Positions 1 to 64,000 of a stretch of 64,000 nt of DNA are shown one piece after another (the first letter of the stretch is position 1; the number at the start of each line of letters is the position of its first letter). This DNA is from Hyalangium minutum (GTDB lineage Bacteria; Myxococcota; Myxococcia; Myxococcales; Myxococcaceae). The notes beneath the pieces were generated by a model, which was given only the letters and a program-made list of their open reading frames with translations, was not told the DNA's origin and did not search any database. The stretch lies in NCBI RefSeq assembly GCF_000737315.1, contig NZ_JMCB01000001.1:682001-746000 (forward strand), in the 5' to 3' direction. The translations under genes were made by a program, and so were the position numbers.

Positions 1-1018
1 CTCGGCCGGTAATGACGAGCCCACCGCGCAGCCGGATGACGGCTCGTTCGATGAGGCCGCCGCCTTCGCCAAGTTCAACCCGGCCTTCATGGATCTGCTC
101 GGGCGCAGCGCGCAGCTGACTCACGCGGAGATGGAGCAGTTCGCGGACTTCGTGCTGCAGATCACCTACCCGCCCAACCCGATCCGGAACCTGGACAACA
201 CGCTCACGCCCACGCAGCAGGCCGGCCGGGACTTCTACTTCGCCCAGACCGTCACCCCGCAGGGAACGTGCGAGACCTGCCACAAGCTCGATCCCAACGC
301 CAACCCCAGTGCGGGCCAGTTCAAGGGCTTCTTCGGAACGGACGGCCGCAGCTCGTTCGACCCGGTGCCCCAGTTCTTCAAGATCCCGCAGCTGCGGAAC
401 ATGTACCAGAAGGTCGGAATGTTCGGAGCGGGCTACGACTTCTTCACCGTCCCCGCCGATTCCTTCCTGGGAGATCAAGTCCGCGGCTTCGGCTTCGGCC
501 ATAACGGCGCCATCCCGGACATGTTCCGCTTCAACAGCAGCTTTGACCAGAACGCGGCGAACCCCGTGGGGCTCGCTAACACCCCCGCGAACGTCACGAA
601 CAAGCGGAACGTGGAGCAGTTCATGTTCGTCTACGAAAACAACCTGGCGCCGATCGTCGGCCAGCAGGTGACGCTGACGGCCAGCAACCTGCTCGTCATG
701 GCTCCCCGGCTGAATCTGCTGATCACACGCGCGAATGCCGGCGAGTGCGATCTGGTGGTGAGAGGCCGCCTCAACTCCCACGACGTGGGATTCCTGTACG
801 TGGGCGGCCAGCAGTACAAGAGGGACGAAGTGGCCCTGCCCAACATCTCCGACTCGAACCTCCGTGCGTCCATCGTGACGTTCGATGCGCTGACCTTTAC
901 CTGCTTCCCGCCTTCCACGGGCACGCGTAACGGCATCGATCACGACCTGGATGGACACCTCAACGGTGACGAGCGGACGGCGGGGACGGACCTGGCGGAC
1001 CCCAACAGCCATCCCTGA
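1..1018 (+). CDS. C-terminal part of a large cytochrome c peroxidase/MauG-like secreted heme protein (5' end outside the window)
   Basis: Frame is open from position 2 through the listed ATG at 89. CxxCH heme motif (TCETCH), KIPQLRN...GFGHNG CCP-like motifs, and a C-terminal DHDLDGHLNGDE Ca-binding-like repeat. Confidence 0.65.
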   Translation, partial: SAGNDEPTAQPDDGSFDEAAAFAKFNPAFMDLLGRSAQLTHAEMEQFADFVLQITYPPNPIRNLDNTLTPTQQAGRDFYFAQTVTPQGTCETCHKLDPNANPSAGQFKGFFGTDGRSSFDPVPQFFKIPQLRNMYQKVGMFGAGYDFFTVPADSFLGDQVRGFGFGHNGAIPDMFRFNSSFDQNAANPVGLANTPANVTNKRNVEQFMFVYENNLAPIVGQQVTLTASNLLVMAPRLNLLITRANAGECDLVVRGRLNSHDVGFLYVGGQQYKRDEVALPNISDSNLRASIVTFDALTFTCFPPSTGTRNGIDHDLDGHLNGDERTAGTDLADPNSHP

Positions 1019-1040
1019 TATCCCTGAGGTGAAGGGACAC

Positions 1041-1071
1041 AGGCCCCTCCGCGCTCACTGCGGAGGGGCCT
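1041..1071. terminator. GC-rich hairpin, probable terminator
   Basis: AGGCCCCTCCGC-7 nt loop-GCGGAGGGGCCT, a perfect 12-bp stem 22 nt after the stop at 1018; no U-tract. Confidence 0.55.
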
Positions 1072-1094
1072 CGGGGTTCCTGAGGTGAAGCGGG

Positions 1095-1679
1095 ATGAAG
1101 GCTCGGACGGTGATGGCGAACGTGCTGGTACCGGTGGGACTCGCAGGGGGCTTCCACCTCGTGGGCATCCGGCCGTTTGCTGTCTTCTTCCTGTTCCTGC
1201 CCTACTGGGTGGCGCTGCTCCTGGGGCCGCTCGACCGGCGGCTCCACAAGTACCTGCCCCCCAGTGAGGGGGGTGGGTATCTGGCCAACCGGGGCTATGC
1301 GGTTGCCCTGCTCGCGGTGCTGCTCGGGTTCGGGTGGATCCAGGAGCGCCTCGACAAGCCGACCTTCTCGTTACTGCTCGGCGTCGCCTTCTTTGATCTC
1401 TGGCCCCTGCTGATGCTGCTGTTGATGGGCCTGCTTCGTTTCGTGAAGCCGGGCGTCTTCGGCTCCAAGGGAGAGGGCTGGCTCGCCCTGCTGGCCTTCC
1501 CAGTGCCGCTGGTGGTGGACCTCGTCATTTATGCGATGTGGATCCCGCCATCGCGCGTCCTCACCCTGCCCCTGGCAGCGGGAGCGGTGCTGACGCTCTT
1601 CATCACGTTCGCAGCGATGGCGGTGCTCGGTGAACGGATCGTCCATCAGCCTGAGCCGCCCCAGTCCCAGCCCGAGTAA
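1095..1679 (+). CDS. Hypothetical integral membrane protein
   Basis: 194 aa with about 5-6 hydrophobic segments; GAGGTGA Shine-Dalgarno-like sequence upstream. Confidence 0.7.
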   Translation: MKARTVMANVLVPVGLAGGFHLVGIRPFAVFFLFLPYWVALLLGPLDRRLHKYLPPSEGGGYLANRGYAVALLAVLLGFGWIQERLDKPTFSLLLGVAFFDLWPLLMLLLMGLLRFVKPGVFGSKGEGWLALLAFPVPLVVDLVIYAMWIPPSRVLTLPLAAGAVLTLFITFAAMAVLGERIVHQPEPPQSQPE

Positions 1680-1696
1680 CACGGCCAGGGGTGGGC

Positions 1697-2437
1697 CTAC
1701 CCCTTCCCCGTGCGAAGGTACTGGCTCACGTGCGCCTTGGCCCGGCGGGCAGCGGCTTCCACCGAGCGGCCTCGCCCCAGTTCCGCGGCCAGCGCCGAGG
1801 CCAACCTGCAACCCGTTCCCCGGCGCTCAGACGATCGCTGGACACGCTTGCCCGTGAGCAGCCGCGTCGTGCCCGGCGTGCACAGCACGTCCACGGCTCC
1901 GCGCTCGCGGTGGCCGCCCTTCACCAGGACCGCTCCGAAGCCACGCGCCACCAGCGTCCGCCCGGCCTCTGCGGCTTCCTCCACCGTCTCAACCGCTGGC
2001 AGCCCCAAGAGCCACGCGGCCTCGTCCAGGTTCGGCGTCAGGAGTACGCGCGGTCCTGCGAGCCCCAGGTAGTGCTTCACTGAGAGCTTCGAGAGCCGCT
2101 GCCCCCGCGACGTCCGCACCACGGGATCCACCACCCACCACGCCTCCACATCCTCCAGGGCCTCGCGGATCGCCGAGAGCCGCGCCGCATCCGGCACCAT
2201 GCCCAGCTTCACCGCGTGCAACGGCCCCAGCTCTCGCGCCGCGGCCACCTGGGCCTTCAGCACCCGCGCCGGAGCCGCCTGCCACAAGAACGTCGTGAGG
2301 CCCTGCGCCGTCTGCGCCGTGGGCACTGCTACCGGAGCGCCGCCCATCGCCCGCACTGCGGCCGCATCCGCCAGCAGCCCCGCACGGCCGGTGGGCTCAT
2401 GGCCCGCGAGCAGCAGGACTCGAGACACCCCACTCAC
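1697..2437 (-). CDS. thiD: Hydroxymethylpyrimidine/phosphomethylpyrimidine kinase
   Basis: AGHEPTGRAGLLAD, VKLGM, VVDPV, LTPNLDEA, VLVKGGH and RGTGC motifs of the ThiD ribokinase family. Confidence 0.85.
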   Translation of the reverse strand: MSGVSRVLLLAGHEPTGRAGLLADAAAVRAMGGAPVAVPTAQTAQGLTTFLWQAAPARVLKAQVAAARELGPLHAVKLGMVPDAARLSAIREALEDVEAWWVVDPVVRTSRGQRLSKLSVKHYLGLAGPRVLLTPNLDEAAWLLGLPAVETVEEAAEAGRTLVARGFGAVLVKGGHRERGAVDVLCTPGTTRLLTGKRVQRSSERRGTGCRLASALAAELGRGRSVEAAARRAKAHVSQYLRTGKG

Positions 2438-3201
2438 CGCCGGTAGTCACGCGCCTTGTGGATGAACACCTTGTACACCCCGCCGTGCACTGGCAGGGTC
2501 GTCAGCATGTACTCCGGGTGCCATTGCACGCCCAACGCGAAGGCATGCGCGGAGGACTCGATGGCCTCCGTCACCCCGTCCGAAGACACGGCGCTCGCCA
2601 CCACCTGGTTGCCCAGCGCCTTCACCGCCTGGTGGTGCGTCGAGTTCACCATCAGCTGCCCCTTCCCCACCGCCTCCGCCAACAGCGTGCCGTCCTTCAC
2701 GTCCACCGGGTGCTGCGGGTGCGTCCGGTCATGCTTCTGCTCGTGCTCCCGAGCCTCCGGCAGCTCGCGTCCGATGTCCTGGTACAGCGTGCCGCCCAGC
2801 ACCACGTTCAGCAGCTGCATGCCCCCGCAGATGCCCAGCACTGGCATGTTCCGCTTCAGCGCCGCGCGCATCAGCGCCGACTCGAAGGCCGTCCGCGCCT
2901 CCTTCATGGGACCCATGCCCTCGCGCGCCGTGTCGCCGTAGGCCACCGGGTTGATGTCGAACGCGCCTCCCGTGATCAGCACCCCGGACACGCGATCCAG
3001 GTACGCCTCCACGCACGTGGGGTCATCCGAGTACGGCAGCACGAACGGCAGCCCTCCCGCGCGCAGCACGGCCTCCGAGTACACCGCCTTCAGCTCGTAG
3101 CGGGCAAAGGGGTTGCCCTCGCCAGCCTCGGTCCAGTCCGGGGAGATGCCAATGTTGGGCCGCCGAGGCGGCTGGCCGTGATGTCTCAGAGGAGGAGTCA
3201 T
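2434..3201 (-). CDS. Gamma-glutamyl-gamma-aminobutyrate hydrolase family protein (peptidase C26, class I glutamine amidotransferase-like)
   Basis: LITGGAFD, GICGGMQ (nucleophile Cys), VNSTHHQAV, GVQWHPE (His/Glu of the triad). Confidence 0.85.
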   Translation of the reverse strand: MTPPLRHHGQPPRRPNIGISPDWTEAGEGNPFARYELKAVYSEAVLRAGGLPFVLPYSDDPTCVEAYLDRVSGVLITGGAFDINPVAYGDTAREGMGPMKEARTAFESALMRAALKRNMPVLGICGGMQLLNVVLGGTLYQDIGRELPEAREHEQKHDRTHPQHPVDVKDGTLLAEAVGKGQLMVNSTHHQAVKALGNQVVASAVSSDGVTEAIESSAHAFALGVQWHPEYMLTTLPVHGGVYKVFIHKARDYRR

Positions 3202-3878
3202 GGAGCGCTCACGAGGCTAGCCCCGTTGACGCCCGAGTCAAAGGCCGCCAGCAAACGGCGCACCCGCTCGGCAATGTCCTCGGCGAGCAGGGCATCGGAG
3301 ACCACCGCCGCCCCATGCGCTCCCGCGGCCGCCACCTGCCCGATGTTCGCCAGCCCTACCCCGCCAATCCCGACCACCGGGAGAGGACTGTCCCGCACCA
3401 CCACTGCGAAGCCTTCCACCCCCAGCACCGGGGCCGGCACCTGTTTCGTCGTCGTCCCGAAGACAGGCCCCACCCCCACGTAGTCCGCCCCGGCTTCCTT
3501 CGCCGCCCGCGCCCCCGCTGCGTTCCGCACCGTGACGCCCACCACCTTCCGAGGGCCCAGCAGCTCGCGCGCCGCCTCCGGGGGCAGGTCCTCGTCTCCC
3601 ACATGAACCCCATCCGCTCCCGCCAGCAGCGCCAGATCCACCCGATCGTTCAGGAGGCACACCGCCCCTGCCTTGTGGCAGGCGGCCACCACCTCCCGGG
3701 CTGCAGCCAGGGCCTCCCGAGGAGGCGTGTGCTTCATCCGAAGCTGGATGACCCGGGCCCCACCCGCCAGCAGGCGAGCAGCCTTCTCTGCCAGCGGGAG
3801 CTCAGGCCGGACAGTATCGTCACAGAGCAGATAGGGGCCTCGGGGAAGCGGAGGACGGTCGGGAAGGTTCATCGGCAC
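3198..3878 (-). CDS. thiE: Thiamine-phosphate synthase (start may be ATG 3872)
   Basis: IQLRMK, LLNDRVDLA, DGVHVGDED, DYVGVGPVFGTTTK, VVGIGG motifs. Confidence 0.92.
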   Translation of the reverse strand: MPMNLPDRPPLPRGPYLLCDDTVRPELPLAEKAARLLAGGARVIQLRMKHTPPREALAAAREVVAACHKAGAVCLLNDRVDLALLAGADGVHVGDEDLPPEAARELLGPRKVVGVTVRNAAGARAAKEAGADYVGVGPVFGTTTKQVPAPVLGVEGFAVVVRDSPLPVVGIGGVGLANIGQVAAAGAHGAAVVSDALLAEDIAERVRRLLAAFDSGVNGASLVSAP

Positions 3879-3898
3879 GAGGAGCGGGTCGGGCGGCG

Positions 3899-3924
3899 TT
3901 GACAGGCGGCACCTCTGCTATAAG
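3899..3924 (+). promoter_or_regulatory. Possible sigma70-type promoter for the 3965 operon
   Basis: TTGACA (3899-3904) and extended -10 TGcTATAAG (3916-3924). The spacer is only 14 nt, so this is more plausibly an extended -10 promoter. Confidence 0.3.
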
Positions 3925-3964
3925 GTGGCGCGCCCTTTTCACAAGAGATTCCGAGGATTTGAAC

Positions 3965-4222
3965 ATGGCGGATACCCTGGACCCGAAGCACCTCGACAAG
4001 CGCACCGCGGAGCGCTACCTGCGCAGCGGCCAGCTGGACGAGAAGTCATACGAGCGCCACATCAAGGGCCTGCCGGACGTGGCCGAGAAGTCCGTGCCGG
4101 TGGAGACGGCGATGGACGGTGAGGACTTCGACGACGAGGAGGAGGATCTCGACGAGGACGAGGGCGACGACGAGGGCGACGACGAGGAGGCCGAGGGTTC
4201 CGAGGACACCGAGGCCCCATGA
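3965..4222 (+). CDS. Small hypothetical protein with a highly acidic C-terminal tail
   Basis: ATG 3965 (MADTLDPKHLDKRTAERYLRSG...) with GAGGA upstream. The last ~35 aa are nearly all D/E. Stop overlaps the next start (ATGA). Confidence 0.75.
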   Translation: MADTLDPKHLDKRTAERYLRSGQLDEKSYERHIKGLPDVAEKSVPVETAMDGEDFDDEEEDLDEDEGDDEGDDEEAEGSEDTEAP

Positions 4223-4524
4223 CGGACCCCAAGCGGGGCGAGACCTTCGTGATGCGGGGGGAAGCGGACCCCGCATCCAGCCCCATTGCCTTCAACACCT
4301 TCATCATCGGGCTGGCCTCCACGACGCTCATCCACCTGGGTGAGGCGGCCAACCCCGACACGGGCCGCACCGAGCGCAACCTGGAGCTGGCCCGCGAGAG
4401 CCTGGAGCTGCTCTCCATGCTGCGCGAGAAGACGCGCGGCAACCTCACCGAGGAGGAAGAGAAGCTCTTCGCCACCCTGCTTACCGATCTGCGCCTGCGC
4501 TTCGTGGAGGCCAGCAAGCGGTGA
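4219..4524 (+). CDS. DUF1844-like domain protein
   Basis: FNTFIIGLASTTLIHLGE...NLELARESLELLSMLREKTRGNLTEEEEKL...LRLRFVE matches my recollection of DUF1844. Confidence 0.75.
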   Translation: MTDPKRGETFVMRGEADPASSPIAFNTFIIGLASTTLIHLGEAANPDTGRTERNLELARESLELLSMLREKTRGNLTEEEEKLFATLLTDLRLRFVEASKR

Positions 4525-5156
4525 GCGAGCCCGCTCCGAGCTCCCCCCCGAAACTGCCCCGCGACATCCGCATCGCCGCGGTGCTGGGGCTCATCTTCTC
4601 GGGGCTGATCGGCATGTCCAGCGTGGTGGAGCTGTCCCGGCTGGCGCAGCTCTCCGAGTACAAGGAAGCCGTCCTTTCCAGTCCCACCGCGAACACGGAG
4701 CACGCGCTCAACACGCAGCTGCTGCTCGCCCAGTTCTCCGCCGAGGAGTCCATGCGCGAGCCGCGCTCCTTCCTCCTGGGAGCGCTGGCGGTGACGTGCG
4801 CCTTCGTCTTCGTGGGCGCCAGCCGCATGCTCCGGCCGGGCGGAATGCCGCGCGAAGGCATGCGCGTACTGCTCTCCTGGGGCAGCCTGCTCGCCGCGGT
4901 GCTGCGCACCATCGACGGAGCCCAGTTCCAAGTCGTCGTGGACCACATGGGCGCGGCCCTGGTGAAGGGCCCCTTCCCCAACCAGTGGGACCCCGAGCAG
5001 CTCGAGGCCATCAAGCAGTACGGCCCCGCGGTGCTGACGTGGTTCTACCGAGCTCTCACCGCCGCCGTCGCGGGCAGCTTCGCGGTGCTCGGCCAGTACT
5101 TCCGCAGCGAGCGCGTGCGGCAGACAGTCGTCGCGTTGGACGGTCCCACCGAATAG
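4521..5156 (+). CDS. Hypothetical membrane protein
   Basis: GTG start overlapping the upstream stop; about 4 hydrophobic segments. Confidence 0.7.
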   Translation: MSEPAPSSPPKLPRDIRIAAVLGLIFSGLIGMSSVVELSRLAQLSEYKEAVLSSPTANTEHALNTQLLLAQFSAEESMREPRSFLLGALAVTCAFVFVGASRMLRPGGMPREGMRVLLSWGSLLAAVLRTIDGAQFQVVVDHMGAALVKGPFPNQWDPEQLEAIKQYGPAVLTWFYRALTAAVAGSFAVLGQYFRSERVRQTVVALDGPTE

Positions 5157-5174
5157 CCTCCCCGAGTGTCCGCC

Positions 5175-5780
5175 TCAGGCGGCGTCCGAGGCGCGGGACA
5201 TCTGAGGGCTGGGGAGCAGCATCTCCAGCCGCCCCTCCGCGTCTTGCGCGTCCGCCGCGTCCAAGCTCAGCACTACGCTCGGAGAGGCGCGCGGCATGCC
5301 CAGCAGCTCCTCGCGCGTGAGGCCGAACACGTAGGCCAGGTGCCCCATGGGCCAGCGCGCCCGCATCCGCGTGAAGGCCGCATCGTCCTGCTCCTCCTCG
5401 CCCGACAGCTCCACGTCCTCGTAGACGACCTTGTCCCCGCCCACGCGGTGGCCATTGCCGTAGGCAATCACCTGCTCGCGCTCCTCGGGGTCGTAGACGT
5501 AGACGTGCACCGTGGCGTTCGCCGCCCGGGACAGCATCCGAGCAAGCGCATGGTGATCCGCATACCAGTGCGCGCCCGAGCGGCCCGTCGCCTGCGTGCC
5601 CGTGAAGGCCAGCCGGATCACCTTCCGGCGGCGGATCACCGAGAGGTGGAGGCCCGGCGGCACGCCAGCCACTCCCTCGAGCGCCAGCGCCTCGCGCGCC
5701 AGTCTTGGGAGCTCCAGGCCGTGGAACGTTTCGAGCCGAATCAGGTAACCGCCGTGCGCTTCCAGAGTACGTCCCCCCAT
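5175..5780 (-). CDS. Hypothetical protein
   Basis: 201-aa ORF with GC3-biased codons filling the gap before clpB; no recognisable motif. Confidence 0.7.
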   Translation of the reverse strand: MGGRTLEAHGGYLIRLETFHGLELPRLAREALALEGVAGVPPGLHLSVIRRRKVIRLAFTGTQATGRSGAHWYADHHALARMLSRAANATVHVYVYDPEEREQVIAYGNGHRVGGDKVVYEDVELSGEEEQDDAAFTRMRARWPMGHLAYVFGLTREELLGMPRASPSVVLSLDAADAQDAEGRLEMLLPSPQMSRASDAA

Positions 5781-5925
5781 AAAGGCGCGCGGCGTATAGC
5801 CGGGCTCTTCCCTTCTGGCAACCCCCTAACCTTGAAAGCCCGGGGATTCCTGGCAGCCGAAAGTATTACGGCCAATGTGTACGGCCGTTCCTTGCCAAGG
5901 AGGGTTCGGCCCTTACGTTGTGACT

Positions 5926-8577
<2,652 letters not shown>

Positions 8578-8603
8578 GCCTCCTCGCCCTGAAGTGAAGA
8601 CAC

Positions 8604-8643
8604 GAGCGCCCCACCCCGCATGCCGGGATGGGGCGCTCTTTTT
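8604..8643 (+). terminator. Intrinsic terminator between convergent clpB and argR
   Basis: GAGCGCCCCA...TGGGGCGCTC stem followed by TTTTT. Confidence 0.75.
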
Positions 8644-9061
8644 ATGCGAGCCGCAGCAGCTGCTCGACCTGCTCCCGCACCTCGAGCAGCAGCTCCGGAT
8701 CCTTCACGGCGATGAAGATCGTGTCATCCCCCGCCACCGTGCCCGCCAGCCCGGGGATGGCCGCGGATCGATCCACCATCAGCGCCACCGCCTGCGCGTA
8801 GCCCGGCGATGTCTTCAGCACGAGCAGGTTCGGCGGCGCCTCGATCACAGTGATCGCCTGCGTGGGCGCGGCCGGCCCCGGCTCCACCCGCTGGTAGCGC
8901 CCGCCCACCTTCTGGATCGACAGCCGCTTCAGGTGCCGCGAGAGCGTGGACTGGCTCGGCGCGTGGCCCTCGGCCGCCAACAACCGCTGGAGCACCGCCT
9001 GATCGGTGATCTCGTTCGCCTCCAGCAACCTCACGATGGCCTCATCCAGCTGAAGATCCAC
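8642..9061 (-). CDS. argR: Arginine repressor (likely GTG start at 9061; ORF extends to 9088)
   Basis: QSTLSRHLKRL winged helix-turn-helix, LKTSPGYAQAVA, AGTVAGDDTIFI arginine-binding motif. GGAGG lies 7 nt upstream of GTG 9061. Confidence 0.92.
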   Translation of the reverse strand: MDLQLDEAIVRLLEANEITDQAVLQRLLAAEGHAPSQSTLSRHLKRLSIQKVGGRYQRVEPGPAAPTQAITVIEAPPNLLVLKTSPGYAQAVALMVDRSAAIPGLAGTVAGDDTIFIAVKDPELLLEVREQVEQLLRLA

Positions 9062-9077
9062 GCCCATCCCTCCACCA

Positions 9078-9101
9078 TGCATTTTCATGCATATGCATGC
9101 A
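9078..9101. promoter_or_regulatory. Two overlapping ARG-box-like palindromes upstream of argR
   Basis: TGCATTTTCATGCA (9078-9091) and TGCATATGCATGCA (9088-9101), both TGCAT-N4-ATGCA, matching the TGMAT-N4-ATKCA core. Confidence 0.65.
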
Positions 9102-9175
9102 AGTACCCTTTGGGGAACCGATCAGAATCCCCGCGAAAAATCGCGACAAAATAGGGTATTGCGCTGCGCGTTGAA

Positions 9176-9231
9176 CTGAATATTATGCGCAACTCCTTCG
9201 GTCCAATGCAGCGTTTATGCACGACTATGCA
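9176..9231. promoter_or_regulatory. Phased array of ARG-box-like sites upstream of argF'
   Basis: ATGC(A/G) half-sites at 9185, 9206 and 9227 (exact 21-bp period); best full box TGCACGACTATGCA at 9218-9231. Confidence 0.55.
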
Positions 9232-9273
9232 AGCCCGCCGGAGGCTCCTCCCGCATCGCGAGGTCCCCACAGC

Positions 9274-10278
9274 ATGAGGCATCTCACCCGCATCCAGGAT
9301 CTGGGCCCCGAAGGCGTCGAGAAGATCCTCGCGCAGGCTGCGGCCTGGAAGCGCCAGGCCCCCGGCCCCATCTTCCAGAACCGCCTGCTGGGGATGGTGT
9401 TCTTCAACCCCTCGCTGCGCACGCGCACCTCGTTCGAGGCGGTGATGCTGCGCTCGGGTGGGCACGCCATCGTGCTGGATGTGGGCAACGGCGTGTGGAA
9501 GCTGGAGGACCGGGTGGGCGCGGTGATGAACGCGGACCGGGCCGAGCACATCAAGGAGGCGGCGCCGGTGCTGTCGCGCTTCGCGGACATGCTCGGGGTG
9601 CGCGCGTTCTCGCAGGGCGGCGGCGACGAGGAGGATGAGCAGGACTCGGTCATCAACTCCTTCCGCAAGCACGTCACCGTGCCGCTGGTGAGCATGGAGT
9701 CCGCGCGCGAGCACCCGTGCCAGGGCCTGGCGGACGCGCTGACGCTCCGGGAGAACTTCGGCTCCACCAAGAAGCTGCCGGTGACGCTCACGTGGGCGCC
9801 CCACATCAAGCCGCTGCCCAAGGCGGTGCCGAACTCGTTCCTGCTGACGGCGGCGGCCGCGGGCTGCGAGGTGCGCGTGGCCCACCCGCCGGGCTTCGAG
9901 CTGCATCCGAAGGTGCGCGCCGAGGCCGAGGCCTACGCAAAGGCCACCGGCGGCAGCGTCACGTACACCCACGATCAAGAGGAGGCGCTGGAGGGCAGCC
10001 GCGCCGTCTATGCCAAGGCCTGGGGCCCGGCCACTCGCGCGGGGCACGCCCCGGGGGATGTGGCGGCGCTGCTGGCGTCGTACTCGGGGTGGATGCCCAC
10101 CCGGCGCTCCATGTCCCTGGCCGCCAAGGACGCCATCTTCCTCCACTGCCTGCCGGTGAGGCGCAACGTCGAAGTGTCCGATGAGGTGTTGGATCACCCC
10201 TCCAGCCGTGTTGTGGATACGGCGGAGAACCGCTTCCACGTCCAGCGCTCCATTCTTCAGTGGATCCTGTCTACCTGA
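9274..10278 (+). CDS. argF': N-acyl-ornithine carbamoyltransferase (ArgF' family), predicted N-succinyl-preferring
   Basis: FFNPSLRTRTSF, WKLE, DRAEH, HPCQ, TLTWAPHIKPLP, HCLPVRRNVE and AENR are ArgF'-type, not classical OTCase. ATG at 9274. Confidence 0.88.
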   Translation: MRHLTRIQDLGPEGVEKILAQAAAWKRQAPGPIFQNRLLGMVFFNPSLRTRTSFEAVMLRSGGHAIVLDVGNGVWKLEDRVGAVMNADRAEHIKEAAPVLSRFADMLGVRAFSQGGGDEEDEQDSVINSFRKHVTVPLVSMESAREHPCQGLADALTLRENFGSTKKLPVTLTWAPHIKPLPKAVPNSFLLTAAAAGCEVRVAHPPGFELHPKVRAEAEAYAKATGGSVTYTHDQEEALEGSRAVYAKAWGPATRAGHAPGDVAALLASYSGWMPTRRSMSLAAKDAIFLHCLPVRRNVEVSDEVLDHPSSRVVDTAENRFHVQRSILQWILST

Positions 10279-10296
10279 CCCCCTTCGAGGTCTGCC

Positions 10297-11139
10297 TTGC
10301 CCTTCTCTCCCGATCCCTATGCCGCGCTTCGCAACGCCGCGCGCTACGTCCGGCAGTTCCGCCGGAAGACCTTCGTCCTCCTGGTCGACGGCCCGATGCT
10401 CGGGGATGCCCGGCTGCGGCGCGCGGTCTGCGAGCAGATCGCCCTGCTGTGGACCTTCTCCATCCAGCCCGTGGTGGTGCACGGCGCCGGCCCCGAGCTG
10501 AACACGCCCTTTGACGCCATGTCCGCCAAGGTCCGCATGGACCTGCTGGCCGACCTGCAGACAGCGGGTGTGCCGTGCGTGGGCCTGAGCGGCGTGGACG
10601 CGGGTCTGCTCAAGGCCCGGCGGCGCAACGGGGAGCCGGGCTCCGAGTCCTCCTGGGAGTCGAACAAGCCGAACAACTACAGCCTCGTGGGCGACATCGA
10701 GTCCGTGGACACGCGGCTGCTCCAGCACCTGCGCACCGGGGACTACGTTCCGGTGGTGGCGCCGCTGGCGGGTGATCCGTCTGGCACCGTGTACAACGCC
10801 AGCGCCGACACCGTGGCCGCCACGCTCGCGGTGGCCCTCGGCGCCGAGAAGCTCTTCTTCCTGCTGCCCACCCCGGGGCTCCTGCGCAAGCCGGAGGATC
10901 CCGCTTCGCTCGTGCCGCAGGCCACGCTCACGGACCTTGCCGCGCTGGAGCAGGAGGGCCAGATGTCCGACAGCACGGTCTCCAAGGTGCACGCCATCCG
11001 GTCCGCGCTGGTGGGCGGGGTGACGAGCGTCCACCTGGTGAGCGGCATGCTCCCGAACGCCATCCTCGAGGAGGTCTTCACCAACGAGGGCAGCGGCACC
11101 ATGGTGCTGCGCGAGGCTCCGGCTCGGGGTAACGGATGA
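10297..11139 (+). CDS. argB: Acetylglutamate kinase homolog with degenerate catalytic motifs (probable pseudokinase)
   Basis: AAK fold by overall similarity (YVRQFRRKTFV, VVVHG, LSGVDAG, VPVVAP, AEKL, EEVFTNEGSGT). K-x-GG is replaced by LVDG, the substrate loop is deleted and GGM is replaced by DST. Confidence 0.8.
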   Translation: MPFSPDPYAALRNAARYVRQFRRKTFVLLVDGPMLGDARLRRAVCEQIALLWTFSIQPVVVHGAGPELNTPFDAMSAKVRMDLLADLQTAGVPCVGLSGVDAGLLKARRRNGEPGSESSWESNKPNNYSLVGDIESVDTRLLQHLRTGDYVPVVAPLAGDPSGTVYNASADTVAATLAVALGAEKLFFLLPTPGLLRKPEDPASLVPQATLTDLAALEQEGQMSDSTVSKVHAIRSALVGGVTSVHLVSGMLPNAILEEVFTNEGSGTMVLREAPARGNG

Positions 11140-12203
11140 CGCCGTCCGCCCTGCTCGAGGCCTTGGTGGCCACCCCGAGCGTCTCCGGACAAGAGGGACG
11201 CATCGCTGATCAGGTGTCCACCTGGGCTGAGGGTTGGGGTGCGCGCGTGCAGCGCCAGGGCCACAACGTGTGGTTCTCGGTGGGCAGCGGGCCTCGGCGC
11301 CTGCTCGTCAACTCGCACCTGGACACGGTCCCCCCGTGCGCCGGGTGGACGCTGGAGCCGCAGGTGCCAGTGTGGCGCGAGGGCAAGCTGTACGGGCTGG
11401 GCAGCAATGACGCGAAGGGCTGTGTCACCGCCATGCTGCTGGCGGCCCGCGGCCTGCTGGAGAACCCGAGCGCCCTGGAGGGCCGGGGCGAGGTGGTGTT
11501 CGCCTTCACCGCCGAGGAGGAGACCGGCGGCAAGGGGCTGGGCACGGTGCTGTCCACGTTCGGGCCTCTGGACGCGGCCGTGGTGGGTGAGCCCACCAGC
11601 CTGAAGCCCTGCACCGCCCAGCGCGGGATGCTCCTGCTGAAGTGCGTGGCGCATGGGCGCTCGGCGCACGTGGCCCACGCGCAGACCGCGGACGCTCAGA
11701 ACGCCATCCACCTGGCCGCCCAGGACATCTCCACCCTGGCCGAGCTGCGCTTCCCGCCGCACCCGCTGCTGGGCGAGGCGCGGGCGCAAGTGACTCAGAT
11801 CCAGGGCGGGCTGGCGCGCAACCAGGTACCGGACCGCTGCGAGTTCTTCGTCGACATCCGCACCACGCCGGGCATGGAGCACTCGGCGGTGGCCACCCAC
11901 CTCGGGGGCGTGCTGCGCAGCGAGGTGGTGGTGCACTCCGCGCGCTACCTGCCGAAGGCCACTGCCTCCACCGAGCCCATCGTCCGCGCGGCCGTGGCGG
12001 CGTCGGGCGCCGGGCCGGTGGGCTCGAGCACCGCGTCGGACTGGGCCTTCCTGGGCAACCTGCCCGCGGTGAAGGTGGGCCCCGGCGACACCCTGCGCTC
12101 GCACAAGCCGGACGAGTACCTCGCCCTCACGGAGCTGGAGGCCGGTGTGGCCTTCTACCAGCAGCTCATCCGCGGCTACTTCCAGGAGGTGGCCCATGGC
12201 TAA
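11136..12203 (+). CDS. argE: M20 family acetylornithine/N-acylcitrulline deacylase
   Basis: NSHLDTV, GSNDAKG, AEEETGG, GEPT and HKPDEY metal ligands intact; position within the arg operon. Confidence 0.85.
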   Translation: MTPSALLEALVATPSVSGQEGRIADQVSTWAEGWGARVQRQGHNVWFSVGSGPRRLLVNSHLDTVPPCAGWTLEPQVPVWREGKLYGLGSNDAKGCVTAMLLAARGLLENPSALEGRGEVVFAFTAEEETGGKGLGTVLSTFGPLDAAVVGEPTSLKPCTAQRGMLLLKCVAHGRSAHVAHAQTADAQNAIHLAAQDISTLAELRFPPHPLLGEARAQVTQIQGGLARNQVPDRCEFFVDIRTTPGMEHSAVATHLGGVLRSEVVVHSARYLPKATASTEPIVRAAVAASGAGPVGSSTASDWAFLGNLPAVKVGPGDTLRSHKPDEYLALTELEAGVAFYQQLIRGYFQEVAHG

Positions 12204-13548
12204 CGACATGCTCTGGGCCAAGGGCCTTCCGCTGGATGCAGCGATCCACCGCTTCACCGTGGGAGACGATCCCTGGGTGGACCTCGCCCTGGCGCCGCAC
12301 GATGCGCTCGGCAGCGCGGCCCATGCGCGCATGCTCGCCCGCGTGGGGCTGCTGCCCGAGGCGGACATGAAGGCCCTCGTGGGTGCGCTGCACGCACTCC
12401 ACGACGAGGCGCGCGCGGGAGCGTTCACCATCCGTCCGGAGCAGGAGGACGGCCACACCGCCCTGGAGGCGGCGCTCGTGGAGCGCGTGGGCGAGCCGGG
12501 CCGGCGCATCCACCTGGGGCGCTCGCGCAATGATCAGGTCCAGCTGGCCCTGCGGCTCATGCTGCGCGAGGAGGTGCTGAAGCTCGGCGCCCAGGCGGTG
12601 GAGCTGGCCGGGGCCTTCCTGGACTTCGCGCAGGCGAACGCCACCGTGCCGATGCCCGGCTACACGCACATGCGGCGCGCCATGCCGAGCACCTTCGGCC
12701 TGTGGGGCGCCGCCTTCGCCGAAGGTCTGCTCGAGGAGCTGGAGGCGCTGCGCGGCCTGTGGGCGCGGCTGGATCGCTGCCCCCTGGGCGCGGCGGCGGG
12801 CTTCGGCGTGCCGCTGCCCATCGATCGCGAGTACGTGGCCAGCCTGCTCGGCTTCTCGCGCGTGCAGCGCAGCCCCATCGACGTGCAGAACAGCCGCGGG
12901 CGGCACGAGACGGCCACGCTCACCTGGGCGTGCTCCGTGGCGGGCGGCCTGGAGAAGTGGCTGTGGGACGTGGCGCTCTTCAGCACCGAGGAGTTCGGCT
13001 TCCTCGCGCTGCCGGATGCCTTCACCACCGGCTCGTCCATCATGCCGCAGAAGAAGAACCCGGACGTGGTGGAGCTGGCCCGCGCCCGCTGCCGGGAGCT
13101 GCGGGGTCTCGCCAAGCAGGTGGAGGAGATTGCTGGAGGCCTGCCCTCGAGCTACCACCGCGACTTCCAGCTGCTGAAGCGCCCCACCCTCACCGCGCTG
13201 GGCTCGTTCCGCGAGCTGCTGGACGTGCTCACCCGCCTGGTGCCCGTGCTGAAGATCCGCGCCGAGGCCGCCGCCCGCGCCAGTGACGACACGCTGTACG
13301 CGGCCCACCACGCCTACGTGCTCGTCGGCAAGGGCCTGCCCTTCCGGGATGCGTACCGCGAGGTGGCCCACCAGATCAGCGACGGGAATTTCCACCCGGA
13401 TCGCGCCGCGCTGACGGCCACCCACCTGGGCGGCGCCGGCAACCTGGCCCTGGAGCAGATCCGAGCCGAGCTGTCCACCAGCCGCTCCTGGCTCACCGAG
13501 ATCCATCGCACGCTCGCCGAATGCGCAGGGCGTGTTTGGCAGTTGTAG
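12196..13548 (+). CDS. argH: Argininosuccinate lyase
   Basis: GRSRNDQV, MPGYTH, GSSIMPQKKNPD signature; ATG 12196 with GGAGG upstream. Confidence 0.95.
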   Translation: MANDMLWAKGLPLDAAIHRFTVGDDPWVDLALAPHDALGSAAHARMLARVGLLPEADMKALVGALHALHDEARAGAFTIRPEQEDGHTALEAALVERVGEPGRRIHLGRSRNDQVQLALRLMLREEVLKLGAQAVELAGAFLDFAQANATVPMPGYTHMRRAMPSTFGLWGAAFAEGLLEELEALRGLWARLDRCPLGAAAGFGVPLPIDREYVASLLGFSRVQRSPIDVQNSRGRHETATLTWACSVAGGLEKWLWDVALFSTEEFGFLALPDAFTTGSSIMPQKKNPDVVELARARCRELRGLAKQVEEIAGGLPSSYHRDFQLLKRPTLTALGSFRELLDVLTRLVPVLKIRAEAAARASDDTLYAAHHAYVLVGKGLPFRDAYREVAHQISDGNFHPDRAALTATHLGGAGNLALEQIRAELSTSRSWLTEIHRTLAECAGRVWQL

Positions 13549-13589
13549 GCAGTACTTCCGCAGTTGCAGCAGTGAGGACCTCGAAGAAC

Positions 13590-14780
13590 ATGAACAAGAA
13601 ACACGTGGTGCTGGCCTTCTCCGGCGGTTTGGACACCTCTTTCTGCGTGGTCTATCTGCGCGAGCAGGGCCACACGGTCACCACCGTCACCGTGGACACC
13701 GGCGGCTTCAGCGCGGACGCGCTGGCGCGCATGCCGGAGCACGCCGCCCGCCTGGGCGCGGTGGCGCACCACACCATCGACGCGCGCTCGCTGCTCTTCG
13801 AGGACTACCTGCGCCACCTGCTCGCCGGCAATGTGCTGCGCGGCCAGGCCTACCCCCTGAGCGTCTCCGCCGAGCGCGTCTGCCAGGCCACCGAAGCGGT
13901 CCGCATGGCCCGCCAGGTGGGCGCTCAGGCCCTGGCCCACGGCTCCACCGGCGCGGGCAATGATCAGGTCCGCTTCGACGTGGCCTTCCGCGCCCTGGCC
14001 CCGGACCTGGAGCTCATCACCCCGATCCGCGAGCTGAGCCTCAGCCGCGCCCAGGAGATGTCCTTCCTGGCCGAGCGCGGCATCCACCTCCCGGCGAAGA
14101 CGGGCGCCTATTCGGTGAACGAGGGCATGTGGGGCACCTCCGTCGGCGGCAAGGAGACGCACGACTCCTGGAGCACCCTGCCCGAGGCCGCCTACCCCGC
14201 GGGCGTCATCCCGGCCGATCTCAAGCCGCGCACGCTGGTGCTCAGCTTCGAGAAGGGCCGCCCGGTGGCCCTCGACGGCAAGGCGATGGATCCCGTGGCG
14301 CTGATCGCCGAGCTGAACGCGGTGGGCCAGCCCTACGGCGTGGGCCGTGGCGTGCACCTGGGTGACACCATCCTGGGCATCAAGGGCCGCGTGGGCTTCG
14401 ACGCTCCCGCGGCCATCATGCTCATCACCGCGCACCGCGAGCTGGAGAAGCTGGTGCTGTCCGGCAAGCAGCTCTTCTGGAAGGAGACGCTGGGCAACCT
14501 CTACGGCTCGCTGCTGCACGAGGGGCACTTCTTCGATCCGCTCGCGCGCGACTTGGAGGGGTTCCTGACGTCCTCGCAGGCGCAGGTGACGGGCGAGGTG
14601 CGGCTGACGCTGCAGCCGCGCGCCCTCGTGGTGGAGGGCGTGCGCTCGAAGCACTCGTTGATGGACGCGAAGGTGGCCAGCTACGGCGAGGCGAACCACT
14701 TGTGGACCGGCGCGGAAGCCGCGGGCTTCGCGAAGGTGTACGGCGTTGCTCAGACCCTGGCCCTGAAGGTGAAGTCATGA
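13590..14780 (+). CDS. argG: Argininosuccinate synthase
   Basis: LAFSGGLDTS PP-loop, HGSTGAGNDQVRF, ILGIKGR; ATG 13590. Confidence 0.95.
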   Translation: MNKKHVVLAFSGGLDTSFCVVYLREQGHTVTTVTVDTGGFSADALARMPEHAARLGAVAHHTIDARSLLFEDYLRHLLAGNVLRGQAYPLSVSAERVCQATEAVRMARQVGAQALAHGSTGAGNDQVRFDVAFRALAPDLELITPIRELSLSRAQEMSFLAERGIHLPAKTGAYSVNEGMWGTSVGGKETHDSWSTLPEAAYPAGVIPADLKPRTLVLSFEKGRPVALDGKAMDPVALIAELNAVGQPYGVGRGVHLGDTILGIKGRVGFDAPAAIMLITAHRELEKLVLSGKQLFWKETLGNLYGSLLHEGHFFDPLARDLEGFLTSSQAQVTGEVRLTLQPRALVVEGVRSKHSLMDAKVASYGEANHLWTGAEAAGFAKVYGVAQTLALKVKS

Positions 14781-15835
14781 AAGTCCACATCGATAAGATT
14801 GGCAGTGTCACCCGGAACCTGCGGCTGGGCCGGACCGTCCACCTCACCTCGGACATCCAGGCGGTGGAGGGCGCGGTGATCGCCGCGCGCATCCACGGGG
14901 AGAAGTCCACCTACAACCAGCTCGAGGACGTCCACGGCCGCATGGTGACGCTGCACGGCGGTGACATCGTCGTCGGCGCGCTGGGCCACCGCAACGCGCT
15001 GCACGGCTACGAGGGCGTGGTGCCGGAGAAGGTGGTGGCGGGCCAGAAGCTCCACATCCTGAACATGGGCGGCGTGATTGGCCAGTGCACCTCGCACAAC
15101 CCGGGGGTGGGCACGCCCTTCGAGGCCGAGGTGCTGGGCCAGGTGCTCATGTTCCCCGAGTTCCAGTCGCGCGCCGGTCAGCCGGCCCACGTCCGGGCCG
15201 GGGCGCTCAAGGGCTCGTCGCAGCCGGTGAAGGTGCCGGTGGTGTACGTGGTGGGCACCTGCATGAACGCGGGCAAGACGTACGCCGCGTGCGCCATCGT
15301 GCGCCAGCTGCATCAGGCCGGCTACCGCGTGGGCGGCGCCAAGCTCACCGGCGTGTCGCTGATGCGCGACACGCTGAGCATGCGGGACTCGGGCGCGGAG
15401 GTGGTGATGGACTTCACCGACGCGGGCACCGTGTGCACCAGCCCGAAGACGGCGGCGCAGGTGTCGCGCGTCATCCTCTCCGAGCTGGCCGCCGCGGACG
15501 TGGACGTCGTCGTCGCGGAGACGGGCGATGGCATCATGGGCGAGTACGGCGTGCAGTCCATCCTCGAGGACTCGGCGCTGCGCGAGCTGGGCGCCGCCTG
15601 GGTGCTGTGCGCGAATGATCCCGTGGGAGCCGCCGGTGGCGTGCGCCACATGAAGGAGACCTACGGCATCCAGGTGGATGTGGTGGCCGGGCCCGCTACG
15701 GACAACCGGGTGGGCATCCGCTTCGTGGAGCGTGAAGTGGGGCTGCCCGCCCACAACGCCCGTGCGGACGCCGCCGGCCTGGGCGGACTCATCGTCGAGA
15801 AGGTTGCACCGCGTATCGCGGGGAGGAAGAGCTGA
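14777..15835 (+). CDS. DUF1611-like P-loop protein, candidate N-acyltransferase replacing ArgA
   Basis: ATG 14777 overlaps the argG stop (ATGA). GTCMNAGKT P-loop-like motif, KLTG, MDFTDAG and ETGDG match the DUF1611 long subfamily as I recall it. Confidence 0.7.
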   Translation: MKVHIDKIGSVTRNLRLGRTVHLTSDIQAVEGAVIAARIHGEKSTYNQLEDVHGRMVTLHGGDIVVGALGHRNALHGYEGVVPEKVVAGQKLHILNMGGVIGQCTSHNPGVGTPFEAEVLGQVLMFPEFQSRAGQPAHVRAGALKGSSQPVKVPVVYVVGTCMNAGKTYAACAIVRQLHQAGYRVGGAKLTGVSLMRDTLSMRDSGAEVVMDFTDAGTVCTSPKTAAQVSRVILSELAAADVDVVVAETGDGIMGEYGVQSILEDSALRELGAAWVLCANDPVGAAGGVRHMKETYGIQVDVVAGPATDNRVGIRFVEREVGLPAHNARADAAGLGGLIVEKVAPRIAGRKS

Positions 15836-16905
15836 TGAACAAGGTGCACGCATACATCCTGGGTGCCGCCGGTTTCCCCGGTGGCGACCTGCTGCGGCTG
15901 CTGTCGGGACACCCGGCGGTGGCGGCGGTGCGCGCGGTGTCCCAGCCCCACGGGGACATGCCCTTCTACAAGGTGCACCCGCACCTGCGCGGGCTCGTCG
16001 AGGGCAAGTTCGACGCGGCGCCGGACTGGCGCTGGCTCACGGACTCTCCGCAGCCGGTGGTCTTCTCCGCGCTGGAGGAGGAGGAGCTCGCCCGGCAGCT
16101 GCCCGCCCTGGAGAAGCAGTGGGCGGAGCTGGGGCTCTCGGAGCGGCTCATCCTGGTGGACCTGTCCCCGGACTTCCGGCTGGACCACCCCGGGCGCTAC
16201 GCCGCCACGCATGGCCGCCCTCACCCGTCTCCGGATCTACTGGAGAAGTTCGTGTACGGCCTGCCCGAGTGGCGCCGCGACAAGCTGAAGGGCGCCAAGC
16301 GCATCGCCAACCCGGGGTGCTTCGCCACGGCCGTGCAGCTCGCGCTGCTGCCGGTGGCGTCCACGCCGGGGCTGGGGATGATCGCCGCCTCGGCGGTGAC
16401 GGGCTCCTCGGGCTCGGGCGCGCTGCCGGGCGAGGTGACGCACCACCCCACCCGCGCGCATGACTTCCGCGCCTACAAGCCGCTGGAGCACCCGCAGGAG
16501 GCGGAGATCGACGTGATGCTCGTGGCGCACAAGGCCGTGCGCCACCGGCTCACCTTCGTGCCGCACTCGGCGCCGCTGGTGCGCGGCATCTTCGCCACCA
16601 TCCAGTTCGAGTGGCCGGAGAACGGTGGCGGTGTGAGCACGAACTCGCTGACCGAGGTGTACCGCCGCTACTACGCCACCTCGCCCATGGTGCGCGTGGT
16701 GGAGGGCACGCCGCGGCTGGCCTCGGTGGTGGGCAGCAACTTCGCTGATATCTCCGTGGCCACGCGTGGGCGCACGGTGGCCGTCATGGTGGCGCTCGAC
16801 AACCTGGTGAAGGGACTGGCCGGACAAGCCGTGCAGTCCCTCAACGTGGCGCTCGGCCTGCCCGAGGACACCGCCCTGCGCCAGGCCGCGTGCTTCCCCT
16901 GCTGA
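15835..16905 (+). CDS. argC: N-acetyl-gamma-glutamyl-phosphate reductase homolog with degenerate nucleotide-binding motifs
   Basis: IANPGCF catalytic Cys, DLSxDFRL, TGSSGSG and LDNLVKG present. Rossmann loop reads GAAGFPGGD, ALPHG reads ALEEE, H-x-H reads HPQ. Confidence 0.82.
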   Translation: MNKVHAYILGAAGFPGGDLLRLLSGHPAVAAVRAVSQPHGDMPFYKVHPHLRGLVEGKFDAAPDWRWLTDSPQPVVFSALEEEELARQLPALEKQWAELGLSERLILVDLSPDFRLDHPGRYAATHGRPHPSPDLLEKFVYGLPEWRRDKLKGAKRIANPGCFATAVQLALLPVASTPGLGMIAASAVTGSSGSGALPGEVTHHPTRAHDFRAYKPLEHPQEAEIDVMLVAHKAVRHRLTFVPHSAPLVRGIFATIQFEWPENGGGVSTNSLTEVYRRYYATSPMVRVVEGTPRLASVVGSNFADISVATRGRTVAVMVALDNLVKGLAGQAVQSLNVALGLPEDTALRQAACFPC

Positions 16906-16947
16906 GTGGCGCTTGAGGAGGGCTGCCGTGAACAACGGCAGCTCTCC

Positions 16948-17418
16948 CTACGCTTCCTCGTCGGGCAAAAGCGTCAGCAGCAGCTCGTCGTCGGGCCCGA
17001 GCGGGCGCCAACCGGCAGGCGGCGGATGAGCGAAGAGCGCATCTCCCGCCGCGTCGACTCGCTTCTTATGCGTTTCCGGGGTGTAGGTACGCCAGCGAGC
17101 CAGGACAAGGGCGACATCAAACCGATTGGAGCCGTCCAGCACCGCAGGCCACCCGTTCGGCAGGCGCTCGGCCAGCTCGCGCACGAACTGCCCACGCGTC
17201 AGGCGCGTCAGCCGATGGCTCCGCTCCGCCTCAGCCACCAACCCGCTGAACACCTGCACGGCATTGATGTCTTCTTCTCCCAATTCGTCGGCCAGCGCGA
17301 GCAGCGAGGCCATAGGTCGCGCCTCTGCGAAGGAGGTGAGTGACTCGAAGCCGCGCTCACGCACCCGCTCGTAGAGACGGACCTTCCAGTTGCCCTCCCA
17401 GGAACGGTCCTCACTCAT
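16948..17418 (-). CDS. Myxobacterial immunity-type protein of the family usually found downstream of DUF2380 lipoprotein toxins (often annotated NUDIX hydrolase)
   Basis: MSEDRSWEGNWKVRLYERVRERG...PPPAGWRPLGPDDELLLTLLPDEEA. ATG 17418 overlaps the TGA of a toxin-like remnant. No Nudix GX5EX7REUXEEXGU box. Confidence 0.7.
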   Translation of the reverse strand: MSEDRSWEGNWKVRLYERVRERGFESLTSFAEARPMASLLALADELGEEDINAVQVFSGLVAEAERSHRLTRLTRGQFVRELAERLPNGWPAVLDGSNRFDVALVLARWRTYTPETHKKRVDAAGDALFAHPPPAGWRPLGPDDELLLTLLPDEEA

Positions 17419-17546
17419 CGCCTTCTCCCGGCAGCGAAGTTCATCGGGATGTCGTAGAACCTCATGCGCTCCTCGACGAACTCCAAGACTTGGTTTCGCG
17501 TCAACATCCGGCCAGCTTCCAACGCAGCTTCGCGCAGCGCCTCCAA
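17415..17546 (-). pseudogene. 3' remnant of a DUF2380-type toxin gene
   Basis: LEALREAALEAGRMLTRNQVLEFVEERMRFYDIPMNFAAGRR* resembles DUF2380 C-termini as I recall them. The ORF is only 74 codons and runs into the kinase start. Confidence 0.6.
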
Positions 17547-17628
17547 TGGTACCTCTTCCGAGAGGTGACGTCTGAGGTAGGATGCCACGTGGTGAGCCAC
17601 AGCTCTCCCCGGCTCGCCCAGGGGCTTC

Positions 17629-18969
17629 ATGAAGCACATGTCTACCGGCTGGGAGCATCATTTCTGCCTGCCTCCGGGGACACGAGTGCAGGACTGGCTC
17701 GTGGAGAGTTGCCACGGCCACGGTGCCTTTGGCGTCGTCTATCGCGCCGTCCGTATCGGCCACGAGTCCGATGGTCCCGTGGCCCTCAAGATGGCCCTCT
17801 TCCCCTGGGATCCCCGCTTCATGAGGGAGGTGGCGCTGCTGTCGCTCGTCCACCACCCCAGCGTGCCGCGCCTGCTCGGCCATGGCTTCTGGCGCCGTCC
17901 CCAAGGCACCTTCTTCCCCTTCATCGTCATGCAATGGGTGGAGGGCACGCCCCTCTATGAATGGGCGCGTCAGCACCGTCCCTCCCCTGCTCAGGTGGCA
18001 CTGCTGCTCTCTCAGTTGGCCCGCGCGCTCGAGGCCACCCACGACTGCAGAGCGGTCCACCGCGACGTCAAAGGGGACAATGTCGTGGTGAGGCACTCGG
18101 ACGGCCGCGCCATGCTCATGGACTTCGGCGCCGGTCACTACCAGTCCGCCGCACGGCTGACCTTCCAACCGCTGCCTCCTGGCACTCCTCCCTATCAATC
18201 TCCCCAGGCGGCGCAGTTCGAGCGGAACGCAGAGAACCACCCCGGCGCCCGGTACCTCGCCGGGCCCGCAGACGATGTGTTCGCCCTGGGTGTCACCGCC
18301 CATCGGCTCCTGACCGGTGACTATCCCTTCTCACTCGAGCCTCCTTTGGATGGGGTGCCATCAGCGCTCCGAGCGCTGATCGTGCGCATGCTCTCGCTGT
18401 CTCCCGAGGCGCGCGGCCCGGCGGGCGAACTGGCCGAAGCACTCGAAGCCTTCGCAGCGCAGGAGAAGATGCCACTTCCGCCGGAGAGTTCCACCCGCTC
18501 CCGTTCACGGCATCAACGCCGCGTGTGGAGGGCCGGAGGTGTGGGGGCTTTCGTGAGCTTGCTGCTGGCGCTGGGGGCCTGGCAATTCACGCACTCGCGC
18601 TCCCCTCAGGCCTCGCTTACCACCCAAGCCGTGGACACGGACCGGCCGGACGCGGACACCACCGGTGTGGCGGAAGCGGCTTCGAAGACAACCGAGGCCT
18701 CCGCTCCACCGCCTCGCCAGCCAGAGGCGATCCACCAGGACCCGAACGCCGAGCCATTGCCGGGACAGTTACGGCCCACCGAGCGAGGCCAATGCCCGGG
18801 GGGAAAGCAGGTCCCCATCAACGGAGGATGCTGGGTGGAGGTCCCCTCGAAAGATGCCGCAGAGTGCGAGGCCAATGGGTTGGTCTTCATCCAGGGCCGC
18901 TGCTACGCCCGGGCGTTTGGCCACCGCCGCAAAAATCCGCCCACCTCCGCTCCTGCGGACTCCCGGTAG
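17629..18969 (+). CDS. Ser/Thr protein kinase, myxobacterial type with a TM helix and a Cys-rich C-terminal domain
   Basis: GHGAFGVVY, VALK, HRDVKGDN, DFG and PGTPPY motifs; TM segment VGAFVSLLLALGAW; RGQCPGG...GGCW...C...GRCY tail. Confidence 0.88.
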   Translation: MKHMSTGWEHHFCLPPGTRVQDWLVESCHGHGAFGVVYRAVRIGHESDGPVALKMALFPWDPRFMREVALLSLVHHPSVPRLLGHGFWRRPQGTFFPFIVMQWVEGTPLYEWARQHRPSPAQVALLLSQLARALEATHDCRAVHRDVKGDNVVVRHSDGRAMLMDFGAGHYQSAARLTFQPLPPGTPPYQSPQAAQFERNAENHPGARYLAGPADDVFALGVTAHRLLTGDYPFSLEPPLDGVPSALRALIVRMLSLSPEARGPAGELAEALEAFAAQEKMPLPPESSTRSRSRHQRRVWRAGGVGAFVSLLLALGAWQFTHSRSPQASLTTQAVDTDRPDADTTGVAEAASKTTEASAPPPRQPEAIHQDPNAEPLPGQLRPTERGQCPGGKQVPINGGCWVEVPSKDAAECEANGLVFIQGRCYARAFGHRRKNPPTSAPADSR

Positions 18970-18994
18970 CGCAGAGACGTGGGCTCCTCCGCTA

Positions 18995-19086
18995 CCGGTC
19001 GTCAGGGCTCACTGGTGAGCCTTGGCCGCCTGGAGGTTCTCCCCCAGAAGTCCGGTCGTCAGGGCTCACCGGTGAGCCCTGGCCGC
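18995..19086. repeat. Two 35-bp direct repeats (57-bp period), each containing a 22-bp palindrome
   Basis: CCGGTCGTCAGGGCTCAC(T/C)GGTGAGCC(T/C)TGGCCGC at 18995-19029 and 19052-19086, with a 22-nt spacer. Copy 2 palindrome CAGGGCTCACCGGTGAGCCCTG (19060-19081) is perfect. Confidence 0.9.
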
Positions 19087-19265
19087 TCGCTCATATTTCG
19101 ACCAGCCCTCCTGGTTGGCAGCGCTGATCCCCTGAGCCAGAACAGCCCTTGTAAAAACGGTCACTTGCCCAGAGGGAGGAGTGGCGCAGGCCATTCCCCC
19201 TCCCTGGGAGAGGTGCGATGCGCTCTTCTGGGCTATCCCGCTGTGCGCATCTATCCGATCGAGCC

Positions 19266-20846
19266 CTACGGCAACGTGAGCATGGCGCTGCTGGTGCTCG
19301 CGGTCGCGGACGGCACGACGAGCGTCAACCACCCCCGCTCCGTCCTCACCCCGGGCATGTGCTGAGCCATGAGCCGCAGCACGTAGTCATTGCCCGACGT
19401 GAGCAGCCCCGGAGGCAGCCGCACGCTGCGCTCATCGGGCCCCATGTAGATGCGGGCCACATTGGTGAGCAAGTTGATGTCCGCGTTGTAGCGGGTGATT
19501 TGGAGCACATAGCCCGTCGCCGAGCCCAGGGCGGGTGCGTCCCAGGTCACCAGAGGCGTGGCCGTCTCCAGGATCCGCGAAGTCGTCGCGGACACCCCAT
19601 CCACCTGGAAGGAACGCGGCAGAGAAACGCGGGGACGGACGGGGGTCGACCCGAGCTCACTGACCGCCTCGGTGGAGAGGAAGCTCTCATTCGCCCGCAC
19701 GGTGCGGCTCCCGTCATGCTTCGTCACGTTGAAGGAATAGGTGCTGCTGAACTGGGCCATCGGCTCCCAGCCCATGGGATAGGGATTGCCGAAGGACAGC
19801 TCCTTGACCACCGGCACCTGCGGCGAGTTGCGCAGCGGTGCGTAGTCCAGCATCGGGTTGACGGAGTAGTCGAACCACCCCTCCTGGGCCGTCCTCAGCG
19901 TGGGATACACGTCCACGAAGCCGGTAACGGAAGGGGCCCCCGTCGTGGAGGCGATGCGCAGCGCATTGAACTCATCCCGCCGCCAATCGAAGCGCACCGT
20001 CTGCTCGGGCGCCGGCTGGAGGGTGGCCTCCACGGAGAACACACCCCCATTGAAGGCAAACGGGTTGAGCTGGGCCGCTCGCACCAGGGACGTGTAGGCC
20101 CGGGGCGCCCCACCTTCCGGCTCTGGCCCCGCGTCACGCTGCTGGGTCTGCACCACCCAGGCGCTGTCACCCTGCGCTGGGTCGAACCGGGGGACGTTGC
20201 CGTAGTCCGAGTTGTACCTGGCCTCCGTGGTCATGAGCGACGTCTGTCCCTCCGCCAGTTCCTGCGGAAGGGAGAAGGAGCCGCTGTCCTCGATGTCCAG
20301 CGAGTGGAAGCTCAGCTCCGAGTAGTTGTTCCAGTTCGGATCCGGGTCCGGCGCGAGCCCCAACAGGTTGAGGCTGGCGCTCACGGGGTTCGGGAAGAAC
20401 ACGCTCCCGCGCCCCGGCCGGCCGTACAGCCGGGTGCTGATGTCCACCGAGCGCCAGGAAACAACGAAGTACTGCGCGCTGTTGGACTTCACCAGGTAGG
20501 TGCCCGGCGGAACATCGAAGCGGACGACGCCCGGCGCCATGACGACCCCAGGGACCGGTGTCCCGCCATCCTGGGGCACCAGCTCCGCGGGAGCGGCGGT
20601 GAAGTCCCGAGGTTGGAACTCGAGACCCTTCCTTGCGTAGAAGGCATCGTTCTTCGTCAGCAGCATCGAGACGTTGGGATCCACGATGATGCCGGCATCG
20701 GGAGGCGGCGGCGGGTTGCACGTGTCCGGTGGCTCGTCGCACTTGGAGTCCTCGTCATGACAGCCCACGGCCCCCAGCGACAGAACCAGCGCGAGGAACC
20801 AGGGAGCCGTTGAGAACAGGCCGCGGACGCGGGGGAACAAAGACAT
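19266..20846 (-). CDS. Putative lipoprotein with beta-rich/FN3-like C-terminal domain
   Basis: ATG 20846 with GGAGG upstream; lipobox LGAVG-C; PPPPPDAG linker; TPLVTWDAPALGSATGYVLQI FN3-like segment. Confidence 0.7.
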   Translation of the reverse strand: MSLFPRVRGLFSTAPWFLALVLSLGAVGCHDEDSKCDEPPDTCNPPPPPDAGIIVDPNVSMLLTKNDAFYARKGLEFQPRDFTAAPAELVPQDGGTPVPGVVMAPGVVRFDVPPGTYLVKSNSAQYFVVSWRSVDISTRLYGRPGRGSVFFPNPVSASLNLLGLAPDPDPNWNNYSELSFHSLDIEDSGSFSLPQELAEGQTSLMTTEARYNSDYGNVPRFDPAQGDSAWVVQTQQRDAGPEPEGGAPRAYTSLVRAAQLNPFAFNGGVFSVEATLQPAPEQTVRFDWRRDEFNALRIASTTGAPSVTGFVDVYPTLRTAQEGWFDYSVNPMLDYAPLRNSPQVPVVKELSFGNPYPMGWEPMAQFSSTYSFNVTKHDGSRTVRANESFLSTEAVSELGSTPVRPRVSLPRSFQVDGVSATTSRILETATPLVTWDAPALGSATGYVLQITRYNADINLLTNVARIYMGPDERSVRLPPGLLTSGNDYVLRLMAQHMPGVRTERGWLTLVVPSATASTSSAMLTLP

Positions 20847-20966
20847 GGGGTGAACCTCCTTTTTCAAAGCGCGCGAAGCTCGCAAGCGGCCTGGAAGGTG
20901 TCCACCCACGGAGAGTATCTCCGGAAGCAGAATGTCCACCTCACAATGCTGAGGGCCCGGCAGACG

Positions 20967-21629
20967 TCACTTCGATGGCGCTTCCCCCGCCGTGCGCAAG
21001 AAGAGGAGGACGTGGAGGCTTCCCGCGTGGGGAGTGACTTCCACCCTCACCTCCTGCGCCTTCTTCCGGAACACGAACGGCTCCTCCGCTCGGTACCCGG
21101 CGCGGGAGAGCTGCTCCTGGTACCAGGCCTTCACCTCGGCCGCCGGAGCCTGCACCTCGTAGCCCAGGGTCTGCGCGCCCTCGAAGTCCGCCTGAAGCAG
21201 GTTCTTCGCTCCAGGGTAGACGGGCACCGAAGGAGGCGCCGTGGGCCGCCGGGCGCCCAGCCGCGCCTCGCCGACAACCACCTCCGTGAGCCCTCCCGCC
21301 TGGGGCGTGAGGATGACGGTGTACGAGGTGAGCGTCCGCGTGTTCAGCGCGGTGAGGTGAGGCTGGGGCGCCAGCCGCTGCTGCTTCCGCTCGATGTAGA
21401 AGCCCGCGTCCGCGAAGGCCTGCCCGAAGTGCCTCAGCAGGAACTCCACCTTCTCCTTCGAGGTCACCACCCGGAACCGGACCGGGATGCCGCCCACGTC
21501 CATCTTCGCGGGCACCTCCACCACGGACACCTGACCCGGAACCTGCCACTGCAGGGGATCCTCGGGAGGCGGAGCGCTTGCCTTGGCCGGCGCCGCAGCC
21601 ACCGCCAGCACCAGCAGCGCGCTCAGCAT
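20967..21629 (-). CDS. Secreted hypothetical protein, fourth gene of the Tad minor-pilin cassette
   Basis: Signal-peptide-like MLSALLVLAVAAAPAKA; ATG 21629 overlaps the upstream stop. Confidence 0.7.
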   Translation of the reverse strand: MLSALLVLAVAAAPAKASAPPPEDPLQWQVPGQVSVVEVPAKMDVGGIPVRFRVVTSKEKVEFLLRHFGQAFADAGFYIERKQQRLAPQPHLTALNTRTLTSYTVILTPQAGGLTEVVVGEARLGARRPTAPPSVPVYPGAKNLLQADFEGAQTLGYEVQAPAAEVKAWYQEQLSRAGYRAEEPFVFRKKAQEVRVEVTPHAGSLHVLLFLRTAGEAPSK

Positions 21630-22672
21630 CCCAGCAGTCCCAGGAAGCACTCTTTCGACGGGCGGCGCTTGGCGGGCCGGTCCGGCACGCCTCCCGTGTT
21701 GCGGTCGCGATCCACCGCATCCAGCGCCTCACCGGCGGGAGTGTCCGGCTCCTGGTAGTCGTCCTCCTCGCCGCGGTAGCTCATGAAGAAGCCGCTCTCA
21801 TCAATAGGGCTGTAGCCCACGAAGACGCGCGCGAAGTCCGACGCATCCCGCCCCGCCGAGCGGTCGTTGTTGTCGAACACCTTCCTCACCCCGTAGTAGT
21901 AGGCCGGGTTCTCGCCGCACGGCACATCCGGCTGCTCGGGCCGCAGGGGGCACTGGCCGCTCACGTCCGTGTCGGCGAAGGCGAAGTCTCCCAGGAGGAT
22001 GGCATAGCGGCCCTTGCACTCGCCGTTGATGGCCCGCCCCGAAGCGCACGCCTTCATGTCCCGCAGCACCGCGTGCTGCTCCTTGAAGAAGCCCGAGTCC
22101 CCCTCCAGGAAGGTGGTGGTCAGCGAGGGCAGCGTCTGCAGGCGTGCGTTCGCGGTGCACGACACGCCGCCCACGTTCTCGTAGACGCCATCGAGCACGC
22201 TGTCCGTGGCATTCCCCAAGTCCGGGGTGGTATCCCCCTGGTTCCAGTCGCCCTGCTGAGGCACCATCAAAATGGGGCGCAGGCTGCGGGGCACGTCGAA
22301 CTCCACCCGGTCGTCCACCTCGCACTGCACCTCCAGGCTGTCGATGCGCGTGAAGACGTGGGTGATGCTCGAGCTGTTGTTGCTGGAGCGGCGCCCGTCA
22401 AAGTCGCGGTAGCGAGCGTTGGCATCGCGCGTCACGGCCGGAGCAATGTTGGGGAACATGGAGAAGTCCCCAATCTTGTCCTCGTTGGGCATCATCTTGT
22501 GCACCCGGAGGGCGGTGGCGTCCCACAGCGGGGAGACAGCCGCCTCATGCACGCGCAGGGACAGGTAGCCCACCTCGGCGAAGTGGATGCCGAACGCCAC
22601 CACGGTGACGAAGATCATGAGGCCCAGCACCATCTCCGCCATGGCCTGGCCGCGCCGCCTCGAGGCTCGCAT
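21623..22672 (-). CDS. TadE-like minor pilin
   Basis: ATG 22672 (TGATG overlap); RGQ-AMAEMVLGLMIFV prepilin motif with E+5. Confidence 0.75.
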   Translation of the reverse strand: MRASRRRGQAMAEMVLGLMIFVTVVAFGIHFAEVGYLSLRVHEAAVSPLWDATALRVHKMMPNEDKIGDFSMFPNIAPAVTRDANARYRDFDGRRSSNNSSSITHVFTRIDSLEVQCEVDDRVEFDVPRSLRPILMVPQQGDWNQGDTTPDLGNATDSVLDGVYENVGGVSCTANARLQTLPSLTTTFLEGDSGFFKEQHAVLRDMKACASGRAINGECKGRYAILLGDFAFADTDVSGQCPLRPEQPDVPCGENPAYYYGVRKVFDNNDRSAGRDASDFARVFVGYSPIDESGFFMSYRGEEDDYQEPDTPAGEALDAVDRDRNTGGVPDRPAKRRPSKECFLGLLGC

Positions 22673-24159
22673 CAGTGCACCCCCTTGTAGCCGGCGCGGA
22701 CGAGCTCGCTGAAGGCCTCGGCCGCCACCCCGCCCACCGTGTTGGGCACGTCCGTTCCGCCGCGCAACAGCTTGCCGCCGATGTCCGCGTCCGCGGGGAC
22801 CAGGGTGGCGCGCCAGAACGGGTTCCACAGGTTGGGCGGCTCGTCCCAGTGGCCGCGCCGGTGGTAGTAGGCCAGCCCGGTGGCCAGCGCCTGCTGCACG
22901 CTGATGTCCGTGCCGTTCGCCAGGTGCCAGCCATGGTTGTCGAACTCGCTGGCCTTGCCCGGCGTGAAGCTGAAGGTGAACTGCAGGTACCAGGGCTCGG
23001 ATCGCAGCCCCCGCTGCTTGTAGTCCCGCTGCACGAGCGCGAAGAGCTTGGGCTGCGCCCAGAGGTTGTTCGCCGTATCGTCCGCGGTGTTGTACGTGAA
23101 GCCGCCGAAGAAGGTGGACGGCTGGTCCTCGGGCCTCACGTACATCAGCGTGTGCCGGAACTGTTTCTCCATGCCAGGATCCGCCACGCCAAGCATCGGG
23201 CCTCCGGGCGTCCACCAGTGGTCGTCGGAGTTGTCCAGCTTGTCCGTGGACTTCACGCCCGCGGTGGCATTCACGACGAAGGGCGCACAGCCCGGGAAGG
23301 TGATCTCCACCTCGGCGTGATCCTCGGCCCAGGTGTAGTGGGGCAGGTCCGCGCGCCCCCCGTGCCCCAGCTTGTCGCCCCAGTAGGCACTGCCTCCCTG
23401 GTTGATGACGCGCAGCCGGGCGCCTGCGGTGGTCAGCCGGCCGAGCACCCCGCCGTCGCCGCCGGTGAACGCGGGCATCCCCTGGCGGCGGGTGATGAAC
23501 TCGTAGCCTCGGGTGGCCATGGCCATGTCCAGGGAGAAGTCCTCGCCTCCCGCGATGGCATGGTTCAGCTCCGCGAGCGACACCGCCGTGGGGCCCGCGT
23601 GCAGCTCGTTCGGCCAGGCGCTGCCCTCGGAGGCCAGCTTCGCGTACTGCTGGGCGAAGGACTTCGGCCCGCCTGACACCGACTCCTGGAGCTGCTCGAC
23701 GAACTTGCCCTGCAGGTAGGCCATGTAATAGCCCAGCACCTGGATGTTGTAGGCCTGCACACCCGCCAGCGCGTCGTGCTTGTTCCACTTCTCCTGGATC
23801 TCCGCATTCAGCTCGTCCAGCGGCTGGAGGACGGCGGCGGCGGCCTGGCAGTTGTTGGCGGCCATGCGAGCGGCATTGAGGTTGGCGCGCGTGACGCTGG
23901 TCCAGCTGATGAGGCTCTGCACACCCGACATGGCCACCAGGTGGGCCGTCTGGGCGCGCCGCATGAGGGCGATGCTGTTGAAGGTGCGCGCGGTGGCCAC
24001 CGCGTTGCTGTAGGCGGCCAGGTCCGCCACGCTCTGGGCCTCCAGCTTCTCGCGCACCTTCATGGAGAACGCGAGCGTCAGGGTCACCATCAACGTGAGG
24101 AACAGCAGCGTCAGGCTGAAGAGCACCAGCGTCTGGCCGCGAGGACTGGACCGGCTCAC
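22672..24159 (-). CDS. TadG-like (Tad domain) pilus tip protein
   Basis: RGQ-TLVLFSLTLL...KLEAQSVADLAAYSNAVATAR, the typical Tad N-terminal domain. Confidence 0.78.
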   Translation of the reverse strand: MSRSSPRGQTLVLFSLTLLFLTLMVTLTLAFSMKVREKLEAQSVADLAAYSNAVATARTFNSIALMRRAQTAHLVAMSGVQSLISWTSVTRANLNAARMAANNCQAAAAVLQPLDELNAEIQEKWNKHDALAGVQAYNIQVLGYYMAYLQGKFVEQLQESVSGGPKSFAQQYAKLASEGSAWPNELHAGPTAVSLAELNHAIAGGEDFSLDMAMATRGYEFITRRQGMPAFTGGDGGVLGRLTTAGARLRVINQGGSAYWGDKLGHGGRADLPHYTWAEDHAEVEITFPGCAPFVVNATAGVKSTDKLDNSDDHWWTPGGPMLGVADPGMEKQFRHTLMYVRPEDQPSTFFGGFTYNTADDTANNLWAQPKLFALVQRDYKQRGLRSEPWYLQFTFSFTPGKASEFDNHGWHLANGTDISVQQALATGLAYYHRRGHWDEPPNLWNPFWRATLVPADADIGGKLLRGGTDVPNTVGGVAAEAFSELVRAGYKGVH

Positions 24160-24914
24160 AGCGCCTCCGGGGTGGGGGGGCAGTTCTGGGTCACGAAGTA
24201 CTGGGGCCGTGGCGGCGTCATCATCCGCATCACGTGCGTGGCCTGGAGCGGGAAGACGTACTCCCTGCGGTTCACGCGCGAGAGCAGCTCCTGCTGGATA
24301 GCAGCCCCCAGCGGGATGGCGTTCCGTCCCCGCGTCCAGGCAGCGGTGCGGACGGGCTGGAGCGGATCGGCCCCGGTGTAGTTCCGCAGCCCCATGTGCG
24401 CGAGGAACATCCGGGTCAGCACCCAGTCAGCGAAGGGAACGCGCAGCGGGTACCAGAAGACGATCCGCGCCTCCAGGCGCACCACGTCCTGGATGGACTG
24501 GTAGCGCGCCGGGTCATCGAAGTCCTCTTCCTCGGTGGGGGAGATGTCGCCGAGCAGCGGGCTCGAGCGCGCCACCCAGACGATGTCGCCGCTGAAGCCC
24601 ATGTCCAGGTGGGGCTTGTACTGGTCCTCCTTGTGCTCGCGGAAGGCGGCCCCGAGCGCGGCCGGGGAGTCCGTCCGGGCGAAGGAGGGCAACAAGGTGG
24701 CGATGGCGGCGTGGGTCATCGCCTCGCAGTCGCCGTGCTTGACCACGCCGGTGCGGACTGCGTGGAAGGCGGCGTACTCGGTGAGGATGCGGGCCTGGAG
24801 GAGCAGGAAGAGCTGGAACGTGCCAAGGATGAGGAACACGGTCAGAGGCAGCGTGATCGCTGCTTCCACCGCAGCTTGACCAGACTGCATGTCTGCAGGG
24901 TCACTCCACCTCAT
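24156..24914 (-). CDS. TadE family minor pilin (start may be ATG 24890)
   Basis: SGQ-AAVEAAITLPLTVFLILG...YAAFHAVRTG TadE signature. Confidence 0.82.
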   Translation of the reverse strand: MRWSDPADMQSGQAAVEAAITLPLTVFLILGTFQLFLLLQARILTEYAAFHAVRTGVVKHGDCEAMTHAAIATLLPSFARTDSPAALGAAFREHKEDQYKPHLDMGFSGDIVWVARSSPLLGDISPTEEEDFDDPARYQSIQDVVRLEARIVFWYPLRVPFADWVLTRMFLAHMGLRNYTGADPLQPVRTAAWTRGRNAIPLGAAIQQELLSRVNRREYVFPLQATHVMRMMTPPRPQYFVTQNCPPTPEAL

Positions 24915-25129
24915 GGGAGCGCACTTCGCCCATCCAGTCTTTCGGCGCTATCGGACAAGTGGCCTCCTGTCAGCTGCTCTCGATTTTTCCTATATAAACA
25001 GAGAGTTCATACCTATCAGGTTCATCCTGCAAGCGGTTTCAAGACCTACTCCAGCCCACCTCTGGCGGCAGTCCGCATGCGTCACCGGGGCATCCGCCCC
25101 GGGGGATGGCAGGCCCTGAGGCCCCTCTC

Positions 25130-25798
25130 TCAGTGAGGAGTCGAAGCCTTCGTCTCGCCTGAGGATTCGGGGCTCGGAGCTTCACTGGCCGGAGCTGCCG
25201 GAGCCGCGGAAGGGGGGGAGTTCCCTGCGGAGGCCGCGGCTGCCCGCTCTGCCTCTCGCTGGGCCGCCTTCTCTGCCCCAAGCTCGGCCTCGCGCAGGAA
25301 CTCCTGGTACTCCACCTTCCGAGCATCCGCCTGGGCCTGGGCCTTGGCTGCCCCCTGAGCCGCCGTCGCCCTCCCCTTCAACACCGCCCGGTAGCTGAGA
25401 AGCACCCCTGCCGCCAGCGCCGAGAGCTGCAGGACGAACACCGCGGGCCCGGGCCAGAGCCCCTCCAGTCCGCCCCACGCGAAGTTCAGCGCGAGGATGA
25501 AGACCTGGCCGGAGAGCACTCCGCCAATGGCCGTAGACAGCGGTTTCAGCTCGATGATGCGCGCCGCGCCGTAGCAGAGCAGCGGAAGCACCGCGAGCAC
25601 CCACAGGTTCTGCAACGGGACGCCGATGGCCAGCCGAAGCCCCTCGGGCAGATCCTGGACGCGCTGGGTCAGCCGGTACGCCAGGGCCACCGAGAGCACG
25701 GAGCCAATCACCTGCGCCAGGAAGCCGAGTCCCACGACGAACTGGAAGCGGCGGATACGGACACGTACCGGGTCAAGAACGCTGGGCTTGGAGCTCAC
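25130..25798 (-). CDS. Hypothetical membrane protein
   Basis: 4 hydrophobic segments, a coiled-coil-like segment and an A/P/S-rich tail; follows truA. Confidence 0.7.
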   Translation of the reverse strand: MSSKPSVLDPVRVRIRRFQFVVGLGFLAQVIGSVLSVALAYRLTQRVQDLPEGLRLAIGVPLQNLWVLAVLPLLCYGAARIIELKPLSTAIGGVLSGQVFILALNFAWGGLEGLWPGPAVFVLQLSALAAGVLLSYRAVLKGRATAAQGAAKAQAQADARKVEYQEFLREAELGAEKAAQREAERAAAASAGNSPPSAAPAAPASEAPSPESSGETKASTPH

Positions 25799-25834
25799 AC
25801 CGACGGAGCCTACCGCAAGCCCCGCCCCAAGGCC

Positions 25835-26632
25835 TCATGGCTCGTCATCAAACACGTCCGCCGAGTCCCCAGCCGTGCGAGGGGGCGGCCCGTCTCCATA
25901 GAAGACCTCCTCCAGCACCAACCCCTGCGGCGGCGCCGTGGGGCCTGCCTTCGTCCGGTCCCGGGTGGCCAGCACCTCGGCGACCCACGCCTCCGGCTTG
26001 CGGCCCTTTCCCACCTCCACCAACGTCCCCACCAGGTTGCGCACCATGTGCTTGAGGAACGCCGTGCCCTCCACCACGAAGGACACCTCGTCCCCCGCCG
26101 CCCCCACCACATCCAGCCGGCGCACCTCGCGGACCGCATGCGCGGCCTGGCAGTCCGAGGCCCGGAACGAGGAGTAGTCATGCCGTCCCAGCAGGTGCCG
26201 GGCGGCGCGGGCCATGGCCTCCACCTGGAGCGGCGTGAACAGCGCCCAGTGCGTGTACCGGAGCAGCGGCGAGCGCGTGGGCCGGTTGCTCACCCAGTAC
26301 CGGTACCGCTTGCCCCGAGACCAGCGGCGCGGATCGAACTCCGGGGGTACCTCCTCGGCGCTCACCACGGCGATGTCCTCGGGCAGCAGGCCGTTGAGCC
26401 CGCGCGAGTACGCCTTGAGCGGCAGCGTGCGCTCCGTGTCGAAGCACACCACCTGCCCCGTGGCGTGCACCCCCGAGTCCGTCCGTCCCGCCGCCGTCAC
26501 CTCCACGGGTCCGCCCAGGAGCTTGCCCAGCGCCTCTTGCAGCTCGGCCTGGATGGCCCGTCCGTTGGACTGAACCTGCCACCCCACGTAGCGCGTGCCG
26601 TCGTATTCGAGGACCAGCTTCAGGCGAGGCAT
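25835..26632 (-). CDS. truA: tRNA pseudouridine(38-40) synthase
   Basis: YDGTRYVGWQ, AAGRTDSGVHA (catalytic Asp), HDYSSFR, FLKHMVRNLVG, TAPPQGL. Confidence 0.95.
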   Translation of the reverse strand: MPRLKLVLEYDGTRYVGWQVQSNGRAIQAELQEALGKLLGGPVEVTAAGRTDSGVHATGQVVCFDTERTLPLKAYSRGLNGLLPEDIAVVSAEEVPPEFDPRRWSRGKRYRYWVSNRPTRSPLLRYTHWALFTPLQVEAMARAARHLLGRHDYSSFRASDCQAAHAVREVRRLDVVGAAGDEVSFVVEGTAFLKHMVRNLVGTLVEVGKGRKPEAWVAEVLATRDRTKAGPTAPPQGLVLEEVFYGDGPPPRTAGDSADVFDDEP

Positions 26633-26653
26633 CGTGTCCGCCCTCCACGAGGC

Positions 26654-27868
26654 TCAGCGGTACTTCAGCCAGGCCGCGAGCAGCTCGCCCACCATCTTGT
26701 TCACGCTGACGCCCGTGCGCCGCGCGATGGCCTCCAGCGCTTCGATCTGCTCTCCGGGCAGCGTCAGGCTGATCAACCGCTCGGAGGCGCTGCGGCCCTC
26801 CCTCGACGGCGGACCCTCCCTCACGGGATTGGAGGACATGGGCGTCACCTCGTCCTCCAGCGCCAGCACCTGGTCCGAGCTCGTCGTCTGCTTCAGCCGG
26901 CCCTGCTCCTCGTTCAGCTCGTCGTGGAACAGCTGCCGCAGGAAGTTGGAGAGGTGCTGCGGCGAGGGGGTGAAGTCGTACGTGCTGAGGAACGCGTCAA
27001 TCGCCGCACGCATCTCCCCTGCCGTCTGGTAGCGGCGCTCCCGGTCCTTCTCGAGCGCCTTCATGAGGATTTCCTCGACGGGCTCGGGGATGTCCGCCTT
27101 GAAGTAGGACGGGGCGTAGATCTTCCCGTCGGTGATGCTGCGCATCACCGCCACCTCGGACTCGCCGGTGAAGAGCTTGAAGCCGGTGAGCCACTCGTAG
27201 AGCACCACGCCCACGGAGAAGATGTCGCTGCGGCAGTCCAGCGGCTTGCCAAAGCACTGCTCGGGGCTCATGTAGCTCAGCTTGCCCTTCAGCTCGCCCG
27301 AGCGCGTCTGCTCCACTTGGTTGGCGGCCTTGGCGATGCCGAAGTCCAAGAGCTTCACCGTGCCGTCGAAGGACACGAAGACGTTCTCGGGCGTCACGTC
27401 CCGGTGGACGATGTTCAGCGGGTTGCCGTACAGGTCCACCTTCTTGTGTGCGTAGTGCAGCCCCGCGCACACGTCCGAGGCAATGCGCAGCGCATACACC
27501 AGCGGGAACGGAATCCCCAGCTGCTCGGCCTTGGGCATCACTCGCCGCATGTCCCGGCCGAAGATGTACTCCATGGCGATGAAGTAGCTCTCGCCAATCT
27601 TCCCCAAGTCATGGATCTGCACGATGTTGGGGTGGTTGAGCTGCGCTGCCAGCCGCGCCTCGTTCAGAAACATCTTCACGAACGTGGTGTGCTTGGACAG
27701 GTGCGGGCGGATGCGCTTGATGACGACGGGCCGCTCCAGGCCCTCGCCCTCCGTCTGCTGCGCCAGGAAAATCTCCGCCATGCCGCCCACGGCGATGCGG
27801 TCCACGAGCCGGTACTTGCCGAAGCGGACGGTGTCTCGCGAGACGTTGAGGGACGGGGAAGTGGACAT
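26654..27868 (-). CDS. pkn14: Cytoplasmic Ser/Thr kinase with a C-terminal ribbon-helix-helix-like domain; probable Pkn14 ortholog
   Basis: GGMAEIF, VIK, HRDVTPEN, DFG and YMSPE; no TM segment. The Pkn14 identity is inferred from size, lack of TM and proximity to mrpC, not from an alignment. Confidence 0.65.
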   Translation of the reverse strand: MSTSPSLNVSRDTVRFGKYRLVDRIAVGGMAEIFLAQQTEGEGLERPVVIKRIRPHLSKHTTFVKMFLNEARLAAQLNHPNIVQIHDLGKIGESYFIAMEYIFGRDMRRVMPKAEQLGIPFPLVYALRIASDVCAGLHYAHKKVDLYGNPLNIVHRDVTPENVFVSFDGTVKLLDFGIAKAANQVEQTRSGELKGKLSYMSPEQCFGKPLDCRSDIFSVGVVLYEWLTGFKLFTGESEVAVMRSITDGKIYAPSYFKADIPEPVEEILMKALEKDRERRYQTAGEMRAAIDAFLSTYDFTPSPQHLSNFLRQLFHDELNEEQGRLKQTTSSDQVLALEDEVTPMSSNPVREGPPSREGRSASERLISLTLPGEQIEALEAIARRTGVSVNKMVGELLAAWLKYR

Positions 27869-27878
27869 CGAGGCGACT

Positions 27879-28865
27879 CTACCGCAGTTGGACGACGTGC
27901 ACCTTGAGACCTGGAGGAGCCTCGGGCGACCACGGAAAATCGACCGGTGAGGGACCGAGCGCCAGCACCGAGCGCCCCTGCCGGCCCGCCCGCCCCACCC
28001 CTTCGAGCACCATGGCCTCGAAGCGGCGGGGTGTGAGGGTGGAGAGGTTGCAGCAGGCCACCAGCCTCCCTCCGGGGGCGACCAGGCGCGCGGCGGCCTC
28101 GGCCAGCTGGGGGTAGTCCCGGGCCGCGGAGAACCGCGCCGTCCGTGTGGTGGAGAAGGAGGGGGGATCCGAGATCACCACATCGAACCCCTGCCCCTTC
28201 TTCGCCAGGCGCCCGAGCCAATCGAACACGTCCCCCGCTACATAGTCGTAGCGGTCCACGGGCTGGCCGTTGAGGAGGGCGTTCTCCTCGCCCCAGTCCA
28301 GCACGCGGCGGCTGGTGTCGATGTTGAGCACCCGCGAGGCACCTGCCGCAGTGGCCACCACCCCAAAGGCACAGGTGTAGGAGAAGAGGTTGAGCACGGT
28401 GAGCCCCTTCACCTGCCCCAGCAGCCACGCTCGGGTCTCCCGCATGTCCAGGTACAGCCCCACCGAGAGCCCCTGGGCCGGGCGGATGAGGAAGCGCAGG
28501 CCGTTCTCCAGCGCCTCGAGGGACTCCACGGCCTCGCCTCGAGCGGGCTGCTCCGGGGCGATCACGTCCCGGGCGGTGTTCGCCAGCACCCGGGCCTCGC
28601 GGGGGCGGCGCTTGAGGTAGAGGCTGCGCGGGGACCAAGCCTCCTGGGCGGCGTCGAGCAGGGCCTGCTCCTCGACGGGGGTGAAGTCCCGGTAGAGGCT
28701 CACCACGTGGACGCCGGCGAAGGTGTCCACGGTGACGTCCGGCATGCCGTCCGGCACGCCGTTCACGAGGCGGAAGGCGGTGGTGCGTGCGTCCGAGAGC
28801 AGGGCGCCCCGCCTCTCCCGGGCGGAGCGAAGCCTGTCGACGAGGGAGGGGCTCGAGGGGCTCAT
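27879..28865 (-). CDS. RlmI/RlmK-like class I SAM-dependent rRNA methyltransferase
   Basis: FRLVNGVPDG, GLYLDMRETR, LNLFSYTCAFG, DVVISDPPSF. Confidence 0.85.
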   Translation of the reverse strand: MSPSSPSLVDRLRSARERRGALLSDARTTAFRLVNGVPDGMPDVTVDTFAGVHVVSLYRDFTPVEEQALLDAAQEAWSPRSLYLKRRPREARVLANTARDVIAPEQPARGEAVESLEALENGLRFLIRPAQGLSVGLYLDMRETRAWLLGQVKGLTVLNLFSYTCAFGVVATAAGASRVLNIDTSRRVLDWGEENALLNGQPVDRYDYVAGDVFDWLGRLAKKGQGFDVVISDPPSFSTTRTARFSAARDYPQLAEAAARLVAPGGRLVACCNLSTLTPRRFEAMVLEGVGRAGRQGRSVLALGPSPVDFPWSPEAPPGLKVHVVQLR

Positions 28866-28866
28866 C

Positions 28867-30195
28867 TCATCCCGAGAGGCGGGCGCGGGTCCAGATGCTG
28901 GTGAGCGCGGCGCTGGCGTCGGAGGCCAGCTCCGTGAAGTCCATGCCCAGCAGCTGGCCCTCGCGCATGGCGACGCGGCCGTTGACGAGGGTCCAGGCCA
29001 CCCGAGAGCGCGCGAGCTGGCCGAGCAGGTGCGGCGAGTAGCCGGTCTCCGGGTCCGCCGTGGGCACGTAGTCGTAGACGGCGAGATCAGCGATGCAGCC
29101 CTCCACCACCGTGCCCGAGGGCGCGCTGTAGATGCGGGTGCACAGCTCCGCCGGGCCGTTCACCAGCAACTGGGCCAAGGCGCCATCCGGATCCGGCAGG
29201 CGGCCGACGCGGGAGATGCGCATCAAGCCCATGAAGGCGGCGAGCACCTCGTCCCAGAGGGTGCCATGGCCGCTGGTGCCCAGACCGACAAGGTGGTGCC
29301 GGGCGAGGACGGCCTCCAGCGACTCACCGGCTCGCTCGGAGGTGAGGTGGGCACGGGGGCTGAGCGCCACGAAAGTGCCCGTGGCCACGAGCCGCTCGGC
29401 CTCGCCCGTGTCGATGCTCCGGGCCCGCGCCCCGATGCTCCGAGGCCCCAGGAGCCCCAGGTCCGCCAGCCGGGGCACGACGCGCTTGCCGTGCCGGGCG
29501 TAGGTGACGGCGAGATCGTCTTCCCCCTCCGCGAGGTGGAAGAGGATGGGGACCTCCAGCTCCGAGCCCAGGGCGCTCACCCGGCGCAGCAGGGTGTCCT
29601 CGCAGGTGTGGGAGCTCTGGAAGCCCAGGGCGCCGCGCACCAGCGGGTGGGTGCGGTAGCGCTGGGCGAACTCCGCGTTGGCCTCGAGACAGGACTCGGC
29701 GGCGCTGTCCCCGGCAAGGCTGTGGGTGGAATGGCCCGTGACGAGGCGAATGCCGAGCTGCTGGGCCACCCGCGCCTGCACCTCGAGCGCCCGGGCGACC
29801 GTCAGCGGGGCCTCCAGGTGCTCGACCACCAGGGAGATGCCACTCCGCAGGGACTGAGCAAGGGCGAAGCGGGTCAGCGCCTCGATCTCCCCGACCGTGA
29901 GCTGCGAGGCCACTTCCTTGCGTCGCTCCAGGCGGGCCGCCGGGGTGCGCAGGAGGAAGTTACCCGTGGGGGGGAGGAGCTGGCCCCCAACGAGGTGCGC
30001 ATGGCAGTCCACCAAGCCAGGGACCACGACGCGGCCCTTGCAGGCCACCTCCCAGTCGCCCGGGAGGACGGGGATCTCCGAGTCCGGGGCGACGCGGCGG
30101 ATGAGACCGTCCTGCACCACCAGGGCCATGCCGGTGCGGACTCGGCCGTCCGCCCGGAAGACGGCGCAGTTTTTGAGCAGCAGGCGGCCTTCCAT
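28867..30195 (-). CDS. Amidohydrolase superfamily protein (SsnA/deaminase-like) with partly lost metal ligands
   Basis: PGLVDCHAH and FHLAEG present; later ligand positions read GFQSS, IGAR and LGTSG; C-terminal ADLAVYDY...VNGRV. Confidence 0.75.
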   Translation of the reverse strand: MEGRLLLKNCAVFRADGRVRTGMALVVQDGLIRRVAPDSEIPVLPGDWEVACKGRVVVPGLVDCHAHLVGGQLLPPTGNFLLRTPAARLERRKEVASQLTVGEIEALTRFALAQSLRSGISLVVEHLEAPLTVARALEVQARVAQQLGIRLVTGHSTHSLAGDSAAESCLEANAEFAQRYRTHPLVRGALGFQSSHTCEDTLLRRVSALGSELEVPILFHLAEGEDDLAVTYARHGKRVVPRLADLGLLGPRSIGARARSIDTGEAERLVATGTFVALSPRAHLTSERAGESLEAVLARHHLVGLGTSGHGTLWDEVLAAFMGLMRISRVGRLPDPDGALAQLLVNGPAELCTRIYSAPSGTVVEGCIADLAVYDYVPTADPETGYSPHLLGQLARSRVAWTLVNGRVAMREGQLLGMDFTELASDASAALTSIWTRARLSG

Positions 30196-30283
30196 GCGCG
30201 CCCTCTCTTAGCATGCCCGGAAGGTAGCGTCCCCGCCGTTGCGCGGGCGATGATGGCGCCGGCTCCCGGCCGCGCCCGTCCGC

Positions 30284-31678
30284 ATGCTCTTCAACACCGC
30301 CCTGTTCTGGCTGTTCTTCGCTGTCTTCTTCGTGGCGTTTCACTTCGCCGCGAGGACGCGCGTGGCGAAGCTGTGGCTCGTGGTGGTGGGCAGCCTGCTC
30401 TTCTACGGCGCGTGGGACCTGCGCTGCGTGCCGCTGCTGCTGGGCACCGCGCTGCTGGACTTCTGGATCGCCCTGCGCCTGTCGCGCTCCCAGGACGAGC
30501 GGAAGCGCCGCGTGCTGCTGGCCACGAGCATCGTCGCGAACCTGGGAGTGCTGGGCTTCTTCAAGTACGCGCGCTTCTTCGCGGACTCGGCACACGGGCT
30601 GCTCGGGGCGCTGGGGGTGGCGCTGCCGGAGCCCACGTTCTCGCTCCTGCTCCCGGCGGGCATCTCCTTCTATACGTTCCAGAGCATGAGCTACACCATC
30701 GACGTCTACCGCCGGGAGCTGCCCGCACGCGAGCGCCCCGAGGAGTTCCTGGCGGCGGTGTCGTTCTTCCCGCACCTCGTGGCGGGCCCCATCATCCGCG
30801 CCTCCGTGCTGCTGCCGCAGTTCGAGCAGATGCAGGCGCCTCGCTGGGAGCAGGTGCGGCGCGGGTACCTCCTCATCGCGGTGGGACTGCTGAAGAAGAC
30901 GGTGGCGGATCTGCTCGCGGGGCCCGCGGATGCGCTCTTCCACGGGTCGGGCGCCACGAGCGCGCTGGAGGCCTGGACAGGGGCGCTGGCGTTCACCGGG
31001 CAGATCTACGGGGACTTCTCCGGGTACACGGACATCGCCATCGGCGTGGCGCTGCTGCTGGGCTTCGTGCTGCCGCCCAACTTCGATCTGCCGTACCTGG
31101 CCACCTCGCCCATCGACTTCTGGCGCCGCTGGCACCTGTCACTGTCCACGTGGCTGAGGGACTACCTCTACATCCCGCTCGGAGGAAACCGAGGGCACCG
31201 CTACCGCAACCTGATGCTGACCATGCTGCTGGGCGGGCTGTGGCACGGGGCCAACTGGACCTTTGTCCTCTGGGGCCTGTACCACGGGCTGCTGCTCGTG
31301 GTGGCGCACCAGCTGGTGGATCGCTTCCCCGGGCTGAAGCAGACGCCCTCGGCGGCGGTGCTCTGGGCGAAGCGGCTGGGGACGCTGTACCTCGTGGTGC
31401 TCGGCTGGGTGCTGTTCCGCGCGGAGAGCCTGCCTGAAGCGCTCCGGGTGCTGCAGGGCATGCACATGCCCACCCTGGCCTCCAGCTTCACCTGGCCCGC
31501 CGTGCTTACCCTGCTCTTCGTGGTGGCGGGGCTCGTGCTGTGCCATGCGGCCTCGGCGCTCGCGGAGAAGACAGAGCTGCGCCAGCGCCCCATCCTGTGG
31601 CCCGTGGTGACCGCGTGTTTCGCCGTGGCCATGGTCATCGGGACGCAGGGCCACAGCTTCATCTACTTCCAGTTCTGA
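30284..31678 (+). CDS. MBOAT family O-acyltransferase (AlgI/DltB-like)
   Basis: LGFFKY, PAGISFYTFQSMSY, FFPHLVAGPI, DFSGYTDIA, FWRRWHLSLSTWLRDYLYIPLGG, GLWHGA. Confidence 0.93.
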   Translation: MLFNTALFWLFFAVFFVAFHFAARTRVAKLWLVVVGSLLFYGAWDLRCVPLLLGTALLDFWIALRLSRSQDERKRRVLLATSIVANLGVLGFFKYARFFADSAHGLLGALGVALPEPTFSLLLPAGISFYTFQSMSYTIDVYRRELPARERPEEFLAAVSFFPHLVAGPIIRASVLLPQFEQMQAPRWEQVRRGYLLIAVGLLKKTVADLLAGPADALFHGSGATSALEAWTGALAFTGQIYGDFSGYTDIAIGVALLLGFVLPPNFDLPYLATSPIDFWRRWHLSLSTWLRDYLYIPLGGNRGHRYRNLMLTMLLGGLWHGANWTFVLWGLYHGLLLVVAHQLVDRFPGLKQTPSAAVLWAKRLGTLYLVVLGWVLFRAESLPEALRVLQGMHMPTLASSFTWPAVLTLLFVVAGLVLCHAASALAEKTELRQRPILWPVVTACFAVAMVIGTQGHSFIYFQF

Positions 31679-31685
31679 GCCGCCC

Positions 31686-32918
31686 GTGACTTCCCCCTCC
31701 CCCTCCAGCGAACGGATCGCCGCCCGGACCCTCGGGGTGGGGCTCGTGTTGCTGCTGGCTGCGCTGGGGCTGGCGCGCGGGCTCGCGGCCCTCGTGGAGC
31801 GGGGTTCGCCTCCGGAGAGACTCCACCAGTTCAGTGAAGGCACCGAGCGGCTCGTGAACTTCCTGGACGCGCTGCCGGGGATTGCTCAGCGTGACGATGC
31901 GGTGATCGTCTTCGGCTCCTCGATCATCCAGCACGGCTTCTCTCCGGAGACCTTCGAGCAACACGTGGGCGCGCCCGTCACCGCGTACAACGTGGGTTTC
32001 CCGGGCGTGGATCCCGAGACCCAGTCCCTGCTCGCGCGCAGGGTGGCGAGCACCTTCGAGCCCACCGGCCACAAGGCCCTGCTCGCCCTGGTCGAGTTCA
32101 CCCCGTTCCAAGCCACGCTGGCGCGCGGCCGGGCCGTGAACTTCCGGGAGCTGTCGGCCATCAAGAAAGCCCTGCTGGCGGATCCGCTCGCACTGGCCCG
32201 GATCGCGCGGCGCTCGCCCGAGGAGGCCTCGCACCTGGCCGCGCTGCGGCTGCTGGGAGGGAGCTCGCCCAAGGTGATGAAGTCGCTCCTGGAGGACCAG
32301 TTCCTCGACAGACAGCAGCCGGACTGGTGGCCCGTGCCCGAGTCGCTCGATGCGGTCCTGTTGGAGCGCAGGGACTGGGTGACCCGCATCCACGAGGGGC
32401 GGATGGCCGCCGAGCACCGCCAGCTCCCCGAGTGGGATCCCGTGCACCGGGGCGAGGTGCGCTGGATCTTCGACGGGACGCGCGAGGACTACCTCGCCTG
32501 GGCCCGGCTGCGCAGCACCCCGGAGGCGCTGAAACCAGACCTGGAGTGGCGCATCGAGACGAGCGACATCCTGGAGCTGCGCTTCGATGAGGAACAGGTG
32601 CGGTACTTCATCGAGGCCGTGCGAGCCCTGGCCTCGGTGTCGCGGGAGACGCGGGTGGTGCTGGCGCCTCGGAACCCGGCGTGGAACCAGCCCACCCCCG
32701 GGGGCCGTGCCCGCCTGGCTGCCGTGCTGGCGCTCATCGAGAAGGAGACGGGCGCGAAGGTGCTGGACCTGGCCGAGAGCCCCGAGTTCACCGCCGAGGA
32801 CTTCATCGACGTGACCCACCTCAACGAGTCGAGTGGGCGGCCCAAGTTCTCGCGTCGGCTGGCCGAGGCAGTGGCCGAGCAGTGGGGCCGGGGCGTGGCC
32901 AAGGACGCAGCCCCCTGA
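31686..32918 (+). CDS. SGNH/AlgJ-DltD-like periplasmic partner of the MBOAT
   Basis: N-terminal TM segment, FGSS nucleophile motif, YNVGFPG, and a C-terminal D-x-x-H (FIDVTHLN). Confidence 0.7.
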   Translation: MTSPSPSSERIAARTLGVGLVLLLAALGLARGLAALVERGSPPERLHQFSEGTERLVNFLDALPGIAQRDDAVIVFGSSIIQHGFSPETFEQHVGAPVTAYNVGFPGVDPETQSLLARRVASTFEPTGHKALLALVEFTPFQATLARGRAVNFRELSAIKKALLADPLALARIARRSPEEASHLAALRLLGGSSPKVMKSLLEDQFLDRQQPDWWPVPESLDAVLLERRDWVTRIHEGRMAAEHRQLPEWDPVHRGEVRWIFDGTREDYLAWARLRSTPEALKPDLEWRIETSDILELRFDEEQVRYFIEAVRALASVSRETRVVLAPRNPAWNQPTPGGRARLAAVLALIEKETGAKVLDLAESPEFTAEDFIDVTHLNESSGRPKFSRRLAEAVAEQWGRGVAKDAAP

Positions 32919-32952
32919 TCTCCCGCCCCCGAGGGCGGGTATACTGGGAGTG

Positions 32953-34203
32953 ATGACCGCGTCGACCCCTGCCCTGGCCTCTGGGCCCTCCCCTGCTACC
33001 GCCCCGCGCGGGAGCCTGCCCTTCCGGGGGCTGTGGCTCTTCTCGCCCCGGGCGGACGCGGCGTTCCTGGCGCTGCCCCTCCTGCTGACGGTGGGCTCGG
33101 CGGTGGTGAGCGCGCTGGTGGGGCTCCGGGCGGGGGACGAGGTGAACCGGCTCGCGGTCTGGACGGCGCAAAACATCCTCGGCAACGGCACCCACGTGGT
33201 GCTCACCTACCTGCTCTTCGCGGTGCACCGGGACGTGCTCACCGCCGAGGCGAAGCAGCCGCGCACCATCCTGGCGGGGACGCTGGGCATGCTGGCGGTG
33301 GGCGCGGGGTTCATCTTCACGTACTACGCGAACAAGGACGCGCACATCTACGTGGTGGGCGTGCTGTTCAACGTGTTCGGGCTGCACCACACGCTGTCGC
33401 AGCACAAGGGCTTCTGGGCGCTGCACACGCTGCGCTCGCATCAGGCCGGGCTGGGGCCGGGCAACCCTCGGGAGCGCACGCTCCAGCAGACGTACGTGCC
33501 GCTGATGCTGAGCCTCATCCTGGTGCGGCTCTTCTTCATCCCGGACTCGGCCGAGCCGGGGGCCACGCCCTACCTGGACGTGGGCCAGGGAGCACTGCTG
33601 CCCCACGGCATGCTCGCGGTGTTCCTGGCGGTGTGGCTCGGCTTCTTCGCGCTGCTGTTCCGCACGGTGCTGCGCGCGGGAAATGCCACGGGGCCCAAGG
33701 TGCTCTACCTGCTCGCGGTGGCCACGGCGACGGGGCTGACGCTCGTGTCGCCCATGTGGGGCAACGTGATGCTGCCGGCCATGCACGGGCTCGAGTACTA
33801 CATGATCACCGCGCGGATGATGGAGCCGCGCGAGGGCGATCCGCCGGCCCGCCTGGGGCGCGCGTGGATCTGGCCGCTGATGATCCTCTCGATGCTGCCG
33901 CTGCTCTCGCTGGGCGTCATCCACGGGCTCATCCTGGATGGGGCGGGCCGAGGCACCCTGGGCTCGGGCGATCCGATCGGGAGCAGCTCGCACCTGGTGC
34001 TGCGGGTGCTCACGTCGCTGAGCCTCGGGGTGGTGCTGGCGCACTACTTCGCGGACGCGTTCATCTACCGGTTCCGCATCCCGAGCATCCGCAAGGTGAT
34101 GCTGCGCAGGCTCGGCTTCGCGCCCGCCTCGGCCCCGGCAGCAGCCCCCATGGCCTCCGCCGCTCCGAGCGCCTCGATGCCGCCCATGGCGAGCGTGGGG
34201 TAG
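32953..34203 (+). CDS. Polytopic membrane protein with conserved-looking His/Gln/Glu/Asp motifs
   Basis: About 10 hydrophobic segments with THVVLT, HHTLSQHKG, MHGLEYY and HYFADAFIY; ATG 32953 (or GTG 32950). Confidence 0.7.
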   Translation: MTASTPALASGPSPATAPRGSLPFRGLWLFSPRADAAFLALPLLLTVGSAVVSALVGLRAGDEVNRLAVWTAQNILGNGTHVVLTYLLFAVHRDVLTAEAKQPRTILAGTLGMLAVGAGFIFTYYANKDAHIYVVGVLFNVFGLHHTLSQHKGFWALHTLRSHQAGLGPGNPRERTLQQTYVPLMLSLILVRLFFIPDSAEPGATPYLDVGQGALLPHGMLAVFLAVWLGFFALLFRTVLRAGNATGPKVLYLLAVATATGLTLVSPMWGNVMLPAMHGLEYYMITARMMEPREGDPPARLGRAWIWPLMILSMLPLLSLGVIHGLILDGAGRGTLGSGDPIGSSSHLVLRVLTSLSLGVVLAHYFADAFIYRFRIPSIRKVMLRRLGFAPASAPAAAPMASAAPSASMPPMASVG

Positions 34204-34209
34204 CCCTCT

Positions 34210-35697
34210 GTGAACCGACGGGCCCTGCTGCTCCCCGGACCGGCCGCACTGCTCGCCCTGTATTTCGGCGTGAAGCTCGGGGTGTCACCGCTCAAGCACT
34301 ACGACTTGTTCTTCCACCTGGCGGGTGGGCGCTACGTGCTGGAGCACGGCTTCAACCGGGTGGATCCGTTCAGCGTCACGGGAACCTCGGGCTGGGTGCC
34401 GCATGAGTGGGGCTTCGGCGTGCTGGCGGTGCTGCTGACGAAGGTGCTGGGAGCGGCGGGCCCGGCGCTGCTCACGGCGTCCCTGGTGGCAGCCAACCTG
34501 ATGGTGCTGTGGGCCGCGTTCGGCCGGGCAGCGCCTCGGAGGGGCCTGCTGGCGTTGGGTGCGCTCAGCCTCGTGCTCATCGTCCAGGCGTACACCTGGA
34601 GCCAGGAGCGGCCCTTCCATGTGGGCCACCTGCTGTTCGCCCTCACGGTGCTCGGAGCGCTGGCGTGGCGTGCGAGGAACGACCGCGTCCTGTGGTTCGC
34701 GCCGCTGATGGGCGTGGCGTGGGCCAACCTGCACGGGAGCTGGCTGCTGGGCCCGGTGTTCCTGGGGACCACGGCGGTGGGCCACGCGCTGGATGTGCCC
34801 GAGCAGCGCCCCCGGGCCTACCGCGCCATCGCCGCGAGCATCGTCATGTTCCTCGTGGCCGCCGTGTCTCCGAGCGGCCCGAGCATCTGGCTCTACCCCC
34901 TCCACCACTCGGTGCTGAAGTCCACGCAGAACATCAACGAGTGGGTGCCGCTGGATCTCGCGATGGGCTGGAGCTGGGCGTACCTGCTGCTGCTGGGCAT
35001 CGCGATCTTCTGCGTGGGACAGGCGCCGGTGCGGCGCGTGGCCATCCTGCTGCCCGCGGTGGGGCTGGGCATCGCGGCGCTGAAGGTGCAGCGGCATGCG
35101 CCGTTTGCCTCGGTGCTCGTAGCGCTGGCACTGCTGGAGCACTCGCTGTCGGGGCGCACCTACGCGTGGCCGGAGTTCCTCCGTCGTCCGGTCCGGGCAC
35201 TCGATGAGCGCTTCGCACGCTGGAGCGCCAGCGCCCAGGGAGCCATCTGGCCCGCGCTGGCGCTGCTCCTGCTGGCGGGGGTGAGCTGGCAGAGACCGGT
35301 GCCAGTGGAGCAAGGCGTGATGCGCTCGCGCTTCCCGATGGCCTGCTTCGAGGCGCTGCGCAAGCTGCCACCAGGCAAGGTGCTCAACCGCTTCATCATC
35401 GGCGGGGCCGTCTCCTACTTCGCGGGGCCGGACTACAAGGTCTTCATCGACAGCCGAAACGATCCCTTCCCCCAACCCATCCACGACGCCTACACGCATC
35501 TGGTCTGGGGCGAGCCGGGGTGGGAGGAGTCGCTCGCCCAGTACGACCCGGACTACCTCCTGTGGGACTTGGAGAACCCGGGTAACATCCTCCTCGATCA
35601 GCTCCAGGTGCGCGGCGGCTGGCGTGAGGAGGCCCGCGAGGGCAACTACGTGCTCTGGGTCCGCAACCGCTCGTCCGCGTCTTCGAGCTCACGATGA
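34210..35697 (+). CDS. GT-C-like polytopic membrane protein
   Basis: First-loop YDLFFHLAGG...DPFS...HEWGF, WANLHG, INEWVP, and a C-terminal soluble FIDSRNDP domain. Confidence 0.6.
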   Translation: MNRRALLLPGPAALLALYFGVKLGVSPLKHYDLFFHLAGGRYVLEHGFNRVDPFSVTGTSGWVPHEWGFGVLAVLLTKVLGAAGPALLTASLVAANLMVLWAAFGRAAPRRGLLALGALSLVLIVQAYTWSQERPFHVGHLLFALTVLGALAWRARNDRVLWFAPLMGVAWANLHGSWLLGPVFLGTTAVGHALDVPEQRPRAYRAIAASIVMFLVAAVSPSGPSIWLYPLHHSVLKSTQNINEWVPLDLAMGWSWAYLLLLGIAIFCVGQAPVRRVAILLPAVGLGIAALKVQRHAPFASVLVALALLEHSLSGRTYAWPEFLRRPVRALDERFARWSASAQGAIWPALALLLLAGVSWQRPVPVEQGVMRSRFPMACFEALRKLPPGKVLNRFIIGGAVSYFAGPDYKVFIDSRNDPFPQPIHDAYTHLVWGEPGWEESLAQYDPDYLLWDLENPGNILLDQLQVRGGWREEAREGNYVLWVRNRSSASSSSR

Positions 35698-37946
35698 AAC
35701 GCTCCACGCGCAATGCGATCACCGTCTGCGGGTTTCTGGCCATCCTGGCGCTGATCTACCGCTCGGTGTTCACCGGCCACCTGCTGGCGGGGCGGGACGT
35801 GTTCCGCATCTTCTTCCCGGACTCGGCCTTCCTGCTCGAGTCCCTGCACGCGGGCGAGCTGCCCCTGTGGAACCCGTACATGCGCCTGGGGCAGCCGTTC
35901 GCGGCGACGCTCTACTCGCAGGTGTTCTACCCGCCGCGCTGGGCGGCGGTGTTGCTCACGGGGTCCATCGCCTCGATGACGGCGATGCAGGTGTTCCACG
36001 CGGCGGTGGCAGCGGTGGGCGTGTTCCTCCTGGCGCGCCAGCTTCGGCTGTCTTGGGGGGCCTCTCTCGTCGCGGGGGCCGTGTTCGGCGTGTCGCCGAT
36101 GATGACGGACCTGGGCATCCAGCAGAACGTCGTCAACGCGGCGGCTTGGAGCGGCTTCATCCTCTCCGCAGCCCGGACCACCGCAGTGAAGCCAGGACCG
36201 GGGCCTATCGCCCGGCTCGCCGTGTTCGCGACCTTGTCCCTGCTGGCGGGCTCACCGGAGACGACGCTGTGGCAGGGCATCGTGTCGCTCCTGGCGGTAT
36301 GGGGGACGCGAGGGCGCGGGGTGAAAGCTCCGCAAGGTGTCGCCCAGGCGCCTCTGTGGAAGGCAGTGGCGCGGGTGGCGGGCGGCATGGCGATGGCGGC
36401 CGGGCTGTCCGCGCTGGTGCTGCTCCCGGCGGCCGAGTTCGCGGCGAACTCGCTGCGCACGAACGCGGCCAGCTTCGCGGAGCAGCGGCTGGCGTGGTCC
36501 GTGTCCTGGCCGCAGCTGCTGGCCATGGTGTGGCCGCTGGCGGATTGGCCCCGAGGCCCCTACTGGGGCGAGGACCAGTGGTTCATCCTCAACCAGTTCC
36601 TGGGCTCGGTGGCGGTCGCGCTCGCGGTGGTGGGAGCGATCGCGGGGCCTCGGAGGGCGCGGCCCTTCGCGGTAGGCGCCGTCCTGTTCGCGCTGCTGAG
36701 CCTGGGCCGCCACTTCCCTCCGGCGGCCATGGTGTTGCACCTGCCGCCATTCTCGCTGTTCCGCTACCCGGCGAAGTACTTCGTGGGTGCTGCGTTCTGC
36801 ATCTCGCTGCTGTCCGGCTTCGGCCTGGAGGCCATGGGGCGGCTGTCCCGGCACGTGAGGCCGTCACTGCTTCGAGCGGTACTGGCGTTCATCGGAATGG
36901 GCGTGGCCATCGGCGTGGCCGGGCCCATCGTCAAGCGGCTGCCGATGCGCGAGTCCGCCGAGGCCGGCGTCACCTGGCCGCTGCTCTTCCTGGGGTTGGC
37001 CACGGCGTTCCTGTTCGTCCTGCGGGACTCCTACGCACGCCCGAGCCGCGTGAGGCATGCCCTGGCGGCGCTGGCGGTGCTGGAGCTGGTGGCGGCGCAT
37101 CACCTGCTCACGGTGCCGAAGTACTCGCCCTACGAGCCGCTGGCGCGCACCTCGCTCATTCGTCAGAAGCTGCCCGACTTGCTCGAAGGCCGCATCAGCG
37201 CGGACATCGAGGGACCTGCGGATCCGACCAAAGTGCCCGCTGCTGTGTCCCGCACCATCGAGCAGAGCCGGGATCGGCTCATCCCAAACCGCTTCGTCGA
37301 GGAGCGGCTGCCCGCGCTAGAGGGCTATGGAGCGCCCGAGCTCGCCCGGAGCGATGTGTTCCACCTGGCGGGCGAGCGCAGCGTGTACGACCTGACCGGA
37401 GTCACCTGGTACGTGCGCCAGGGGCCGCCTCCTTATGAGGACCTGGAACTGCTCCAGACGCTGGAGGACGGCACCACGCTCTCGCGCTCGAAGACAGCCC
37501 TGCCCCGGGCCTTCCTTGTCCAGAAGGCCCAAGTGGTACCGGACGAGGAGGCGCTCAAGGCGGTGACCGATTCCGCGGAGCCTTTCCGCCACACTGTCTT
37601 CCTGGCCACAGGAGAGCCCTTGGACCGGCCCGAGTGTGGAGGCCAGACGCGGATCGTGGACTCGGGAGCACAGCGGCTGGAACTGGAAGTGGTGGCGTGC
37701 GACGAGAGCTACCTCGTGGTCAGCGACAGCCACTACCCCGGCTGGCGAGCGACGCTCGATGGGGCCTCAGTACCCCTGCACCGCGCCAACTACGCCCTGA
37801 GAGCCGTGCGCCTCCCCGCCGGCACCCACAAGGTGCGCTTCGAGTACGCACCGCTGAGCTTCCGGGCAGGAGTTGCCCTCTCCCTGCTCTCCCTGAGCGG
37901 GCTGATGGCCGCTCTCTTCCTGGCCCGCCGCCGTACCGGCTCGTGA
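35694..37946 (+). CDS. YfhO family membrane protein (GT-C glycosyltransferase-like)
   Basis: LPLWNPYMRLGQPF, VFYPP, FRYPAK, and C-terminal LVVSDSHYPGWRATLDG...RANYALRAV...GTHKVRFEY YfhO signature. Confidence 0.85.
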   Translation: MKRSTRNAITVCGFLAILALIYRSVFTGHLLAGRDVFRIFFPDSAFLLESLHAGELPLWNPYMRLGQPFAATLYSQVFYPPRWAAVLLTGSIASMTAMQVFHAAVAAVGVFLLARQLRLSWGASLVAGAVFGVSPMMTDLGIQQNVVNAAAWSGFILSAARTTAVKPGPGPIARLAVFATLSLLAGSPETTLWQGIVSLLAVWGTRGRGVKAPQGVAQAPLWKAVARVAGGMAMAAGLSALVLLPAAEFAANSLRTNAASFAEQRLAWSVSWPQLLAMVWPLADWPRGPYWGEDQWFILNQFLGSVAVALAVVGAIAGPRRARPFAVGAVLFALLSLGRHFPPAAMVLHLPPFSLFRYPAKYFVGAAFCISLLSGFGLEAMGRLSRHVRPSLLRAVLAFIGMGVAIGVAGPIVKRLPMRESAEAGVTWPLLFLGLATAFLFVLRDSYARPSRVRHALAALAVLELVAAHHLLTVPKYSPYEPLARTSLIRQKLPDLLEGRISADIEGPADPTKVPAAVSRTIEQSRDRLIPNRFVEERLPALEGYGAPELARSDVFHLAGERSVYDLTGVTWYVRQGPPPYEDLELLQTLEDGTTLSRSKTALPRAFLVQKAQVVPDEEALKAVTDSAEPFRHTVFLATGEPLDRPECGGQTRIVDSGAQRLELEVVACDESYLVVSDSHYPGWRATLDGASVPLHRANYALRAVRLPAGTHKVRFEYAPLSFRAGVALSLLSLSGLMAALFLARRRTGS

Positions 37947-38052
37947 GTCAGAGCAATGTCCGGCACTTCCTTACATGAGAGCCGCGAACCCCCGTGCATT
38001 GGTCCATGAACAGGGCTATCTTTAGACCAGAATATTGACCATCGGAGCGCCC

Positions 38053-38343
38053 ATGAAGCCCCTTCAGGTCTCAGAGGACATCCTGCCGATCGCCGAGTTC
38101 AAAACCCGGGCATCCGAGGTCGTCCGCAAGCTGAGGGAGCATCGACGGCCCGTCGTCATCACCCAGGGTGGCAAGCCGGCCGCAGTGCTGCTGGCTCCCG
38201 AAGAGTTCGACCAGTTGGCGTCCCGAGCCCGGTTCCTTGAAGCCGTTCACGAGGGGCTCGCGGATGCCGAGGCAGGCCGGGTTCTCTCGGATGAAGAACT
38301 CGGTGCCATTCTGGACGAGCAGTTGGGGAAGCCCAAGGCGTGA
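38053..38343 (+). CDS. Type II antitoxin, Phd/YefM family
   Basis: PIAEFKTRASEVVRKL...PVVITQGGKPAAVLL; ATG 38053. Confidence 0.88.
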   Translation: MKPLQVSEDILPIAEFKTRASEVVRKLREHRRPVVITQGGKPAAVLLAPEEFDQLASRARFLEAVHEGLADAEAGRVLSDEELGAILDEQLGKPKA

Positions 38344-38654
38344 GCGCCGCCCGCCGTGTCTTCTGGTCGCGCCGGGCGAAAGATGATCTTCTCGGAATAG
38401 CCCGCTTCATCGGTGCAGACAATCCGGCCGCTGCCCAAGCATGGGTCGAGAAGCTGCGCGAGCAGGCGCGGCGGGTAGCAAGCACGCCCAAAGCCGGTAG
38501 GCGTGTTCCTGAAGTGGGGCGCGAGGACCTTCGAGAGGTGTTGTTGCGAAACTACCGCATCGTCTACCGCATCCAAACCGACGGGATCGTGGTGCTCACG
38601 GTATTCGAGAGCCACCGTCTGTTCCCGGGAGATCTCCCGCTGGGAGAAGACTGA
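38340..38654 (+). CDS. Type II toxin, RelE/ParE family
   Basis: WSRRAKDDLLGI..I..DNPAAA...GRRVPE....REVLLRNYRIVYRI; GTGA overlap with the antitoxin. Confidence 0.88.
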   Translation: MSAARRVFWSRRAKDDLLGIARFIGADNPAAAQAWVEKLREQARRVASTPKAGRRVPEVGREDLREVLLRNYRIVYRIQTDGIVVLTVFESHRLFPGDLPLGED

Positions 38655-38715
38655 GCAAGCACTGTGCACCCCATGGAGCAACGGGGGGCACCTGCTGCAC
38701 AATAGAGCTCGCACC

Positions 38716-39792
38716 ATGACCGCTCGCACCGAGAACCTGAATGTCGTTGGCTTCGACCACATGCCCTCGCCCACCGAGATCAAGGCGCGAGTGCCAATGA
38801 CTCCCCGGGCGGCCGAGACCGTGCTCGCTGGCCGCCGAGCGCTGATGGACATCCTCGATCGCAAGGACCCGCGCCTGTTCGTCATCGTCGGCCCTTGCTC
38901 CATTCATGATCCGGTGGCGGGAATCGACTACGCGCGCCGGCTGAAGGGGCTCGCCGAGGAGGTGAAGGAGACCATCCAGGTGGTCATGCGCGTGTACTTC
39001 GAGAAGCCGCGCACCTCCACGGGCTGGAAGGGCTTCATCAACGACCCACGGATGGATGACTCCTTCCACATCGAGGAGGGCATGGAGCGTGGCCGCCGCT
39101 TCTTGCTGGACGTGGCAGAGGTGGGCCTGCCCGCCGCCACCGAGGCGCTCGATCCCATCGCTCCGCAGTACTACGGCGACCTCATCTCCTGGACCGCCAT
39201 CGGCGCACGCACCGCCGAGTCCCAGACGCACCGCGAGATCGCCTCCGGGCTCTCCACGCCGGTGGGCTTCAAGAATGGAACGGACGGCTCGCTGGAGGCC
39301 GCCGTCAACGGAGTGCTCTCCGCCTCCCGACCGCACAGCTTCCTGGGGCTGAGCGAGAGCGGCGCGTCGGCAATCATTCGCACCCGGGGCAACAGCTACG
39401 GCCACCTGGTGCTGCGCGGCGGTGCGGGGCGGCCCAACTACGACACGGTCTCGGTCTCACTCGCCGAGCAGGCGCTCTCCAAGGCGAAGCTGCCGGTCAA
39501 CATCGTGGTCGACTGCTCCCACGCCAACTCCTGGAAGAAGCCGGAGCTGCAGCCGCTCGTCATGCGCGACGTGATGCACCAGATCCGCGAGGGCAACCGC
39601 TCCATCCTCGGCGTCATGATCGAGAGCTTCCTCGAGGCGGGCAACCAGCCCATCCCCTCGGACCTGTCGAAGCTGCGCTACGGCTGCTCGGTGACGGATG
39701 CTTGCGTGGACTGGGCCACCACCGAGGAGATGCTGCGCAGCACCCACAACGTGCTGCGCGACGTGATCAAGGCCCGCGGCAAGGCGGCGTAG
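38716..39792 (+). CDS. aroF: Class I DAHP synthase
   Basis: VGPCSIHD, RVYFEKPRTSTGWKG, IGART.ESQTHRE, FKNGTDG, DCSHANS, SVTDAC; ATG 38716. The isoenzyme (F/G/H) cannot be resolved. Confidence 0.92.
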   Translation: MTARTENLNVVGFDHMPSPTEIKARVPMTPRAAETVLAGRRALMDILDRKDPRLFVIVGPCSIHDPVAGIDYARRLKGLAEEVKETIQVVMRVYFEKPRTSTGWKGFINDPRMDDSFHIEEGMERGRRFLLDVAEVGLPAATEALDPIAPQYYGDLISWTAIGARTAESQTHREIASGLSTPVGFKNGTDGSLEAAVNGVLSASRPHSFLGLSESGASAIIRTRGNSYGHLVLRGGAGRPNYDTVSVSLAEQALSKAKLPVNIVVDCSHANSWKKPELQPLVMRDVMHQIREGNRSILGVMIESFLEAGNQPIPSDLSKLRYGCSVTDACVDWATTEEMLRSTHNVLRDVIKARGKAA

Positions 39793-39860
39793 CGCCGGGC
39801 CCCGACGGGCGGCTCCATCCGAGCGGACCGGTGATATAGCGGCCAAAGGAGGAGTCCCTC

Positions 39861-40643
39861 ATGTCACGTAAAGTCGCCCTGATCACCGGCGCATCCGCAG
39901 GCCTGGGAGAGCAGTTCGCTCAGCTCTTCGCCCGCGATGGGCACGACGTCATCCTGGTCGCACGCACCGCCTCGAAGCTGGAGGCGCTGGCCTCCAAGCT
40001 GGAGCAGGAGCACAAGGTGAAGGCCCACGTGCTCGCGGCCGACCTCACCCGCCCCGAGGAGCCCCAGCGCATCTTCGACGAGGTGCGCTCCCGCCAGTTG
40101 GAGGTGGAGTTCCTCGTGAACAACGCGGGCTTCGGCTCCTCGGGCCCCTTCCTCGAGCAGAACCTGGCGCGCGAAGAGGAGATGGTGGAGGTGAACTGCA
40201 CCGCGCTGCTCAAGCTGACGTGGCTGTTCGCCAAGCCCATGAAGGAGCGCGGCAGCGGCCGCATCCTCAACATCGCCTCCACCGCGGGCTTCCAGTCGGG
40301 GCCGTACATGGCCACCTACTTCGCGACGAAGGCGTTCGTCATCTCGTTCTCCGAGGCGCTCGCGTACGAGCTCAAGGGCTCCGGCGTCACCGTGACGTGC
40401 CACTGCCCCGGCGCCACGCACACGGAGTTCGCCTTGCGAGCCGGCACCGAGAAGAGCCGCCTCTTCCAGCGGCCCGGCGTCGCCCAGGCTCCGGACGTGG
40501 CCGCGGACGCCTATACCTCCATGATGAAGGGCCGGGTGCTCGCCATCCACGGCGCGCTCAACTGGATCACCTCGTTCGGCGGGCGCTTCGCTCCGCGTGC
40601 GATGGTGCGCTCCATCACGGCCAGCCTCAACCGCTCGGCGTAG
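39861..40643 (+). CDS. Short-chain dehydrogenase/reductase
   Basis: TGASAGLG, NNAG, YFATK (YxxxK). Confidence 0.9.
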   Translation: MSRKVALITGASAGLGEQFAQLFARDGHDVILVARTASKLEALASKLEQEHKVKAHVLAADLTRPEEPQRIFDEVRSRQLEVEFLVNNAGFGSSGPFLEQNLAREEEMVEVNCTALLKLTWLFAKPMKERGSGRILNIASTAGFQSGPYMATYFATKAFVISFSEALAYELKGSGVTVTCHCPGATHTEFALRAGTEKSRLFQRPGVAQAPDVAADAYTSMMKGRVLAIHGALNWITSFGGRFAPRAMVRSITASLNRSA

Positions 40644-40678
40644 CGCGGCGGGAAGGGAACTCCGGCCCCAGAAAAGCA

Positions 40679-40720
40679 GAAAGGCGGCCGCGAGCCCTCT
40701 CGGACCCGCGCCGCCTTTTC
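40679..40720. terminator. Hairpin between convergent SDR and pilin genes
   Basis: GAAAGGCGG...CCGCCTTTTC with an inner imperfect stem. Confidence 0.5.
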
Positions 40721-40770
40721 GAGCCAGGAAGGTGCCCCGCCAATGCGGGGCTCCCACCGGCCAGCGAGAA

Positions 40771-41025
40771 CTAGTAGGCGTTGTTCTCGGCGAAGCTCTT
40801 CATCGTCTTCTTGTTCAGGGCGGCGTTGGAGCTCGCGCCGTCGTTGGCCACGCTGGAGTTACCGGCGAGGGCCGCGGCAGAAGCGCCGAACAGCTTGCGG
40901 ATGTTGTCGCCGAACAGGGTGATCACGCCGATGGCGGCGATCGCGATGAGGGCAACGATGATGATGTACTCGGTCATGCCTTGACCACGGGCCTTGCGCA
41001 GATTCTTCTTCGGCATCGCCTTCAT
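40771..41025 (-). CDS. Flp/Fap-type (type IVc) pilin with an extended C-terminus
   Basis: RGQG-MTEYIIIVALIAIAAIGVITLFG; ATG 41025 with AGGAG 6 nt upstream. Confidence 0.85.
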   Translation of the reverse strand: MKAMPKKNLRKARGQGMTEYIIIVALIAIAAIGVITLFGDNIRKLFGASAAALAGNSSVANDGASSNAALNKKTMKSFAENNAY

Positions 41026-41178
41026 GAGAGACTCCTGGGGGTATTGGCGGTGGGAGACGGCACCCATCAGCAACGAGGGCAAGCGGACAGTAGATGGATC
41101 AGGCAACCCATACCATCCGTCATCGGGAGGATGGGTGGAAATACCTGAAATTCATGAGAAATGAGCCTCCCAGGACCC

Positions 41179-44070
41179 TCACGGAGACCCCGGAGCACCC
41201 GATAAAGGTGCACCCGGAGCGGATCCTCGAGCAGTGCTACAGGCCTGTGGAATGGCATCGCAGAGCGTCTTGAGGGACTTGGCGAGCTCGGCGTCCTCGG
41301 GGTGAGCAGACACCATCCGCTGGCCCAGGTCCACGGCCTCGGAGAGCCCGGTGACGGGGGTCCAGGCGGTGCGCGAGGCCCAGGCCTTGGCCGCCACCAC
41401 GCGCAGCCAGGCGGAGATGAAGCGCGGATCATCCTTGCCGCGCTCCAGAGCGGGCGCGAGCACGGACTCGGCCAGCGTCACGTCCTTCTGGGCCAAGGTG
41501 GTGTGGGCCAGGGCCACGCGGGCCTCCAGGCTGTCCGGGTCCAGCGAGTGCCAGAGCGCGGCAGCCCCGCGGATCAGCGGATCATTGATGGCGTGGTTGT
41601 GGTCCAGGTTGCGGTACAGGTCCGCGGCCTGCTTCGCGGTGGGCGGGTGCTCCTGGAGGTAGCGGTGGATCCACAGCCGGGAGCCTCCATCGGGGCCCCG
41701 GCGCTCGTCGTGGACGCGCGTCTCCTGGTTCTGGAGGAAGAAGGCCACCGGCGCGGCGTACTCGAGCAGGTTGCGGTCGTCCGTATTGATGGGGCCGATA
41801 CCGGCGAACTCGCGCTGGCCCTCGTCGCTGTGGACCTGCTTGGCCAGCAGGCCGAAGACGTCATGGATGTCGGTGCGGCCCAGGTCCTCGCGCACCTCGG
41901 GGATGGCGAGGCGCTCGGCGACCTTCTGAGCGTCGAACTCCAGCGGCTTGCGGCTGGCCACGAGGATGAGGTCCGTGGGCCCCAGCCACGTGGTGGCGTA
42001 CGGGAACGTGTCGCGCAGGGTGCGCATGACCAGCTTGATGATCTCTTCGCTGCTCTCGTAGGTGTGGATCCACTGGACGAAGATGCCGTCCTCGGTGAGG
42101 TGCTGGTCGGCGATGCGGAAGAAGTCCTGCGAGAAGAGGCCGGAGACGCCCGCCACCCAGGGGTTGGACGGCTCGCTGATGATGAGCTCGTACTTGCGAG
42201 GGGCCAGCGCCATGAACGTCTTCGCGTCGTCGATGTGAACGTGCGTGCGCGGATCATCCACGCCGTTGCGGTTCACGGCCTTGAAGAGGCGGGCGGCCTC
42301 CACCACGGCGGGGGAGATCTCCACCATGTCCAGGTGCTTGACGGGGTGCGCGAGCACCGAGCCGGCGGTGACGCCCGAGCCCGCGCCGACCAGGAGCACG
42401 TTCTCCGGGGGGCGCGGGTGCAGCAGCATGCCCAGGTGGCCAGCGATGATCTGCGTCTCCATGTCCAGGCCGGTGGAGGCGTCCACCTTGCCGTTGAGCT
42501 TGAGGTAGCGGTGTCCGTTCTTCAGCTCGCCCACGAGCACGGTGGCGAAGGTGTCGTCCTGGTAGAAGAGGGACTGGGAGTTCTGCTCGAAGGTGTTGAC
42601 GGCGGCGGCGTAGCTGGCGGGCGGCGTCTCCAGCACGCGGAACGAGGCGATGCCGGACAGGGTGACGGCCCAGCCGCTCATCGGCAGCAGGAACAGCACG
42701 CCACAGGCGGCTCCGAGCCCCAGCGGCCAGAAGGCCTTGACGGGTTGGGCGGGGCGTCCAGGCACAGCGGCGAAGGCCACGCCCGCGGCAATGAGGTTGC
42801 CCACGAGCCCAGCGATGAAGTTGCCCTCCATGCCCCACCACGGCATCAGCACGAGCCCGCCCAGGGCGGCGCCGGTGATGGTGCCTAGCGTGTTCCACAG
42901 GTAGACACCCCCGAGCTGCCGGCCCACCTCGGCCACCTTGGCGGTGGCCACACGCGCCGCAGCGGGGAAGGCCGCGCCCATGAAGAAGGTGGGGATGATG
43001 AGCACGAGGCAGCAGAACGCGAACGTGAGCAGCTGGTAGTACGACCAGGAGTCCAGCGACCGGTTCATCAAGAACTGCGCCTTGCGGAACAGGTACGGCA
43101 GCCGGACATAGAGCGGCAACGCCACGCACACGCTGGCCACCAGCGCCACCTGGAGCCACGCGAACAGCCGCAGCAGATCTCCCCTGCCCTTGCGCGTCAT
43201 CAGCCAGAAGCTGCCCAGGCCGATGCCGAGGATGAACGCCGTGAGGATGAGGGTGAACGCGTAGGTGGAGGCGCCCAGGACCAGGGACAGCAGGCGGATC
43301 CACGTCACCTGATAGAGCATGGACGTAAAGCCGGACAGCGCCACGCCCAGCAGGGCCGCTCGAACCGCCGCGTGGGGGTAGGACAGCTCATCCCCGCTCT
43401 CGGCCGCCGCACCTTCGGCTGGAGCCTGCGAGCCCAGCGCGGGCGGGTGCTTCCGAGCCAGCGCAATGGCCCCGAGCGCCAGGAGGATGTTGAGGCTGGC
43501 AGCCAGCTTCGCGGACAGCGACAGGCCCAGCGCCGGCACCAGACTCACGCCGGCCAGGAACACGCCCAGGGCGGCCCCCAGGCTGTTGATGGCGTACAGG
43601 CGGGCCAGCTCGCGCCGGACATGGGCCAGGGTGGCGGAGAAGTGACGCACCAGGGCAGGCAGCGTGCCCCCCATCAACATGGTGGGCACCACCAGGGACA
43701 GCGCGGCCAGGCCCAGCTTGGGCACCACGCGCACCCCATCCGGCACCTTCACCGCCACGGCGAGATAGGCCGCGCTGAGCACCTCCAGCACCGAGGGGAA
43801 CAGGAGCGCATAGAGACCCACCCCCAGCTCCAGCAGGCCGTACATGGCCAGGGGGCTCTTCACCCGGTCGGCTGTTCGCCCGAAGACATATGCCCCCAGC
43901 GCCAGCCCGCCCATGAAGGTGGCCAGCACCACGGCGTGGGCTTGTCCGCTATTCCCGAGGACGTTGGCCAGGTACTTCGACCAGACGAGCTCGTAGACGA
44001 GGGCCGTGGCCCCGGACAGGAAGAGGAAGCTTGAAACCAGATTCTTCGGGAAACCCGTGGCACCGTGCAT
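41179..44070 (-). CDS. Fused MFS-like/spermidine synthase protein with a TPR-like tail
   Basis: SGATALVYELVW repeat modules, LNGKVDAS, VGAGSGVTAG SAM loop, VEIS, DDAK, IISEPSNPW. Confidence 0.85.
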   Translation of the reverse strand: MHGATGFPKNLVSSFLFLSGATALVYELVWSKYLANVLGNSGQAHAVVLATFMGGLALGAYVFGRTADRVKSPLAMYGLLELGVGLYALLFPSVLEVLSAAYLAVAVKVPDGVRVVPKLGLAALSLVVPTMLMGGTLPALVRHFSATLAHVRRELARLYAINSLGAALGVFLAGVSLVPALGLSLSAKLAASLNILLALGAIALARKHPPALGSQAPAEGAAAESGDELSYPHAAVRAALLGVALSGFTSMLYQVTWIRLLSLVLGASTYAFTLILTAFILGIGLGSFWLMTRKGRGDLLRLFAWLQVALVASVCVALPLYVRLPYLFRKAQFLMNRSLDSWSYYQLLTFAFCCLVLIIPTFFMGAAFPAAARVATAKVAEVGRQLGGVYLWNTLGTITGAALGGLVLMPWWGMEGNFIAGLVGNLIAAGVAFAAVPGRPAQPVKAFWPLGLGAACGVLFLLPMSGWAVTLSGIASFRVLETPPASYAAAVNTFEQNSQSLFYQDDTFATVLVGELKNGHRYLKLNGKVDASTGLDMETQIIAGHLGMLLHPRPPENVLLVGAGSGVTAGSVLAHPVKHLDMVEISPAVVEAARLFKAVNRNGVDDPRTHVHIDDAKTFMALAPRKYELIISEPSNPWVAGVSGLFSQDFFRIADQHLTEDGIFVQWIHTYESSEEIIKLVMRTLRDTFPYATTWLGPTDLILVASRKPLEFDAQKVAERLAIPEVREDLGRTDIHDVFGLLAKQVHSDEGQREFAGIGPINTDDRNLLEYAAPVAFFLQNQETRVHDERRGPDGGSRLWIHRYLQEHPPTAKQAADLYRNLDHNHAINDPLIRGAAALWHSLDPDSLEARVALAHTTLAQKDVTLAESVLAPALERGKDDPRFISAWLRVVAAKAWASRTAWTPVTGLSEAVDLGQRMVSAHPEDAELAKSLKTLCDAIPQACSTARGSAPGAPLSGAPGSP

Positions 44071-44113
44071 GGGGACAGCGCGGAACCTTACTCTGTATGT
44101 TCACGGCCAACCA

Positions 44114-45088
44114 ATGAACGCCCAGCTCCTCCAAGCCGTCCAGCTTGTCTGGTCCCCGAGCCTGCGGGTGACCCGTGCTGAAGGCGACTGCTCCACCGTG
44201 CTCCGCCGCTCCCCCAAGGAGCTCACGGATGCCCCCTTGCACGTGGCGCTCGGCACCACCCCGGAGCGGGCTCGCGAACTGGACGCCCGAGCCCGGGAGG
44301 ACCGCCGCGCCGTGGAGTTCATCTCCGCCCGTGTCGGCACCGAAGAGCCCATTCCCCTGCGACTGGTGCTCGGCCTGGAGGCGGGCGAGGCCACGGCCGC
44401 CATCCAGGACCTCGACGGCCTGCTCGACGGCGCTCCGCCGGTGCAGATCTCCCGGCTCTCCTCCTCGCTGAGCCATGAGATTCGCAACCCCCTGAGCTCC
44501 GTGAAGATGGCCGTGCAGACGCTTCAGCGGAAGACGGACCTCAACGACCGGGACAAGCGCCGGCTGACCATCGCCAACCGGGAGATCCGCACCATGGAGC
44601 GGATGCTCTGGCTGCTCTCCGAGTACGGCCGGGACAGCGTGCCCCACCTGGATCAGCAGCCCCTGCGCAACGTCCTCCAGGAGGCGCAGACCATGGTGGC
44701 CCCCGAGCTGGCCGAGCGCCACATCGAGCTGCGCGTGGACGAGGCACCCGAGCTGCCCCGGGTCTTGGTGGACCTTGCCCGGCTGAGGCCCGTGCTGGCC
44801 CAGCTGCTGCTCAACATCGCCATGGGCCTGCCCGAGAACTCCCACGTGGAAGTCCTACTGCGCCCGGGGCCCTCCAGCCGGCCCCAGCTGGTGCTCAAGG
44901 ACCCCACCGCCGCCCTCCCCCCGGAGGAGCGAGGCACCCTCTTCGAGCCCTTCGGCTCCCGGCTGGCCAGGGGGGCGGGGCTCTCCCTCGCGGCGTTGCG
45001 GCGTGTCATGCTGAACCAGGGAGGCGATATCTCGGCCGAGGGAACAGCCGAGCCCGGCATGGTGTTCACACTCACCTTCGCCGTGTGA
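44114..45088 (+). CDS. mrpA: Histidine kinase homolog MrpA
   Basis: H-box LSHEIRNPLSS; first gene of an HK-sigma54 RR-CRP triad ending in MrpC. Likely start ATG 44114. Confidence 0.82.
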   Translation: MNAQLLQAVQLVWSPSLRVTRAEGDCSTVLRRSPKELTDAPLHVALGTTPERARELDARAREDRRAVEFISARVGTEEPIPLRLVLGLEAGEATAAIQDLDGLLDGAPPVQISRLSSSLSHEIRNPLSSVKMAVQTLQRKTDLNDRDKRRLTIANREIRTMERMLWLLSEYGRDSVPHLDQQPLRNVLQEAQTMVAPELAERHIELRVDEAPELPRVLVDLARLRPVLAQLLLNIAMGLPENSHVEVLLRPGPSSRPQLVLKDPTAALPPEERGTLFEPFGSRLARGAGLSLAALRRVMLNQGGDISAEGTAEPGMVFTLTFAV

Positions 45089-45098
45089 AGCGAGCCGC

Positions 45099-46541
45099 AT
45101 GGAGACCCTTCTCATCATCGATGACGACGTGGGGCTCCTGGAGAGCCTCCAGATGCACTTCGAGGAGATCCTCCAGGATGGCGCGCCGCGCTACCACGTG
45201 GTGACGGCCACCAACGCCGCCGCGGGCCTCAAGGCCGCCCAGGAGTCCATGCCCAGCGTGGTCATCCTGGACATGATGCTGCCGGACCGCAGCGGCCTGG
45301 AGATCATCGAGGAGCTCAAGACGCTCTGCGGCGACGCCCGCATCATCCTCGTCACCGCGCACCACGACATGGAGACGACGATCCGGGCCATGAAGGCCGG
45401 GGCGTTCGACTACATCCACAAGCCCTTCCCCGAGCCGGCCGCCTTGGACTTGGTGGTGGACCGGGCACTGGAGTACCGGCAGCTGTCGCGCCGGGCCGCC
45501 TCGGTGAGCGTGGAGAGCGCCGCCGCGCGCCTGGGTGACATCGTCGGCACCAGCCCGCTCATGCAGCAGCTGGTGAAAGAGATCGGCAAGGTGACGAGCA
45601 GCCACGCCACCGTGCTCATCAACGGCGAGAGCGGCACGGGCAAGGAGCTGTTCGCCCGTGTCATCCACAACTACTCGTACGACGAGCAGAAGCCCTTCAT
45701 CGGCATCAACTGCTCGGCCATCGTGGACACGCTCTTGGAGAGCGAGCTGTTCGGCCACGAGAAGGGCGCCTTCACCGGGGCCAACGTCACCAAACAGGGC
45801 AAGTTCGAGGTTGCCGAGGACGGCACCGTCTTCCTGGACGAGATCGGCGACATGTCGCTGATGCTCCAGTCCAAGCTGCTGCGCGTGCTGCAAGAGCGCG
45901 AGTTCGAGCGCGTGGGCGGGGTGAAGAAGCTCAAGCTGCGCGCCCGCGTCATCGCCGCCACCCACCGCCACCTGGCCGAGGAGGTGGCCGCGGGCCGCTT
46001 CCGCGAGGACCTCTACCAGCGCCTCAAGGTCATCACCCTGCACATCCCCCCGCTGCGCGAGCGCCGCGAGGACATCCCCCTGCTCGTCCACCACCTGCTG
46101 GAGCGCATCAACGAGAAGGTGCACAAGCGGGTGACGCGCGTGCCCCCGGAGGTTCTCGCGCACCTCACCCGCCTGCCCTGGCGTGGCAACGTGCGTGAGC
46201 TGGAGAACGTGCTCACCCGCGCCGTGGTGCTCGCCCCGGGCGAGGTGCTGCTCGGCGATGACTTGCCCGCCCTGGAGCCCAGCTCCCCCGAGCCAGGCCG
46301 CGCCACCCACACCCCTACCCCGGTGCCGCTGCTCGCCGCGCCGCCTGTGGATGATGCCAGTCAGATCCCTACCCTGGAGGAGGCCGAGCGCATGCTCATC
46401 CAGCGCGCCATGGCCGTCACCAAGGGGCATAAAGGCAAGGTCTGTCAGATCCTCGGCATCAGCCGGCCCACGCTGGAGCGCAAACTCCAGAAATACGGGC
46501 TAGCCCCGTCGGTCCCTTCGTCGATCGGTGGACAGGGTTAG
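45099..46541 (+). CDS. mrpB: Sigma54-dependent response regulator MrpB
   Basis: REC domain (IIDDD, LDMMLP), GESGTGKE, GAFTGA, FLDEIG, WRGNVRELEN, Fis-type HTH. Confidence 0.88.
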   Translation: METLLIIDDDVGLLESLQMHFEEILQDGAPRYHVVTATNAAAGLKAAQESMPSVVILDMMLPDRSGLEIIEELKTLCGDARIILVTAHHDMETTIRAMKAGAFDYIHKPFPEPAALDLVVDRALEYRQLSRRAASVSVESAAARLGDIVGTSPLMQQLVKEIGKVTSSHATVLINGESGTGKELFARVIHNYSYDEQKPFIGINCSAIVDTLLESELFGHEKGAFTGANVTKQGKFEVAEDGTVFLDEIGDMSLMLQSKLLRVLQEREFERVGGVKKLKLRARVIAATHRHLAEEVAAGRFREDLYQRLKVITLHIPPLRERREDIPLLVHHLLERINEKVHKRVTRVPPEVLAHLTRLPWRGNVRELENVLTRAVVLAPGEVLLGDDLPALEPSSPEPGRATHTPTPVPLLAAPPVDDASQIPTLEEAERMLIQRAMAVTKGHKGKVCQILGISRPTLERKLQKYGLAPSVPSSIGGQG

Positions 46542-46573
46542 CGTCTCGTTGAACCCCGTCCCCTTCCGGACAC

Positions 46574-46589
46574 TGTCGCACCTCGGACA
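46574..46589. promoter_or_regulatory. MrpC/CRP-type binding site
   Basis: Perfect TGTC-N8-GACA (TGTCGCACCTCGGACA), matching the TGTY-N8-RAC MrpC consensus. Confidence 0.65.
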
Positions 46590-46745
46590 AAGCGCCCGCC
46601 GAATTGAACGTTTCGTTCACGTTGATCAGACTGTTTGAACGTTCTGTTTCAAATTTCGGACACAGCGAGGCCGAAAATTCGACAGCCTGTCGCTAAGTAC
46701 CCGGCATTGCTCGGTTTGTTACCCCGGCAGCATTGCAAACGGCCC

Positions 46746-46760
46746 TGGCACAGTCCTTGG
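46746..46760 (+). promoter_or_regulatory. Sigma54-type -24/-12 promoter for mrpC
   Basis: TGGCAC-AGTCC-TTGG with correct spacing (GC to GG deviation at -12), 68 nt upstream of the mrpC ATG and downstream of an enhancer-binding-protein gene. Confidence 0.65.
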
Positions 46761-46827
46761 AAGAGGTTCCTGCGTTCGCTCCCGGGGATTTCCCCAACCC
46801 TTCCCACTCGTTCGCAGGAGTCACTCA

Positions 46828-47574
46828 ATGCACGGCTTCAACCGCCCTCTCGGCCCCATCGGTTCCAACGTCGTCGCCCCGCTGCAGACCACCAGCTCCG
46901 GAATGATGGTGACGGCGAACAAGATCGTCCCCGGCCAGGAGGCGATCGACTTCAAGGGCTACTTCAAGGTTGAGTCCTTCCCGCACAACTCGGTCATCTA
47001 CCGCTACGGCGACACGACGGACCGCGTGTACCTGCTGAAGTCGGGCCGCGTGCGCCTGATGCGCGTGGGCAAGAACGGCACCCGCTCGGTGGTGAGCATC
47101 CTGCGCCCTGGCGAGATCTTCGGCGAGGTGTTCCGCCCCGAGGGTACCTCCATCGAGGAGATGGCGATTGCCTCCGGCGAGGCCGAGGTGTGGTCCATCG
47201 AGGGCCGTGACTTCCGCGCTCAGCTCGAGGCCCGCCCGGCCCCGGCGCTGGACGTGGTTCGCGCCTACGCCGAGCGCGTGCGCGCCCTGCGCAAGCGCGT
47301 GCTGGGCCTGACGTTCAAGGAGGTGCCGGCCCGGCTGGCGGACACCCTGCTCACGCTGGTCGAGGCGCACGGCGAGCGCTGCCCGCACGGCGGTGAGACG
47401 GACCTGCGCGGCATTACGCAGCAGGATCTGGCGGACCTGGTGGGCGCCTCGCGCTCGTTCGTGTCCACGCTCATCAACGAGATGAAGCGGGACGGCGTGC
47501 TGGGCAACGTGGGCCGCATCCTCTGCGTGCGCGACCAGAAGGCGCTGCGGAAGATCGCGGGCAAGGAGAAGTAG
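46828..47574 (+). CDS. mrpC: CRP/FNR family developmental regulator MrpC
   Basis: MHGFNRPLGPIGSNVVAPLQTTSSGMM N-terminus including the TTSS motif; ITQQDLADLVGASRSFVS HTH. Confidence 0.95.
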   Translation: MHGFNRPLGPIGSNVVAPLQTTSSGMMVTANKIVPGQEAIDFKGYFKVESFPHNSVIYRYGDTTDRVYLLKSGRVRLMRVGKNGTRSVVSILRPGEIFGEVFRPEGTSIEEMAIASGEAEVWSIEGRDFRAQLEARPAPALDVVRAYAERVRALRKRVLGLTFKEVPARLADTLLTLVEAHGERCPHGGETDLRGITQQDLADLVGASRSFVSTLINEMKRDGVLGNVGRILCVRDQKALRKIAGKEK

Positions 47575-47605
47575 ACCCTGCCCACCTGAAGCCAGAGCGA
47601 ACACG

Positions 47606-47640
47606 AACGGGCTCGGCCGCGGGAAGCGGTCGGGCCCGTT
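47606..47640 (+). terminator. Hairpin after mrpC
   Basis: AACGGGCTCGGCCGC-GGGAA-GCGGTCGGGCCCGTT stem with G-U pairs. Confidence 0.6.
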
Positions 47641-47740
47641 GTGCTTTGCGGGGTGGCGAGCAGAGCGGTGCAGACGATTCCCCCCACGAAGGCCCGGGCG
47701 CCGCTATCCTCCCCGCCCCTGCCCTCTCACCCTGGGAACC

Positions 47741-49588
47741 ATGAGCTCCTCCGCCGAGACGACTCCGCACCGCACCTACACCGAGCGCCGCACCGCCGCC
47801 CAGGCGAAGCTGGCGGAGCTGGATCAGGTCAGCGCGCGCTACGCGAACCTGCGGGGGCTCACGTTCCTGGCGGCGGCGGGAATCTCGGGGCTGATCCTGT
47901 TTGGGAAGCTGGCGAAGCCATACTGGTGGGCGGTGGCGGGAGCGGTGGCGGCCTATGGAGTGCTGGCCGTGCTGCACCACTACGTGTTCCGCCGCGAGGC
48001 CCGGGAGCGGTTGTACGTCACGTTGAATGAGCGAGGGCTGGACCGGCTCAGCGGTGCGTGGCGCGAGTTCACGGAGCGAGGAGAGCGCTTCCTCTCCCCG
48101 GCCCACCTCTATACGCCGGACCTGGATGTGTTCGGCCAGGCCAGCCTGTTCCAGCTGTTGAACGAAACGGCGACCCGGTCCGGAGAGGAGCGGCTCGCGT
48201 CCTGGCTGTCCGCCCCCGCACGGGCCGAAGAGGTGGGAGCGAGGCAGGGAGCGGCTCGCGAGCTGGCTCCGCTCATGGACTTCCGGCAGGACCTGTGCGT
48301 CGAGGCGCGGGTGGTGTCCAAGGAGAAGGCGGATCCCCACCAGTTCATTCAATGGGCCGAGGCAGGCCCTTCGCTCGATGCCATCCGCTGGTCCCGGAAG
48401 GTGGCGCTCCTCCTGCCGCCCATCACCCTGGCGCTCTACGTGCTGGGGCAGCTCGAGGTGGTGCCGCGCTGGCTGTGGTGGGTGGGCCTCTTCGCGCAGC
48501 TGGGCGTGGCGGTGGCCACCCGCCGTGCACTCCGAGAGATGGAGGAGCGCATGTCGGCCGGGGAGCACGGCTTCGTGCGCTACGCGCCGCTGTTCGAGCG
48601 CATCGAGCGCCAGGAGCTGAGCCACCCGCTGCTGAAGCAGCTCCAGTCCGGGCTGCAGCGCGCGGGAGAGCCCTCCGTCTCCACGCACTTCCACCGGTTC
48701 AGCCGGCTCTATTCCTTCGTCGAGTTCAAGCGGCACCAGTTCCACCCGGTGGTGCACCTGCTGACGCTCTGGGACATCCACGCCCTGTTCGCGCTGGAGG
48801 CGTGGCGGGCGCGGCACGGCAAGGAGGTGCGCGGGTGGTTCGAGGCGCTGGCGGAGCTGGAGGCGCTCTCGTGCCTTGCGGGCTTCGCGCATGACCGCCC
48901 CACGTTCGTCTGGCCCACGCTCGTGTCCGAAGGGCCTCGCGTGGAGGCGAAGGAGCTGAGCCACCCGCTGCTGGACGACCCGGTGCCCAATGACGTGAGC
49001 CTGCCGGGGCCTCGACACGCGCTGCTCATCACCGGCTCCAACATGTCCGGGAAGACGACGCTGATGAGAGCAGTGGGAGCCAACGTGGTGCTGGCGCTGG
49101 CGGGAGCGCCTGTCCACGCGAGGGAGTTCACCCTGTCACCGCTGCAGGTGCTCACGAGCATGCGCGTGAAGGACTCGTTGGAGCGCGGCGTGTCCTACTT
49201 CTACGCGGAGGTGCAGCGCATCAAGGCGGTGCTGGATGCGGCCCAGGCGGCCAAGGGCCAGTGCCTGTTCCTGCTGGATGAAATCCTCCTGGGCACCAAC
49301 ACACGCGAGCGCCAGATCGCCTCGCGCGAGGTGCTGCGGCTGCTGCTGGGCACGGGGGCATGCGGGGCGGTGACGACGCACGATCTGTCCCTCGCCGCGC
49401 TGGCGGACGAGCCGGGCGCGCACGTGGTGAACGTCCACTTCCGCGACCATCTGGAGAACGAGAAGATGGTGTTCGACTACAAGCTGCGCCTGGGCGTGGT
49501 GGACACGACCAACGCGCTCCGGGTGCTGCGCATGGCCGGGGTCCCCGTCACGGAGGCGGAGGAGCCCGCGACGCAGCGGACGTCCTGA
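47741..49588 (+). CDS. Membrane-anchored MutS domain V ATPase (MutS-related)
   Basis: TM pairs, DLDVFG, ITGSNMSGKTT, SYFYAEV, LLDEILLGTN, TTHDL; ATG 47741. Confidence 0.85.
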   Translation: MSSSAETTPHRTYTERRTAAQAKLAELDQVSARYANLRGLTFLAAAGISGLILFGKLAKPYWWAVAGAVAAYGVLAVLHHYVFRREARERLYVTLNERGLDRLSGAWREFTERGERFLSPAHLYTPDLDVFGQASLFQLLNETATRSGEERLASWLSAPARAEEVGARQGAARELAPLMDFRQDLCVEARVVSKEKADPHQFIQWAEAGPSLDAIRWSRKVALLLPPITLALYVLGQLEVVPRWLWWVGLFAQLGVAVATRRALREMEERMSAGEHGFVRYAPLFERIERQELSHPLLKQLQSGLQRAGEPSVSTHFHRFSRLYSFVEFKRHQFHPVVHLLTLWDIHALFALEAWRARHGKEVRGWFEALAELEALSCLAGFAHDRPTFVWPTLVSEGPRVEAKELSHPLLDDPVPNDVSLPGPRHALLITGSNMSGKTTLMRAVGANVVLALAGAPVHAREFTLSPLQVLTSMRVKDSLERGVSYFYAEVQRIKAVLDAAQAAKGQCLFLLDEILLGTNTRERQIASREVLRLLLGTGACGAVTTHDLSLAALADEPGAHVVNVHFRDHLENEKMVFDYKLRLGVVDTTNALRVLRMAGVPVTEAEEPATQRTS

Positions 49589-49677
49589 GGCTCTTCGTGT
49601 GCTGGAAGGTGTGGCCAGTCGCTTGCAGTGAGCCGAGCCGCGCTGGCCGGAGCCATTCCACAACGAGGAGTCATTTC

Positions 49678-50043
49678 ATGAAGCGTGTTCTCGTGGCAGT
49701 CATGCTCGCCGCAGCCTCTGTCCTGGGGGCCTGTGGCAACAGCGGAGACGATCAGGACCTCACCGAGTCCAAAGTACGTCTGAAGTCCGGTGAGTCTTTC
49801 CAGGGAGCGCAGTCCTGCGGCGTCGATCTGCCGCAGTGCACCTCCGGGCTGTCCTGCATCACCGTGGAGCTCGATGGCGCCCCGGCAAAGGCGCTGTGCG
49901 TGAACGAGCAGACCCTCTGCGCTCGGCTCGAGTGCGCCCAAGGCGAGTGCGCCATCCTGGAGTCCTACCCGGCTCGGGTGGTCTGCCTCTCCAGGTCAGG
50001 CGGCGCCTCTGGCAGCGATGACTCCGTCTCCAGCAATCCTTGA
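49678..50043 (+). CDS. Small Cys-rich lipoprotein
   Basis: MKRVLVAVMLAAASVLGA-C lipobox; 8 further Cys; ATG 49678 with GAGGAG upstream. Confidence 0.75.
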   Translation: MKRVLVAVMLAAASVLGACGNSGDDQDLTESKVRLKSGESFQGAQSCGVDLPQCTSGLSCITVELDGAPAKALCVNEQTLCARLECAQGECAILESYPARVVCLSRSGGASGSDDSVSSNP

Positions 50044-50058
50044 TGGAGAGATGCTCGG

Positions 50059-50083
50059 GGCACGAGGCACACCGCCTCGTGCC
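50059..50083. terminator. Hairpin between the two convergent lipoprotein genes
   Basis: GGCACGAGGC-ACACC-GCCTCGTGCC, a perfect 10-bp stem. Confidence 0.55.
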
Positions 50084-50103
50084 TCATCCCTGCGCGGCGG
50101 GCT

Positions 50104-50490
50104 TCAGTCGGCCTGGACGTAGCTGTTCTCGTCGATGTAGTCCACGTCGGCCTCGCAGCGGAGGGCGCCCACGAGTTCGGGGGTGAGCGTGGCGGCGAAG
50201 CCCTTCAGGGCCGCCTGCCACTTGGTGTCCGCAGTGAAGCCGTACTTCTGCTCAAGCTCGGAGACCCGGTCGAAAGTGCCCTCCAGCGACTCATCGAACA
50301 CGATGATGTAGGAGTCAGGAACCTTGTCGCTCGGAGCGAGGTGCAGCGGCGCGGGGGACTCGCAAGAAGCAGCGAACAGAACCATCCGCGCATCCGTCTC
50401 CGGGTTGTTGCCTGGGACGAGGCCGCTTCCGCAGGCCGTCAGGGCCAGGCAGGAGACCAGGGCCAATCCGATTCGCGTCAGGCGCAGCAT
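50104..50490 (-). CDS. Lipoprotein with a stand-alone peptidase inhibitor I9 (subtilisin propeptide) domain
   Basis: LALTA-C lipobox; VPDSYIIVF...ALKGFAATLTPELVGALR...VDYIDENSYV I9 pattern; no protease domain follows. Confidence 0.78.
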   Translation of the reverse strand: MLRLTRIGLALVSCLALTACGSGLVPGNNPETDARMVLFAASCESPAPLHLAPSDKVPDSYIIVFDESLEGTFDRVSELEQKYGFTADTKWQAALKGFAATLTPELVGALRCEADVDYIDENSYVQAD

Positions 50491-50642
50491 GCGTTCTCTC
50501 CCGTGCAACCAGGGTTGCGCCCACAGGAAGCAAGGCCCGGGCCGGGCCGGCCCCGAGGGAGCACCGAGCGATCACCCGGGCTTTGGGAGGCCTGCCCCCT
50601 CAGATTCTTGAGGGACCGAGGGGCTCGCCTCGGAAAAGTGCC

Positions 50643-51551
50643 TCAGCGCCGCGAGCGGGCAGCCGTCTTCTTCTTCCGTGCGGGTGCGCGCTTGGAGGCG
50701 CTCTTGCGCTGGCGAACAGGGCCGTCCGTTCCGTGAACCGCGCGGTACCAGAAGGAGCCCGGACGGAAGGCCTGGGGGTCCTGGGCCTTGAGAGCCTTGG
50801 CGGCCCGGGTCCGCAGTCTCTTGGGAAGGATGGGCTCGTCCTCCTCCTCCTCAGTGCGTTCGCGCAACAGGTCGCGATAGATGATCATGCACTCGAGGAG
50901 CTCAGGCACTCCCGAGTTCATCAAGACGGGCACCGCCTCCTTCTCCGGATCGCGCAGGACGACCCGGCCACCTGTGCTCTCGTCGAGGCAGACACACAGG
51001 TCCTCTTCCTCGCCGTCCCCGTAGGTGCCCAGGACTCGCAGGCCCTCGGAGAGCACTTCGAATGGCTCTCCCTCACGTCCGGCATCGAAGTCGATGAATG
51101 GAACGCCGCACTCCGGAAGGCCCACACTCAAGAGAAAGGAGCGGTTCCGCTCATCGAGCTGGAGCCCCTCGAGAGCCTCCTCTCCAAAGGCCAAGCACGG
51201 ATCCTCGGCCTCCGTTCCTTGCGCCCAGCGCGCGGCGGCAGGCGCTGCAGCCACCTCCGCCTTGCGCTTCTTCCGCAGGGCTTCCTTCTCCCCAGGGATG
51301 AGCTTCAGCTGGGCATCCAGGAGCCGAGGCAGTTCCATCAAGTGGACATGAGACTGGCAGCCCAGCGCTTTGCGCAGCGTGGCGTCAGCGCGGAAGGACT
51401 GTCCTGGGATGAGCCAGAGCTGATGCTCCGCCACATGCCGAAGAACGGCCTTCATGGCCGCTGGAGGCTGAACCGGTCCTGGCCCGACAAGCTGGGCCAG
51501 CGCGGGCGAAGGCGTGAACGCCACTGACATGAGGTCAGAGGGCTTGGGCAT
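50643..51551 (-). CDS. SWIB/MDM2-like domain fused to a SUKH-4-like immunity domain
   Basis: N-terminal LMSVAFTPSPALAQLVG...ADATLRKALG...HLMELPRLL (SWIB-like); C-terminal SFLLSVGLP...VLG...CLD..TGGRV...MNSGV.ELLEC...DPQAF..GSFW (SUKH-4-like). Confidence 0.6.
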   Translation of the reverse strand: MPKPSDLMSVAFTPSPALAQLVGPGPVQPPAAMKAVLRHVAEHQLWLIPGQSFRADATLRKALGCQSHVHLMELPRLLDAQLKLIPGEKEALRKKRKAEVAAAPAAARWAQGTEAEDPCLAFGEEALEGLQLDERNRSFLLSVGLPECGVPFIDFDAGREGEPFEVLSEGLRVLGTYGDGEEEDLCVCLDESTGGRVVLRDPEKEAVPVLMNSGVPELLECMIIYRDLLRERTEEEEDEPILPKRLRTRAAKALKAQDPQAFRPGSFWYRAVHGTDGPVRQRKSASKRAPARKKKTAARSRR

Positions 51552-51555
51552 GCCG

Positions 51556-52629
51556 TCACTCTACCGCCGAGCGGAGGACCGTGTCGGTCTCGGAGAGCAG
51601 AGCCTTCACCAGATCAGCGGCGGACACGTCACGCGAGAGCGCGGCCCCCTGGCCCGCCCAGAGCGCCATGAACCGGGTGTCCCCCTGGCGGGCCGCGGCG
51701 CCCCTCAAGGCAATCGTGGCGTAGTGCTGCGCCGGGAACGGCAGCACGGCCTCACTGCCTTCGAGCGCGGTGATGAACTCGTTGGCGATCATGCGTCCCG
51801 GGCGTCCCGTGAACGCGCGGGTGATCCGCATGGAGTCATCTCGGGCTCCCCGGAGCACCGCCTTGTGAGCTACGGCGGTGCCGGCCTCCCGGCACGTCAT
51901 GAAGGCCGTGCCCAGCTGCACGCCGCTCGCGCCAAGCATGCGCGCAGCCGCGATGCCCCGGCCATCCATGATCCCGCCACTCGCGATGACCGGGAGCTTC
52001 ACGGCGTCCACCACTTGGGGAACAAGCGCCATCGTCCCCACCAGCCCTGACTCGAAGGGCCCGGCGAACGTGCCCCGGTGCCCTCCAGCTTCCGAGCCCT
52101 GAGCGACGATGGCGTCCACTCCCGAGGCCTCGAGCTGCCGGGCCTCCTGGACGTTCGTGGCCGTGCCCGCCACCAGGATTCCGCGTGACTTGAACGACTC
52201 GAGCACGGAGGCCGATGGAATACCGAACGTGAAGCTGAAGACGGCCGGAGCGCTCGCGAGCACGGCCTCGACCTGTCCGAGAAAGTCCGGCAGCGCCGTC
52301 GCCGGAGACTGAGGCGCGGGCAACCCGAGCTGCGCGTGGTAGCGGGCCAGGATCTCCAGCATGGGCGCCGGGTCCACGCTCTTCGTAGGGCCCACGGGGG
52401 AGAACAGGTTGATGGCGAACGGCCGCTGCGTGAGGGCCCGCACGGCCTGGGCCTGCCGGAGGATGTCCTCGGGAGCCAGGTAGGACGCGCCGATGGACCC
52501 CAGCCCCCCCGCGTTGGACACCGCTGCCACCAGTTCTGGAGTGGTGATGCCTCCTCCCATGGGCGCCTGGATGAGGGGCTGCTCCACTCCGAGCTTCGCC
52601 GCGAGACTGCGCCACGCGCTGGTACCCAT
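51556..52629 (-). CDS. Nitronate monooxygenase family flavoprotein
   Basis: PLIQAPMGG, AVSNAGGLG, QGSEAGGHRG, IASGGIMDGRG, GVQLGTAF, WAGQ; ATG 52629. Confidence 0.9.
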   Translation of the reverse strand: MGTSAWRSLAAKLGVEQPLIQAPMGGGITTPELVAAVSNAGGLGSIGASYLAPEDILRQAQAVRALTQRPFAINLFSPVGPTKSVDPAPMLEILARYHAQLGLPAPQSPATALPDFLGQVEAVLASAPAVFSFTFGIPSASVLESFKSRGILVAGTATNVQEARQLEASGVDAIVAQGSEAGGHRGTFAGPFESGLVGTMALVPQVVDAVKLPVIASGGIMDGRGIAAARMLGASGVQLGTAFMTCREAGTAVAHKAVLRGARDDSMRITRAFTGRPGRMIANEFITALEGSEAVLPFPAQHYATIALRGAAARQGDTRFMALWAGQGAALSRDVSAADLVKALLSETDTVLRSAVE

Positions 52630-52774
52630 GACAGGTCTCCTCCCGGTTTTGGCACCGTCACGGTGCGCCCGAGGCGTGCTCCGAGGAAGCGAATTGTTCT
52701 GATGCTCCCCATCGAATGCCCACCAAGCAACCGGGCAGAGGGGGCCGGTCCTGTGGCATCCTCGCCGGACGTAC

Positions 52775-55519
52775 ATGGCCACCCCCGCCCCCACCGCCCA
52801 GAACTGGGTGCTGCGTCTGTTCTTCGTCTCGGGCCTCTCCGGGATCCTCTTCGAGGTCCTCTGGACGCGGATCTTCACGTACCTGCTCGGGGGCACCACG
52901 CACAGCGTCACCGCCGTCATCACGGCGTTCATGCTGGGGCTCGGGCTGGGCTCGTACCTGTTGGGCCGAGTGGCGGACCGTTCCACCCGGCCGCTGCGCA
53001 TCTACGGGCTGCTGGAGCTGGGCGTCGCGTTCAGCGGGCTCGTGGCGTTCTATGCCTTCCACCACATCGAGTCGCTCTACTCGGTCCTCTATGCCTGGGC
53101 GCCGCAGGCGACGATCAAGTGGCTCGTCTTCCTGATTGCGTTCGTCTTCGTCTCGTTCTCCGCCACCCTCATTGGGGGCACCTTGCCCGTGCTCGCCCGC
53201 TACGTGGTGAACCGGGATGAAGGCCTGAAGGCCGCGCTGGGCCAGCTCTACTCCATCAACACACTGGGAGCGGCGGCGGGCTCGGTGCTGATGATCGGCC
53301 TGGTGTGGGTGCTGGGCTACGAGACGGGCTACCACCTCGCGCTTGCGCTCAACGTGGTCACGGGCGTGGCGGCCCTGCTCCTGTCCCGCCGTGAGAACGC
53401 AGCGCCTGTCTCCAGCAGTGAGGCCCCGTCCGCCTCCCCTCCTCCCACCGCTGAACCTCGGGAGACCCTCGATGGCCGCATTCTCCTGCCTGCCTTCGCC
53501 CTCTCCGGCTTCTGCGCGCTGGCGTACGAGGTCATCTGGTTCCGGCTGCTCGACTTCTTGCTGTTGGGCCGGCTGACGACCTTCGCCTGCGTCCTCTCCG
53601 TGTACCTGCTGGGGATCAGCCTGGGCAGCGTCGCGTTCAGCCGCTGGAGCCCCCGAGGCCTGAGCGATCTCAAGCTGTTCGTCGTCTTCGAGGCCCTGCT
53701 CGGGCTCCTGGGACTCCTCAGCCTGCCGGTGCTGTCGGCGGTCAGCGGCTGGGGGCACCGGCCGTTCACCATCGCCGTGGGCTTCCTGCTGCTCTTCGCG
53801 ATGACGCTGCTGCTGGGAGGCCTCTTCCCGCTGGCGGGCAAGCTGTACGCGGGGCCGATGCGGCTGCTCGGGCGGACGGTGGGCAACATCTACTCGGCCA
53901 ACACGGCGGGCTCGGTGCTGGGCTCGTTCCTGACGGGCTTCGTCCTCTTCCCCACCATCGGCACCTCGGCCGCGCTGCTGCTCATCGCGGCGCTGAACCT
54001 GGGCATTGCCGCCACCCTGGCGGGCGTCTCGCTGCGGCCGCTGAACACCCGCTGGGTGGGCACAGTCGCGGCACTCGCGGCGGTGGGGCTGGGGGGCTGG
54101 TTCAGCGCCGACTGGCTCACGCGGTACTACGAGCACGTCAGCCTCCGCCCAGGCTTCCGGGTGATCGCCGAGAGCGAGAGCAGCCTGCAGCCCGTGCTGG
54201 TAGCTGAGAACGGCCAGGGCGATCGGGTCCTCCTGGGCGGTCCGTTCCAGTCCGGGGAGACGGTGCCCGCGCGGAGGCAGACCCAGAAGCTCCAGGCGCA
54301 CCTGCCAATGCTCGTGCACCCGAACCCGCAGCGGGTGCTGGAGATTGGCTACGGCGTGGGCGAGCTCCCACGGACCTTGCTGCTGTACCAGCCGGAGCTG
54401 CTCCAGCTCGTCGAGCTGGACGAGCACATGATCCCGGTAGCCGAGGAGTACTTCGGGGCGCTCAACGAGCACGCGAGCCGCAAGCCCAACGTGCGCGTGG
54501 ACGTGATGGACGGGCGGCACTTCCTGAAGATGAGCGAGGAGCAGTTCGACGTGATCATGTCGGACTCGATGATCCTCGCCAGTGAGGGCAGCCTGCGGCT
54601 CTACACGGAGGAGCACTTCCGCGAGGCGCGCCGGCACCTGCGTCCCGGGGGCGTGGCGCTGGTGTGGCTGCCGCTCAACGCGGGCATCAGCAAGGCCATG
54701 GTCATCCTGAAGACCTTCCAGAAGGTCTTCCCACAGAGCCTGCTGTGGCTGCCGCTGGGGCTCAACACGCAGGAGGCCTTCATCGTCGGCTTCCGGGACG
54801 AGGCCTCCATCGACTGGACGGCTTGGCGCGAGAAGTACGAGCGGGTGGCCCGGCAGGACTTGCAGGCCTTCGGCTGGGACTCGCCGGGGCTGTTCTTCGC
54901 GAGCTTCCGAGCGGGGCCTGAACAACTGTCCGAGATCGCCTCGCGCGTGCCGATGATCAACCGGGACATGAACCCGGTGCTGGACTTCTTGCCGCAGGAG
55001 ACTCCGGCGGAGATCGATGCGGCGGTTCGCCAGCTCATCGCCTACCCGCCGGGCGCGATCTTCGCGCACCTGAAGGACGGTCCCACGCCGGATGAGTCGC
55101 TGGGGGCCCTTCGAAGCGAGGTCGAGCGCATCCACGAGGCGGACCAGCGCTTCTTCCAGGGAGTCGAAGCGCTGGAGCGGTTCGGCGCGCGGCCTCCGTC
55201 GGAGGTGCTGGCGAACGCGGCCACGCTGACCGAGGGCTTCCGTCAGGCCCTGGAGCTGTACCCCCGCCACCACGCCTCGGCGGTGTGGATGGCACAGGTG
55301 CTGGGGTTAGCGGCGAAGGTGCAGCCTCCGATGGAGCCCGAGAAGGTTCGTGGGCTGCTGGAGGAGGCATTGCGCTACAGTCCGTCGGATCTCGCGGTGG
55401 CCGAGGCGCTCGCGCGCCTGGCGCTGCAGCGAGGTGACAAGGAAGAGGCTCACAAGTACATCGAGCGGGTCCGGGCGCTGGCGCCCTACTCCCGGCTCGC
55501 CGCCACCGAGACGCCATGA
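52775..55519 (+). CDS. Fused MFS-like/spermidine synthase protein with a TPR-like tail
   Basis: Two membrane repeat modules (SGILFEVLW, SGFCALAYEVIW), IGYGVG SAM loop, VELD, MDGRHFL, helical C-terminus. Confidence 0.82.
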   Translation: MATPAPTAQNWVLRLFFVSGLSGILFEVLWTRIFTYLLGGTTHSVTAVITAFMLGLGLGSYLLGRVADRSTRPLRIYGLLELGVAFSGLVAFYAFHHIESLYSVLYAWAPQATIKWLVFLIAFVFVSFSATLIGGTLPVLARYVVNRDEGLKAALGQLYSINTLGAAAGSVLMIGLVWVLGYETGYHLALALNVVTGVAALLLSRRENAAPVSSSEAPSASPPPTAEPRETLDGRILLPAFALSGFCALAYEVIWFRLLDFLLLGRLTTFACVLSVYLLGISLGSVAFSRWSPRGLSDLKLFVVFEALLGLLGLLSLPVLSAVSGWGHRPFTIAVGFLLLFAMTLLLGGLFPLAGKLYAGPMRLLGRTVGNIYSANTAGSVLGSFLTGFVLFPTIGTSAALLLIAALNLGIAATLAGVSLRPLNTRWVGTVAALAAVGLGGWFSADWLTRYYEHVSLRPGFRVIAESESSLQPVLVAENGQGDRVLLGGPFQSGETVPARRQTQKLQAHLPMLVHPNPQRVLEIGYGVGELPRTLLLYQPELLQLVELDEHMIPVAEEYFGALNEHASRKPNVRVDVMDGRHFLKMSEEQFDVIMSDSMILASEGSLRLYTEEHFREARRHLRPGGVALVWLPLNAGISKAMVILKTFQKVFPQSLLWLPLGLNTQEAFIVGFRDEASIDWTAWREKYERVARQDLQAFGWDSPGLFFASFRAGPEQLSEIASRVPMINRDMNPVLDFLPQETPAEIDAAVRQLIAYPPGAIFAHLKDGPTPDESLGALRSEVERIHEADQRFFQGVEALERFGARPPSEVLANAATLTEGFRQALELYPRHHASAVWMAQVLGLAAKVQPPMEPEKVRGLLEEALRYSPSDLAVAEALARLALQRGDKEEAHKYIERVRALAPYSRLAATETP

Positions 55520-57765
55520 ACGACTCTCCCGCAACCCTCAGCCGCGCTCGCTTCCGGTTCCTGTGTGGGCTCCTGTTCTGCACAGGGATGACGTCGCTGA
55601 TCTTCCAGATCATCTGGCTGCGAGGCTTCAGCATCATCCTCGGGAGCACCATCTACTCGATGGCCTGCGTCGTCACCGTGTTCATGCTCGGGCTGGCGGT
55701 GGGCAGCCTGATCATGTCGAGGCTGCTCAAGGGCGGAGGGAAACTGGCGGAGCGTCCGCTGGCGGCCTACGGCACGGTGGAGCTGCTGGTGGGGATTAGC
55801 GCGCTGATCATCACCTGGACGTTGTTCAGCCACCAAGACTTCTACCTCTCGCTGTCGGGCTCGCCCACGGCGCCACTGCTGTCACGGCTGGTGGCACAGT
55901 TCAGCGTGTGCCTGGCGCTGATTGGCATCCCCACGGCGCTCATGGGGATGACGCTGCCGCTGCTGAGCCAGCTCGTGGCGGACCGGCGGCAGGTGTCGGC
56001 GCTGTACGGCGTGAACACCATCGGAGCGGCGACGGGGAGCATCATCGCCAGCTTCGTCCTCATCTATTACTTCGGGTGCATCCGGGCGGGGGCGTTCGCC
56101 GCGGCGGTCAATGCGCTCATCTTCACGGTGGCGCTGGCGGCCAACCGCTTCTTCCCTCCGGCCCAAGAGCCCGCCGCGGAGCAGCCGCCACCGGACGCCG
56201 CGAGCACTCCCGAGGGGCGCATGCTCAGCCGTCCGCTGATGCTAGCGATGGCGATCTTCTCGGGGTTCGTGGCGCTCTCGTGTGAGATCACCTGGACGCG
56301 CTTCCTGTCGTTGTGCTTCGGCAACCGCATCTACGTGACGAGCATCGCGCTGTCGATCATCTTGCTCTTCATGGGGCAGGCGGCGCGCATGAGCAGCGCG
56401 ATGCTGCGCGGGACGACGCCGCTGTGGCGCATCCTGTTGTACGCGTGCTCGCTGACGTTGATCTCCTTCTCGGCGGCGCTGCTGCTGGAGCGGTCGGCGT
56501 TCCAGCCGACAGAGCCGGGGCTCGTGGTCCTCTTCATCCTGTTGATGGTGGTGTTCCCGGCGACGGCGCTCGGGCTGATCTTCCCTCTGACGCTGGCGGC
56601 GCGGCCGGCGGGGGTGACGAACGGGGCGAGCTGGGTGGGACTGGTGTACGGGATGAACACGCTGGCGAGCCTCGTGGGCTCGCTGGCGAGCGGGTACGTA
56701 CTCATCAATCTGATCGGCTCCAACGGGCTGATTGCGTTCAACTCGGTGCTGCTGCTGATCGCGCTGGCGGGGCTGGCGTACGGGTTCCGGTCGCACTTCA
56801 AGCTCTCGGACCATGCGCTGGGCGGAGTGGCGGTGGTGGGCTTCCTGGCGATCATCGCGCCGAAGAGCCTGCAAGTGCCTCCGGTGGTGGATGCGGAGCG
56901 CGCGGTGGTCCGGAGCGAGGACGCACACGGCATCTTCAGCGTGGTGCAGATGGACGAGGGCCGGCTGCGGGTGCTGAACAACCGGACGGACCTCGTCTAT
57001 CTATATGGGGACCCGAGCACGCAGTACGTGCAGGAGTCGCAGGCGTTCCTGCCAATTTTGTACGCGCCGAAGCTGGAGAAGGTGCTGAACATCGGCTCGG
57101 GGTACGGCATCACGGCGGGAGCGTTCTCGCGGGTGAACGAGGTGAAGTCCATCGAGGCGGTGGAGATCGTCCCGGCGCTGGTGGAGCACGCGAAGCTGTT
57201 CAGCCCTGGGAACCACGACTACTTCACGAACCCGCGGGTGAAGATCCACATCACGGACGGCCGGCACTTCCTGGCGACGACGCCCGAGCGCTACGACATC
57301 ATCTCGATCAACGTGTCGGATCCGTACCTGCCGGGCTCCTCGAGCCTGTTCAGCCACGAGTTCTACGAGCTGACGAAGTCACGGCTGGGGCCTGGGGGCG
57401 TGATGGCGCAGCACATCTTCGGGCCGGACATGGCGACGCTGTACCACGGCATCCGCGAGGTGTTCCCGCACGTGAAGGCGATTCCGTCGTATGGGAACGG
57501 GCTGACGGTGATTGCCTCGGCAGATCCGCTGGAGCCGCGCCAGCGTGACTTGTTCCTGCAGCGCTACAATGAAGGCCGGGCGCTGTTCGACACGATTGGC
57601 ATCCCGGACGGGCTGATGGGCTTCGAGCGGCTGGTGCTGCTGGGAGACGAGACGCTGAAGGAACTGTCCTCGCGGGCGCCTGCGTTCCGCAACAGCGACG
57701 ACATGCCTGCACTGGAGTTCCGCCGGCTTCCGGGCCAGCTGGGCCTCTTCTACTCGAATAACTGA
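55516..57765 (+). CDS. Fused MFS-like/spermidine synthase protein
   Basis: TGMTSLIFQIIW and SGFVALSCEITW modules, IGSGYGITAG, VEIV, TDGRHFL, VSDPY; ATGA overlap with the upstream paralog. Confidence 0.82.
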   Translation: MNDSPATLSRARFRFLCGLLFCTGMTSLIFQIIWLRGFSIILGSTIYSMACVVTVFMLGLAVGSLIMSRLLKGGGKLAERPLAAYGTVELLVGISALIITWTLFSHQDFYLSLSGSPTAPLLSRLVAQFSVCLALIGIPTALMGMTLPLLSQLVADRRQVSALYGVNTIGAATGSIIASFVLIYYFGCIRAGAFAAAVNALIFTVALAANRFFPPAQEPAAEQPPPDAASTPEGRMLSRPLMLAMAIFSGFVALSCEITWTRFLSLCFGNRIYVTSIALSIILLFMGQAARMSSAMLRGTTPLWRILLYACSLTLISFSAALLLERSAFQPTEPGLVVLFILLMVVFPATALGLIFPLTLAARPAGVTNGASWVGLVYGMNTLASLVGSLASGYVLINLIGSNGLIAFNSVLLLIALAGLAYGFRSHFKLSDHALGGVAVVGFLAIIAPKSLQVPPVVDAERAVVRSEDAHGIFSVVQMDEGRLRVLNNRTDLVYLYGDPSTQYVQESQAFLPILYAPKLEKVLNIGSGYGITAGAFSRVNEVKSIEAVEIVPALVEHAKLFSPGNHDYFTNPRVKIHITDGRHFLATTPERYDIISINVSDPYLPGSSSLFSHEFYELTKSRLGPGGVMAQHIFGPDMATLYHGIREVFPHVKAIPSYGNGLTVIASADPLEPRQRDLFLQRYNEGRALFDTIGIPDGLMGFERLVLLGDETLKELSSRAPAFRNSDDMPALEFRRLPGQLGLFYSNN

Positions 57766-57825
57766 ACAAAGCCGTGCACGGACCCACGTGTGACCTTCAT
57801 CCGCTTCATGCAGGAGCATGAACCG

Positions 57826-58022
57826 ATGAAGCTCTTCAATGGCCTGGGTGTCGCGCTGGTGTTGATCACTCTGGGCTGTGCCGGACCCGTGAGTTCCTCG
57901 CGAAGTGGGAGTTCTTACTCCTGGCCAGGGTCCATGCTCCCGAGGGCAGTGTCCTCCCAGCAAAGCTCGCCCACATCCACGCCAAGACAGGGCACACCGG
58001 CGGCTTCTCGGGAGGCCAGTAA
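57826..58022 (+). pseudogene. Internally deleted lipoprotein HNH-type toxin gene
   Basis: Lipoprotein signal (MKLFNGLGVALVLITLG-C) at 57826. A different frame ends ...LAHIHAKTGHTGGFSGGQ* at TAA 58020-58022, overlapping the immunity ATG. Confidence 0.55.
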
Positions 58023-58492
58023 TGCCAACTCCTCTGCGCACATTCGAAGGGGGCCCTCCACTCACCCCTGAGGACCTTCGTTCCTTCGAGCAGCAGCATG
58101 GGCTTGCCCTCCCCGCCTCATACGAGGAGTTCCTGCTGAAGACCAACGGCGGACGCCCGGAGAGGGACCTGTTGGCGCTCACGGGCCTTGAGGGCAACCC
58201 GCGTGCCCGCATCCATCTCTTCTTTGGCCTGAACGATCCGGTCGAATCGTGCAACCTCGATTGGAACCTTGAGGTCTTCAAGGATCGCATCCCAGTGGGC
58301 CTGATTCCGATCGCCACCACCGAGGGCACAGACAAGATCTGCCTGTGCGTGGCTGGGGAACGCGCAGGGGCTGTCTTCTACTGGGACGGCCACGCCTCAC
58401 CTGATGAGCGAAATCTCTACGCACTCGCCGGTGACTTCACGTCGTTCCTCTCATCGCTCCACGCCGATGAACTCTCGCCCAAGACTCACTGA
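58022..58492 (+). CDS. SMI1/KNR4 (SUKH) immunity protein
   Basis: EQQHGLALPASYEEFLLKTNGG...LIPIATTEGTDKICL...GAVFYWD...LAGDFTSFLSSL; ATG 58022. Confidence 0.85.
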   Translation: MPTPLRTFEGGPPLTPEDLRSFEQQHGLALPASYEEFLLKTNGGRPERDLLALTGLEGNPRARIHLFFGLNDPVESCNLDWNLEVFKDRIPVGLIPIATTEGTDKICLCVAGERAGAVFYWDGHASPDERNLYALAGDFTSFLSSLHADELSPKTH

Positions 58493-58598
58493 GGCCCCCA
58501 CTCCGCGCGCCTCTGCTCGAAGTCATCGTGGGGTGTAGCCGTCACCTCATGCTTCACGGTGGTAGAAAGAAGCCAGCCCGAAGCCCCAGGAGGACCGA

Positions 58599-59150
58599 AT
58601 GAAGCGTGCGTTGCTCGTCATTGATATCCAGAAGGACTACTTCCCCGGAGGAAAGATGGAGCTCGTTGGCACCGAGGCCGCGAGCCTGCGTGCCCGGGAA
58701 TTGCTTGAGGGCTTCCGCAAGAACGGAGAGGAGCTCATCCACGTCCAACACATCTTCCAGGCCCCCAATGCCCCGTTCTTCGTCGCCGGAACGGAGGGCG
58801 CGGAGATCCACCCGAACGTTCAGCCCCTCCCCGGTGAGCGTCTGCTCGTCAAGCACCACGCCAACTCGTTCAAGGATACGCCGCTGCAGCAGTGGCTCCG
58901 CGAGCGAGACGTCACCGATGTCGTCATCTGCGGGATGATGACCAGCATGTGCGTGGACGCCGCCACCCGCGCGGCAGCAGACCTGGGCTTCAACACCTAC
59001 GTGGCCGCCGATGCCTGCGCAGCCCCAGACCTGCGCTCGGGCGCCGAGATCATCCCCGGGCGCACCGTGCACAACGCCTTCCTGGCCGCCCTGGGCTCAC
59101 TGGTCGCGCGGGTGGAGAGCACAAGCGAGCTCCTCTCGCGGCGCGGATAA
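58599..59150 (+). CDS. Isochorismatase/cysteine hydrolase family protein
   Basis: LLVIDIQKDYF, KHHANSF, GMMTSMCVDAT (Asp-Lys-Cys triad). Confidence 0.88.
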   Translation: MKRALLVIDIQKDYFPGGKMELVGTEAASLRARELLEGFRKNGEELIHVQHIFQAPNAPFFVAGTEGAEIHPNVQPLPGERLLVKHHANSFKDTPLQQWLRERDVTDVVICGMMTSMCVDAATRAAADLGFNTYVAADACAAPDLRSGAEIIPGRTVHNAFLAALGSLVARVESTSELLSRRG

Positions 59151-59155
59151 AGAAA

Positions 59156-59186
59156 CGGCCTCTCCCTTTCAAGAAGGGAGAGGCCG
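59156..59186. terminator. Hairpin between convergent genes
   Basis: CGGCCTCTCCCTT-TCAAG-AAGGGAGAGGCCG, a perfect 13-bp stem. Confidence 0.7.
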
Positions 59187-59218
59187 AATTCACGTCAGCA
59201 CATGTCGCTTGGGAGCGG

Positions 59219-60391
<1,173 letters not shown>

Positions 60392-60476
60392 CTTGCGTCT
60401 CCTCGCCTGGACAGCGTCCAGGCAGTCAAAGTCTTCATCGGAAAATCGCTCTGGATCCTTGGATAAAGCCCGCCTG

Positions 60477-62876
60477 CTAGTTCCGCAGCGGCTTCCCCTT
60501 CTCCAGCATGAACATGAGCCGATCCTGGGTCTTCTCCTCGCCCGTGAGGCTGAGGAACGCCTCCAGCTCGAGCTCCAGCAGCTGCTCCTCGGTCACCAGC
60601 GCCGTGGGGCTGGTGTCGCCACCGGTCAGCACCCGAGCCAGCTTCTGGCCGATCTTCCGATCGTGCGCGGAGATCTGGTTGTTGAGCTGCATGTCGTACA
60701 GCATCATGTCGATGGTGGCCGCGCCGCTGGGGCCTGCCAGCCGGAACCGGGTGGGCCGAGGTGCCCGGAAGCCCGACTTCGCCATGCCCAGCACCCGCTG
60801 CTTGGCGTCCGCCAGCAGGAAGTCCCGGTTGGCGCTGATGCCGTCGCTGTCCTTCAGGAAGCCCGCCTCCCGGGCCTCCTCGGCGCTGGTGGCCACCTTC
60901 GCCGTGCCGATCGACAGGAACACCTTCTTGAGGAACGGCAGCGGATCGAAGTCCTTGTCCGTCGAGTAGTTGCCGTACACGTTGCGCATCAACTGCATCG
61001 TGCCGCCACCGCCGGGGATGAGGCCCACGCCCACTTCCACCAGGCCCATGTACAGCTCGGCCGAGGCCTGGATGGCATTGGCGCCCATCGCCGCCTCCGC
61101 GCCGCCGCCCAGGGTGAGGTTGAAGGGCGCCGACACCACCGGCACCGGGCTGTAGCGCATGCGCTGATTGGCCGCCTGGAACGCCGCCGCCATCTTCCGG
61201 ATGGCCTCGAACTCGTCGCTCTTGGCCGCCATCAGCATCGCCATGATGTTGGCGCCCGCCGAGAAGTTCGACCCGTCGTTGCCAATCACCAGGCCCAGGT
61301 GGTTCTTCTCCGTCTCGTCCAGGGCCGTGTTCATCATCGCGATGATCGCGTCATCGATGGAGTTCATCTTCGAGTGGAACTCCAGCAGCGTGACGCCGTC
61401 GCCCATGTCCCACAGCGAGGCGCTATCGTTGCCGGTGATCTTCTTGTTGCCGCGCTTGAGGTACTCCACGCGCTGGGTGCGCGCGTTCTCCTGCACCGGC
61501 TTCACCGACTTGCTGGGGATGTCCCAGTACGTGTCACGGCCGTCCTGCACGCCGTAGAAGGACTCACGGCCCGCCGCCAGCATCTGCTCCACCCAGGGCG
61601 CCGGCTCGATGCCCAGCTCCTTCATCCGCGCCACGCCCGCGCGCACGCCGTACGCATCCCACGTCTCGAAGGGCCCCAGGTCCCAGCCGAAGCCCCAGCG
61701 CACGCCGCGGTCGACGTTGACGATGTCGTCGGCGATCTCCGGAATCCGGCGGCTGGAGTACGCCAGCACGTCCAGAGTGACGCGCTCGGCGAACTTGGCG
61801 GCCTTGTCCTGGCCCTTCATCACCGTGGCGACGCGCTCGCGCACATCCTCCACTTCCTTGGCCGCGCCCAGCGACTCGTAGCGGACCTTGTTCTGCTTCC
61901 GGTACTCGAGCGTGTTCAGGTCCAGCGCGAGGATCTCCTTCTCGCCGTCCCCGCCGCCGCCCTTGGCCTTCTTGTAGAAGCCCGAGCCGCTCTTGTCGCC
62001 CAGCATCCCCTTCTCCACCATCTTCTGGAGGAAGTCCGGGGTGGCGAACGTGTCACGGCGCTCATCGTGGGCGAGCGTGTCGTAACAGTTCTTCGCCACG
62101 TGGATGAAGGTGTCCAAGCCGACGATGTCCGCAGTGCGGAACACGGCAGACTTGGGGCGGCCCATGGCGGGGCCAAAGATCTTGTCCACCTCCTCCACCG
62201 TCATCTCCGCCTCGCGCATGGCGGAGATGGTCCGCATCATCCCGTACACGCCGATGCGGTTGGCGATGAAGTTCGTGGTGTCCTTGCCGTAGACGATGCC
62301 CTTGCCGAGCACCTCCTCGCCAAAGCGGTGGATGGTGCGCACCACCTCGGGATCCGTCTCCTTGCCGGCCACCAGCTCCAGCAGCTTCATGTAGCGCACG
62401 GGGTTGAAGAAGTGCGTCACCAGGAAGTTCTTGCGGAAGTCCTCACCGCGCCCCTGGAGCATCCCCGCGATGGAGAGACCCGAGGTGTTGGAGCTGATGA
62501 TGGCGCCCTTGCGCGCGTGCTGCTCCACCTTGGCGAACAGGGCCTGCTTGACGGCCATGTCCTCCTTCACCACCTCGATGACCCAGTCGCACTCGGCGAT
62601 GCGGGCCATGTCATCCTCGAAGTTGCCCACCTCGATGGCGGTGAACACCTGCTCGGAGACGATGGGGCTGGGGCGCTGCTTGCGCATGTTGGCCAGGGCG
62701 CCCAGCACGAACTTGTTGCGGAAGGCCTTGGAGGAGGTGTCCTCGCCCGGTGCCGCCTTGGGGGGGACGATGTCCAGCAGGAGCGCGCGCACGCCCGAAT
62801 TGGCCAGGTGCGCGGCAATACCACTGCCCATCACGCCAGCGCCCAGGACTGCCACTTTGCGGATCCGCGTCGTCAT
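60477..62876 (-). CDS. 3-hydroxyacyl-CoA dehydrogenase/enoyl-CoA hydratase (FadN-like architecture)
   Basis: [28 protein letters not shown]; C-terminal crotonase ([23 protein letters not shown]); ATG 62876. Confidence 0.9.
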
Positions 62877-62989
62877 CAAAAAAGCTCCCTTATTGGGATG
62901 AGGGGACTGCACAAATGTCGTCGATTGACCCGAAAGTCAATCTGACTGTCTCGCCAGGGGGTGCCCCTTGCGACTACAACCCCCTGGCC

Positions 62990-64000
62990 ATGCCCCGCCT
63001 CGATCCCCACTCGTACAACGACAGCACGCAGCCCGAGACCGAATCCCTTGACTGGAAGGCCCGAGTGGACTTCCGGACGCGCAGGCTGCACGCGGAGGTC
63101 ACCCTCACCCTCAAGGAGCCGTCCGCCGGTCCGTTGGACCTGGACACCCGGGAACTCGACATCCGTGCAGTGGTGGACGATCAGGGAAAACCCCTGCCGT
63201 TCCACCTGGCCCCCCCGGAGCCCATCCTGGGCAGCCGGCTGCGGATTCAGCTCCCGAAAGGCCTGCGCCAGCTGACGGTGCGCTATCGCACCTCGCCCCA
63301 GGCCAGCGCGCTCCAGTGGCTGACGCCCTCGCAGACGGCGGGGGGCCAGCACCCGTTCCTCTTCAGCCAGTGCCAGGCCATCCACGCCCGTTCCGTGATT
63401 CCCCTGCAGGACACCCCGCGCATCCGCATCCGCTACAAGGCGGCGCTGACGATTCCCAAGGCGCTCAAGGCGGTGATGGCAGCGGGCTTCGTGCGCCGCG
63501 AGGAGCCCAGCGTGGAGGCGGTGGAGCACTACGAGATGCCCCAGCCGATTCCGCCGTACCTGCTGGCGTTCGCGGTGGGGAGCCTGGCGGCCAAGGAGCT
63601 GGGTCCGCGCTCGCGCGTGTGGGCCGAGCCCGAGCTGCTGGAGGCCGCCGCCTCCGAGTTCGAGGACGTGGACGCCATGCTGCGCATGGCCGAGTCCCTC
63701 TTCGGGCCGTATGACTGGGAGCGGTTCGACTTGCTCACCATGCCTCCCTCGTTCCCGTACGGCGGCATGGAGAACCCGCGGCTGACGTTCCTCACGCCCA
63801 CGCTGCTGGCCGGGGACAAGAGCCTGGTGAATGTGGTGGCGCACGAGCTGGCGCACTCGTGGACGGGCAACCTGGTGACCAACGCCTCCGCCGAGCACTT
63901 CTGGCTCAACGAGAGCTTCACGGTGTTCGCCGAGCGGCGCATCCTCGAGGCGCTGGAGGGCCAGGAGGAGGCCACGCTGCACGCCGCGTTGGGTCGGCGC
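62990..64000 (+). CDS. M1 family aminopeptidase (leukotriene A4 hydrolase-like); runs off the 3' end and is absent from the ORF track
   Basis: ATG 62990 (MPRLDPHSY); SQCQAIHARS, GGMENPRL, VAHELAHSWTGN (HExxH), WLNES. Confidence 0.93.
   Translation, partial: MPRLDPHSYNDSTQPETESLDWKARVDFRTRRLHAEVTLTLKEPSAGPLDLDTRELDIRAVVDDQGKPLPFHLAPPEPILGSRLRIQLPKGLRQLTVRYRTSPQASALQWLTPSQTAGGQHPFLFSQCQAIHARSVIPLQDTPRIRIRYKAALTIPKALKAVMAAGFVRREEPSVEAVEHYEMPQPIPPYLLAFAVGSLAAKELGPRSRVWAEPELLEAAASEFEDVDAMLRMAESLFGPYDWERFDLLTMPPSFPYGGMENPRLTFLTPTLLAGDKSLVNVVAHELAHSWTGNLVTNASAEHFWLNESFTVFAERRILEALEGQEEATLHAALGRR

What the first reader, a model, noticed from the sequence alone, without database searches (positions are those of the whole stretch)
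9274..16905. Rewired arginine operon: intact late enzymes, crippled ArgB and ArgC, and a DUF1611 protein where argA is missing
Seen: seven co-oriented genes, four junctions overlapping (argF'-argB*-argE-argH-argG-DUF1611-argC*), divergent from argR. ArgF', ArgE, ArgG and ArgH keep their catalytic motifs. Both glutamate-to-ornithine enzymes present (ArgB, ArgC) carry several in-frame active-site substitutions yet remain open reading frames with no frameshift. No argA, argJ or argD is in the window. Inference, two models. (a) The operon only converts scavenged ornithine (plausible for a predator) via N-acyl-ornithine and N-acyl-citrulline to arginine, with DUF1611 acylating ornithine. (b) The dead AAK protein is an arginine-sensing subunit for the DUF1611 acyltransferase, forming a split, non-GNAT N-acylglutamate synthase. 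Simple early decay is the null model.
Basis: partly seen in the sequence, partly recalled or inferred. Interest (0 to 1): 0.85.

Follow-up and report, generated by a model that had tools for sequence, protein, structure and literature searches.

The report
Arginine operon with conserved dead ArgB, ArgC
This soil myxobacterium (Hyalangium) carries a widespread arginine-synthesis operon in which two enzymes, ArgB and ArgC, have lost key catalytic residues but are still kept by natural selection, so they are probably retained non-catalytic proteins rather than decaying genes, and how the cell makes arginine is open.

Summary
Seven co-oriented genes (argF'-argB*-argE-argH-argG-X-argC*) lie divergent from argR, four junctions overlap, and the window has no argA, argJ or argD.

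Three points change the picture.

1. The operon and its "DUF1611" gene X are not a local rewiring. The same gene order occurs in Holophagaceae, Gammaproteobacteria, Chthoniobacterales and Myxococcus/Corallococcus. X was already predicted to be a non-GNAT N-succinylglutamate synthase (GapMind 2026 preprint). ArgF' has Ala at the E92 specificity position, which points to N-succinyl intermediates.

2. The crippled ArgB and ArgC are confined to one clade (Hyalangium, a Stigmatella sp. and related MAGs). All 8-10 loci of that clade share the losses and none of about 60-70 other loci do.
   - ArgB: Lys to Leu, GG to DG, a roughly 25-residue deletion of the GRRxT substrate lid, and loss of GGMxPK.
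   - ArgC: both invariant His residues are lost, and Cys is kept.

3. Plain decay is refuted. Within the clade dN/dS is 0.27 (ArgB*) and 0.21 (ArgC*) against 0.19-0.23 for the neighbours, with no frameshift anywhere.

ArgB* keeps the N-helix and the arginine-site motif. X, ArgF', ArgE and ArgH are unchanged at invariant sites.

Best reading: these are conserved pseudoenzymes, with ArgB* probably an arginine-binding partner. I could not test whether intact paralogues exist elsewhere in the genome.

The parts
8642..9088 (-). argR, arginine repressor, divergent from the operon
   Evidence: Pfam Arg_repressor and Arg_repressor_C. The same divergent position is seen in the Holophaga, Myxococcus, Corallococcus and Stigmatella loci.
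9078..9231 (.). argR/argF' intergenic control region with TGCAT-N4-ATGCA-like palindromes (9078-9101, 9179-9193, 9216-9231); putative ARG boxes
   Evidence: Repeat scan. Their function is inferred only. No sigma-70 consensus was found.
9274..10278 (+). argF', N-acylornithine carbamoyltransferase, predicted to prefer N-succinylornithine
   Evidence: NCBIfam NF003384, 440 bits. Best PDB relatives are Xanthomonas AOTCase and Bacteroides SOTCase. Ala sits at the E92 position. 0 of 161 invariant columns are changed in this clade.
10297..11139 (+). argB*, AAK-fold orthologue of N-acylglutamate kinase that lacks the catalytic Lys, the Gly loops and the substrate lid; a conserved pseudokinase
   Evidence: 24 of 101 invariant columns changed; dN/dS 0.27; AF2 pLDDT 81; low confidence only at 66-71 and 113-127; TM about 0.8 to hexameric NAGKs.
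11136..12203 (+). argE-like M20 deacylase (N-acylcitrulline hydrolase)
   Evidence: Pfam Peptidase_M20 and M20_dimer. 0 of 135 invariant columns changed.
12196..13548 (+). argH, argininosuccinate lyase
   Evidence: TIGR00838 scores 291, above its cut-off of 279.5. 0 of 167 invariant columns changed.
13590..14780 (+). argG, argininosuccinate synthase
   Evidence: TIGR00032 scores 314, above its cut-off of 268. 5 of 206 invariant columns changed, all conservative.
14777..15835 (+). X, a two-domain protein: all-beta N-domain plus a BioD/SIMIBI-type P-loop domain (GTCMNAGKT). It is the predicted non-GNAT N-succinylglutamate synthase.
   Evidence: >6000 homologues, 65-70% identical across phyla; always between argG and argC; 1 of 159 invariant columns changed. 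The prediction is in preprint 10.1101/2024.10.14.618325.
15835..16905 (+). [quoted passage not shown] It keeps the Cys motif but has lost both invariant His residues (H82 to E, H221 to Q).
   Evidence: 8 of 118 invariant columns changed; dN/dS 0.21.

Best explanation
The region is a member of a widespread arginine operon type, argR<>argF'-argB-argE-argH-argG-X-argC, which most likely runs through N-succinylated intermediates. In this operon type X, a P-loop protein unrelated to GNATs, supplies the missing N-acylglutamate synthase step. That role is predicted, not assayed.

On the stem of the Hyalangium/Stigmatella clade, the resident ArgB and ArgC orthologues lost residues needed for catalysis.
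- ArgB lost the ATP gamma-phosphate Lys, the glycine loops and the whole N-acylglutamate lid.
- ArgC lost both active-site histidines.

Since then both have been held under purifying selection as folded proteins. They are therefore conserved pseudoenzymes, or strongly altered enzymes, and not pseudogenes.

What is shown: the losses, their phylogenetic restriction, the selection, and the unchanged state of X, ArgF', ArgE, ArgG and ArgH.

What is inferred:
- ArgB* survives as an arginine-binding, oligomer-forming regulatory or scaffold partner of the pathway, most plausibly of X. This would parallel the dead kinase domain of classical ArgA and the yeast NAGS-NAGK metabolon.
- ArgC* is kept for a similar structural role, or for a changed one.
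- The kinase and reductase chemistry that X's product still needs is provided by genes outside the window.
For: 1. Same gene order in Holophaga, Chthoniobacterales, Myxococcus, Corallococcus, Stigmatella and 80 further genomes.
2. ArgB and ArgC motifs are intact in all 60-70 loci outside the clade and degenerate in all 8-10 loci of the clade.
3. Share of columns invariant elsewhere that are changed in the clade: argB 24/101 and argC 8/118, against argF 0/161, argE 0/135, argH 0/167, X 1/159 and argG 5/206.
4. The clade is monophyletic and sister to Myxococcus/Corallococcus in a tree built from the four intact proteins, so a single event suffices.
5. Faster divergence from outgroups for ArgB only (55.6% against 64.4% identity to Acidobacteria) and mildly for ArgC.
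6. Within-clade median dN/dS by NG86 is 0.27 for argB* and 0.21 for argC*, against 0.19-0.23 for the other genes. YN00 gives about 0.03-0.04 for both. Intact Myxococcus-group argB and argC give 0.22 and 0.15.
7. About 50 ArgB* clusters of 270-284 aa, at 90% identity, come from genomes and metagenomes.
8. Variability inside ArgB* is concentrated at residues 61-80, 111-130 and 221-230, the catalytic and substrate loops. The N-helix, the core and EEVFTNEGSGTMV are near-invariant. That motif is the published arginine-site motif E-(L/I)-(F/M)-(T/S)-x-x-G-x-G-T (PMC4490483).
9. The catalytic residues of E. coli NAGK are K8, K217, D162 and G11/45/184/213 (PMC3329491).
10. The AF2 model keeps the AAK fold and best matches hexameric arginine- or PII-regulated NAGKs and the NgNAGS AAK domain.
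11. The prediction that X is an alternative ArgA, and the residue-92 rule for ArgF', come from preprint 10.1101/2024.10.14.618325. Ala is at that position here.
Against: - No biochemical data exist for any of these proteins.
- I could not search the rest of any Hyalangium or Stigmatella genome, so the intact kinase and reductase that this reading requires are hypothetical.
- If they do not exist, X's unchanged sequence is hard to reconcile with dead downstream enzymes.
- ArgC* keeps its Cys motif and a GxxGxxG motif and still passes the TIGR01850 cut-off, so it may retain some redox activity.
- The residues that suggest arginine binding in ArgB* are also conserved in the intact orthologues. 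Their retention does not prove a sensor role.
- The identification of the second His of HxH as the ArgC general base rests on my recollection of the M. tuberculosis ArgC and T. thermophilus LysY literature. The paper I could read names only His217 and Tyr211 as stabilising the acyl-enzyme.
Confidence: 0.55

Rival explanations
1. Ornithine-salvage operon. The clade no longer makes N-acylornithine from glutamate. X, or another transferase, succinylates ornithine that is scavenged or made through ProBA and ornithine aminotransferase. ArgF', ArgE, ArgG and ArgH then finish arginine.
For: All late enzymes and X are intact and under selection while ArgB and ArgC are catalytically damaged. The organism is a predator with access to amino acids. 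No argD lies in the operon of either the Myxococcus group or this clade.
Against: X is unchanged at 158 of 159 positions that are invariant in lineages where it must act on glutamate. A switch of substrate from an acidic to a basic side chain would be expected to leave a mark. This model also gives no reason for purifying selection on ArgB* and ArgC*.
Confidence: 0.15
2. ArgB* and ArgC* are still the pathway's kinase and reductase, using compensating residues or substrate handed over directly by X.
For: Purifying selection is as strong as on the neighbouring enzymes. X's product needs these two steps. ArgC* keeps Cys, the TGSSGSG segment and the first His, and passes the TIGR01850 cut-off. D171 and K230 of ArgB* (E. 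coli D162 and K217) are kept.
Against: ArgB* lacks the Lys8 equivalent, has Asp in the GG loop, and lacks the whole 25-residue lid with the GRRxT segment. Its GGMxPK loop varies freely among clade members, which is the signature of an abandoned site. It fails every NCBIfam kinase cut-off. NCBI itself names several of these proteins only 'amino acid kinase family protein'.
Confidence: 0.1
3. Neofunctionalisation. ArgC* (Cys kept, His changed to Gln and His to Glu/Asp) and ArgB* now do different chemistry, for example a non-phosphorylating aldehyde or thioester reaction that no longer needs an acyl phosphate. This would explain the joint loss of the kinase and of the phosphate-handling histidines.
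For: Both proteins were modified together on the same branch. Acidic residues replace His at position 82 in all clade members. The Cys motif is strictly conserved.
Against: This is purely inferential. No new conserved motif appears in ArgB*. Its changed segments are variable or predicted disordered rather than newly constrained.
Confidence: 0.1
4. Plain early decay of two redundant genes.
For: Loss of invariant catalytic residues, in-frame deletions, and a further 16-residue deletion in the Stigmatella copy.
Against: There is no frameshift or stop in 8-10 genomes or in about 50 metagenomic clusters. dN/dS is 0.2-0.27 by NG86 and about 0.03 by YN00, the same as for the intact neighbours. Start/stop overlaps are preserved.
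Confidence: 0.03

Closest known systems
Arginine operons with the predicted alternative N-succinylglutamate synthase (Steroidobacter denitrificans ACG33_RS14135 family; GapMind 2026 preprint 10.1101/2024.10.14.618325)
   Same: Same gene set around a hypothetical P-loop protein (argB, argC, argF', argG, argH, argR, sometimes argE). ArgF' carries A or P, rarely Q, at position 92. The gammaproteobacterial loci lack argE. X is 65-70% identical across these phyla.
   Different: In the window's clade the adjacent ArgB and ArgC have lost catalytic residues. The preprint does not mention this. I did not align X with ACG33_RS14135 itself.
AAK domain of classical N-acetylglutamate synthase (ArgA; N. gonorrhoeae and P. 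aeruginosa NAGS)
   Same: It is an acetylglutamate-kinase-derived domain that no longer acts as a kinase. It nucleates a hexamer and binds arginine through the N-helix and the E-x-F-T-x-x-G-x-G-T loop to regulate an acyltransferase (PMC4490483). The ArgB* model matches the NgNAGS AAK domain with TM 0.76.
   Different: ArgB* is a stand-alone protein, not fused to a GNAT domain. It is the orthologue of an active kinase, not an old paralogue. Its partner, if any, would be a P-loop protein.
Yeast NAGS-NAGK metabolon
   Same: NAGS exists only in complex with NAGK, so a kinase-fold protein is needed for synthase function and arginine control (PMC3329491). This offers a rationale for keeping ArgB* after its catalysis was lost.
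   Different: Yeast NAGK is catalytically active. No complex has been shown here.
N-acetyl/N-succinyl-ornithine carbamoyltransferase pathways of Xanthomonas and Bacteroides
   Same: ArgF' is 244 bits to Xanthomonas AOTCase and 212 bits to the Bacteroides enzyme. The route is linear, with an ArgE-type deacylase acting after carbamoylation.
   Different: Xanthomonas uses a bifunctional AAK-GNAT NAGS/K (PMC1865377). This operon has X instead.
DgcN / DUF1611 (D-glutamate N-acetyltransferase, PDB 7XRJ)
   Same: Weak sub-threshold match of the P-loop region to Pfam DUF1611_C in 34 of 44 family members. The preprint reports a remote Foldseek match to 7XRJ.
   Different: The match is below Pfam's threshold and there is no DUF1611_N match. 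My Foldseek search ranked SRP GTPases and dethiobiotin synthetase first, and 7XRJ was not in the top 50. The N-terminal domain is all-beta.
HisZ-type regulatory pseudoenzymes (from my own knowledge; not tested here)
   Same: A catalytically dead relative of an enzyme is retained in a biosynthetic operon as a regulatory subunit.
   Different: HisZ is an ancient paralogue of an unrelated pathway's enzyme. Here the pathway's own orthologues have lost catalysis in situ.

Membership tests
N-acetylglutamate kinase (ArgB, TIGR00761) | Family HMM score above the curated cut-off | tested here: not met
   126 bits against a cut-off of 151.3. No NCBIfam kinase model passes.
N-acetylglutamate kinase (ArgB, TIGR00761) | Amino acid kinase fold | tested here: met
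   Pfam AA_kinase, 88 bits. AF2 model pLDDT 81 and TM about 0.8 to NAGK structures.
N-acetylglutamate kinase (ArgB, TIGR00761) | Catalytic Lys8 and Gly11 of the N-terminal KxGG motif (E. coli numbering, PMC3329491) | tested here: not met
   VVKxGG is changed to LLVDG in all clade members and is intact in all others.
N-acetylglutamate kinase (ArgB, TIGR00761) | N-acylglutamate-binding lid segment (GxRVT) | tested here: not met
   About 25 residues (KVAGRRxTS...AAKM) are deleted in frame.
N-acetylglutamate kinase (ArgB, TIGR00761) | C-lobe catalytic residues Asp162, Gly213 and Lys217 | tested here: inconclusive
   D171 and K230 are kept. The GGM glycine and methionine are lost and the loop varies among clade members.
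Arginine-sensitive AAK module (NAGK / NAGS AAK domain) | N-terminal helix plus the E-(L/I)-(F/M)-(T/S)-x-x-G-x-G-T loop and the beta-sheet Lys | tested here: met
   PYAALRNAARYVRQF helix, AEK185, and E259-V-F-T-N-E-G-S-G-T are invariant in the clade. Arginine binding itself was not testable.
N-acetyl-gamma-glutamyl-phosphate reductase (ArgC, TIGR01850) | Family HMM cut-off and the Cys active-site motif | tested here: met
   285.5 bits against a cut-off of 233.6. IANPGCFATAVQLALLP is present and invariant.
N-acetyl-gamma-glutamyl-phosphate reductase (ArgC, TIGR01850) | Invariant active-site histidines (His of LPHG; second His of HxH) | tested here: not met
   H82 is changed to E/D and H221 to Q in all 10 clade sequences. 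Both are His in all 69 others and in the PDB ArgC/LysY chains.
DUF1611 / DgcN N-acetyltransferase family | Pfam PF07755 above its gathering score, with the DUF1611 N-terminal domain | tested here: not met
   23.1 bits against 25, covering profile positions 4-49 only. There is no N-domain match.
DUF1611 / DgcN N-acetyltransferase family | Structural similarity to 7XRJ beyond a generic P-loop fold | tested here: inconclusive
   Foldseek top hits are SRP GTPases and dethiobiotin synthetase at E about 1e-6. 7XRJ is not among the 50 listed.
Predicted alternative N-succinylglutamate synthase (ACG33_RS14135 family) | Conserved position inside arginine operons next to argB, argC, argF', argG and argH | tested here: met
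   X lies between argG and argC in every locus examined.
Predicted alternative N-succinylglutamate synthase (ACG33_RS14135 family) | Absence of any other ArgA or ArgJ in the same genome; N-succinyltransferase activity | not testable with these tools
   Only the 64-kb window and flanks of up to 10 kb could be read. No argA, argJ or GNAT lies in the window.
N-succinylornithine carbamoyltransferase subtype of ArgF' | A, P, S or V instead of Glu at Xanthomonas AOTCase position 92 | tested here: met
   Ala90 of the window protein aligns with E92 (compare the E92A, E92S and wild-type chains). The residue is A in the clade and the Myxococcus group, and P in the Gammaproteobacteria.
Conserved pseudoenzyme | Loss of catalytic residues together with purifying selection and intact ORFs across species | tested here: met

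The most novel reading that the evidence does not exclude
Hyalangium and Stigmatella have no functional N-acylglutamate kinase or reductase at all. They reach N-succinylornithine by an undescribed route, for example X or a partner succinylating ornithine or glutamate semialdehyde made by the proline enzymes. ArgB* and ArgC* would then act as arginine-responsive regulatory subunits of a non-GNAT, P-loop N-succinyltransferase. That would be an independent re-invention of the 'dead kinase domain controls the synthase' design of classical ArgA.
Probability: 0.15. Interest if true: 0.8.

Novelty: new variant of a known kind. Interest (0 to 1): 0.55.

Why it matters
The operon type and the idea that X replaces ArgA are already in the literature as a prediction. 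The new element is a natural experiment: one clade has kept X and every late enzyme unchanged, has stripped the catalytic residues from the ArgB and ArgC orthologues, and still keeps both under selection.

- If intact paralogues exist elsewhere, this is a clean bacterial case of biosynthetic enzymes turning into conserved pseudoenzymes in situ. It would also be a living analogue of how the regulatory kinase domain of ArgA arose.
- If no paralogues exist, either X is not simply an N-acylglutamate synthase, or there is an unknown route to N-acylornithine.

Either outcome constrains the still-untested function of a protein family with thousands of members across several phyla. It also matters for automated annotation and auxotrophy prediction, which currently label these proteins acetylglutamate kinase and ArgC.

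Tried and rejected
- Sequence search of X and of its family profile against PDB found only the dethiobiotin synthetase P-loop, at E about 0.01-0.02. It gave no direct link to DgcN.
- Foldseek of the X model did not return 7XRJ among the top 50. I therefore do not treat the acyltransferase assignment as structurally supported here.
- The M. xanthus argE paper (PMC107734) is not held.
- Supplements of the GapMind 2026 and Ramoneda 2023 papers hold nothing on Myxococcus, Hyalangium or Stigmatella.
- Literature searches for Hyalangium or Stigmatella arginine auxotrophy found nothing relevant. A myxobacterial consortium preprint lists no arginine auxotrophy for Archangium or Cystobacter but does not cover Hyalangium.
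- I could not search the rest of any clade genome for argB, argC, argJ, argA, argD, astA or OTC paralogues. The ArgB* protein search lists hits down to about 50% identity and shows no second, intact copy of the same ArgB subfamily under a Hyalangium name. Distant canonical paralogues are not excluded.
- I considered that the ArgB* deletion could be an assembly artefact. I rejected this because it recurs in independent assemblies.
- I considered that a different codon usage could mark X as foreign. I rejected this because its GC3 is 0.93, like its neighbours.

Full report
**What is in the window.** The window is high-GC DNA (about 68% G+C). It matches contig JMCB01000001.1 of assembly GCA_000737315.1, and the nearest named relatives are Hyalangium species.

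On the + strand between 9274 and 16905 lie seven genes, with argR divergent at 8642-9088:
- an N-acylornithine carbamoyltransferase (argF');
- an amino-acid-kinase protein (argB*);
- an M20 deacylase (argE-like);
- argH;
- argG;
- a 352-residue protein I call X;
- an argC homologue (argC*).

Four junctions overlap: ATGA at B/E and G/X, 8 nt at E/H and 1 nt at X/C. A Pfam scan of about 46 candidate ORFs across the 64 kb found no aminotransferase class III, ArgJ or GNAT protein.

**The damage to ArgB and ArgC.** I compared ArgB* with solved NAGK structures and with orthologues from the same operon type. ArgB* has:
- Leu for the N-terminal catalytic Lys;
- Asp in the GG loop;
- HGAG for HGGG;
- an in-frame deletion of about 25 residues that removes the KVAGRRxTS...AAKM segment, which contains the GxRVT substrate-binding lid;
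- NASAD for NTNAD;
- a scrambled GGMxPK loop.

The equivalents of E. coli D162 and K217 remain. The catalytic roles of K8, K217, D162 and G11/45/184/213 are stated in PMC3329491. ArgB* fails every NCBIfam kinase cut-off.

ArgC* passes the TIGR01850 cut-off and keeps the Cys motif IANPGCFATAVQLALLP. However, the His of the LPHG motif is Glu, and the HxH motif reads HPQ. As I recall the M. tuberculosis ArgC and T. thermophilus LysY literature, the second His is the general base. The PDB numbering (C148, H209) agrees with that recollection. The one paper I could read names only His217 and Tyr211.

**The operon is a widespread type, and X is not a local novelty.** X has more than 6000 homologues. 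They are 65-70% identical in Holophagaceae/Geothrix, gammaproteobacterial MAGs and Chthoniobacterales, and 76-80% identical in Myxococcus, Corallococcus and Pyxidicoccus. In every locus read, X sits between argG and argC in the same operon. Acidobacteria often have argD in front, and the Gammaproteobacteria lack argE.

A 2026 preprint (10.1101/2024.10.14.618325, Appendix 2) describes this situation for Steroidobacter ACG33_RS14135 and predicts the protein to be an alternative N-succinylglutamate synthase. Its arguments are:
- conserved operon context;
- mutual exclusion with ArgA;
- a remote Foldseek match to the D-glutamate acetyltransferase DgcN (7XRJ);
- A/P/S/V at ArgF' position 92.

The window's ArgF' has Ala at that position. 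This can be seen directly by comparing the E92A, E92S and wild-type Xanthomonas chains. The other loci have A, P or, rarely, Q, which matches the preprint's description.

My own tests of X:
- The AF2 model is good (pLDDT 92). It has an all-beta N-domain and a BioD/SIMIBI-type P-loop domain with GTCMNAGKT.
- Foldseek hits are led by SRP GTPases and dethiobiotin synthetase, with 7XRJ not in the top 50.
- The match to Pfam DUF1611_C is sub-threshold and restricted to the P-loop.

So "DUF1611" is a loose label. The acyltransferase chemistry (CoA-dependent, or ATP-dependent as in BioD) is not settled. Operon logic makes X the best candidate for the missing first step.

**The damage is confined to one clade.** In an alignment of 60-80 orthologous operons, all Myxococcus, Corallococcus, Pyxidicoccus, acidobacterial, gammaproteobacterial and verrucomicrobial ArgB and ArgC proteins keep every motif. 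All 8-10 loci of the Hyalangium/Stigmatella sp./related-MAG clade share the losses.

The table gives, for each gene, the columns that are at least 97% invariant outside the clade and how many of them are changed in at least 80% of clade members.

| Gene | Changed / invariant columns |
|---|---|
| argB | 24/101 |
| argC | 8/118 |
| argF' | 0/161 |
| argE | 0/135 |
| argH | 0/167 |
| X | 1/159 |
| argG | 5/206 (conservative) |

A neighbour-joining tree of the four intact proteins shows the clade as monophyletic and sister to the Myxococcus group, so one event on its stem is enough. Divergence from the outgroups is accelerated for ArgB (55.6% against 64.4% identity to Acidobacteria), is mildly accelerated for ArgC, and is not accelerated for the other genes.

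M. xanthus has the intact version. It is reported to be auxotrophic only for branched-chain amino acids and to use a linear ArgE pathway.

**Not decay.** Every clade locus has full-length argB* and argC* ORFs with preserved start/stop overlaps. About 50 further ArgB* clusters of 270-284 residues come from genomes and metagenomes.

| Comparison | dN/dS |
|---|---|
| Clade argB*, median NG86 | 0.27 |
| Clade argC*, median NG86 | 0.21 |
| Other five genes in the clade, median NG86 | 0.19-0.23 |
| Clade argB* and argC*, YN00 | about 0.03-0.04 |
| Myxococcus-group intact argB, NG86 | 0.22 |
| Myxococcus-group intact argC, NG86 | 0.15 |

Constraint is at most about two-fold weaker than on the active orthologues.

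**What is still constrained.** In ArgB*, variability within the clade is concentrated at residues 61-80 (the glycine loop and deletion junction), 111-130 and 221-230 (the former GGMxPK). The AF2 model is uncertain at the first two of these (residues 66-71 and 113-127); at 221-230 confidence only dips to about 76. The Stigmatella copy has lost a further 16 residues in one of these loops.

The N-terminal helix, the core and the C-terminal EEVFTNEGSGTMV stretch are nearly invariant. That stretch matches the arginine-site motif E-(L/I)-(F/M)-(T/S)-x-x-G-x-G-T of arginine-sensitive NAGKs and of NAGS AAK domains. In those proteins the AAK module nucleates the oligomer and transmits arginine inhibition to the acyltransferase (PMC4490483). 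The model's best structural matches are hexameric, arginine- or PII-regulated NAGKs (TM about 0.8) and the N. gonorrhoeae NAGS AAK domain (TM 0.76).

In ArgC*, the Cys motif and most of the protein are strongly conserved. The glycine-rich N-terminal motif and the former LPHG site vary.

**Interpretation.** The most economical reading is that ArgB* and ArgC* are conserved pseudoenzymes, or at least strongly altered enzymes. ArgB* is very unlikely to phosphorylate N-acylglutamate. It has kept the parts that other systems use to bind arginine and build a regulatory oligomer.

This reading leaves a gap. X is unchanged, so it presumably still makes N-succinylglutamate, which needs a kinase and a reductase. 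I could not examine the rest of any clade genome. The ArgB* protein search shows no second copy of the same ArgB subfamily under a Hyalangium name. Distant canonical paralogues are not excluded.

Close relatives such as Cystobacter and Archangium do not appear among the X or ArgB* homologues and are not predicted to be arginine auxotrophs. A different arginine gene set therefore exists in the neighbourhood of this clade. Non-orthologous replacement of ArgC by ProA is known from laboratory evolution (PMC6941894).

The alternatives are listed with their tests in the rival explanations:
- ornithine salvage with a promiscuous X;
- residual canonical activity;
- new chemistry that no longer uses an acyl phosphate.

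**Verdict.** Simple decay is refuted. The "DUF1611 in place of argA" element is a previously predicted, widespread feature. The clade-specific, selectively maintained inactivation of ArgB and ArgC appears to be unreported: I found no paper on it. That is the part worth following up. A whole-genome paralogue search is the cheap, decisive next step.

Noticed in passing
window 41179-44100 (-), 52703-55519 (+), 55438-57765 (+): Three large (775-973 aa) proteins each carry a spermidine/spermine-synthase-like domain in the C-terminal half. One also matches MFS_1. All three lie within 17 kb.
   Followed up: no
L036 (BNCN01000006.1, titled 'Comamonas sp. KCTC 72670'): This record carries a Myxococcus-type operon. 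X is 78% identical to the window's, and the locus clusters with M. xanthus-like loci in the tree. The assembly is probably mislabelled or contaminated.
   Followed up: partly
L062, L063, L071, L075 (gammaproteobacterial MAGs): The operon lacks the M20 argE gene between argB and argH. The GapMind preprint notes the same for Steroidobacter. The N-acylcitrulline hydrolase of these organisms is unknown.
   Followed up: no
window 9078-9101, 9179-9193, 9216-9231: TGCAT-N4-ATGCA-like palindromes lie in the argR/argF' intergenic region, one of them overlapping the argR start. They are likely ArgR operators.
   Followed up: partly
L007:5567-6376 (Stigmatella sp. ncwal1): Its ArgB* has an extra 16-residue in-frame deletion in the loop that corresponds to window ArgB* residues 111-126. 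This shows continued erosion of the former substrate loops.
   Followed up: partly
(protein searches): No Cystobacter, Archangium or Melittangium proteins appear among the closest homologues of X or ArgB*, although these genera are close relatives of Hyalangium. They may lack this operon entirely.
   Followed up: no
window 22672-24947 (-), 5875-8577 (+), 43997-46541 (+), 59219-62936 (-): Other content of the window: Tad/TadE-like pilus genes, ClpB, a histidine kinase with a sigma-54 activator, and a FadB/FadA-like beta-oxidation pair.
   Followed up: no
window 30254-37946 (+): An MBOAT acyltransferase is followed by four large ORFs, three with no Pfam match and the last ending in a YfhO-like segment. 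This may be a surface-polymer modification cluster.
   Followed up: no

Follow-up and report, generated by a model that had tools for sequence, protein, structure and literature searches.

A degenerate ArgB orthologue from Hyalangium and Stigmatella arginine operons, a probable pseudokinase that retains the arginine site

The window analysed (the whole 64-kb stretch of Hyalangium minutum DNA) was found to carry an arginine operon with the layout argF'-argB-argE-argH-argG-X-argC, where X is a conserved gene situated between argG and argC. The argB slot holds an ORF whose product is referred to here as the variant ArgB. The genes of the locus that bear on this product are as follows.

8642 to 9088, minus strand: argR, divergent from the operon (Pfam Arg_repressor domains)
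9274 to 10278, plus strand: argF', N-acetylornithine carbamoyltransferase type (NCBIfam NF003384, 440 bits against a cut-off of 288)
10297 to 11139, plus strand: variant argB, encoding a 280-aa ArgB orthologue with a degenerate active centre, a probable pseudokinase (ORF, Pfam AA_kinase, positional orthology)
11136 to 12203, plus strand: argE-like M20 deacylase, the start of which overlaps the stop of the variant argB
14777 to 15835, plus strand: X, predicted to consist of a beta-rich N-domain and a SIMIBI/BioD-like P-loop domain (GTCMNAGKT), always in the order argG-X-argC
15835 to 16905, plus strand: argC orthologue, with H82/G83 replaced by E/E (16075-16083) and H221 by Q (16495-16497)

The variant argB begins with a TTG start codon, with GAGG situated 7 nt upstream. 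Its product matched Pfam AA_kinase (PF00696) with 88 bits, identifying it as a member of the amino-acid-kinase (AAK) fold, and shares 61% identity with the ArgB of Myxococcus. An identical gene order was found in Myxococcus (with a canonical ArgB of 308 aa), Hyalangium and Stigmatella, and the slot between argF' and argE that the variant ArgB occupies is filled by a canonical ArgB in Myxococcus, Corallococcus and Geothrix. Against the NCBIfam ArgB model TIGR00761, canonical orthologues scored 207-213 bits, while the variant ArgB (126 bits) and its Stigmatella orthologue (112.8 bits) remained below the equivalog cut-off of 151.3. Scores against models of classical ArgA also fell below their cut-offs (109.5 against 344 and 104 against 202.85). 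From sequence and position, the variant ArgB is thus judged to be an ArgB orthologue and not a relative of ArgA. Some of its orthologues are named by PGAP only as 'amino acid kinase family protein'. The degenerate state is considered to be derived, as the sister clade, Holophagaceae/Geothrix and one gammaproteobacterial MAG all have canonical forms.

Alignment with canonical ArgB proteins located the following elements within the gene, with residues of the E. coli kinase given for reference.

10318 to 10368, plus strand: N-terminal helix, residues 8-24, YAALRNAARYVRQFRRK, with the aromatics Y17 and F21 (helix 9-21 in the AF2 model; alignments)
10375 to 10392, plus strand: degenerate beta1-alphaA phosphate loop, VLLVDG for VVKLGG (K8 to L29, G10 to D31; G32 kept)
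10477 to 10491, plus strand: VHGAG for VHGGG (G44 to A64)
10516 to 10521, plus strand: junction A74|M75 of a 25-residue deletion, with the N-acetylglutamate-binding hairpin gone
10795 to 10809, plus strand: NASAD for NTNAD (N160 to S169; D171, the equivalent of D162, kept)
10969 to 10986, plus strand: DSTVSK for GGMxPK (GGM lost; K230, the equivalent of K217, kept)
11068 to 11103, plus strand: C-terminal arginine-site motif EEVFTNEGSGTM (E259, G265, G267), invariant in all variant and canonical orthologues

The full signature of the active centre (K/GG/HGGG/R/N/N/D/GM/K) was found in 110/110 canonical homologues and likewise in the canonical sister clades. The variant ArgB departs from it at six of 12 positions and is without the Arg66 hairpin. 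The replacements K29L and G31D, which convert KxGG to LxDG, are fixed in all ten members of the clade in the alignment, HGGG (G43-G45 in E. coli) is represented by HG[AST]G or HSAS among relatives, and NxNAD has become [NS]ASAD across the clade, with N167 (N158 in E. coli) being replaced by S in some. The position of GGM is occupied by DST, PAV, AAL, GAL or GPL, depending on the relative. Compared to the closest canonical orthologues, the 25-residue gap removes LHLPVEKVAGRRVTSAPVLDAAKMV, including GRRVT and the equivalent of E. coli Arg66; the AF2 model has a pLDDT below 50 at residues 66-69, near the junction. Loss of kinase activity from the variant ArgB is therefore probable.

The elements associated with arginine have a different fate. 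All ten invariant columns of the N-helix are retained in the clade, and Y17 aligns with Y15 of the T. maritima NAG kinase (NAGK). In arginine-sensitive kinases this helix interlaces dimers into hexamers. The Lys of the AEKL motif (K185), which we take to be part of the arginine site from the T. maritima structure, is invariant in the variant and canonical clades. F21 appears to correspond, by residue offset, to F35 of X. campestris NAGS-K (PMC2566978). The E-x5-G-x-G spacing of the C-terminal motif is the same as that of E280/G286/G288 in this protein, the mutation of which abolishes the effect of arginine (PMC2566978). For M. tuberculosis ArgB, the text of the published study lists no individual arginine-contacting residues. 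With N-helix aromatics, E-x5-G-x-G and the AEKL Lys all present, the variant ArgB would fall within the arginine-sensitive subclass of NAGKs, and it probably binds arginine and forms hexamers.

The motifs in the sequence-only reading of 10297-11139 were all read correctly, as judged by ORF translation and alignment, including the intact N-helix YVRQFRRK and C-terminal motif. Whether the changes occur in related genera had been left as a check; they recur without exception among the orthologues from Hyalangium, Stigmatella and related MAGs (10 independent assemblies), and are thus not attributable to chance or assembly error.

Analysis of selection showed that the variant ArgB is under purifying selection and is not a pseudogene. 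Its ORF is intact in at least ten species at 70-100% identity, and its NG86 omega of 0.25 compares to 0.18-0.23 for neighbouring genes and 0.235 for active ArgB. Of the 143 columns that are invariant in 48 active orthologues, 105 are kept and 38 (26.6%) are lost, against a loss of 1.9-10.6% in six neighbouring genes; with the outgroup as reference, its relative rate is 1.24 and that of the neighbours 0.97-1.08. Mean pairwise identity in the variant clade compared to the active sister clade is reduced in the lid loop (0.38 vs 0.86), GGMxxK (0.56 vs 0.80) and HGxG (0.77 vs 0.96), whereas that of the N-helix (0.93) and the C-terminal arginine site (0.94) equals that of active kinases. The C-terminal motif has therefore not decayed at the rate of the catalytic residues (0.94 against 0.38-0.77); decay at an equal rate was what the earlier reading had named as speaking against its proposal, which thus passes this test.

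The AF2 model of the variant ArgB (pTM 0.81) was compared to known structures using Foldseek. The AAK fold is shared with arginine-sensitive hexameric NAGKs (T. maritima 2bty, P. aeruginosa 2buf, S. elongatus 2jj4 and M. tuberculosis 2ap9/7nlf) at a TM-score of ~0.8. These enzymes and the variant ArgB both possess the arginine-stacking Tyr of the N-helix, E-x5-G-x-G, the AEKL Lys and a place in an arg operon, and the variant ArgB is the direct orthologue of such a kinase in Myxococcus. Unlike them, it is without the catalytic Lys, KxGG, HGGG, the Arg66 hairpin, N160 and GGM, and scores below the ArgB cut-off.

The AAK domain of ArgA (E. coli; N. gonorrhoeae 2r8v/3d2p) is likewise kinase-dead while keeping the arginine site and N-helix. 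The E. coli domain shows decay in the corresponding motifs (Lys lost; HGGG, NxNAD and GGMxxK degenerate), and the model of the variant ArgB matches the domain of N. gonorrhoeae NAGS with a TM-score of 0.77. Identity of the variant ArgB to the ArgA AAK domain is, however, 23%; ArgA carries a fused C-terminal GNAT domain, whereas the variant ArgB stops at residue 280 with an M20 deacylase as the next gene, and the hairpin region deleted from the latter is kept in ArgA. The variant ArgB is thus judged to have arisen independently and recently from an ArgB, with its likeness to the ArgA domain being convergent. The resemblance itself had been pointed out from the sequence, and both the TM-score of 0.77 and the kind of motif decay bear it out. 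As regards the background given for ArgA, the absence of the Lys was upheld (Met in E. coli ArgA), but DG/PG and HGA/HGS were not, with E. coli, the one ArgA sequence compared, reading LGG and YGAR. The central claim, that the catalytic and substrate sites are lost and the allosteric site is kept, agreed with all comparative tests run, and a pseudokinase that keeps the arginine site is well supported.

A further set of degenerate ArgB-like proteins was identified in uncultured Myxococcales MAGs (P0276, P0411-P0418). These resemble the variant ArgB in being stand-alone proteins with degenerate catalytic motifs (K to Q, GG to [ED]G, HGGG to HG[FP]G, and a degenerate NxNAD) and a retained arginine site (Y/Y/K/E/G/G). 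They differ from it in keeping the hairpin Arg and full length, in scoring above the TIGR00761 cut-off (165 bits), where the variant ArgB scores below, and in gene context, with argR immediately upstream and the two genes forming an argR-AAK pair that is not part of an arg operon (gene context was read in representatives other than the degenerate P0302, P0307 and P0399, the contigs of which are too short). Identity to the variant ArgB is 38% and their nearest relatives are other canonical ArgBs, which points to an independent origin.

Changes were also found at the distal end of the operon. ArgC has lost two universally conserved histidines in this clade only, the same lineage in which ArgB changed, suggesting that the rewiring may exceed a simple switch from kinase to sensor. 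The second lost histidine is presumed to be the general base, as in the M. tuberculosis ArgC structure. Of the ArgC histidines, His217 is the one for which a published description was found.

Foldseek matches of X were FtsY/Ffh, BioD, HypB and MeaB, and the sole label retained for it is that of a predicted SIMIBI/BioD-like P-loop enzyme. Assignment to DUF1611/DgcN was rejected: the Pfam match was below the cut-off and covered 46 residues only, the confident AF2 model has a beta-rich N-domain, and no DUF1611-labelled structure was present in the Foldseek top 50. A literature search for DUF1611 together with arginine found nothing. The strongest candidate for the N-acetylglutamate synthase that the operon lacks is X, which is also a candidate partner of the variant ArgB. 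The rate of evolution of X is not raised in this lineage and so gives no sign of a changed relation to ArgB, and a specific ArgB-X interaction is conjectural, as genomes with a canonical ArgB carry the same X.

The loss of the active centre, with retention of the arginine site under purifying selection, makes a non-catalytic arginine-sensing subunit the most likely role of the variant ArgB. The losses from ArgB (catalytic Lys, the two glycine-rich phosphate loops, NAG hairpin and GGM nucleotide loop) would date from the ancestor that Hyalangium and Stigmatella share, while purifying selection would have retained the AAK fold, the N-helix and the arginine pocket (Y17, F21, K185, E259, G265, G267). 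The protein would still bind arginine, probably still oligomerises, and would relay the presence of arginine to a partner among the pathway enzymes, much as classical ArgA is controlled by its own AAK domain (in cis) and yeast NAGS by NAGK (in trans). The best candidate for this partner would be X, which may fill the sole empty step of the operon (N-acetylglutamate synthase). Another locus in the genome, or a bypass, would have to provide for the kinase reaction and possibly for that of the reductase. Yeast NAGK acts on NAGS in trans, giving it stability and arginine-dependent co-regulation (PMC3329491), and as an AAK-family regulator and stabiliser of acetylglutamate synthase it parallels the role proposed here. 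It is, however, still an active kinase with an additional DUF619 domain, and the putative synthase X, unlike yeast NAGS, is unrelated to GNAT synthases. Overall, a dead descendant of the arginine-sensitive NAG kinase of the operon that now serves as a non-catalytic arginine-sensing or scaffolding subunit, with X as the likeliest partner, is considered somewhat favoured. A stand-alone arginine-sensing subunit was also what the earlier reading had suggested.

The variant ArgB could instead still be the NAG kinase of the pathway, with an unusual active centre and the lost functions being provided by other residues or a partner protein. The rest of the arginine pathway is intact and a kinase is therefore needed, yet no second ArgB was found in the 64-kb window (tblastn with canonical ArgB queries), no ArgB paralogue from Hyalangium or Stigmatella among the best 120 protein matches, down to 49% identity, and no replacement kinase in the operon and its 10-kb flanks at 10 loci. 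Along with this standing as the only argB-like gene and the purifying selection on it, the equivalents of D162 and K217 are retained, so that residual or altered phosphotransfer chemistry is conceivable. Nevertheless, the catalytic Lys, both Gly loops, the Arg66 hairpin and GGM have all gone jointly, each lost residue being present in every one of the 110 canonical homologues, and the replaced positions differ among close relatives (A/S/T at G44, and the GGM site) in a manner unlike an active site. A retained kinase is accordingly viewed as improbable, and another kinase presumably exists. The same variability bears on the idea that the protein now binds or converts some other ligand, with its arginine site repurposed. 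An accelerated stem branch followed by resumed purifying selection, and new residues fixed in the clade (D31, R80, A168, S169, T192), would fit such a change, but a new active site is made less likely by the residues of the remodelled pocket, which differ from one clade member to another, and the gene has not left the arginine operon, where its translation is linked to that of argE; there appears to be little likelihood of this.

A non-catalytic role with another partner is a more serious, if still unlikely, alternative: mixed hexamers with a second, canonical NAGK paralogue, an association with ArgC, or action together with ArgR. It is in keeping with the invariance of the hexamer-mediating N-helix, the altered ArgC and the independent degenerate clade directly downstream of argR. 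However, a paralogue of at least ~50% identity from these genera was not present among the best 120 matches, and the adjacency of argR in the window is the usual divergent arrangement, common to canonical clusters. As for a decaying, functionless relic, the missing catalytic residues and the loose PGAP naming of some orthologues could be cited in its favour, but the frame intact in at least ten species, an omega similar to that of functional neighbours, the 105 of 143 constrained columns kept and the invariant N-helix and C-terminal motif leave it with a minimal probability, and the selection analysis effectively refutes it.

The arginine-sensing subunit favoured here may be part of a wider change, which is put forward as speculative. 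Steps 2 and 3 would no longer be performed by the ArgB and ArgC of the operon, both of which have remained under purifying selection despite the loss of universally conserved residues of the catalytic site. The variant ArgB would sense arginine for a non-homologous P-loop first enzyme, X, the two together being a split and convergent counterpart of ArgA, and the semialdehyde would come from an unrecognised kinase and reductase or from a bypass, for example by acetylating glutamate semialdehyde from the proline route; arginine-binding pseudokinases derived from ArgB would then be a regulatory solution that recurs, with at least two origins in Myxococcota. A literature search found no ArgB pseudokinase or pseudoenzyme among the results listed, and no report on arginine auxotrophy of Hyalangium or Stigmatella.

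The gene is annotated as acetylglutamate kinase in databases, including that of the model myxobacterium Stigmatella aurantiaca DW4/3-1. If the variant ArgB is dead, pathway reconstructions of these genomes contain an error at step 2, and perhaps another at step 3. Two questions are raised: what the first enzyme of this widespread operon type is, for which X is the candidate, and what takes care of the kinase and reductase reactions. Together with its canonical orthologue (61% identity, same operon), it constitutes a natural pair that separates NAGK catalysis from arginine sensing and scaffolding. To our knowledge, a free-standing pseudoenzyme descended from ArgB would be without precedent. If the proposal is true, the variant ArgB would also be a recent and datable replay of the event believed to have given ArgA its regulatory domain.

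The window's 280-aa ArgB, annotated as an acetylglutamate kinase (NAGK), is encoded in an operon with the order argR (divergent), argF' (N-acetylornithine carbamoyltransferase type), argB, an M20 argE-like deacylase gene, argH, argG, a conserved gene here called X, and argC. The features of this region are:

2434-3201, peptidase C26/class-I glutamine amidotransferase
5875-8577, clpB, upstream of the arg operon
10297-11139, + strand, argB (280 aa, TTG start, GAGG 7 nt upstream)
14777-15835, gene X
15835-16905, argC (H82/G83 region 16075-16083; H221 16495-16497)
17629-18969, Ser/Thr protein kinase, downstream of argC
22672-24159, TadE/G-like pilus protein

The clpB, C26 peptidase, Ser/Thr protein kinase and TadE/G-like neighbours are ordinary and have no bearing on the ArgB finding. 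The ArgB product matched Pfam AA_kinase (88 bits) and scored 126 bits against the NCBIfam ArgB model, below its cut-off of 151.3, with canonical orthologues scoring 207-213. Among the best 120 homologues, its nearest named relatives were from Hyalangium spp. (85-89% identity).

Alignment with solved NAGKs, the nearest canonical orthologues and E. coli ArgB (from the K-12 genome) bore out the motif changes named in the sequence-only reading. The protein has L29 where E. coli has its catalytic Lys (K8) and D31 in place of the initial Gly of KxGG; HGGG reads HGAG, NTNAD reads NASAD and GGMxPK reads DSTVSK. Furthermore, 25 residues (LHLPVEKVAGRRVTSAPVLDAAKMV in Myxococcus), which contain the N-acetylglutamate hairpin and the equivalent of Arg66, are absent. 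The equivalents of D162 and K217 are still present (D171 and K230), and the N-helix and EEVFTNEGSGTM are retained. Outside the variant forms the catalytic signature is extremely stable, as all 12 scored positions were intact in 110 of 110 canonical homologues from one search.

Residues of the arginine site were also identified: Y17 aligns with Y15 of T. maritima NAGK, F21 matches X. campestris F35 by offset (PMC2566978), and the spacing of E259, G265 and G267 is that of E280, G286 and G288 in X. campestris NAGS-K, mutation of which abolishes the arginine response (PMC2566978). The pocket for arginine is bounded by the N-helix, the C-lobe sheet, and helix H with the loop after it (PMC3329491). 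An AF2 model (pLDDT 77, pTM 0.81) retained the fold and the N-helix and was of low confidence only where the deletion joins and in the lid loop. The best structural matches to this model were arginine-sensitive NAGKs (TM about 0.8), followed closely by the AAK domain of N. gonorrhoeae NAGS (TM 0.77).

The short form of ArgB (270-284 aa), with the same changes, recurs in Hyalangium spp., Stigmatella and related Myxococcaceae/Archangiaceae MAGs, including S. aurantiaca DW4/3-1 (ADO73631.1, annotated as acetylglutamate kinase). In Myxococcus, Corallococcus, Pyxidicoccus and Citreicoccus the ArgB in the same operon slot is canonical and 308 aa long, and a canonical ArgB also occupies it in Holophagaceae/Geothrix and one gammaproteobacterial MAG. 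This makes the window ArgB the positional orthologue of an active kinase of the arginine-sensitive type, and its variant state derived. A Myxococcus-type arg operon of the same order, with Myxococcus-level identities, was also found on a 603-kb contig labelled 'Comamonas sp. KCTC 72670' (BNCN01000006.1, locus L013), an assembly that is probably mislabelled or contaminated. The canonical ArgBs of Myxococcus and Geothrix read VQVPG/LSVPG in place of LSDVSG (E. coli S180-D181; window residues 190-194); since they lack the usual Ser/Thr-Asp preceding the xxG motif, the whole ArgB subfamily travelling with X appears somewhat atypical.

Ten variant operons of the Hyalangium/Stigmatella clade were compared with 26 canonical myxococcal and 22 holophagal operons. 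Pairwise NG86 omega within the variant set was 0.25 for ArgB and 0.18-0.23 for six neighbour genes, and that of active ArgB within the canonical set was 0.235. Between the two sets, dN was 0.257 for ArgB and 0.15-0.20 for its neighbours, and the ratio of variant-to-outgroup over canonical-to-outgroup distance was 1.24 for ArgB and 0.97-1.08 for the other genes. Of 143 ArgB columns (nearly) invariant across 48 active orthologues, 105 were retained in the variant set, 14-15 were deleted and 23-24 carry substitutions; the resulting loss of 26.6% compares with 1.9-10.6% in neighbour genes. Losses fell on the beta1-alphaA and HGGG loops, the hairpin, the lid loop (at residues 111-113 and 126-131), NxNAD, position 192 and GGMxP, while all ten constrained N-helix columns and every one in the C-terminal motif were retained. 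Mean pairwise identity in the variant versus the canonical set was 0.38 versus 0.86 for the lid, 0.56 versus 0.80 for GGMxxK and 0.77 versus 0.96 for HGxG. Within the variant set, identity of 0.93 in the N-helix and 0.94 in the C-terminal segment was on par with active enzymes. The refuting condition named in the sequence-only reading, a C-terminal motif decaying as fast as the catalytic residues, was thus checked and did not apply. By these comparisons, the variant ArgB would be dead but not decaying.

A scan of 50%-identity representatives revealed further full-length ArgB-like proteins without the Lys. One of these marks a clade, made up of nine 90% clusters of uncultured Myxococcales MAGs (P0276, P0411-P0418), that is independent of the window ArgB and reads Q for K, [ED]G for GG and HG[FP]G for HGGG, with NxNAD degenerate and arginine-site residues retained. 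In two or more distinct MAG lineages its gene directly follows argR, with conserved flanks (an ompA-like gene and cinA), and no other arg genes were found within 8-10 kb. These argR-linked loci are:

L088, 7433-8909
L089
L093, 9420-10909
L094, 1160-2649

Since this independent clade shows the same pattern, catalysis appears to have been lost with retention of the arginine site at least twice. Three single full-length ArgB-like proteins from metagenomes (P0302, P0307 and P0399; loci L090-L092), on contigs too short for gene context, carry T, R or H in place of the Lys and have lost other signature residues.

The AAK domain of E. coli ArgA, to which the variant had been likened, shows the same kind of decay: its Lys position is a Met, NxNAD reads NLTSE and K217 is missing, with LLQELFSRDGIGT retained. 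The proposed correspondence of DG/PG and HGA/HGS fails for this protein, however, which reads YGAR for HGGG. The likeness is also convergent: the window ArgB shares 61% identity with Myxococcus ArgB but only 23% with the ArgA domain and, unlike ArgA, has no GNAT domain.

The remaining operon genes are intact and constrained, and therefore the arginine pathway is in use and requires N-acetylglutamyl phosphate or a bypass. No further ArgB turned up in the window, within the 10 kb flanking each of ten loci, or in the list of the 120 best homologues. ArgC ranked second among the operon genes in degree of change, with 10.6% of its constrained columns gone and a relative rate of 1.08; its omega was about 0.21. 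Two otherwise universal histidines are gone from it in this clade only (window, L002-L009, L083). One is the second His of HxH (HRH in E. coli, Thermus and Arabidopsis), presumably the general base, where EHQHEAE has become EH[PQ]QEAE (H221Q; motif H[PQ]Q). The other is the His of the PHG/AHE loop, where ALGHGEL has become [AV]L[ED][ED]EEL (loop E[DE]E). The enzyme still has its catalytic Cys. In M. tuberculosis ArgC, stabilisation of the acyl-enzyme intermediate is ascribed to the first His of HxH together with a neighbouring Tyr (PMC8220418). The loss of conserved active-site residues from two consecutive enzymes in one lineage suggests that the kinase and reductase steps have both been taken over or bypassed.

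Gene X shares 65-70% identity across phyla, in Myxococcota, Holophagae, Gammaproteobacteria and Verrucomicrobiota MAGs, always in the context argG-X-argC, where stop and start codons frequently overlap. In the loci compared it was located at:

L001, 14551-15612
L083, 10001-11065
L084, 10001-11089
L095, 5669-6736

The L095 cluster (argR-argG-X-argC-argD-argF'-argB-argE-argH) covers all arginine steps but N-acetylglutamate synthase, and X is its sole gene without an assigned step, making X by elimination the best candidate for this synthase. The high-confidence model of X (pLDDT 91.5) combines a beta-rich N-domain with a SIMIBI-class P-loop domain bearing a BioD-like GTCMNAGKT loop. Clear membership of DUF1611 was not supported, the Pfam match being sub-threshold. 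One relative is labelled 'D-glutamate N-acetyltransferase-like' in UniRef, an enzyme class established in the literature. Where the pathway is linear, arginine control acts on the synthase; as no arginine module was recognisable in X and the ArgBs travelling with it are all of the arginine-sensitive type, it is attractive, if conjectural, to picture ArgB as lending X its arginine sensing within a complex.

The proposal of a pseudokinase that keeps its arginine sensor is well supported in silico: the window ArgB is very probably without kinase activity and is predicted, with reasonable confidence, to retain arginine binding. The best available mechanism, which we favour by a modest degree, is that it may work in trans, with X as its most likely partner, as a subunit for arginine sensing or scaffolding. 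It would then represent a recently evolved equivalent of the ArgA regulatory domain that stands free of any fused enzyme.

Follow-up and report, generated by a model that had tools for sequence, protein, structure and literature searches.

Which protein acylates glutamate at the start of arginine biosynthesis in Myxococcaceae, Holophagaceae/Geothrix and Steroidobacter-like Gammaproteobacteria, where the first enzyme of this textbook pathway is yet to be named? In the 64,000-nucleotide stretch of Hyalangium minutum DNA analysed here (the window), the question centres on a gene located between argG and argC in the following arginine operon.

8642-9088, minus strand: argR, arginine repressor, divergent from the operon (Pfam Arg_repressor and Arg_repressor_C)
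9089-9273, no strand assigned: argR/argF' intergenic control region with AT-rich TGCATATGCATGCA-type repeats
9274-10278, plus strand: argF', N-acylornithine carbamoyltransferase (NCBIfam NF003384, 440 bits against a cut-off of 288)
10297-11139, plus strand: argB*, degenerate N-acylglutamate kinase homolog (pseudo-kinase) of 280 residues (TIGR00761, 126 bits, below the cut-off of 151.3)
11136-12203, plus strand: argE-like M20 deacylase (Pfam Peptidase_M20 and M20_dimer; below all NCBIfam equivalog cut-offs)
12196-13548, plus strand: argH, argininosuccinate lyase (TIGR00838, 291.6 bits against 279.5)
13590-14780, plus strand: argG, argininosuccinate synthase (TIGR00032, 314.7 bits against 268.2)
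14777-15835, plus strand: the gene under study, predicted first arginine enzyme (352 residues, stop-free translation)
15835-16905, plus strand: argC (TIGR01850, 285.5 bits against 233.6)

The position of argR is identical in all related loci, and the TGCATATGCATGCA-type repeats, kept in an alignment across Hyalangium, Stigmatella and Myxococcus, are probable ARG boxes as judged from their sequence. A scan for promoters and terminators returned nothing inside the operon, the start of argH was checked (MANDML), and the argE-like M20 protein is probably an N-acylcitrulline deacylase. As the first-pass annotation had claimed, searches with Pfam and NCBIfam reveal neither a GNAT gene nor argJ in the operon. 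The absence extends to the whole window: in 37 further likely genes of the 64 kb, Pfam detected neither GNAT nor ArgJ, nor a second AA_kinase or a class-III aminotransferase.

The gene is tightly embedded between its neighbors. Its ATG (14777-14779) shares bases with the argG stop TGA (14778-14780) in the sequence ATGA, and its own stop TGA (15833-15835) shares a base with the argC ATG at 15835 in the sequence TGATG, so that both overlaps described initially are borne out by the coordinates. The four motifs listed at the same time were likewise located in the translation, namely GTCMNAGKT (residues 160-168), KLTG (189-192), DFTDAG (212-217) and ETGDG (248-252), and are invariant or nearly so among 26 homologs as well as in the loci of 85 species, across which 124 of the 352 residues are invariant. 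The gene is genuine rather than a chance open reading frame of a GC-rich genome, since its GC3 (0.935) matches that of the neighboring genes, more than 6000 homologs were found, and dN/dS amounts to 0.17-0.23.

Two domains can be distinguished in the protein.

14777-15166, plus strand: all-beta N-terminal domain, residues 1-130 (AF2 models, pLDDT 89 and 88)
15233-15835, plus strand: C-terminal BioD-like (SIMIBI) P-loop domain, residues 153-352 (Foldseek, phmmer and Pfam)

The N-terminal domain is rich in arginine, lysine, histidine and aspartate residues that are invariant in the 85 species and is, as modelled, a candidate substrate-binding domain; when isolated and compared to the PDB using Foldseek, it gave no match with E below 1, DgcN included. 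The C-terminal domain carries GTCMNAGKT, K189, DFTDAG, AETGDG and CANDPVG, and its top Foldseek matches in the PDB are the dethiobiotin synthetase (BioD) structures 1dae and 1dts, with a best E of 8.5e-7, while HypB, MeaB and SRP GTPases are also matched at about 1e-5. In phmmer, residues 157-209 align to residues 6-58 of BioD, and the BioD-type GT-x4-GKT P-loop and the lysine following it (K37 in BioD, K189 here) are present, these residues being invariant in the 85 species. The same holds, there and among the 26 homologs, for E248 of AETGDG and N280 of CANDPVG, which we take to correspond to the Walker-B glutamate and the adenine-binding 'AND' of BioD. A profile built from 26 family members and searched against all PDB sequences retrieved BioD alone (E 0.03); structures of DgcN or of DUF1611 proteins were not among the matches. 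In contrast to BioD, however, the protein possesses an extra N-terminal domain of 130 residues and resides in an arginine rather than a biotin context, and it stays below the cut-off of the BioD equivalog TIGR00347 (16.5 bits against 83.3). No GNAT domain or ArgJ (ornithine acetyltransferase) fold was detected in the protein with Pfam and NCBIfam.

This domain anatomy speaks against simple membership of DUF1611, the label given in the first-pass annotation. The Pfam profile PF07755 (DUF1611) reaches 23.1 bits, below the gathering score of 25, and the match is confined to 46 residues round the P-loop (residues 145-190, profile positions 4-49 of 201). Residues 1-144 have no Pfam match, hence there is no DUF1611-type N-terminal domain, and an all-beta domain lacking a PDB counterpart occupies its place; we consequently reject the protein as a bona fide member of the family. 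The enzyme behind the label was described correctly, as DgcN (PDB 7XRJ, Pfam DUF1611) is an acetyl-CoA-dependent D-glutamate N-acetyltransferase with the number EC 2.3.1.312. The two proteins have related P-loop domains, as detected by PF07755, and DgcN too acts on the alpha-amine of glutamate, but on the D-isomer and in a catabolic pathway, and 7XRJ is absent from the best 50 Foldseek matches of our protein in the PDB.

The operon context, which is directly observed, is strong evidence with respect to function. In a neighborhood analysis of the kind suggested at the outset, covering about 85 species loci (Myxococcota, Holophagaceae/Geothrix, gammaproteobacterial MAGs and one Chthoniobacterales MAG), all loci with sufficient flanking sequence show the gene placed between argG and argC. 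The operons encode ArgB, ArgC, in part ArgD, ArgF', in part ArgE, ArgG and ArgH, with argE missing from those of Gammaproteobacteria, and never a GNAT protein or ArgJ, neither of which was found within 10 kb on either side of related loci. Apart from the first, all steps of the arginine pathway are thereby represented in these operons. A relative of 36% identity (locus L094) occurs in a reordered arginine operon, argR-argG-argH-X-argC, and a natural fusion of a protein of this type to an amino-acid-kinase domain (P0197) is present in two metagenome samples. An apparent fusion to ArgC (P0192) was discarded, as it reads as a frameshifted gene call with long garbage stretches rich in arginine, serine and alanine. 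The more divergent relatives P0190 and P0255 (34% identity) are found outside arginine operons; P0255 adjoins CoA-transferase genes, a single hint of CoA chemistry that is too thin to use.

The nature of the acyl group is suggested by the carbamoyltransferase. At the position that discriminates between acetyl and succinyl substrates (the equivalent of E92), the ArgF' of the window has an alanine ('DRAEHI'), the PDB entry that it matches best is 3l02, an E92A mutant with a chain reading 'GDTAEHI', and a census of 70 ArgF' proteins returned alanine in 59, proline in nine and glutamine in two, i.e. alanine or proline in 68 of the 70 loci. The residue itself is a direct observation, and as far as sequence can tell it fits succinylated intermediates, in agreement with the hint taken from it in the first-pass annotation. 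Such a pathway, with a residue other than glutamate at the ArgF' specificity position, would be shared with Bacteroidetes, which employ the N-succinylglutamate synthase BT3761 and a succinylornithine-type ArgF' (SOTCase, 2fg6). BT3761 is, however, a GNAT enzyme. The ArgF' of the window scores 244 bits with the AOTCase lineage of Xanthomonas and 211 bits with the Bacteroides SOTCase, which places it nearer to the former.

The second unusual component of the operon is its ArgB, the degeneracy and conservation of which are both evident from the alignments. With reference to the catalytic motif set of the family (KxGG at beta1-alphaA, HGGG, the AGRRVT lid, NxNAD and GGMxxK), VVKLGG has become VLLVDG, HGGG has become HGAG, NTNAD has become NASAD and GGMxPK has become DSTVSK, and a deletion of about 25 residues includes the AGRRVT substrate lid. 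The amino-acid-kinase fold is nevertheless retained (Pfam AA_kinase, E 8.8e-25): the best PDB matches are the arginine-sensitive N-acetylglutamate kinases 2jj4, 2rd5, 2buf and 2bty, N-terminal segment included, and the protein has the N-terminal helix type of the arginine-sensitive hexameric enzymes. The changes are common to 55 sequence clusters, are confined to the Hyalangium/Stigmatella clade and coexist with persisting purifying selection (dN/dS 0.25-0.38). The pairing with a dead ArgB, which the first-pass annotation judged most likely to be new, is real but limited to this one lineage. Since about 62 of the 72 ArgB proteins encoded next to the family are intact in every catalytic motif, it does not characterize the system as a whole, and most of these operons do not lack a kinase. 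With tblastn (E 1e-2), a search for AA_kinase and ArgD in the window and in nine related loci retrieved only the known gene. An intact Myxococcus ArgB was then used as query for an intact second ArgB of the dead-ArgB clade, and its best 120 matches (at least 402 bits) derive only from Myxococcaceae, Holophagaceae and Gammaproteobacteria; no source of the kinase activity emerged from these searches, although a distant paralog may exist.

Taken as a whole, these data are best explained by the following scheme, in which the protein is probably an N-acyl-L-glutamate synthase of neither GNAT nor ArgJ type that catalyzes the first committed step of arginine biosynthesis, most likely generating N-succinyl-L-glutamate. 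The nucleotide moiety of the acyl donor, which may be succinyl-CoA (an acyl-CoA, as for the distantly related DgcN) or ATP, would be bound in the BioD-like P-loop domain, the arginine- and lysine-rich all-beta domain would bind the dicarboxylate substrates, and the alpha-amine of glutamate would then be acylated. The product would be passed on to ArgB, ArgC, ArgD, the succinylornithine-type ArgF', the M20 deacylase, ArgG and ArgH. Acylation of either L-glutamate or ornithine was proposed initially; the role on glutamate, as first enzyme, matches an operon context kept in at least three phyla as well as the kinase fusion P0197, whereas acylation of ornithine is unnecessary in the pathway. In Hyalangium and Stigmatella, the degenerate ArgB, which is without all kinase motifs but kept by selection, may have a non-catalytic role, most likely that of a partner which senses arginine for the synthase or serves it as a scaffold, comparable to the dead kinase domain of classical ArgA; N-acylglutamate kinase activity would then come from a gene outside the window. 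The reaction itself, the donor of the acyl group and a possible interaction between the degenerate ArgB and the synthase are inferred. If the assignment is true, a P-loop protein performs the task of GNAT enzymes and ArgJ, a clean non-homologous replacement, and 'hypothetical' or 'DUF1611' labels would be corrected on thousands of genes.

Because the P-loop domain looks like that of an intact BioD-type NTP-using enzyme, the protein need not be a CoA-dependent transferase and could instead be a ligase, a kinase or an accessory NTPase. An ATP-dependent ligase of dethiobiotin-synthetase type would perform the same N-acylglutamate synthase role by phosphorylating free succinate (or acetate), after which the amine of glutamate would attack the resulting acyl phosphate, with no CoA thioester. 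This alternative is raised by the domain anatomy itself, as the nearest solved folds are BioD and other SIMIBI NTPases rather than an acyltransferase, as phmmer pairs GTCMNAGKT and K189 with GTDTEVGKT and K37 of BioD, and as the invariant E248 and N280 resemble their BioD counterparts, in this case by inspection and not by a computed alignment. However, DgcN, the sole distant relative that has been characterized, is listed under an acetyl-CoA-dependent activity, and the ADP moiety of CoA can also be accommodated in a P-loop, and we consider a ligase conceivable but unlikely. A more elaborate version, in which the pseudoenzyme ArgB is the arginine-sensing regulatory subunit of a P-loop N-succinylglutamate synthase, i.e. 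classical ArgA re-invented by convergence and split into two proteins (fused in P0197), with BioD-like ATP-dependent ligation in place of acyl-CoA and with the kinase step performed by another, unrelated enzyme, is speculative and somewhat more doubtful.

Acyl or carbamoyl phosphates are established products of BioD-type P-loop enzymes, and the protein could accordingly be imagined as an analog of N-acylglutamate kinase, or as an enzyme with both synthase and kinase activity, that hands the acyl phosphate to ArgC, which would explain the death of ArgB in the lineage. In its favor, argC always follows the gene directly, often with codons that overlap, the clade of the window has a dead ArgB, and no second AA_kinase is present in the window or, within 10 kb on either side, in 10 related loci. 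Yet most of the linked ArgB proteins are catalytically intact, and this reading would leave step 1 without an enzyme. Moreover, the protein of the dead-ArgB clade departs from all others at only three conserved positions, none of them in a motif, which gives no hint that a function was gained; a kinase role appears distinctly improbable. Even less credible is a non-enzymatic NTPase, acting as a metallochaperone for the M20 deacylase in the manner of HypB, UreG or MeaB, or as a GTPase that assembles or regulates an arginine metabolon. HypB, MeaB and SRP GTPases do appear among the Foldseek matches and the M20 enzyme of the operon needs metal, but gammaproteobacterial operons carry the gene without argE, and the protein has neither a Cys/His metal-binding motif of G3E-chaperone type nor an NKxD guanine motif. 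Step 1 would again stay missing, and the reported anticorrelation with ArgA also speaks against this role.

The synthase role has been put forward before, a possibility that the first-pass annotation had rightly anticipated. The GapMind 2026 preprint (bioRxiv 10.1101/2024.10.14.618325) predicts the ACG33_RS14135 family of Steroidobacter to be N-succinylglutamate synthases, on the basis of homologs that are virtually always in arg operons and never co-occur with ArgA homologs, and of the growth of Steroidobacter in minimal medium without any known ArgA. We infer from the matching descriptions, rather than from an alignment, that our protein belongs to this family; ACG33_RS14135 (A0A127FCT3) is not among the named homolog matches. 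Both are hypothetical proteins inside arginine operons with argB, argC, argD, argF', argG, argH and argR, and very distant DgcN relatives, here with weak P-loop similarity to DUF1611. The gammaproteobacterial operons without argE are reproduced as well, and the adjoining ArgF' has A, P, S or V at position 92 in the preprint and A, P or Q here. Added here to the prediction are the domain anatomy, with the all-beta N-terminal domain and the BioD-like signature, the natural fusion to an amino-acid-kinase domain and the conserved dead ArgB of Hyalangium/Stigmatella, none of which is part of the preprint.

For the preferred reading, an N-acylglutamate synthase, a functional parallel is offered by enzymes that would catalyze the same pathway step. 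Classical ArgA/NAGS consists of a dead amino-acid-kinase domain and a GNAT domain, and the NAGS-K of Xanthomonas is bifunctional. The dead ArgB and the synthase of the window, like the P0197 fusion, would recreate this layout of inactive kinase and catalytic module. In contrast to classical ArgA, the catalytic module is a P-loop protein and not a GNAT domain, and in the window the two are separate genes, four genes apart. The conserved, catalytically dead ArgB of Hyalangium/Stigmatella seems to be new; it leaves the kinase step of this clade unexplained and represents a tractable example of pseudoenzyme evolution. Databases still label it 'acetylglutamate kinase'.

The best-supported reading of the P-loop protein encoded between argG and argC (denoted X in gene orders) is that it makes N-succinyl-L-glutamate, the first committed intermediate of arginine synthesis, an activity that is predicted. 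The gene itself is real: the open reading frame at 14777-15835 (+) encodes 352 aa, its start codon and the argG stop overlap (…TCATGA…), as do its TGA and the argC ATG (…GCTGATG…), just as the first-pass annotation had described, GC3 is 0.935, resembling the neighbouring genes, and dN/dS is 0.17-0.23. The four motifs also singled out there (GTCMNAGKT, KLTG, DFTDAG and ETGDG) are all present, and are invariant in 26 diverse homologues and 85 species loci. More than 6000 homologues with 65-70% identity are spread over phyla, and 267 of the 1764 family members among 50%-identity representatives lie below E 1e-30.

Arginine genes in the window.
8642-9088 (-): argR
9274-10278 (+): argF', match to N-acetylornithine carbamoyltransferase (NF003384, 440 bits)
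10297-11139 (+): argB-like, 280 aa; TIGR00761 126 bits (cut-off 151)
11136-12203 (+): argE-like M20
12196-13548 (+): argH
13590-14780 (+): argG
14777-15835 (+): X, the P-loop protein
15835-16905 (+): argC

A scan of the operon interior for sigma-70-like promoters and intrinsic terminators detected neither. The claim that the operon holds no GNAT gene or argJ is borne out, and among 37 other likely genes of the window a Pfam sweep detected neither GNAT nor ArgJ, nor a second amino-acid kinase or an ArgD-type aminotransferase. The argR/argF' intergenic region (9089-9273) carries AT-rich repeats (TGCATATGCATGCA; TTATGCACGACTATGCA), kept in Hyalangium, Stigmatella and Myxococcus, which are probably ARG boxes for operon control and ArgR autoregulation.

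The neighbourhood is shared by relatives. In a scan of species-representative genomes yielding 261 relatives, gene order was read in the best 80 with sufficient flank, and all of these have (argD) argF' argB (argE) argH argG X argC with a divergent argR, i.e. the co-occurrence with arginine genes that the first-pass annotation had proposed to look for. The argG-X-argC placement is seen in a Holophaga MAG, a Chthoniobacterales MAG, Myxococcus, Hyalangium and Stigmatella; argD is absent from the myxobacterial operons, and argE from the gammaproteobacterial operons carrying X. Glutamate N-acylation, the first step, is the sole arginine step never encoded in X-bearing operons. One relative, 36% identical, has a different operon arrangement, argR-argG-argH-X-argC, and relatives at about 34% identity or lower are sited outside arginine operons. 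One of these (P0255, L092 2030-3061; 34% identical) has neither the P-loop Cys nor CANDPVG and is divergent beside the genes for both subunits of a CoA-transferase, away from arginine genes, a neighbourhood that may point to acyl-CoA chemistry in the wider superfamily. In nine loci from Gammaproteobacteria and 'Natronospirales' (L063, L067-L069, L077, L084-L086, L088), argB and argH have no argE-like M20 deacylase gene between them.

The proposal that X is an alternative ArgA is largely right as a predicted role by context. It is not new, as the initial caution about similar assignments in other taxa had foreseen, since a preprint (GapMind 2026, bioRxiv 10.1101/2024.10.14.618325) describes a family with the same features and predicts it, without experiment, to be N-succinylglutamate synthase. 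According to the preprint, the family of ACG33_RS14135 (Steroidobacter denitrificans) is virtually always in arginine operons, never co-occurs with ArgA homologues and gives a weak Foldseek match to DgcN (7XRJ), linked ArgF' has A, P, S or V at position 92 in 90% of cases, and the ACG33_RS14135 host lacks argE and has no N-acylcitrulline deacylase assigned to it. We infer that X belongs to this family from five described features rather than from alignment.

The pathway intermediates are likely succinylated, judging from ArgF'. Its best PDB match, 3l02, is printed with 'GDTAEHI', an E92A change relative to 'GDTEEHI' in other chains of the same enzyme (3m5c); the window ArgF' has 'ADRAEHI', and at the E92-equivalent position 59 of 70 linked ArgF' carry Ala, 9 Pro and 2 Gln. 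Replacement of E92 by A, P, S or V shifts specificity to N-succinylornithine, as Shi et al. 2007 are cited in the preprint.

The assignment to DUF1611 did not hold up. PF07755 reaches 23.1 bits where the gathering score is 25 and covers only 46 residues round the P-loop, marginal matches to MobB and BioD are comparable, and the family profile retrieved no DUF1611 or DgcN chain from PDB sequences, the sole match being BioD (E 0.03); the label is weak. In the literature searched, 'DUF1611' gave unrelated mentions only, and DgcN is documented as a D-glutamate N-acetyltransferase (EC 2.3.1.312). The AlphaFold2 model (pLDDT 89, pTM 0.87) predicts two domains. The C-domain (aa ~153-352) is modelled as a SIMIBI-class P-loop fold, nearest in the PDB to dethiobiotin synthetase (E about 1e-6), then SRP GTPases, HypB and MeaB, and phmmer pairs GTCMNAGKT…K189 with BioD GTDTEVGKT…K37; E248 and N280 are presumably BioD-equivalent too. 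The N-domain (aa 1-130) is predicted to be all-beta (pLDDT 88 when modelled alone), matches no PDB structure at E < 1 and is rich in invariant Arg, Lys, His and Asp, which would suit dicarboxylate binding. The architecture is its own, and the protein has at most the P-loop superfamily in common with DgcN. By analogy with DgcN, the acyl donor may be succinyl-CoA; alternatively, free succinate may be activated by ATP, as suggested by the BioD-like P-loop, K189, E248 and N280.

The argB-like product (dead ArgB) has lost the kinase motifs: VVKLGG reads VLLVDG, HGGG reads HGAG, NTNAD reads NASAD and GGMxPK reads DSTVSK, and the AGRRVT substrate lid is deleted (about 25 residues). All motifs are intact in about 62 linked ArgB from Myxococcus, Corallococcus, Geothrix, Holophagaceae and Gammaproteobacteria; the degenerate form is common to ten loci, from the window, Hyalangium rubrum, H. 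versicolor, Stigmatella sp. and related MAGs. A database search with the dead protein as query returned 55 clusters (90% identity level), each of 270-284 aa or a fragment, all with the same lesions. Dead ArgB is real, clade-specific and conserved, and its dN/dS of 0.25-0.38, near that of intact Myxococcaceae ArgB (0.24-0.36; neighbouring genes 0.13-0.26), argues that it is maintained rather than decaying. Its nearest solved structures are hexameric, arginine-sensitive kinases, and the N-terminal helix and C-terminal FTNEGSGTM segment, which we take to be the arginine site of such kinases, are conserved. As the first-pass annotation had anticipated, this is the part that is apparently undescribed; our literature search found no account of the pseudo-kinase. 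Public annotation of the homologues (e.g. P0444-P0486) is mostly 'acetylglutamate kinase', probably wrong as a functional name for this clade, and some Hyalangium copies are merely 'amino acid kinase family protein' at NCBI.

Loss of the kinase raises the reading of X as a kinase analogue. This is less likely, as step 1 would stay missing and ArgB is intact in most operons; both points also weigh against an NTPase chaperone, likewise less likely, which in addition fails for operons without argE. In the dead-ArgB clade, X departs from its counterparts elsewhere at only three conserved positions (E30V, F234L, A334G), a pattern that gives no sign of kinase takeover. Neither the window nor nine related loci (±10 kb) showed a second kinase, and the 120 best matches to intact Myxococcus ArgB included no close intact paralogue from this clade, although a distant one may lie elsewhere. 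With X as the synthase, dead ArgB would most plausibly regulate or scaffold it, an arrangement reminiscent of classical ArgA with its inactive kinase domain and of a natural fusion (P0197, 626 aa) of a 38%-identical P-loop protein to an amino-acid-kinase domain. The fusion occurs in two independent metagenome samples (L008 10001-11881, L009 6077-7957), alone beside an arginase gene, with partly degenerate kinase motifs (VLKIAD, HGGG, LRVT, AVASD, GGMRQK). A candidate ArgC fusion, P0192, was rejected as an apparent frameshift artefact.

Near the operon lie two eukaryotic-like Ser/Thr protein kinases (17629-18969, +; 26654-27868, -), ordinary for myxobacteria; one of the two is syntenic, along with the pseudouridine synthase, in related myxobacterial loci. 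Three large paralogous proteins (41179-44070, -; 52775-55519, +; 55516-57765, +) carry methyltransferase domains resembling spermidine/spermine synthase, and two of the three add TPR tails and weakly MFS-like membrane regions; any tie to arginine/polyamine metabolism would be a guess.
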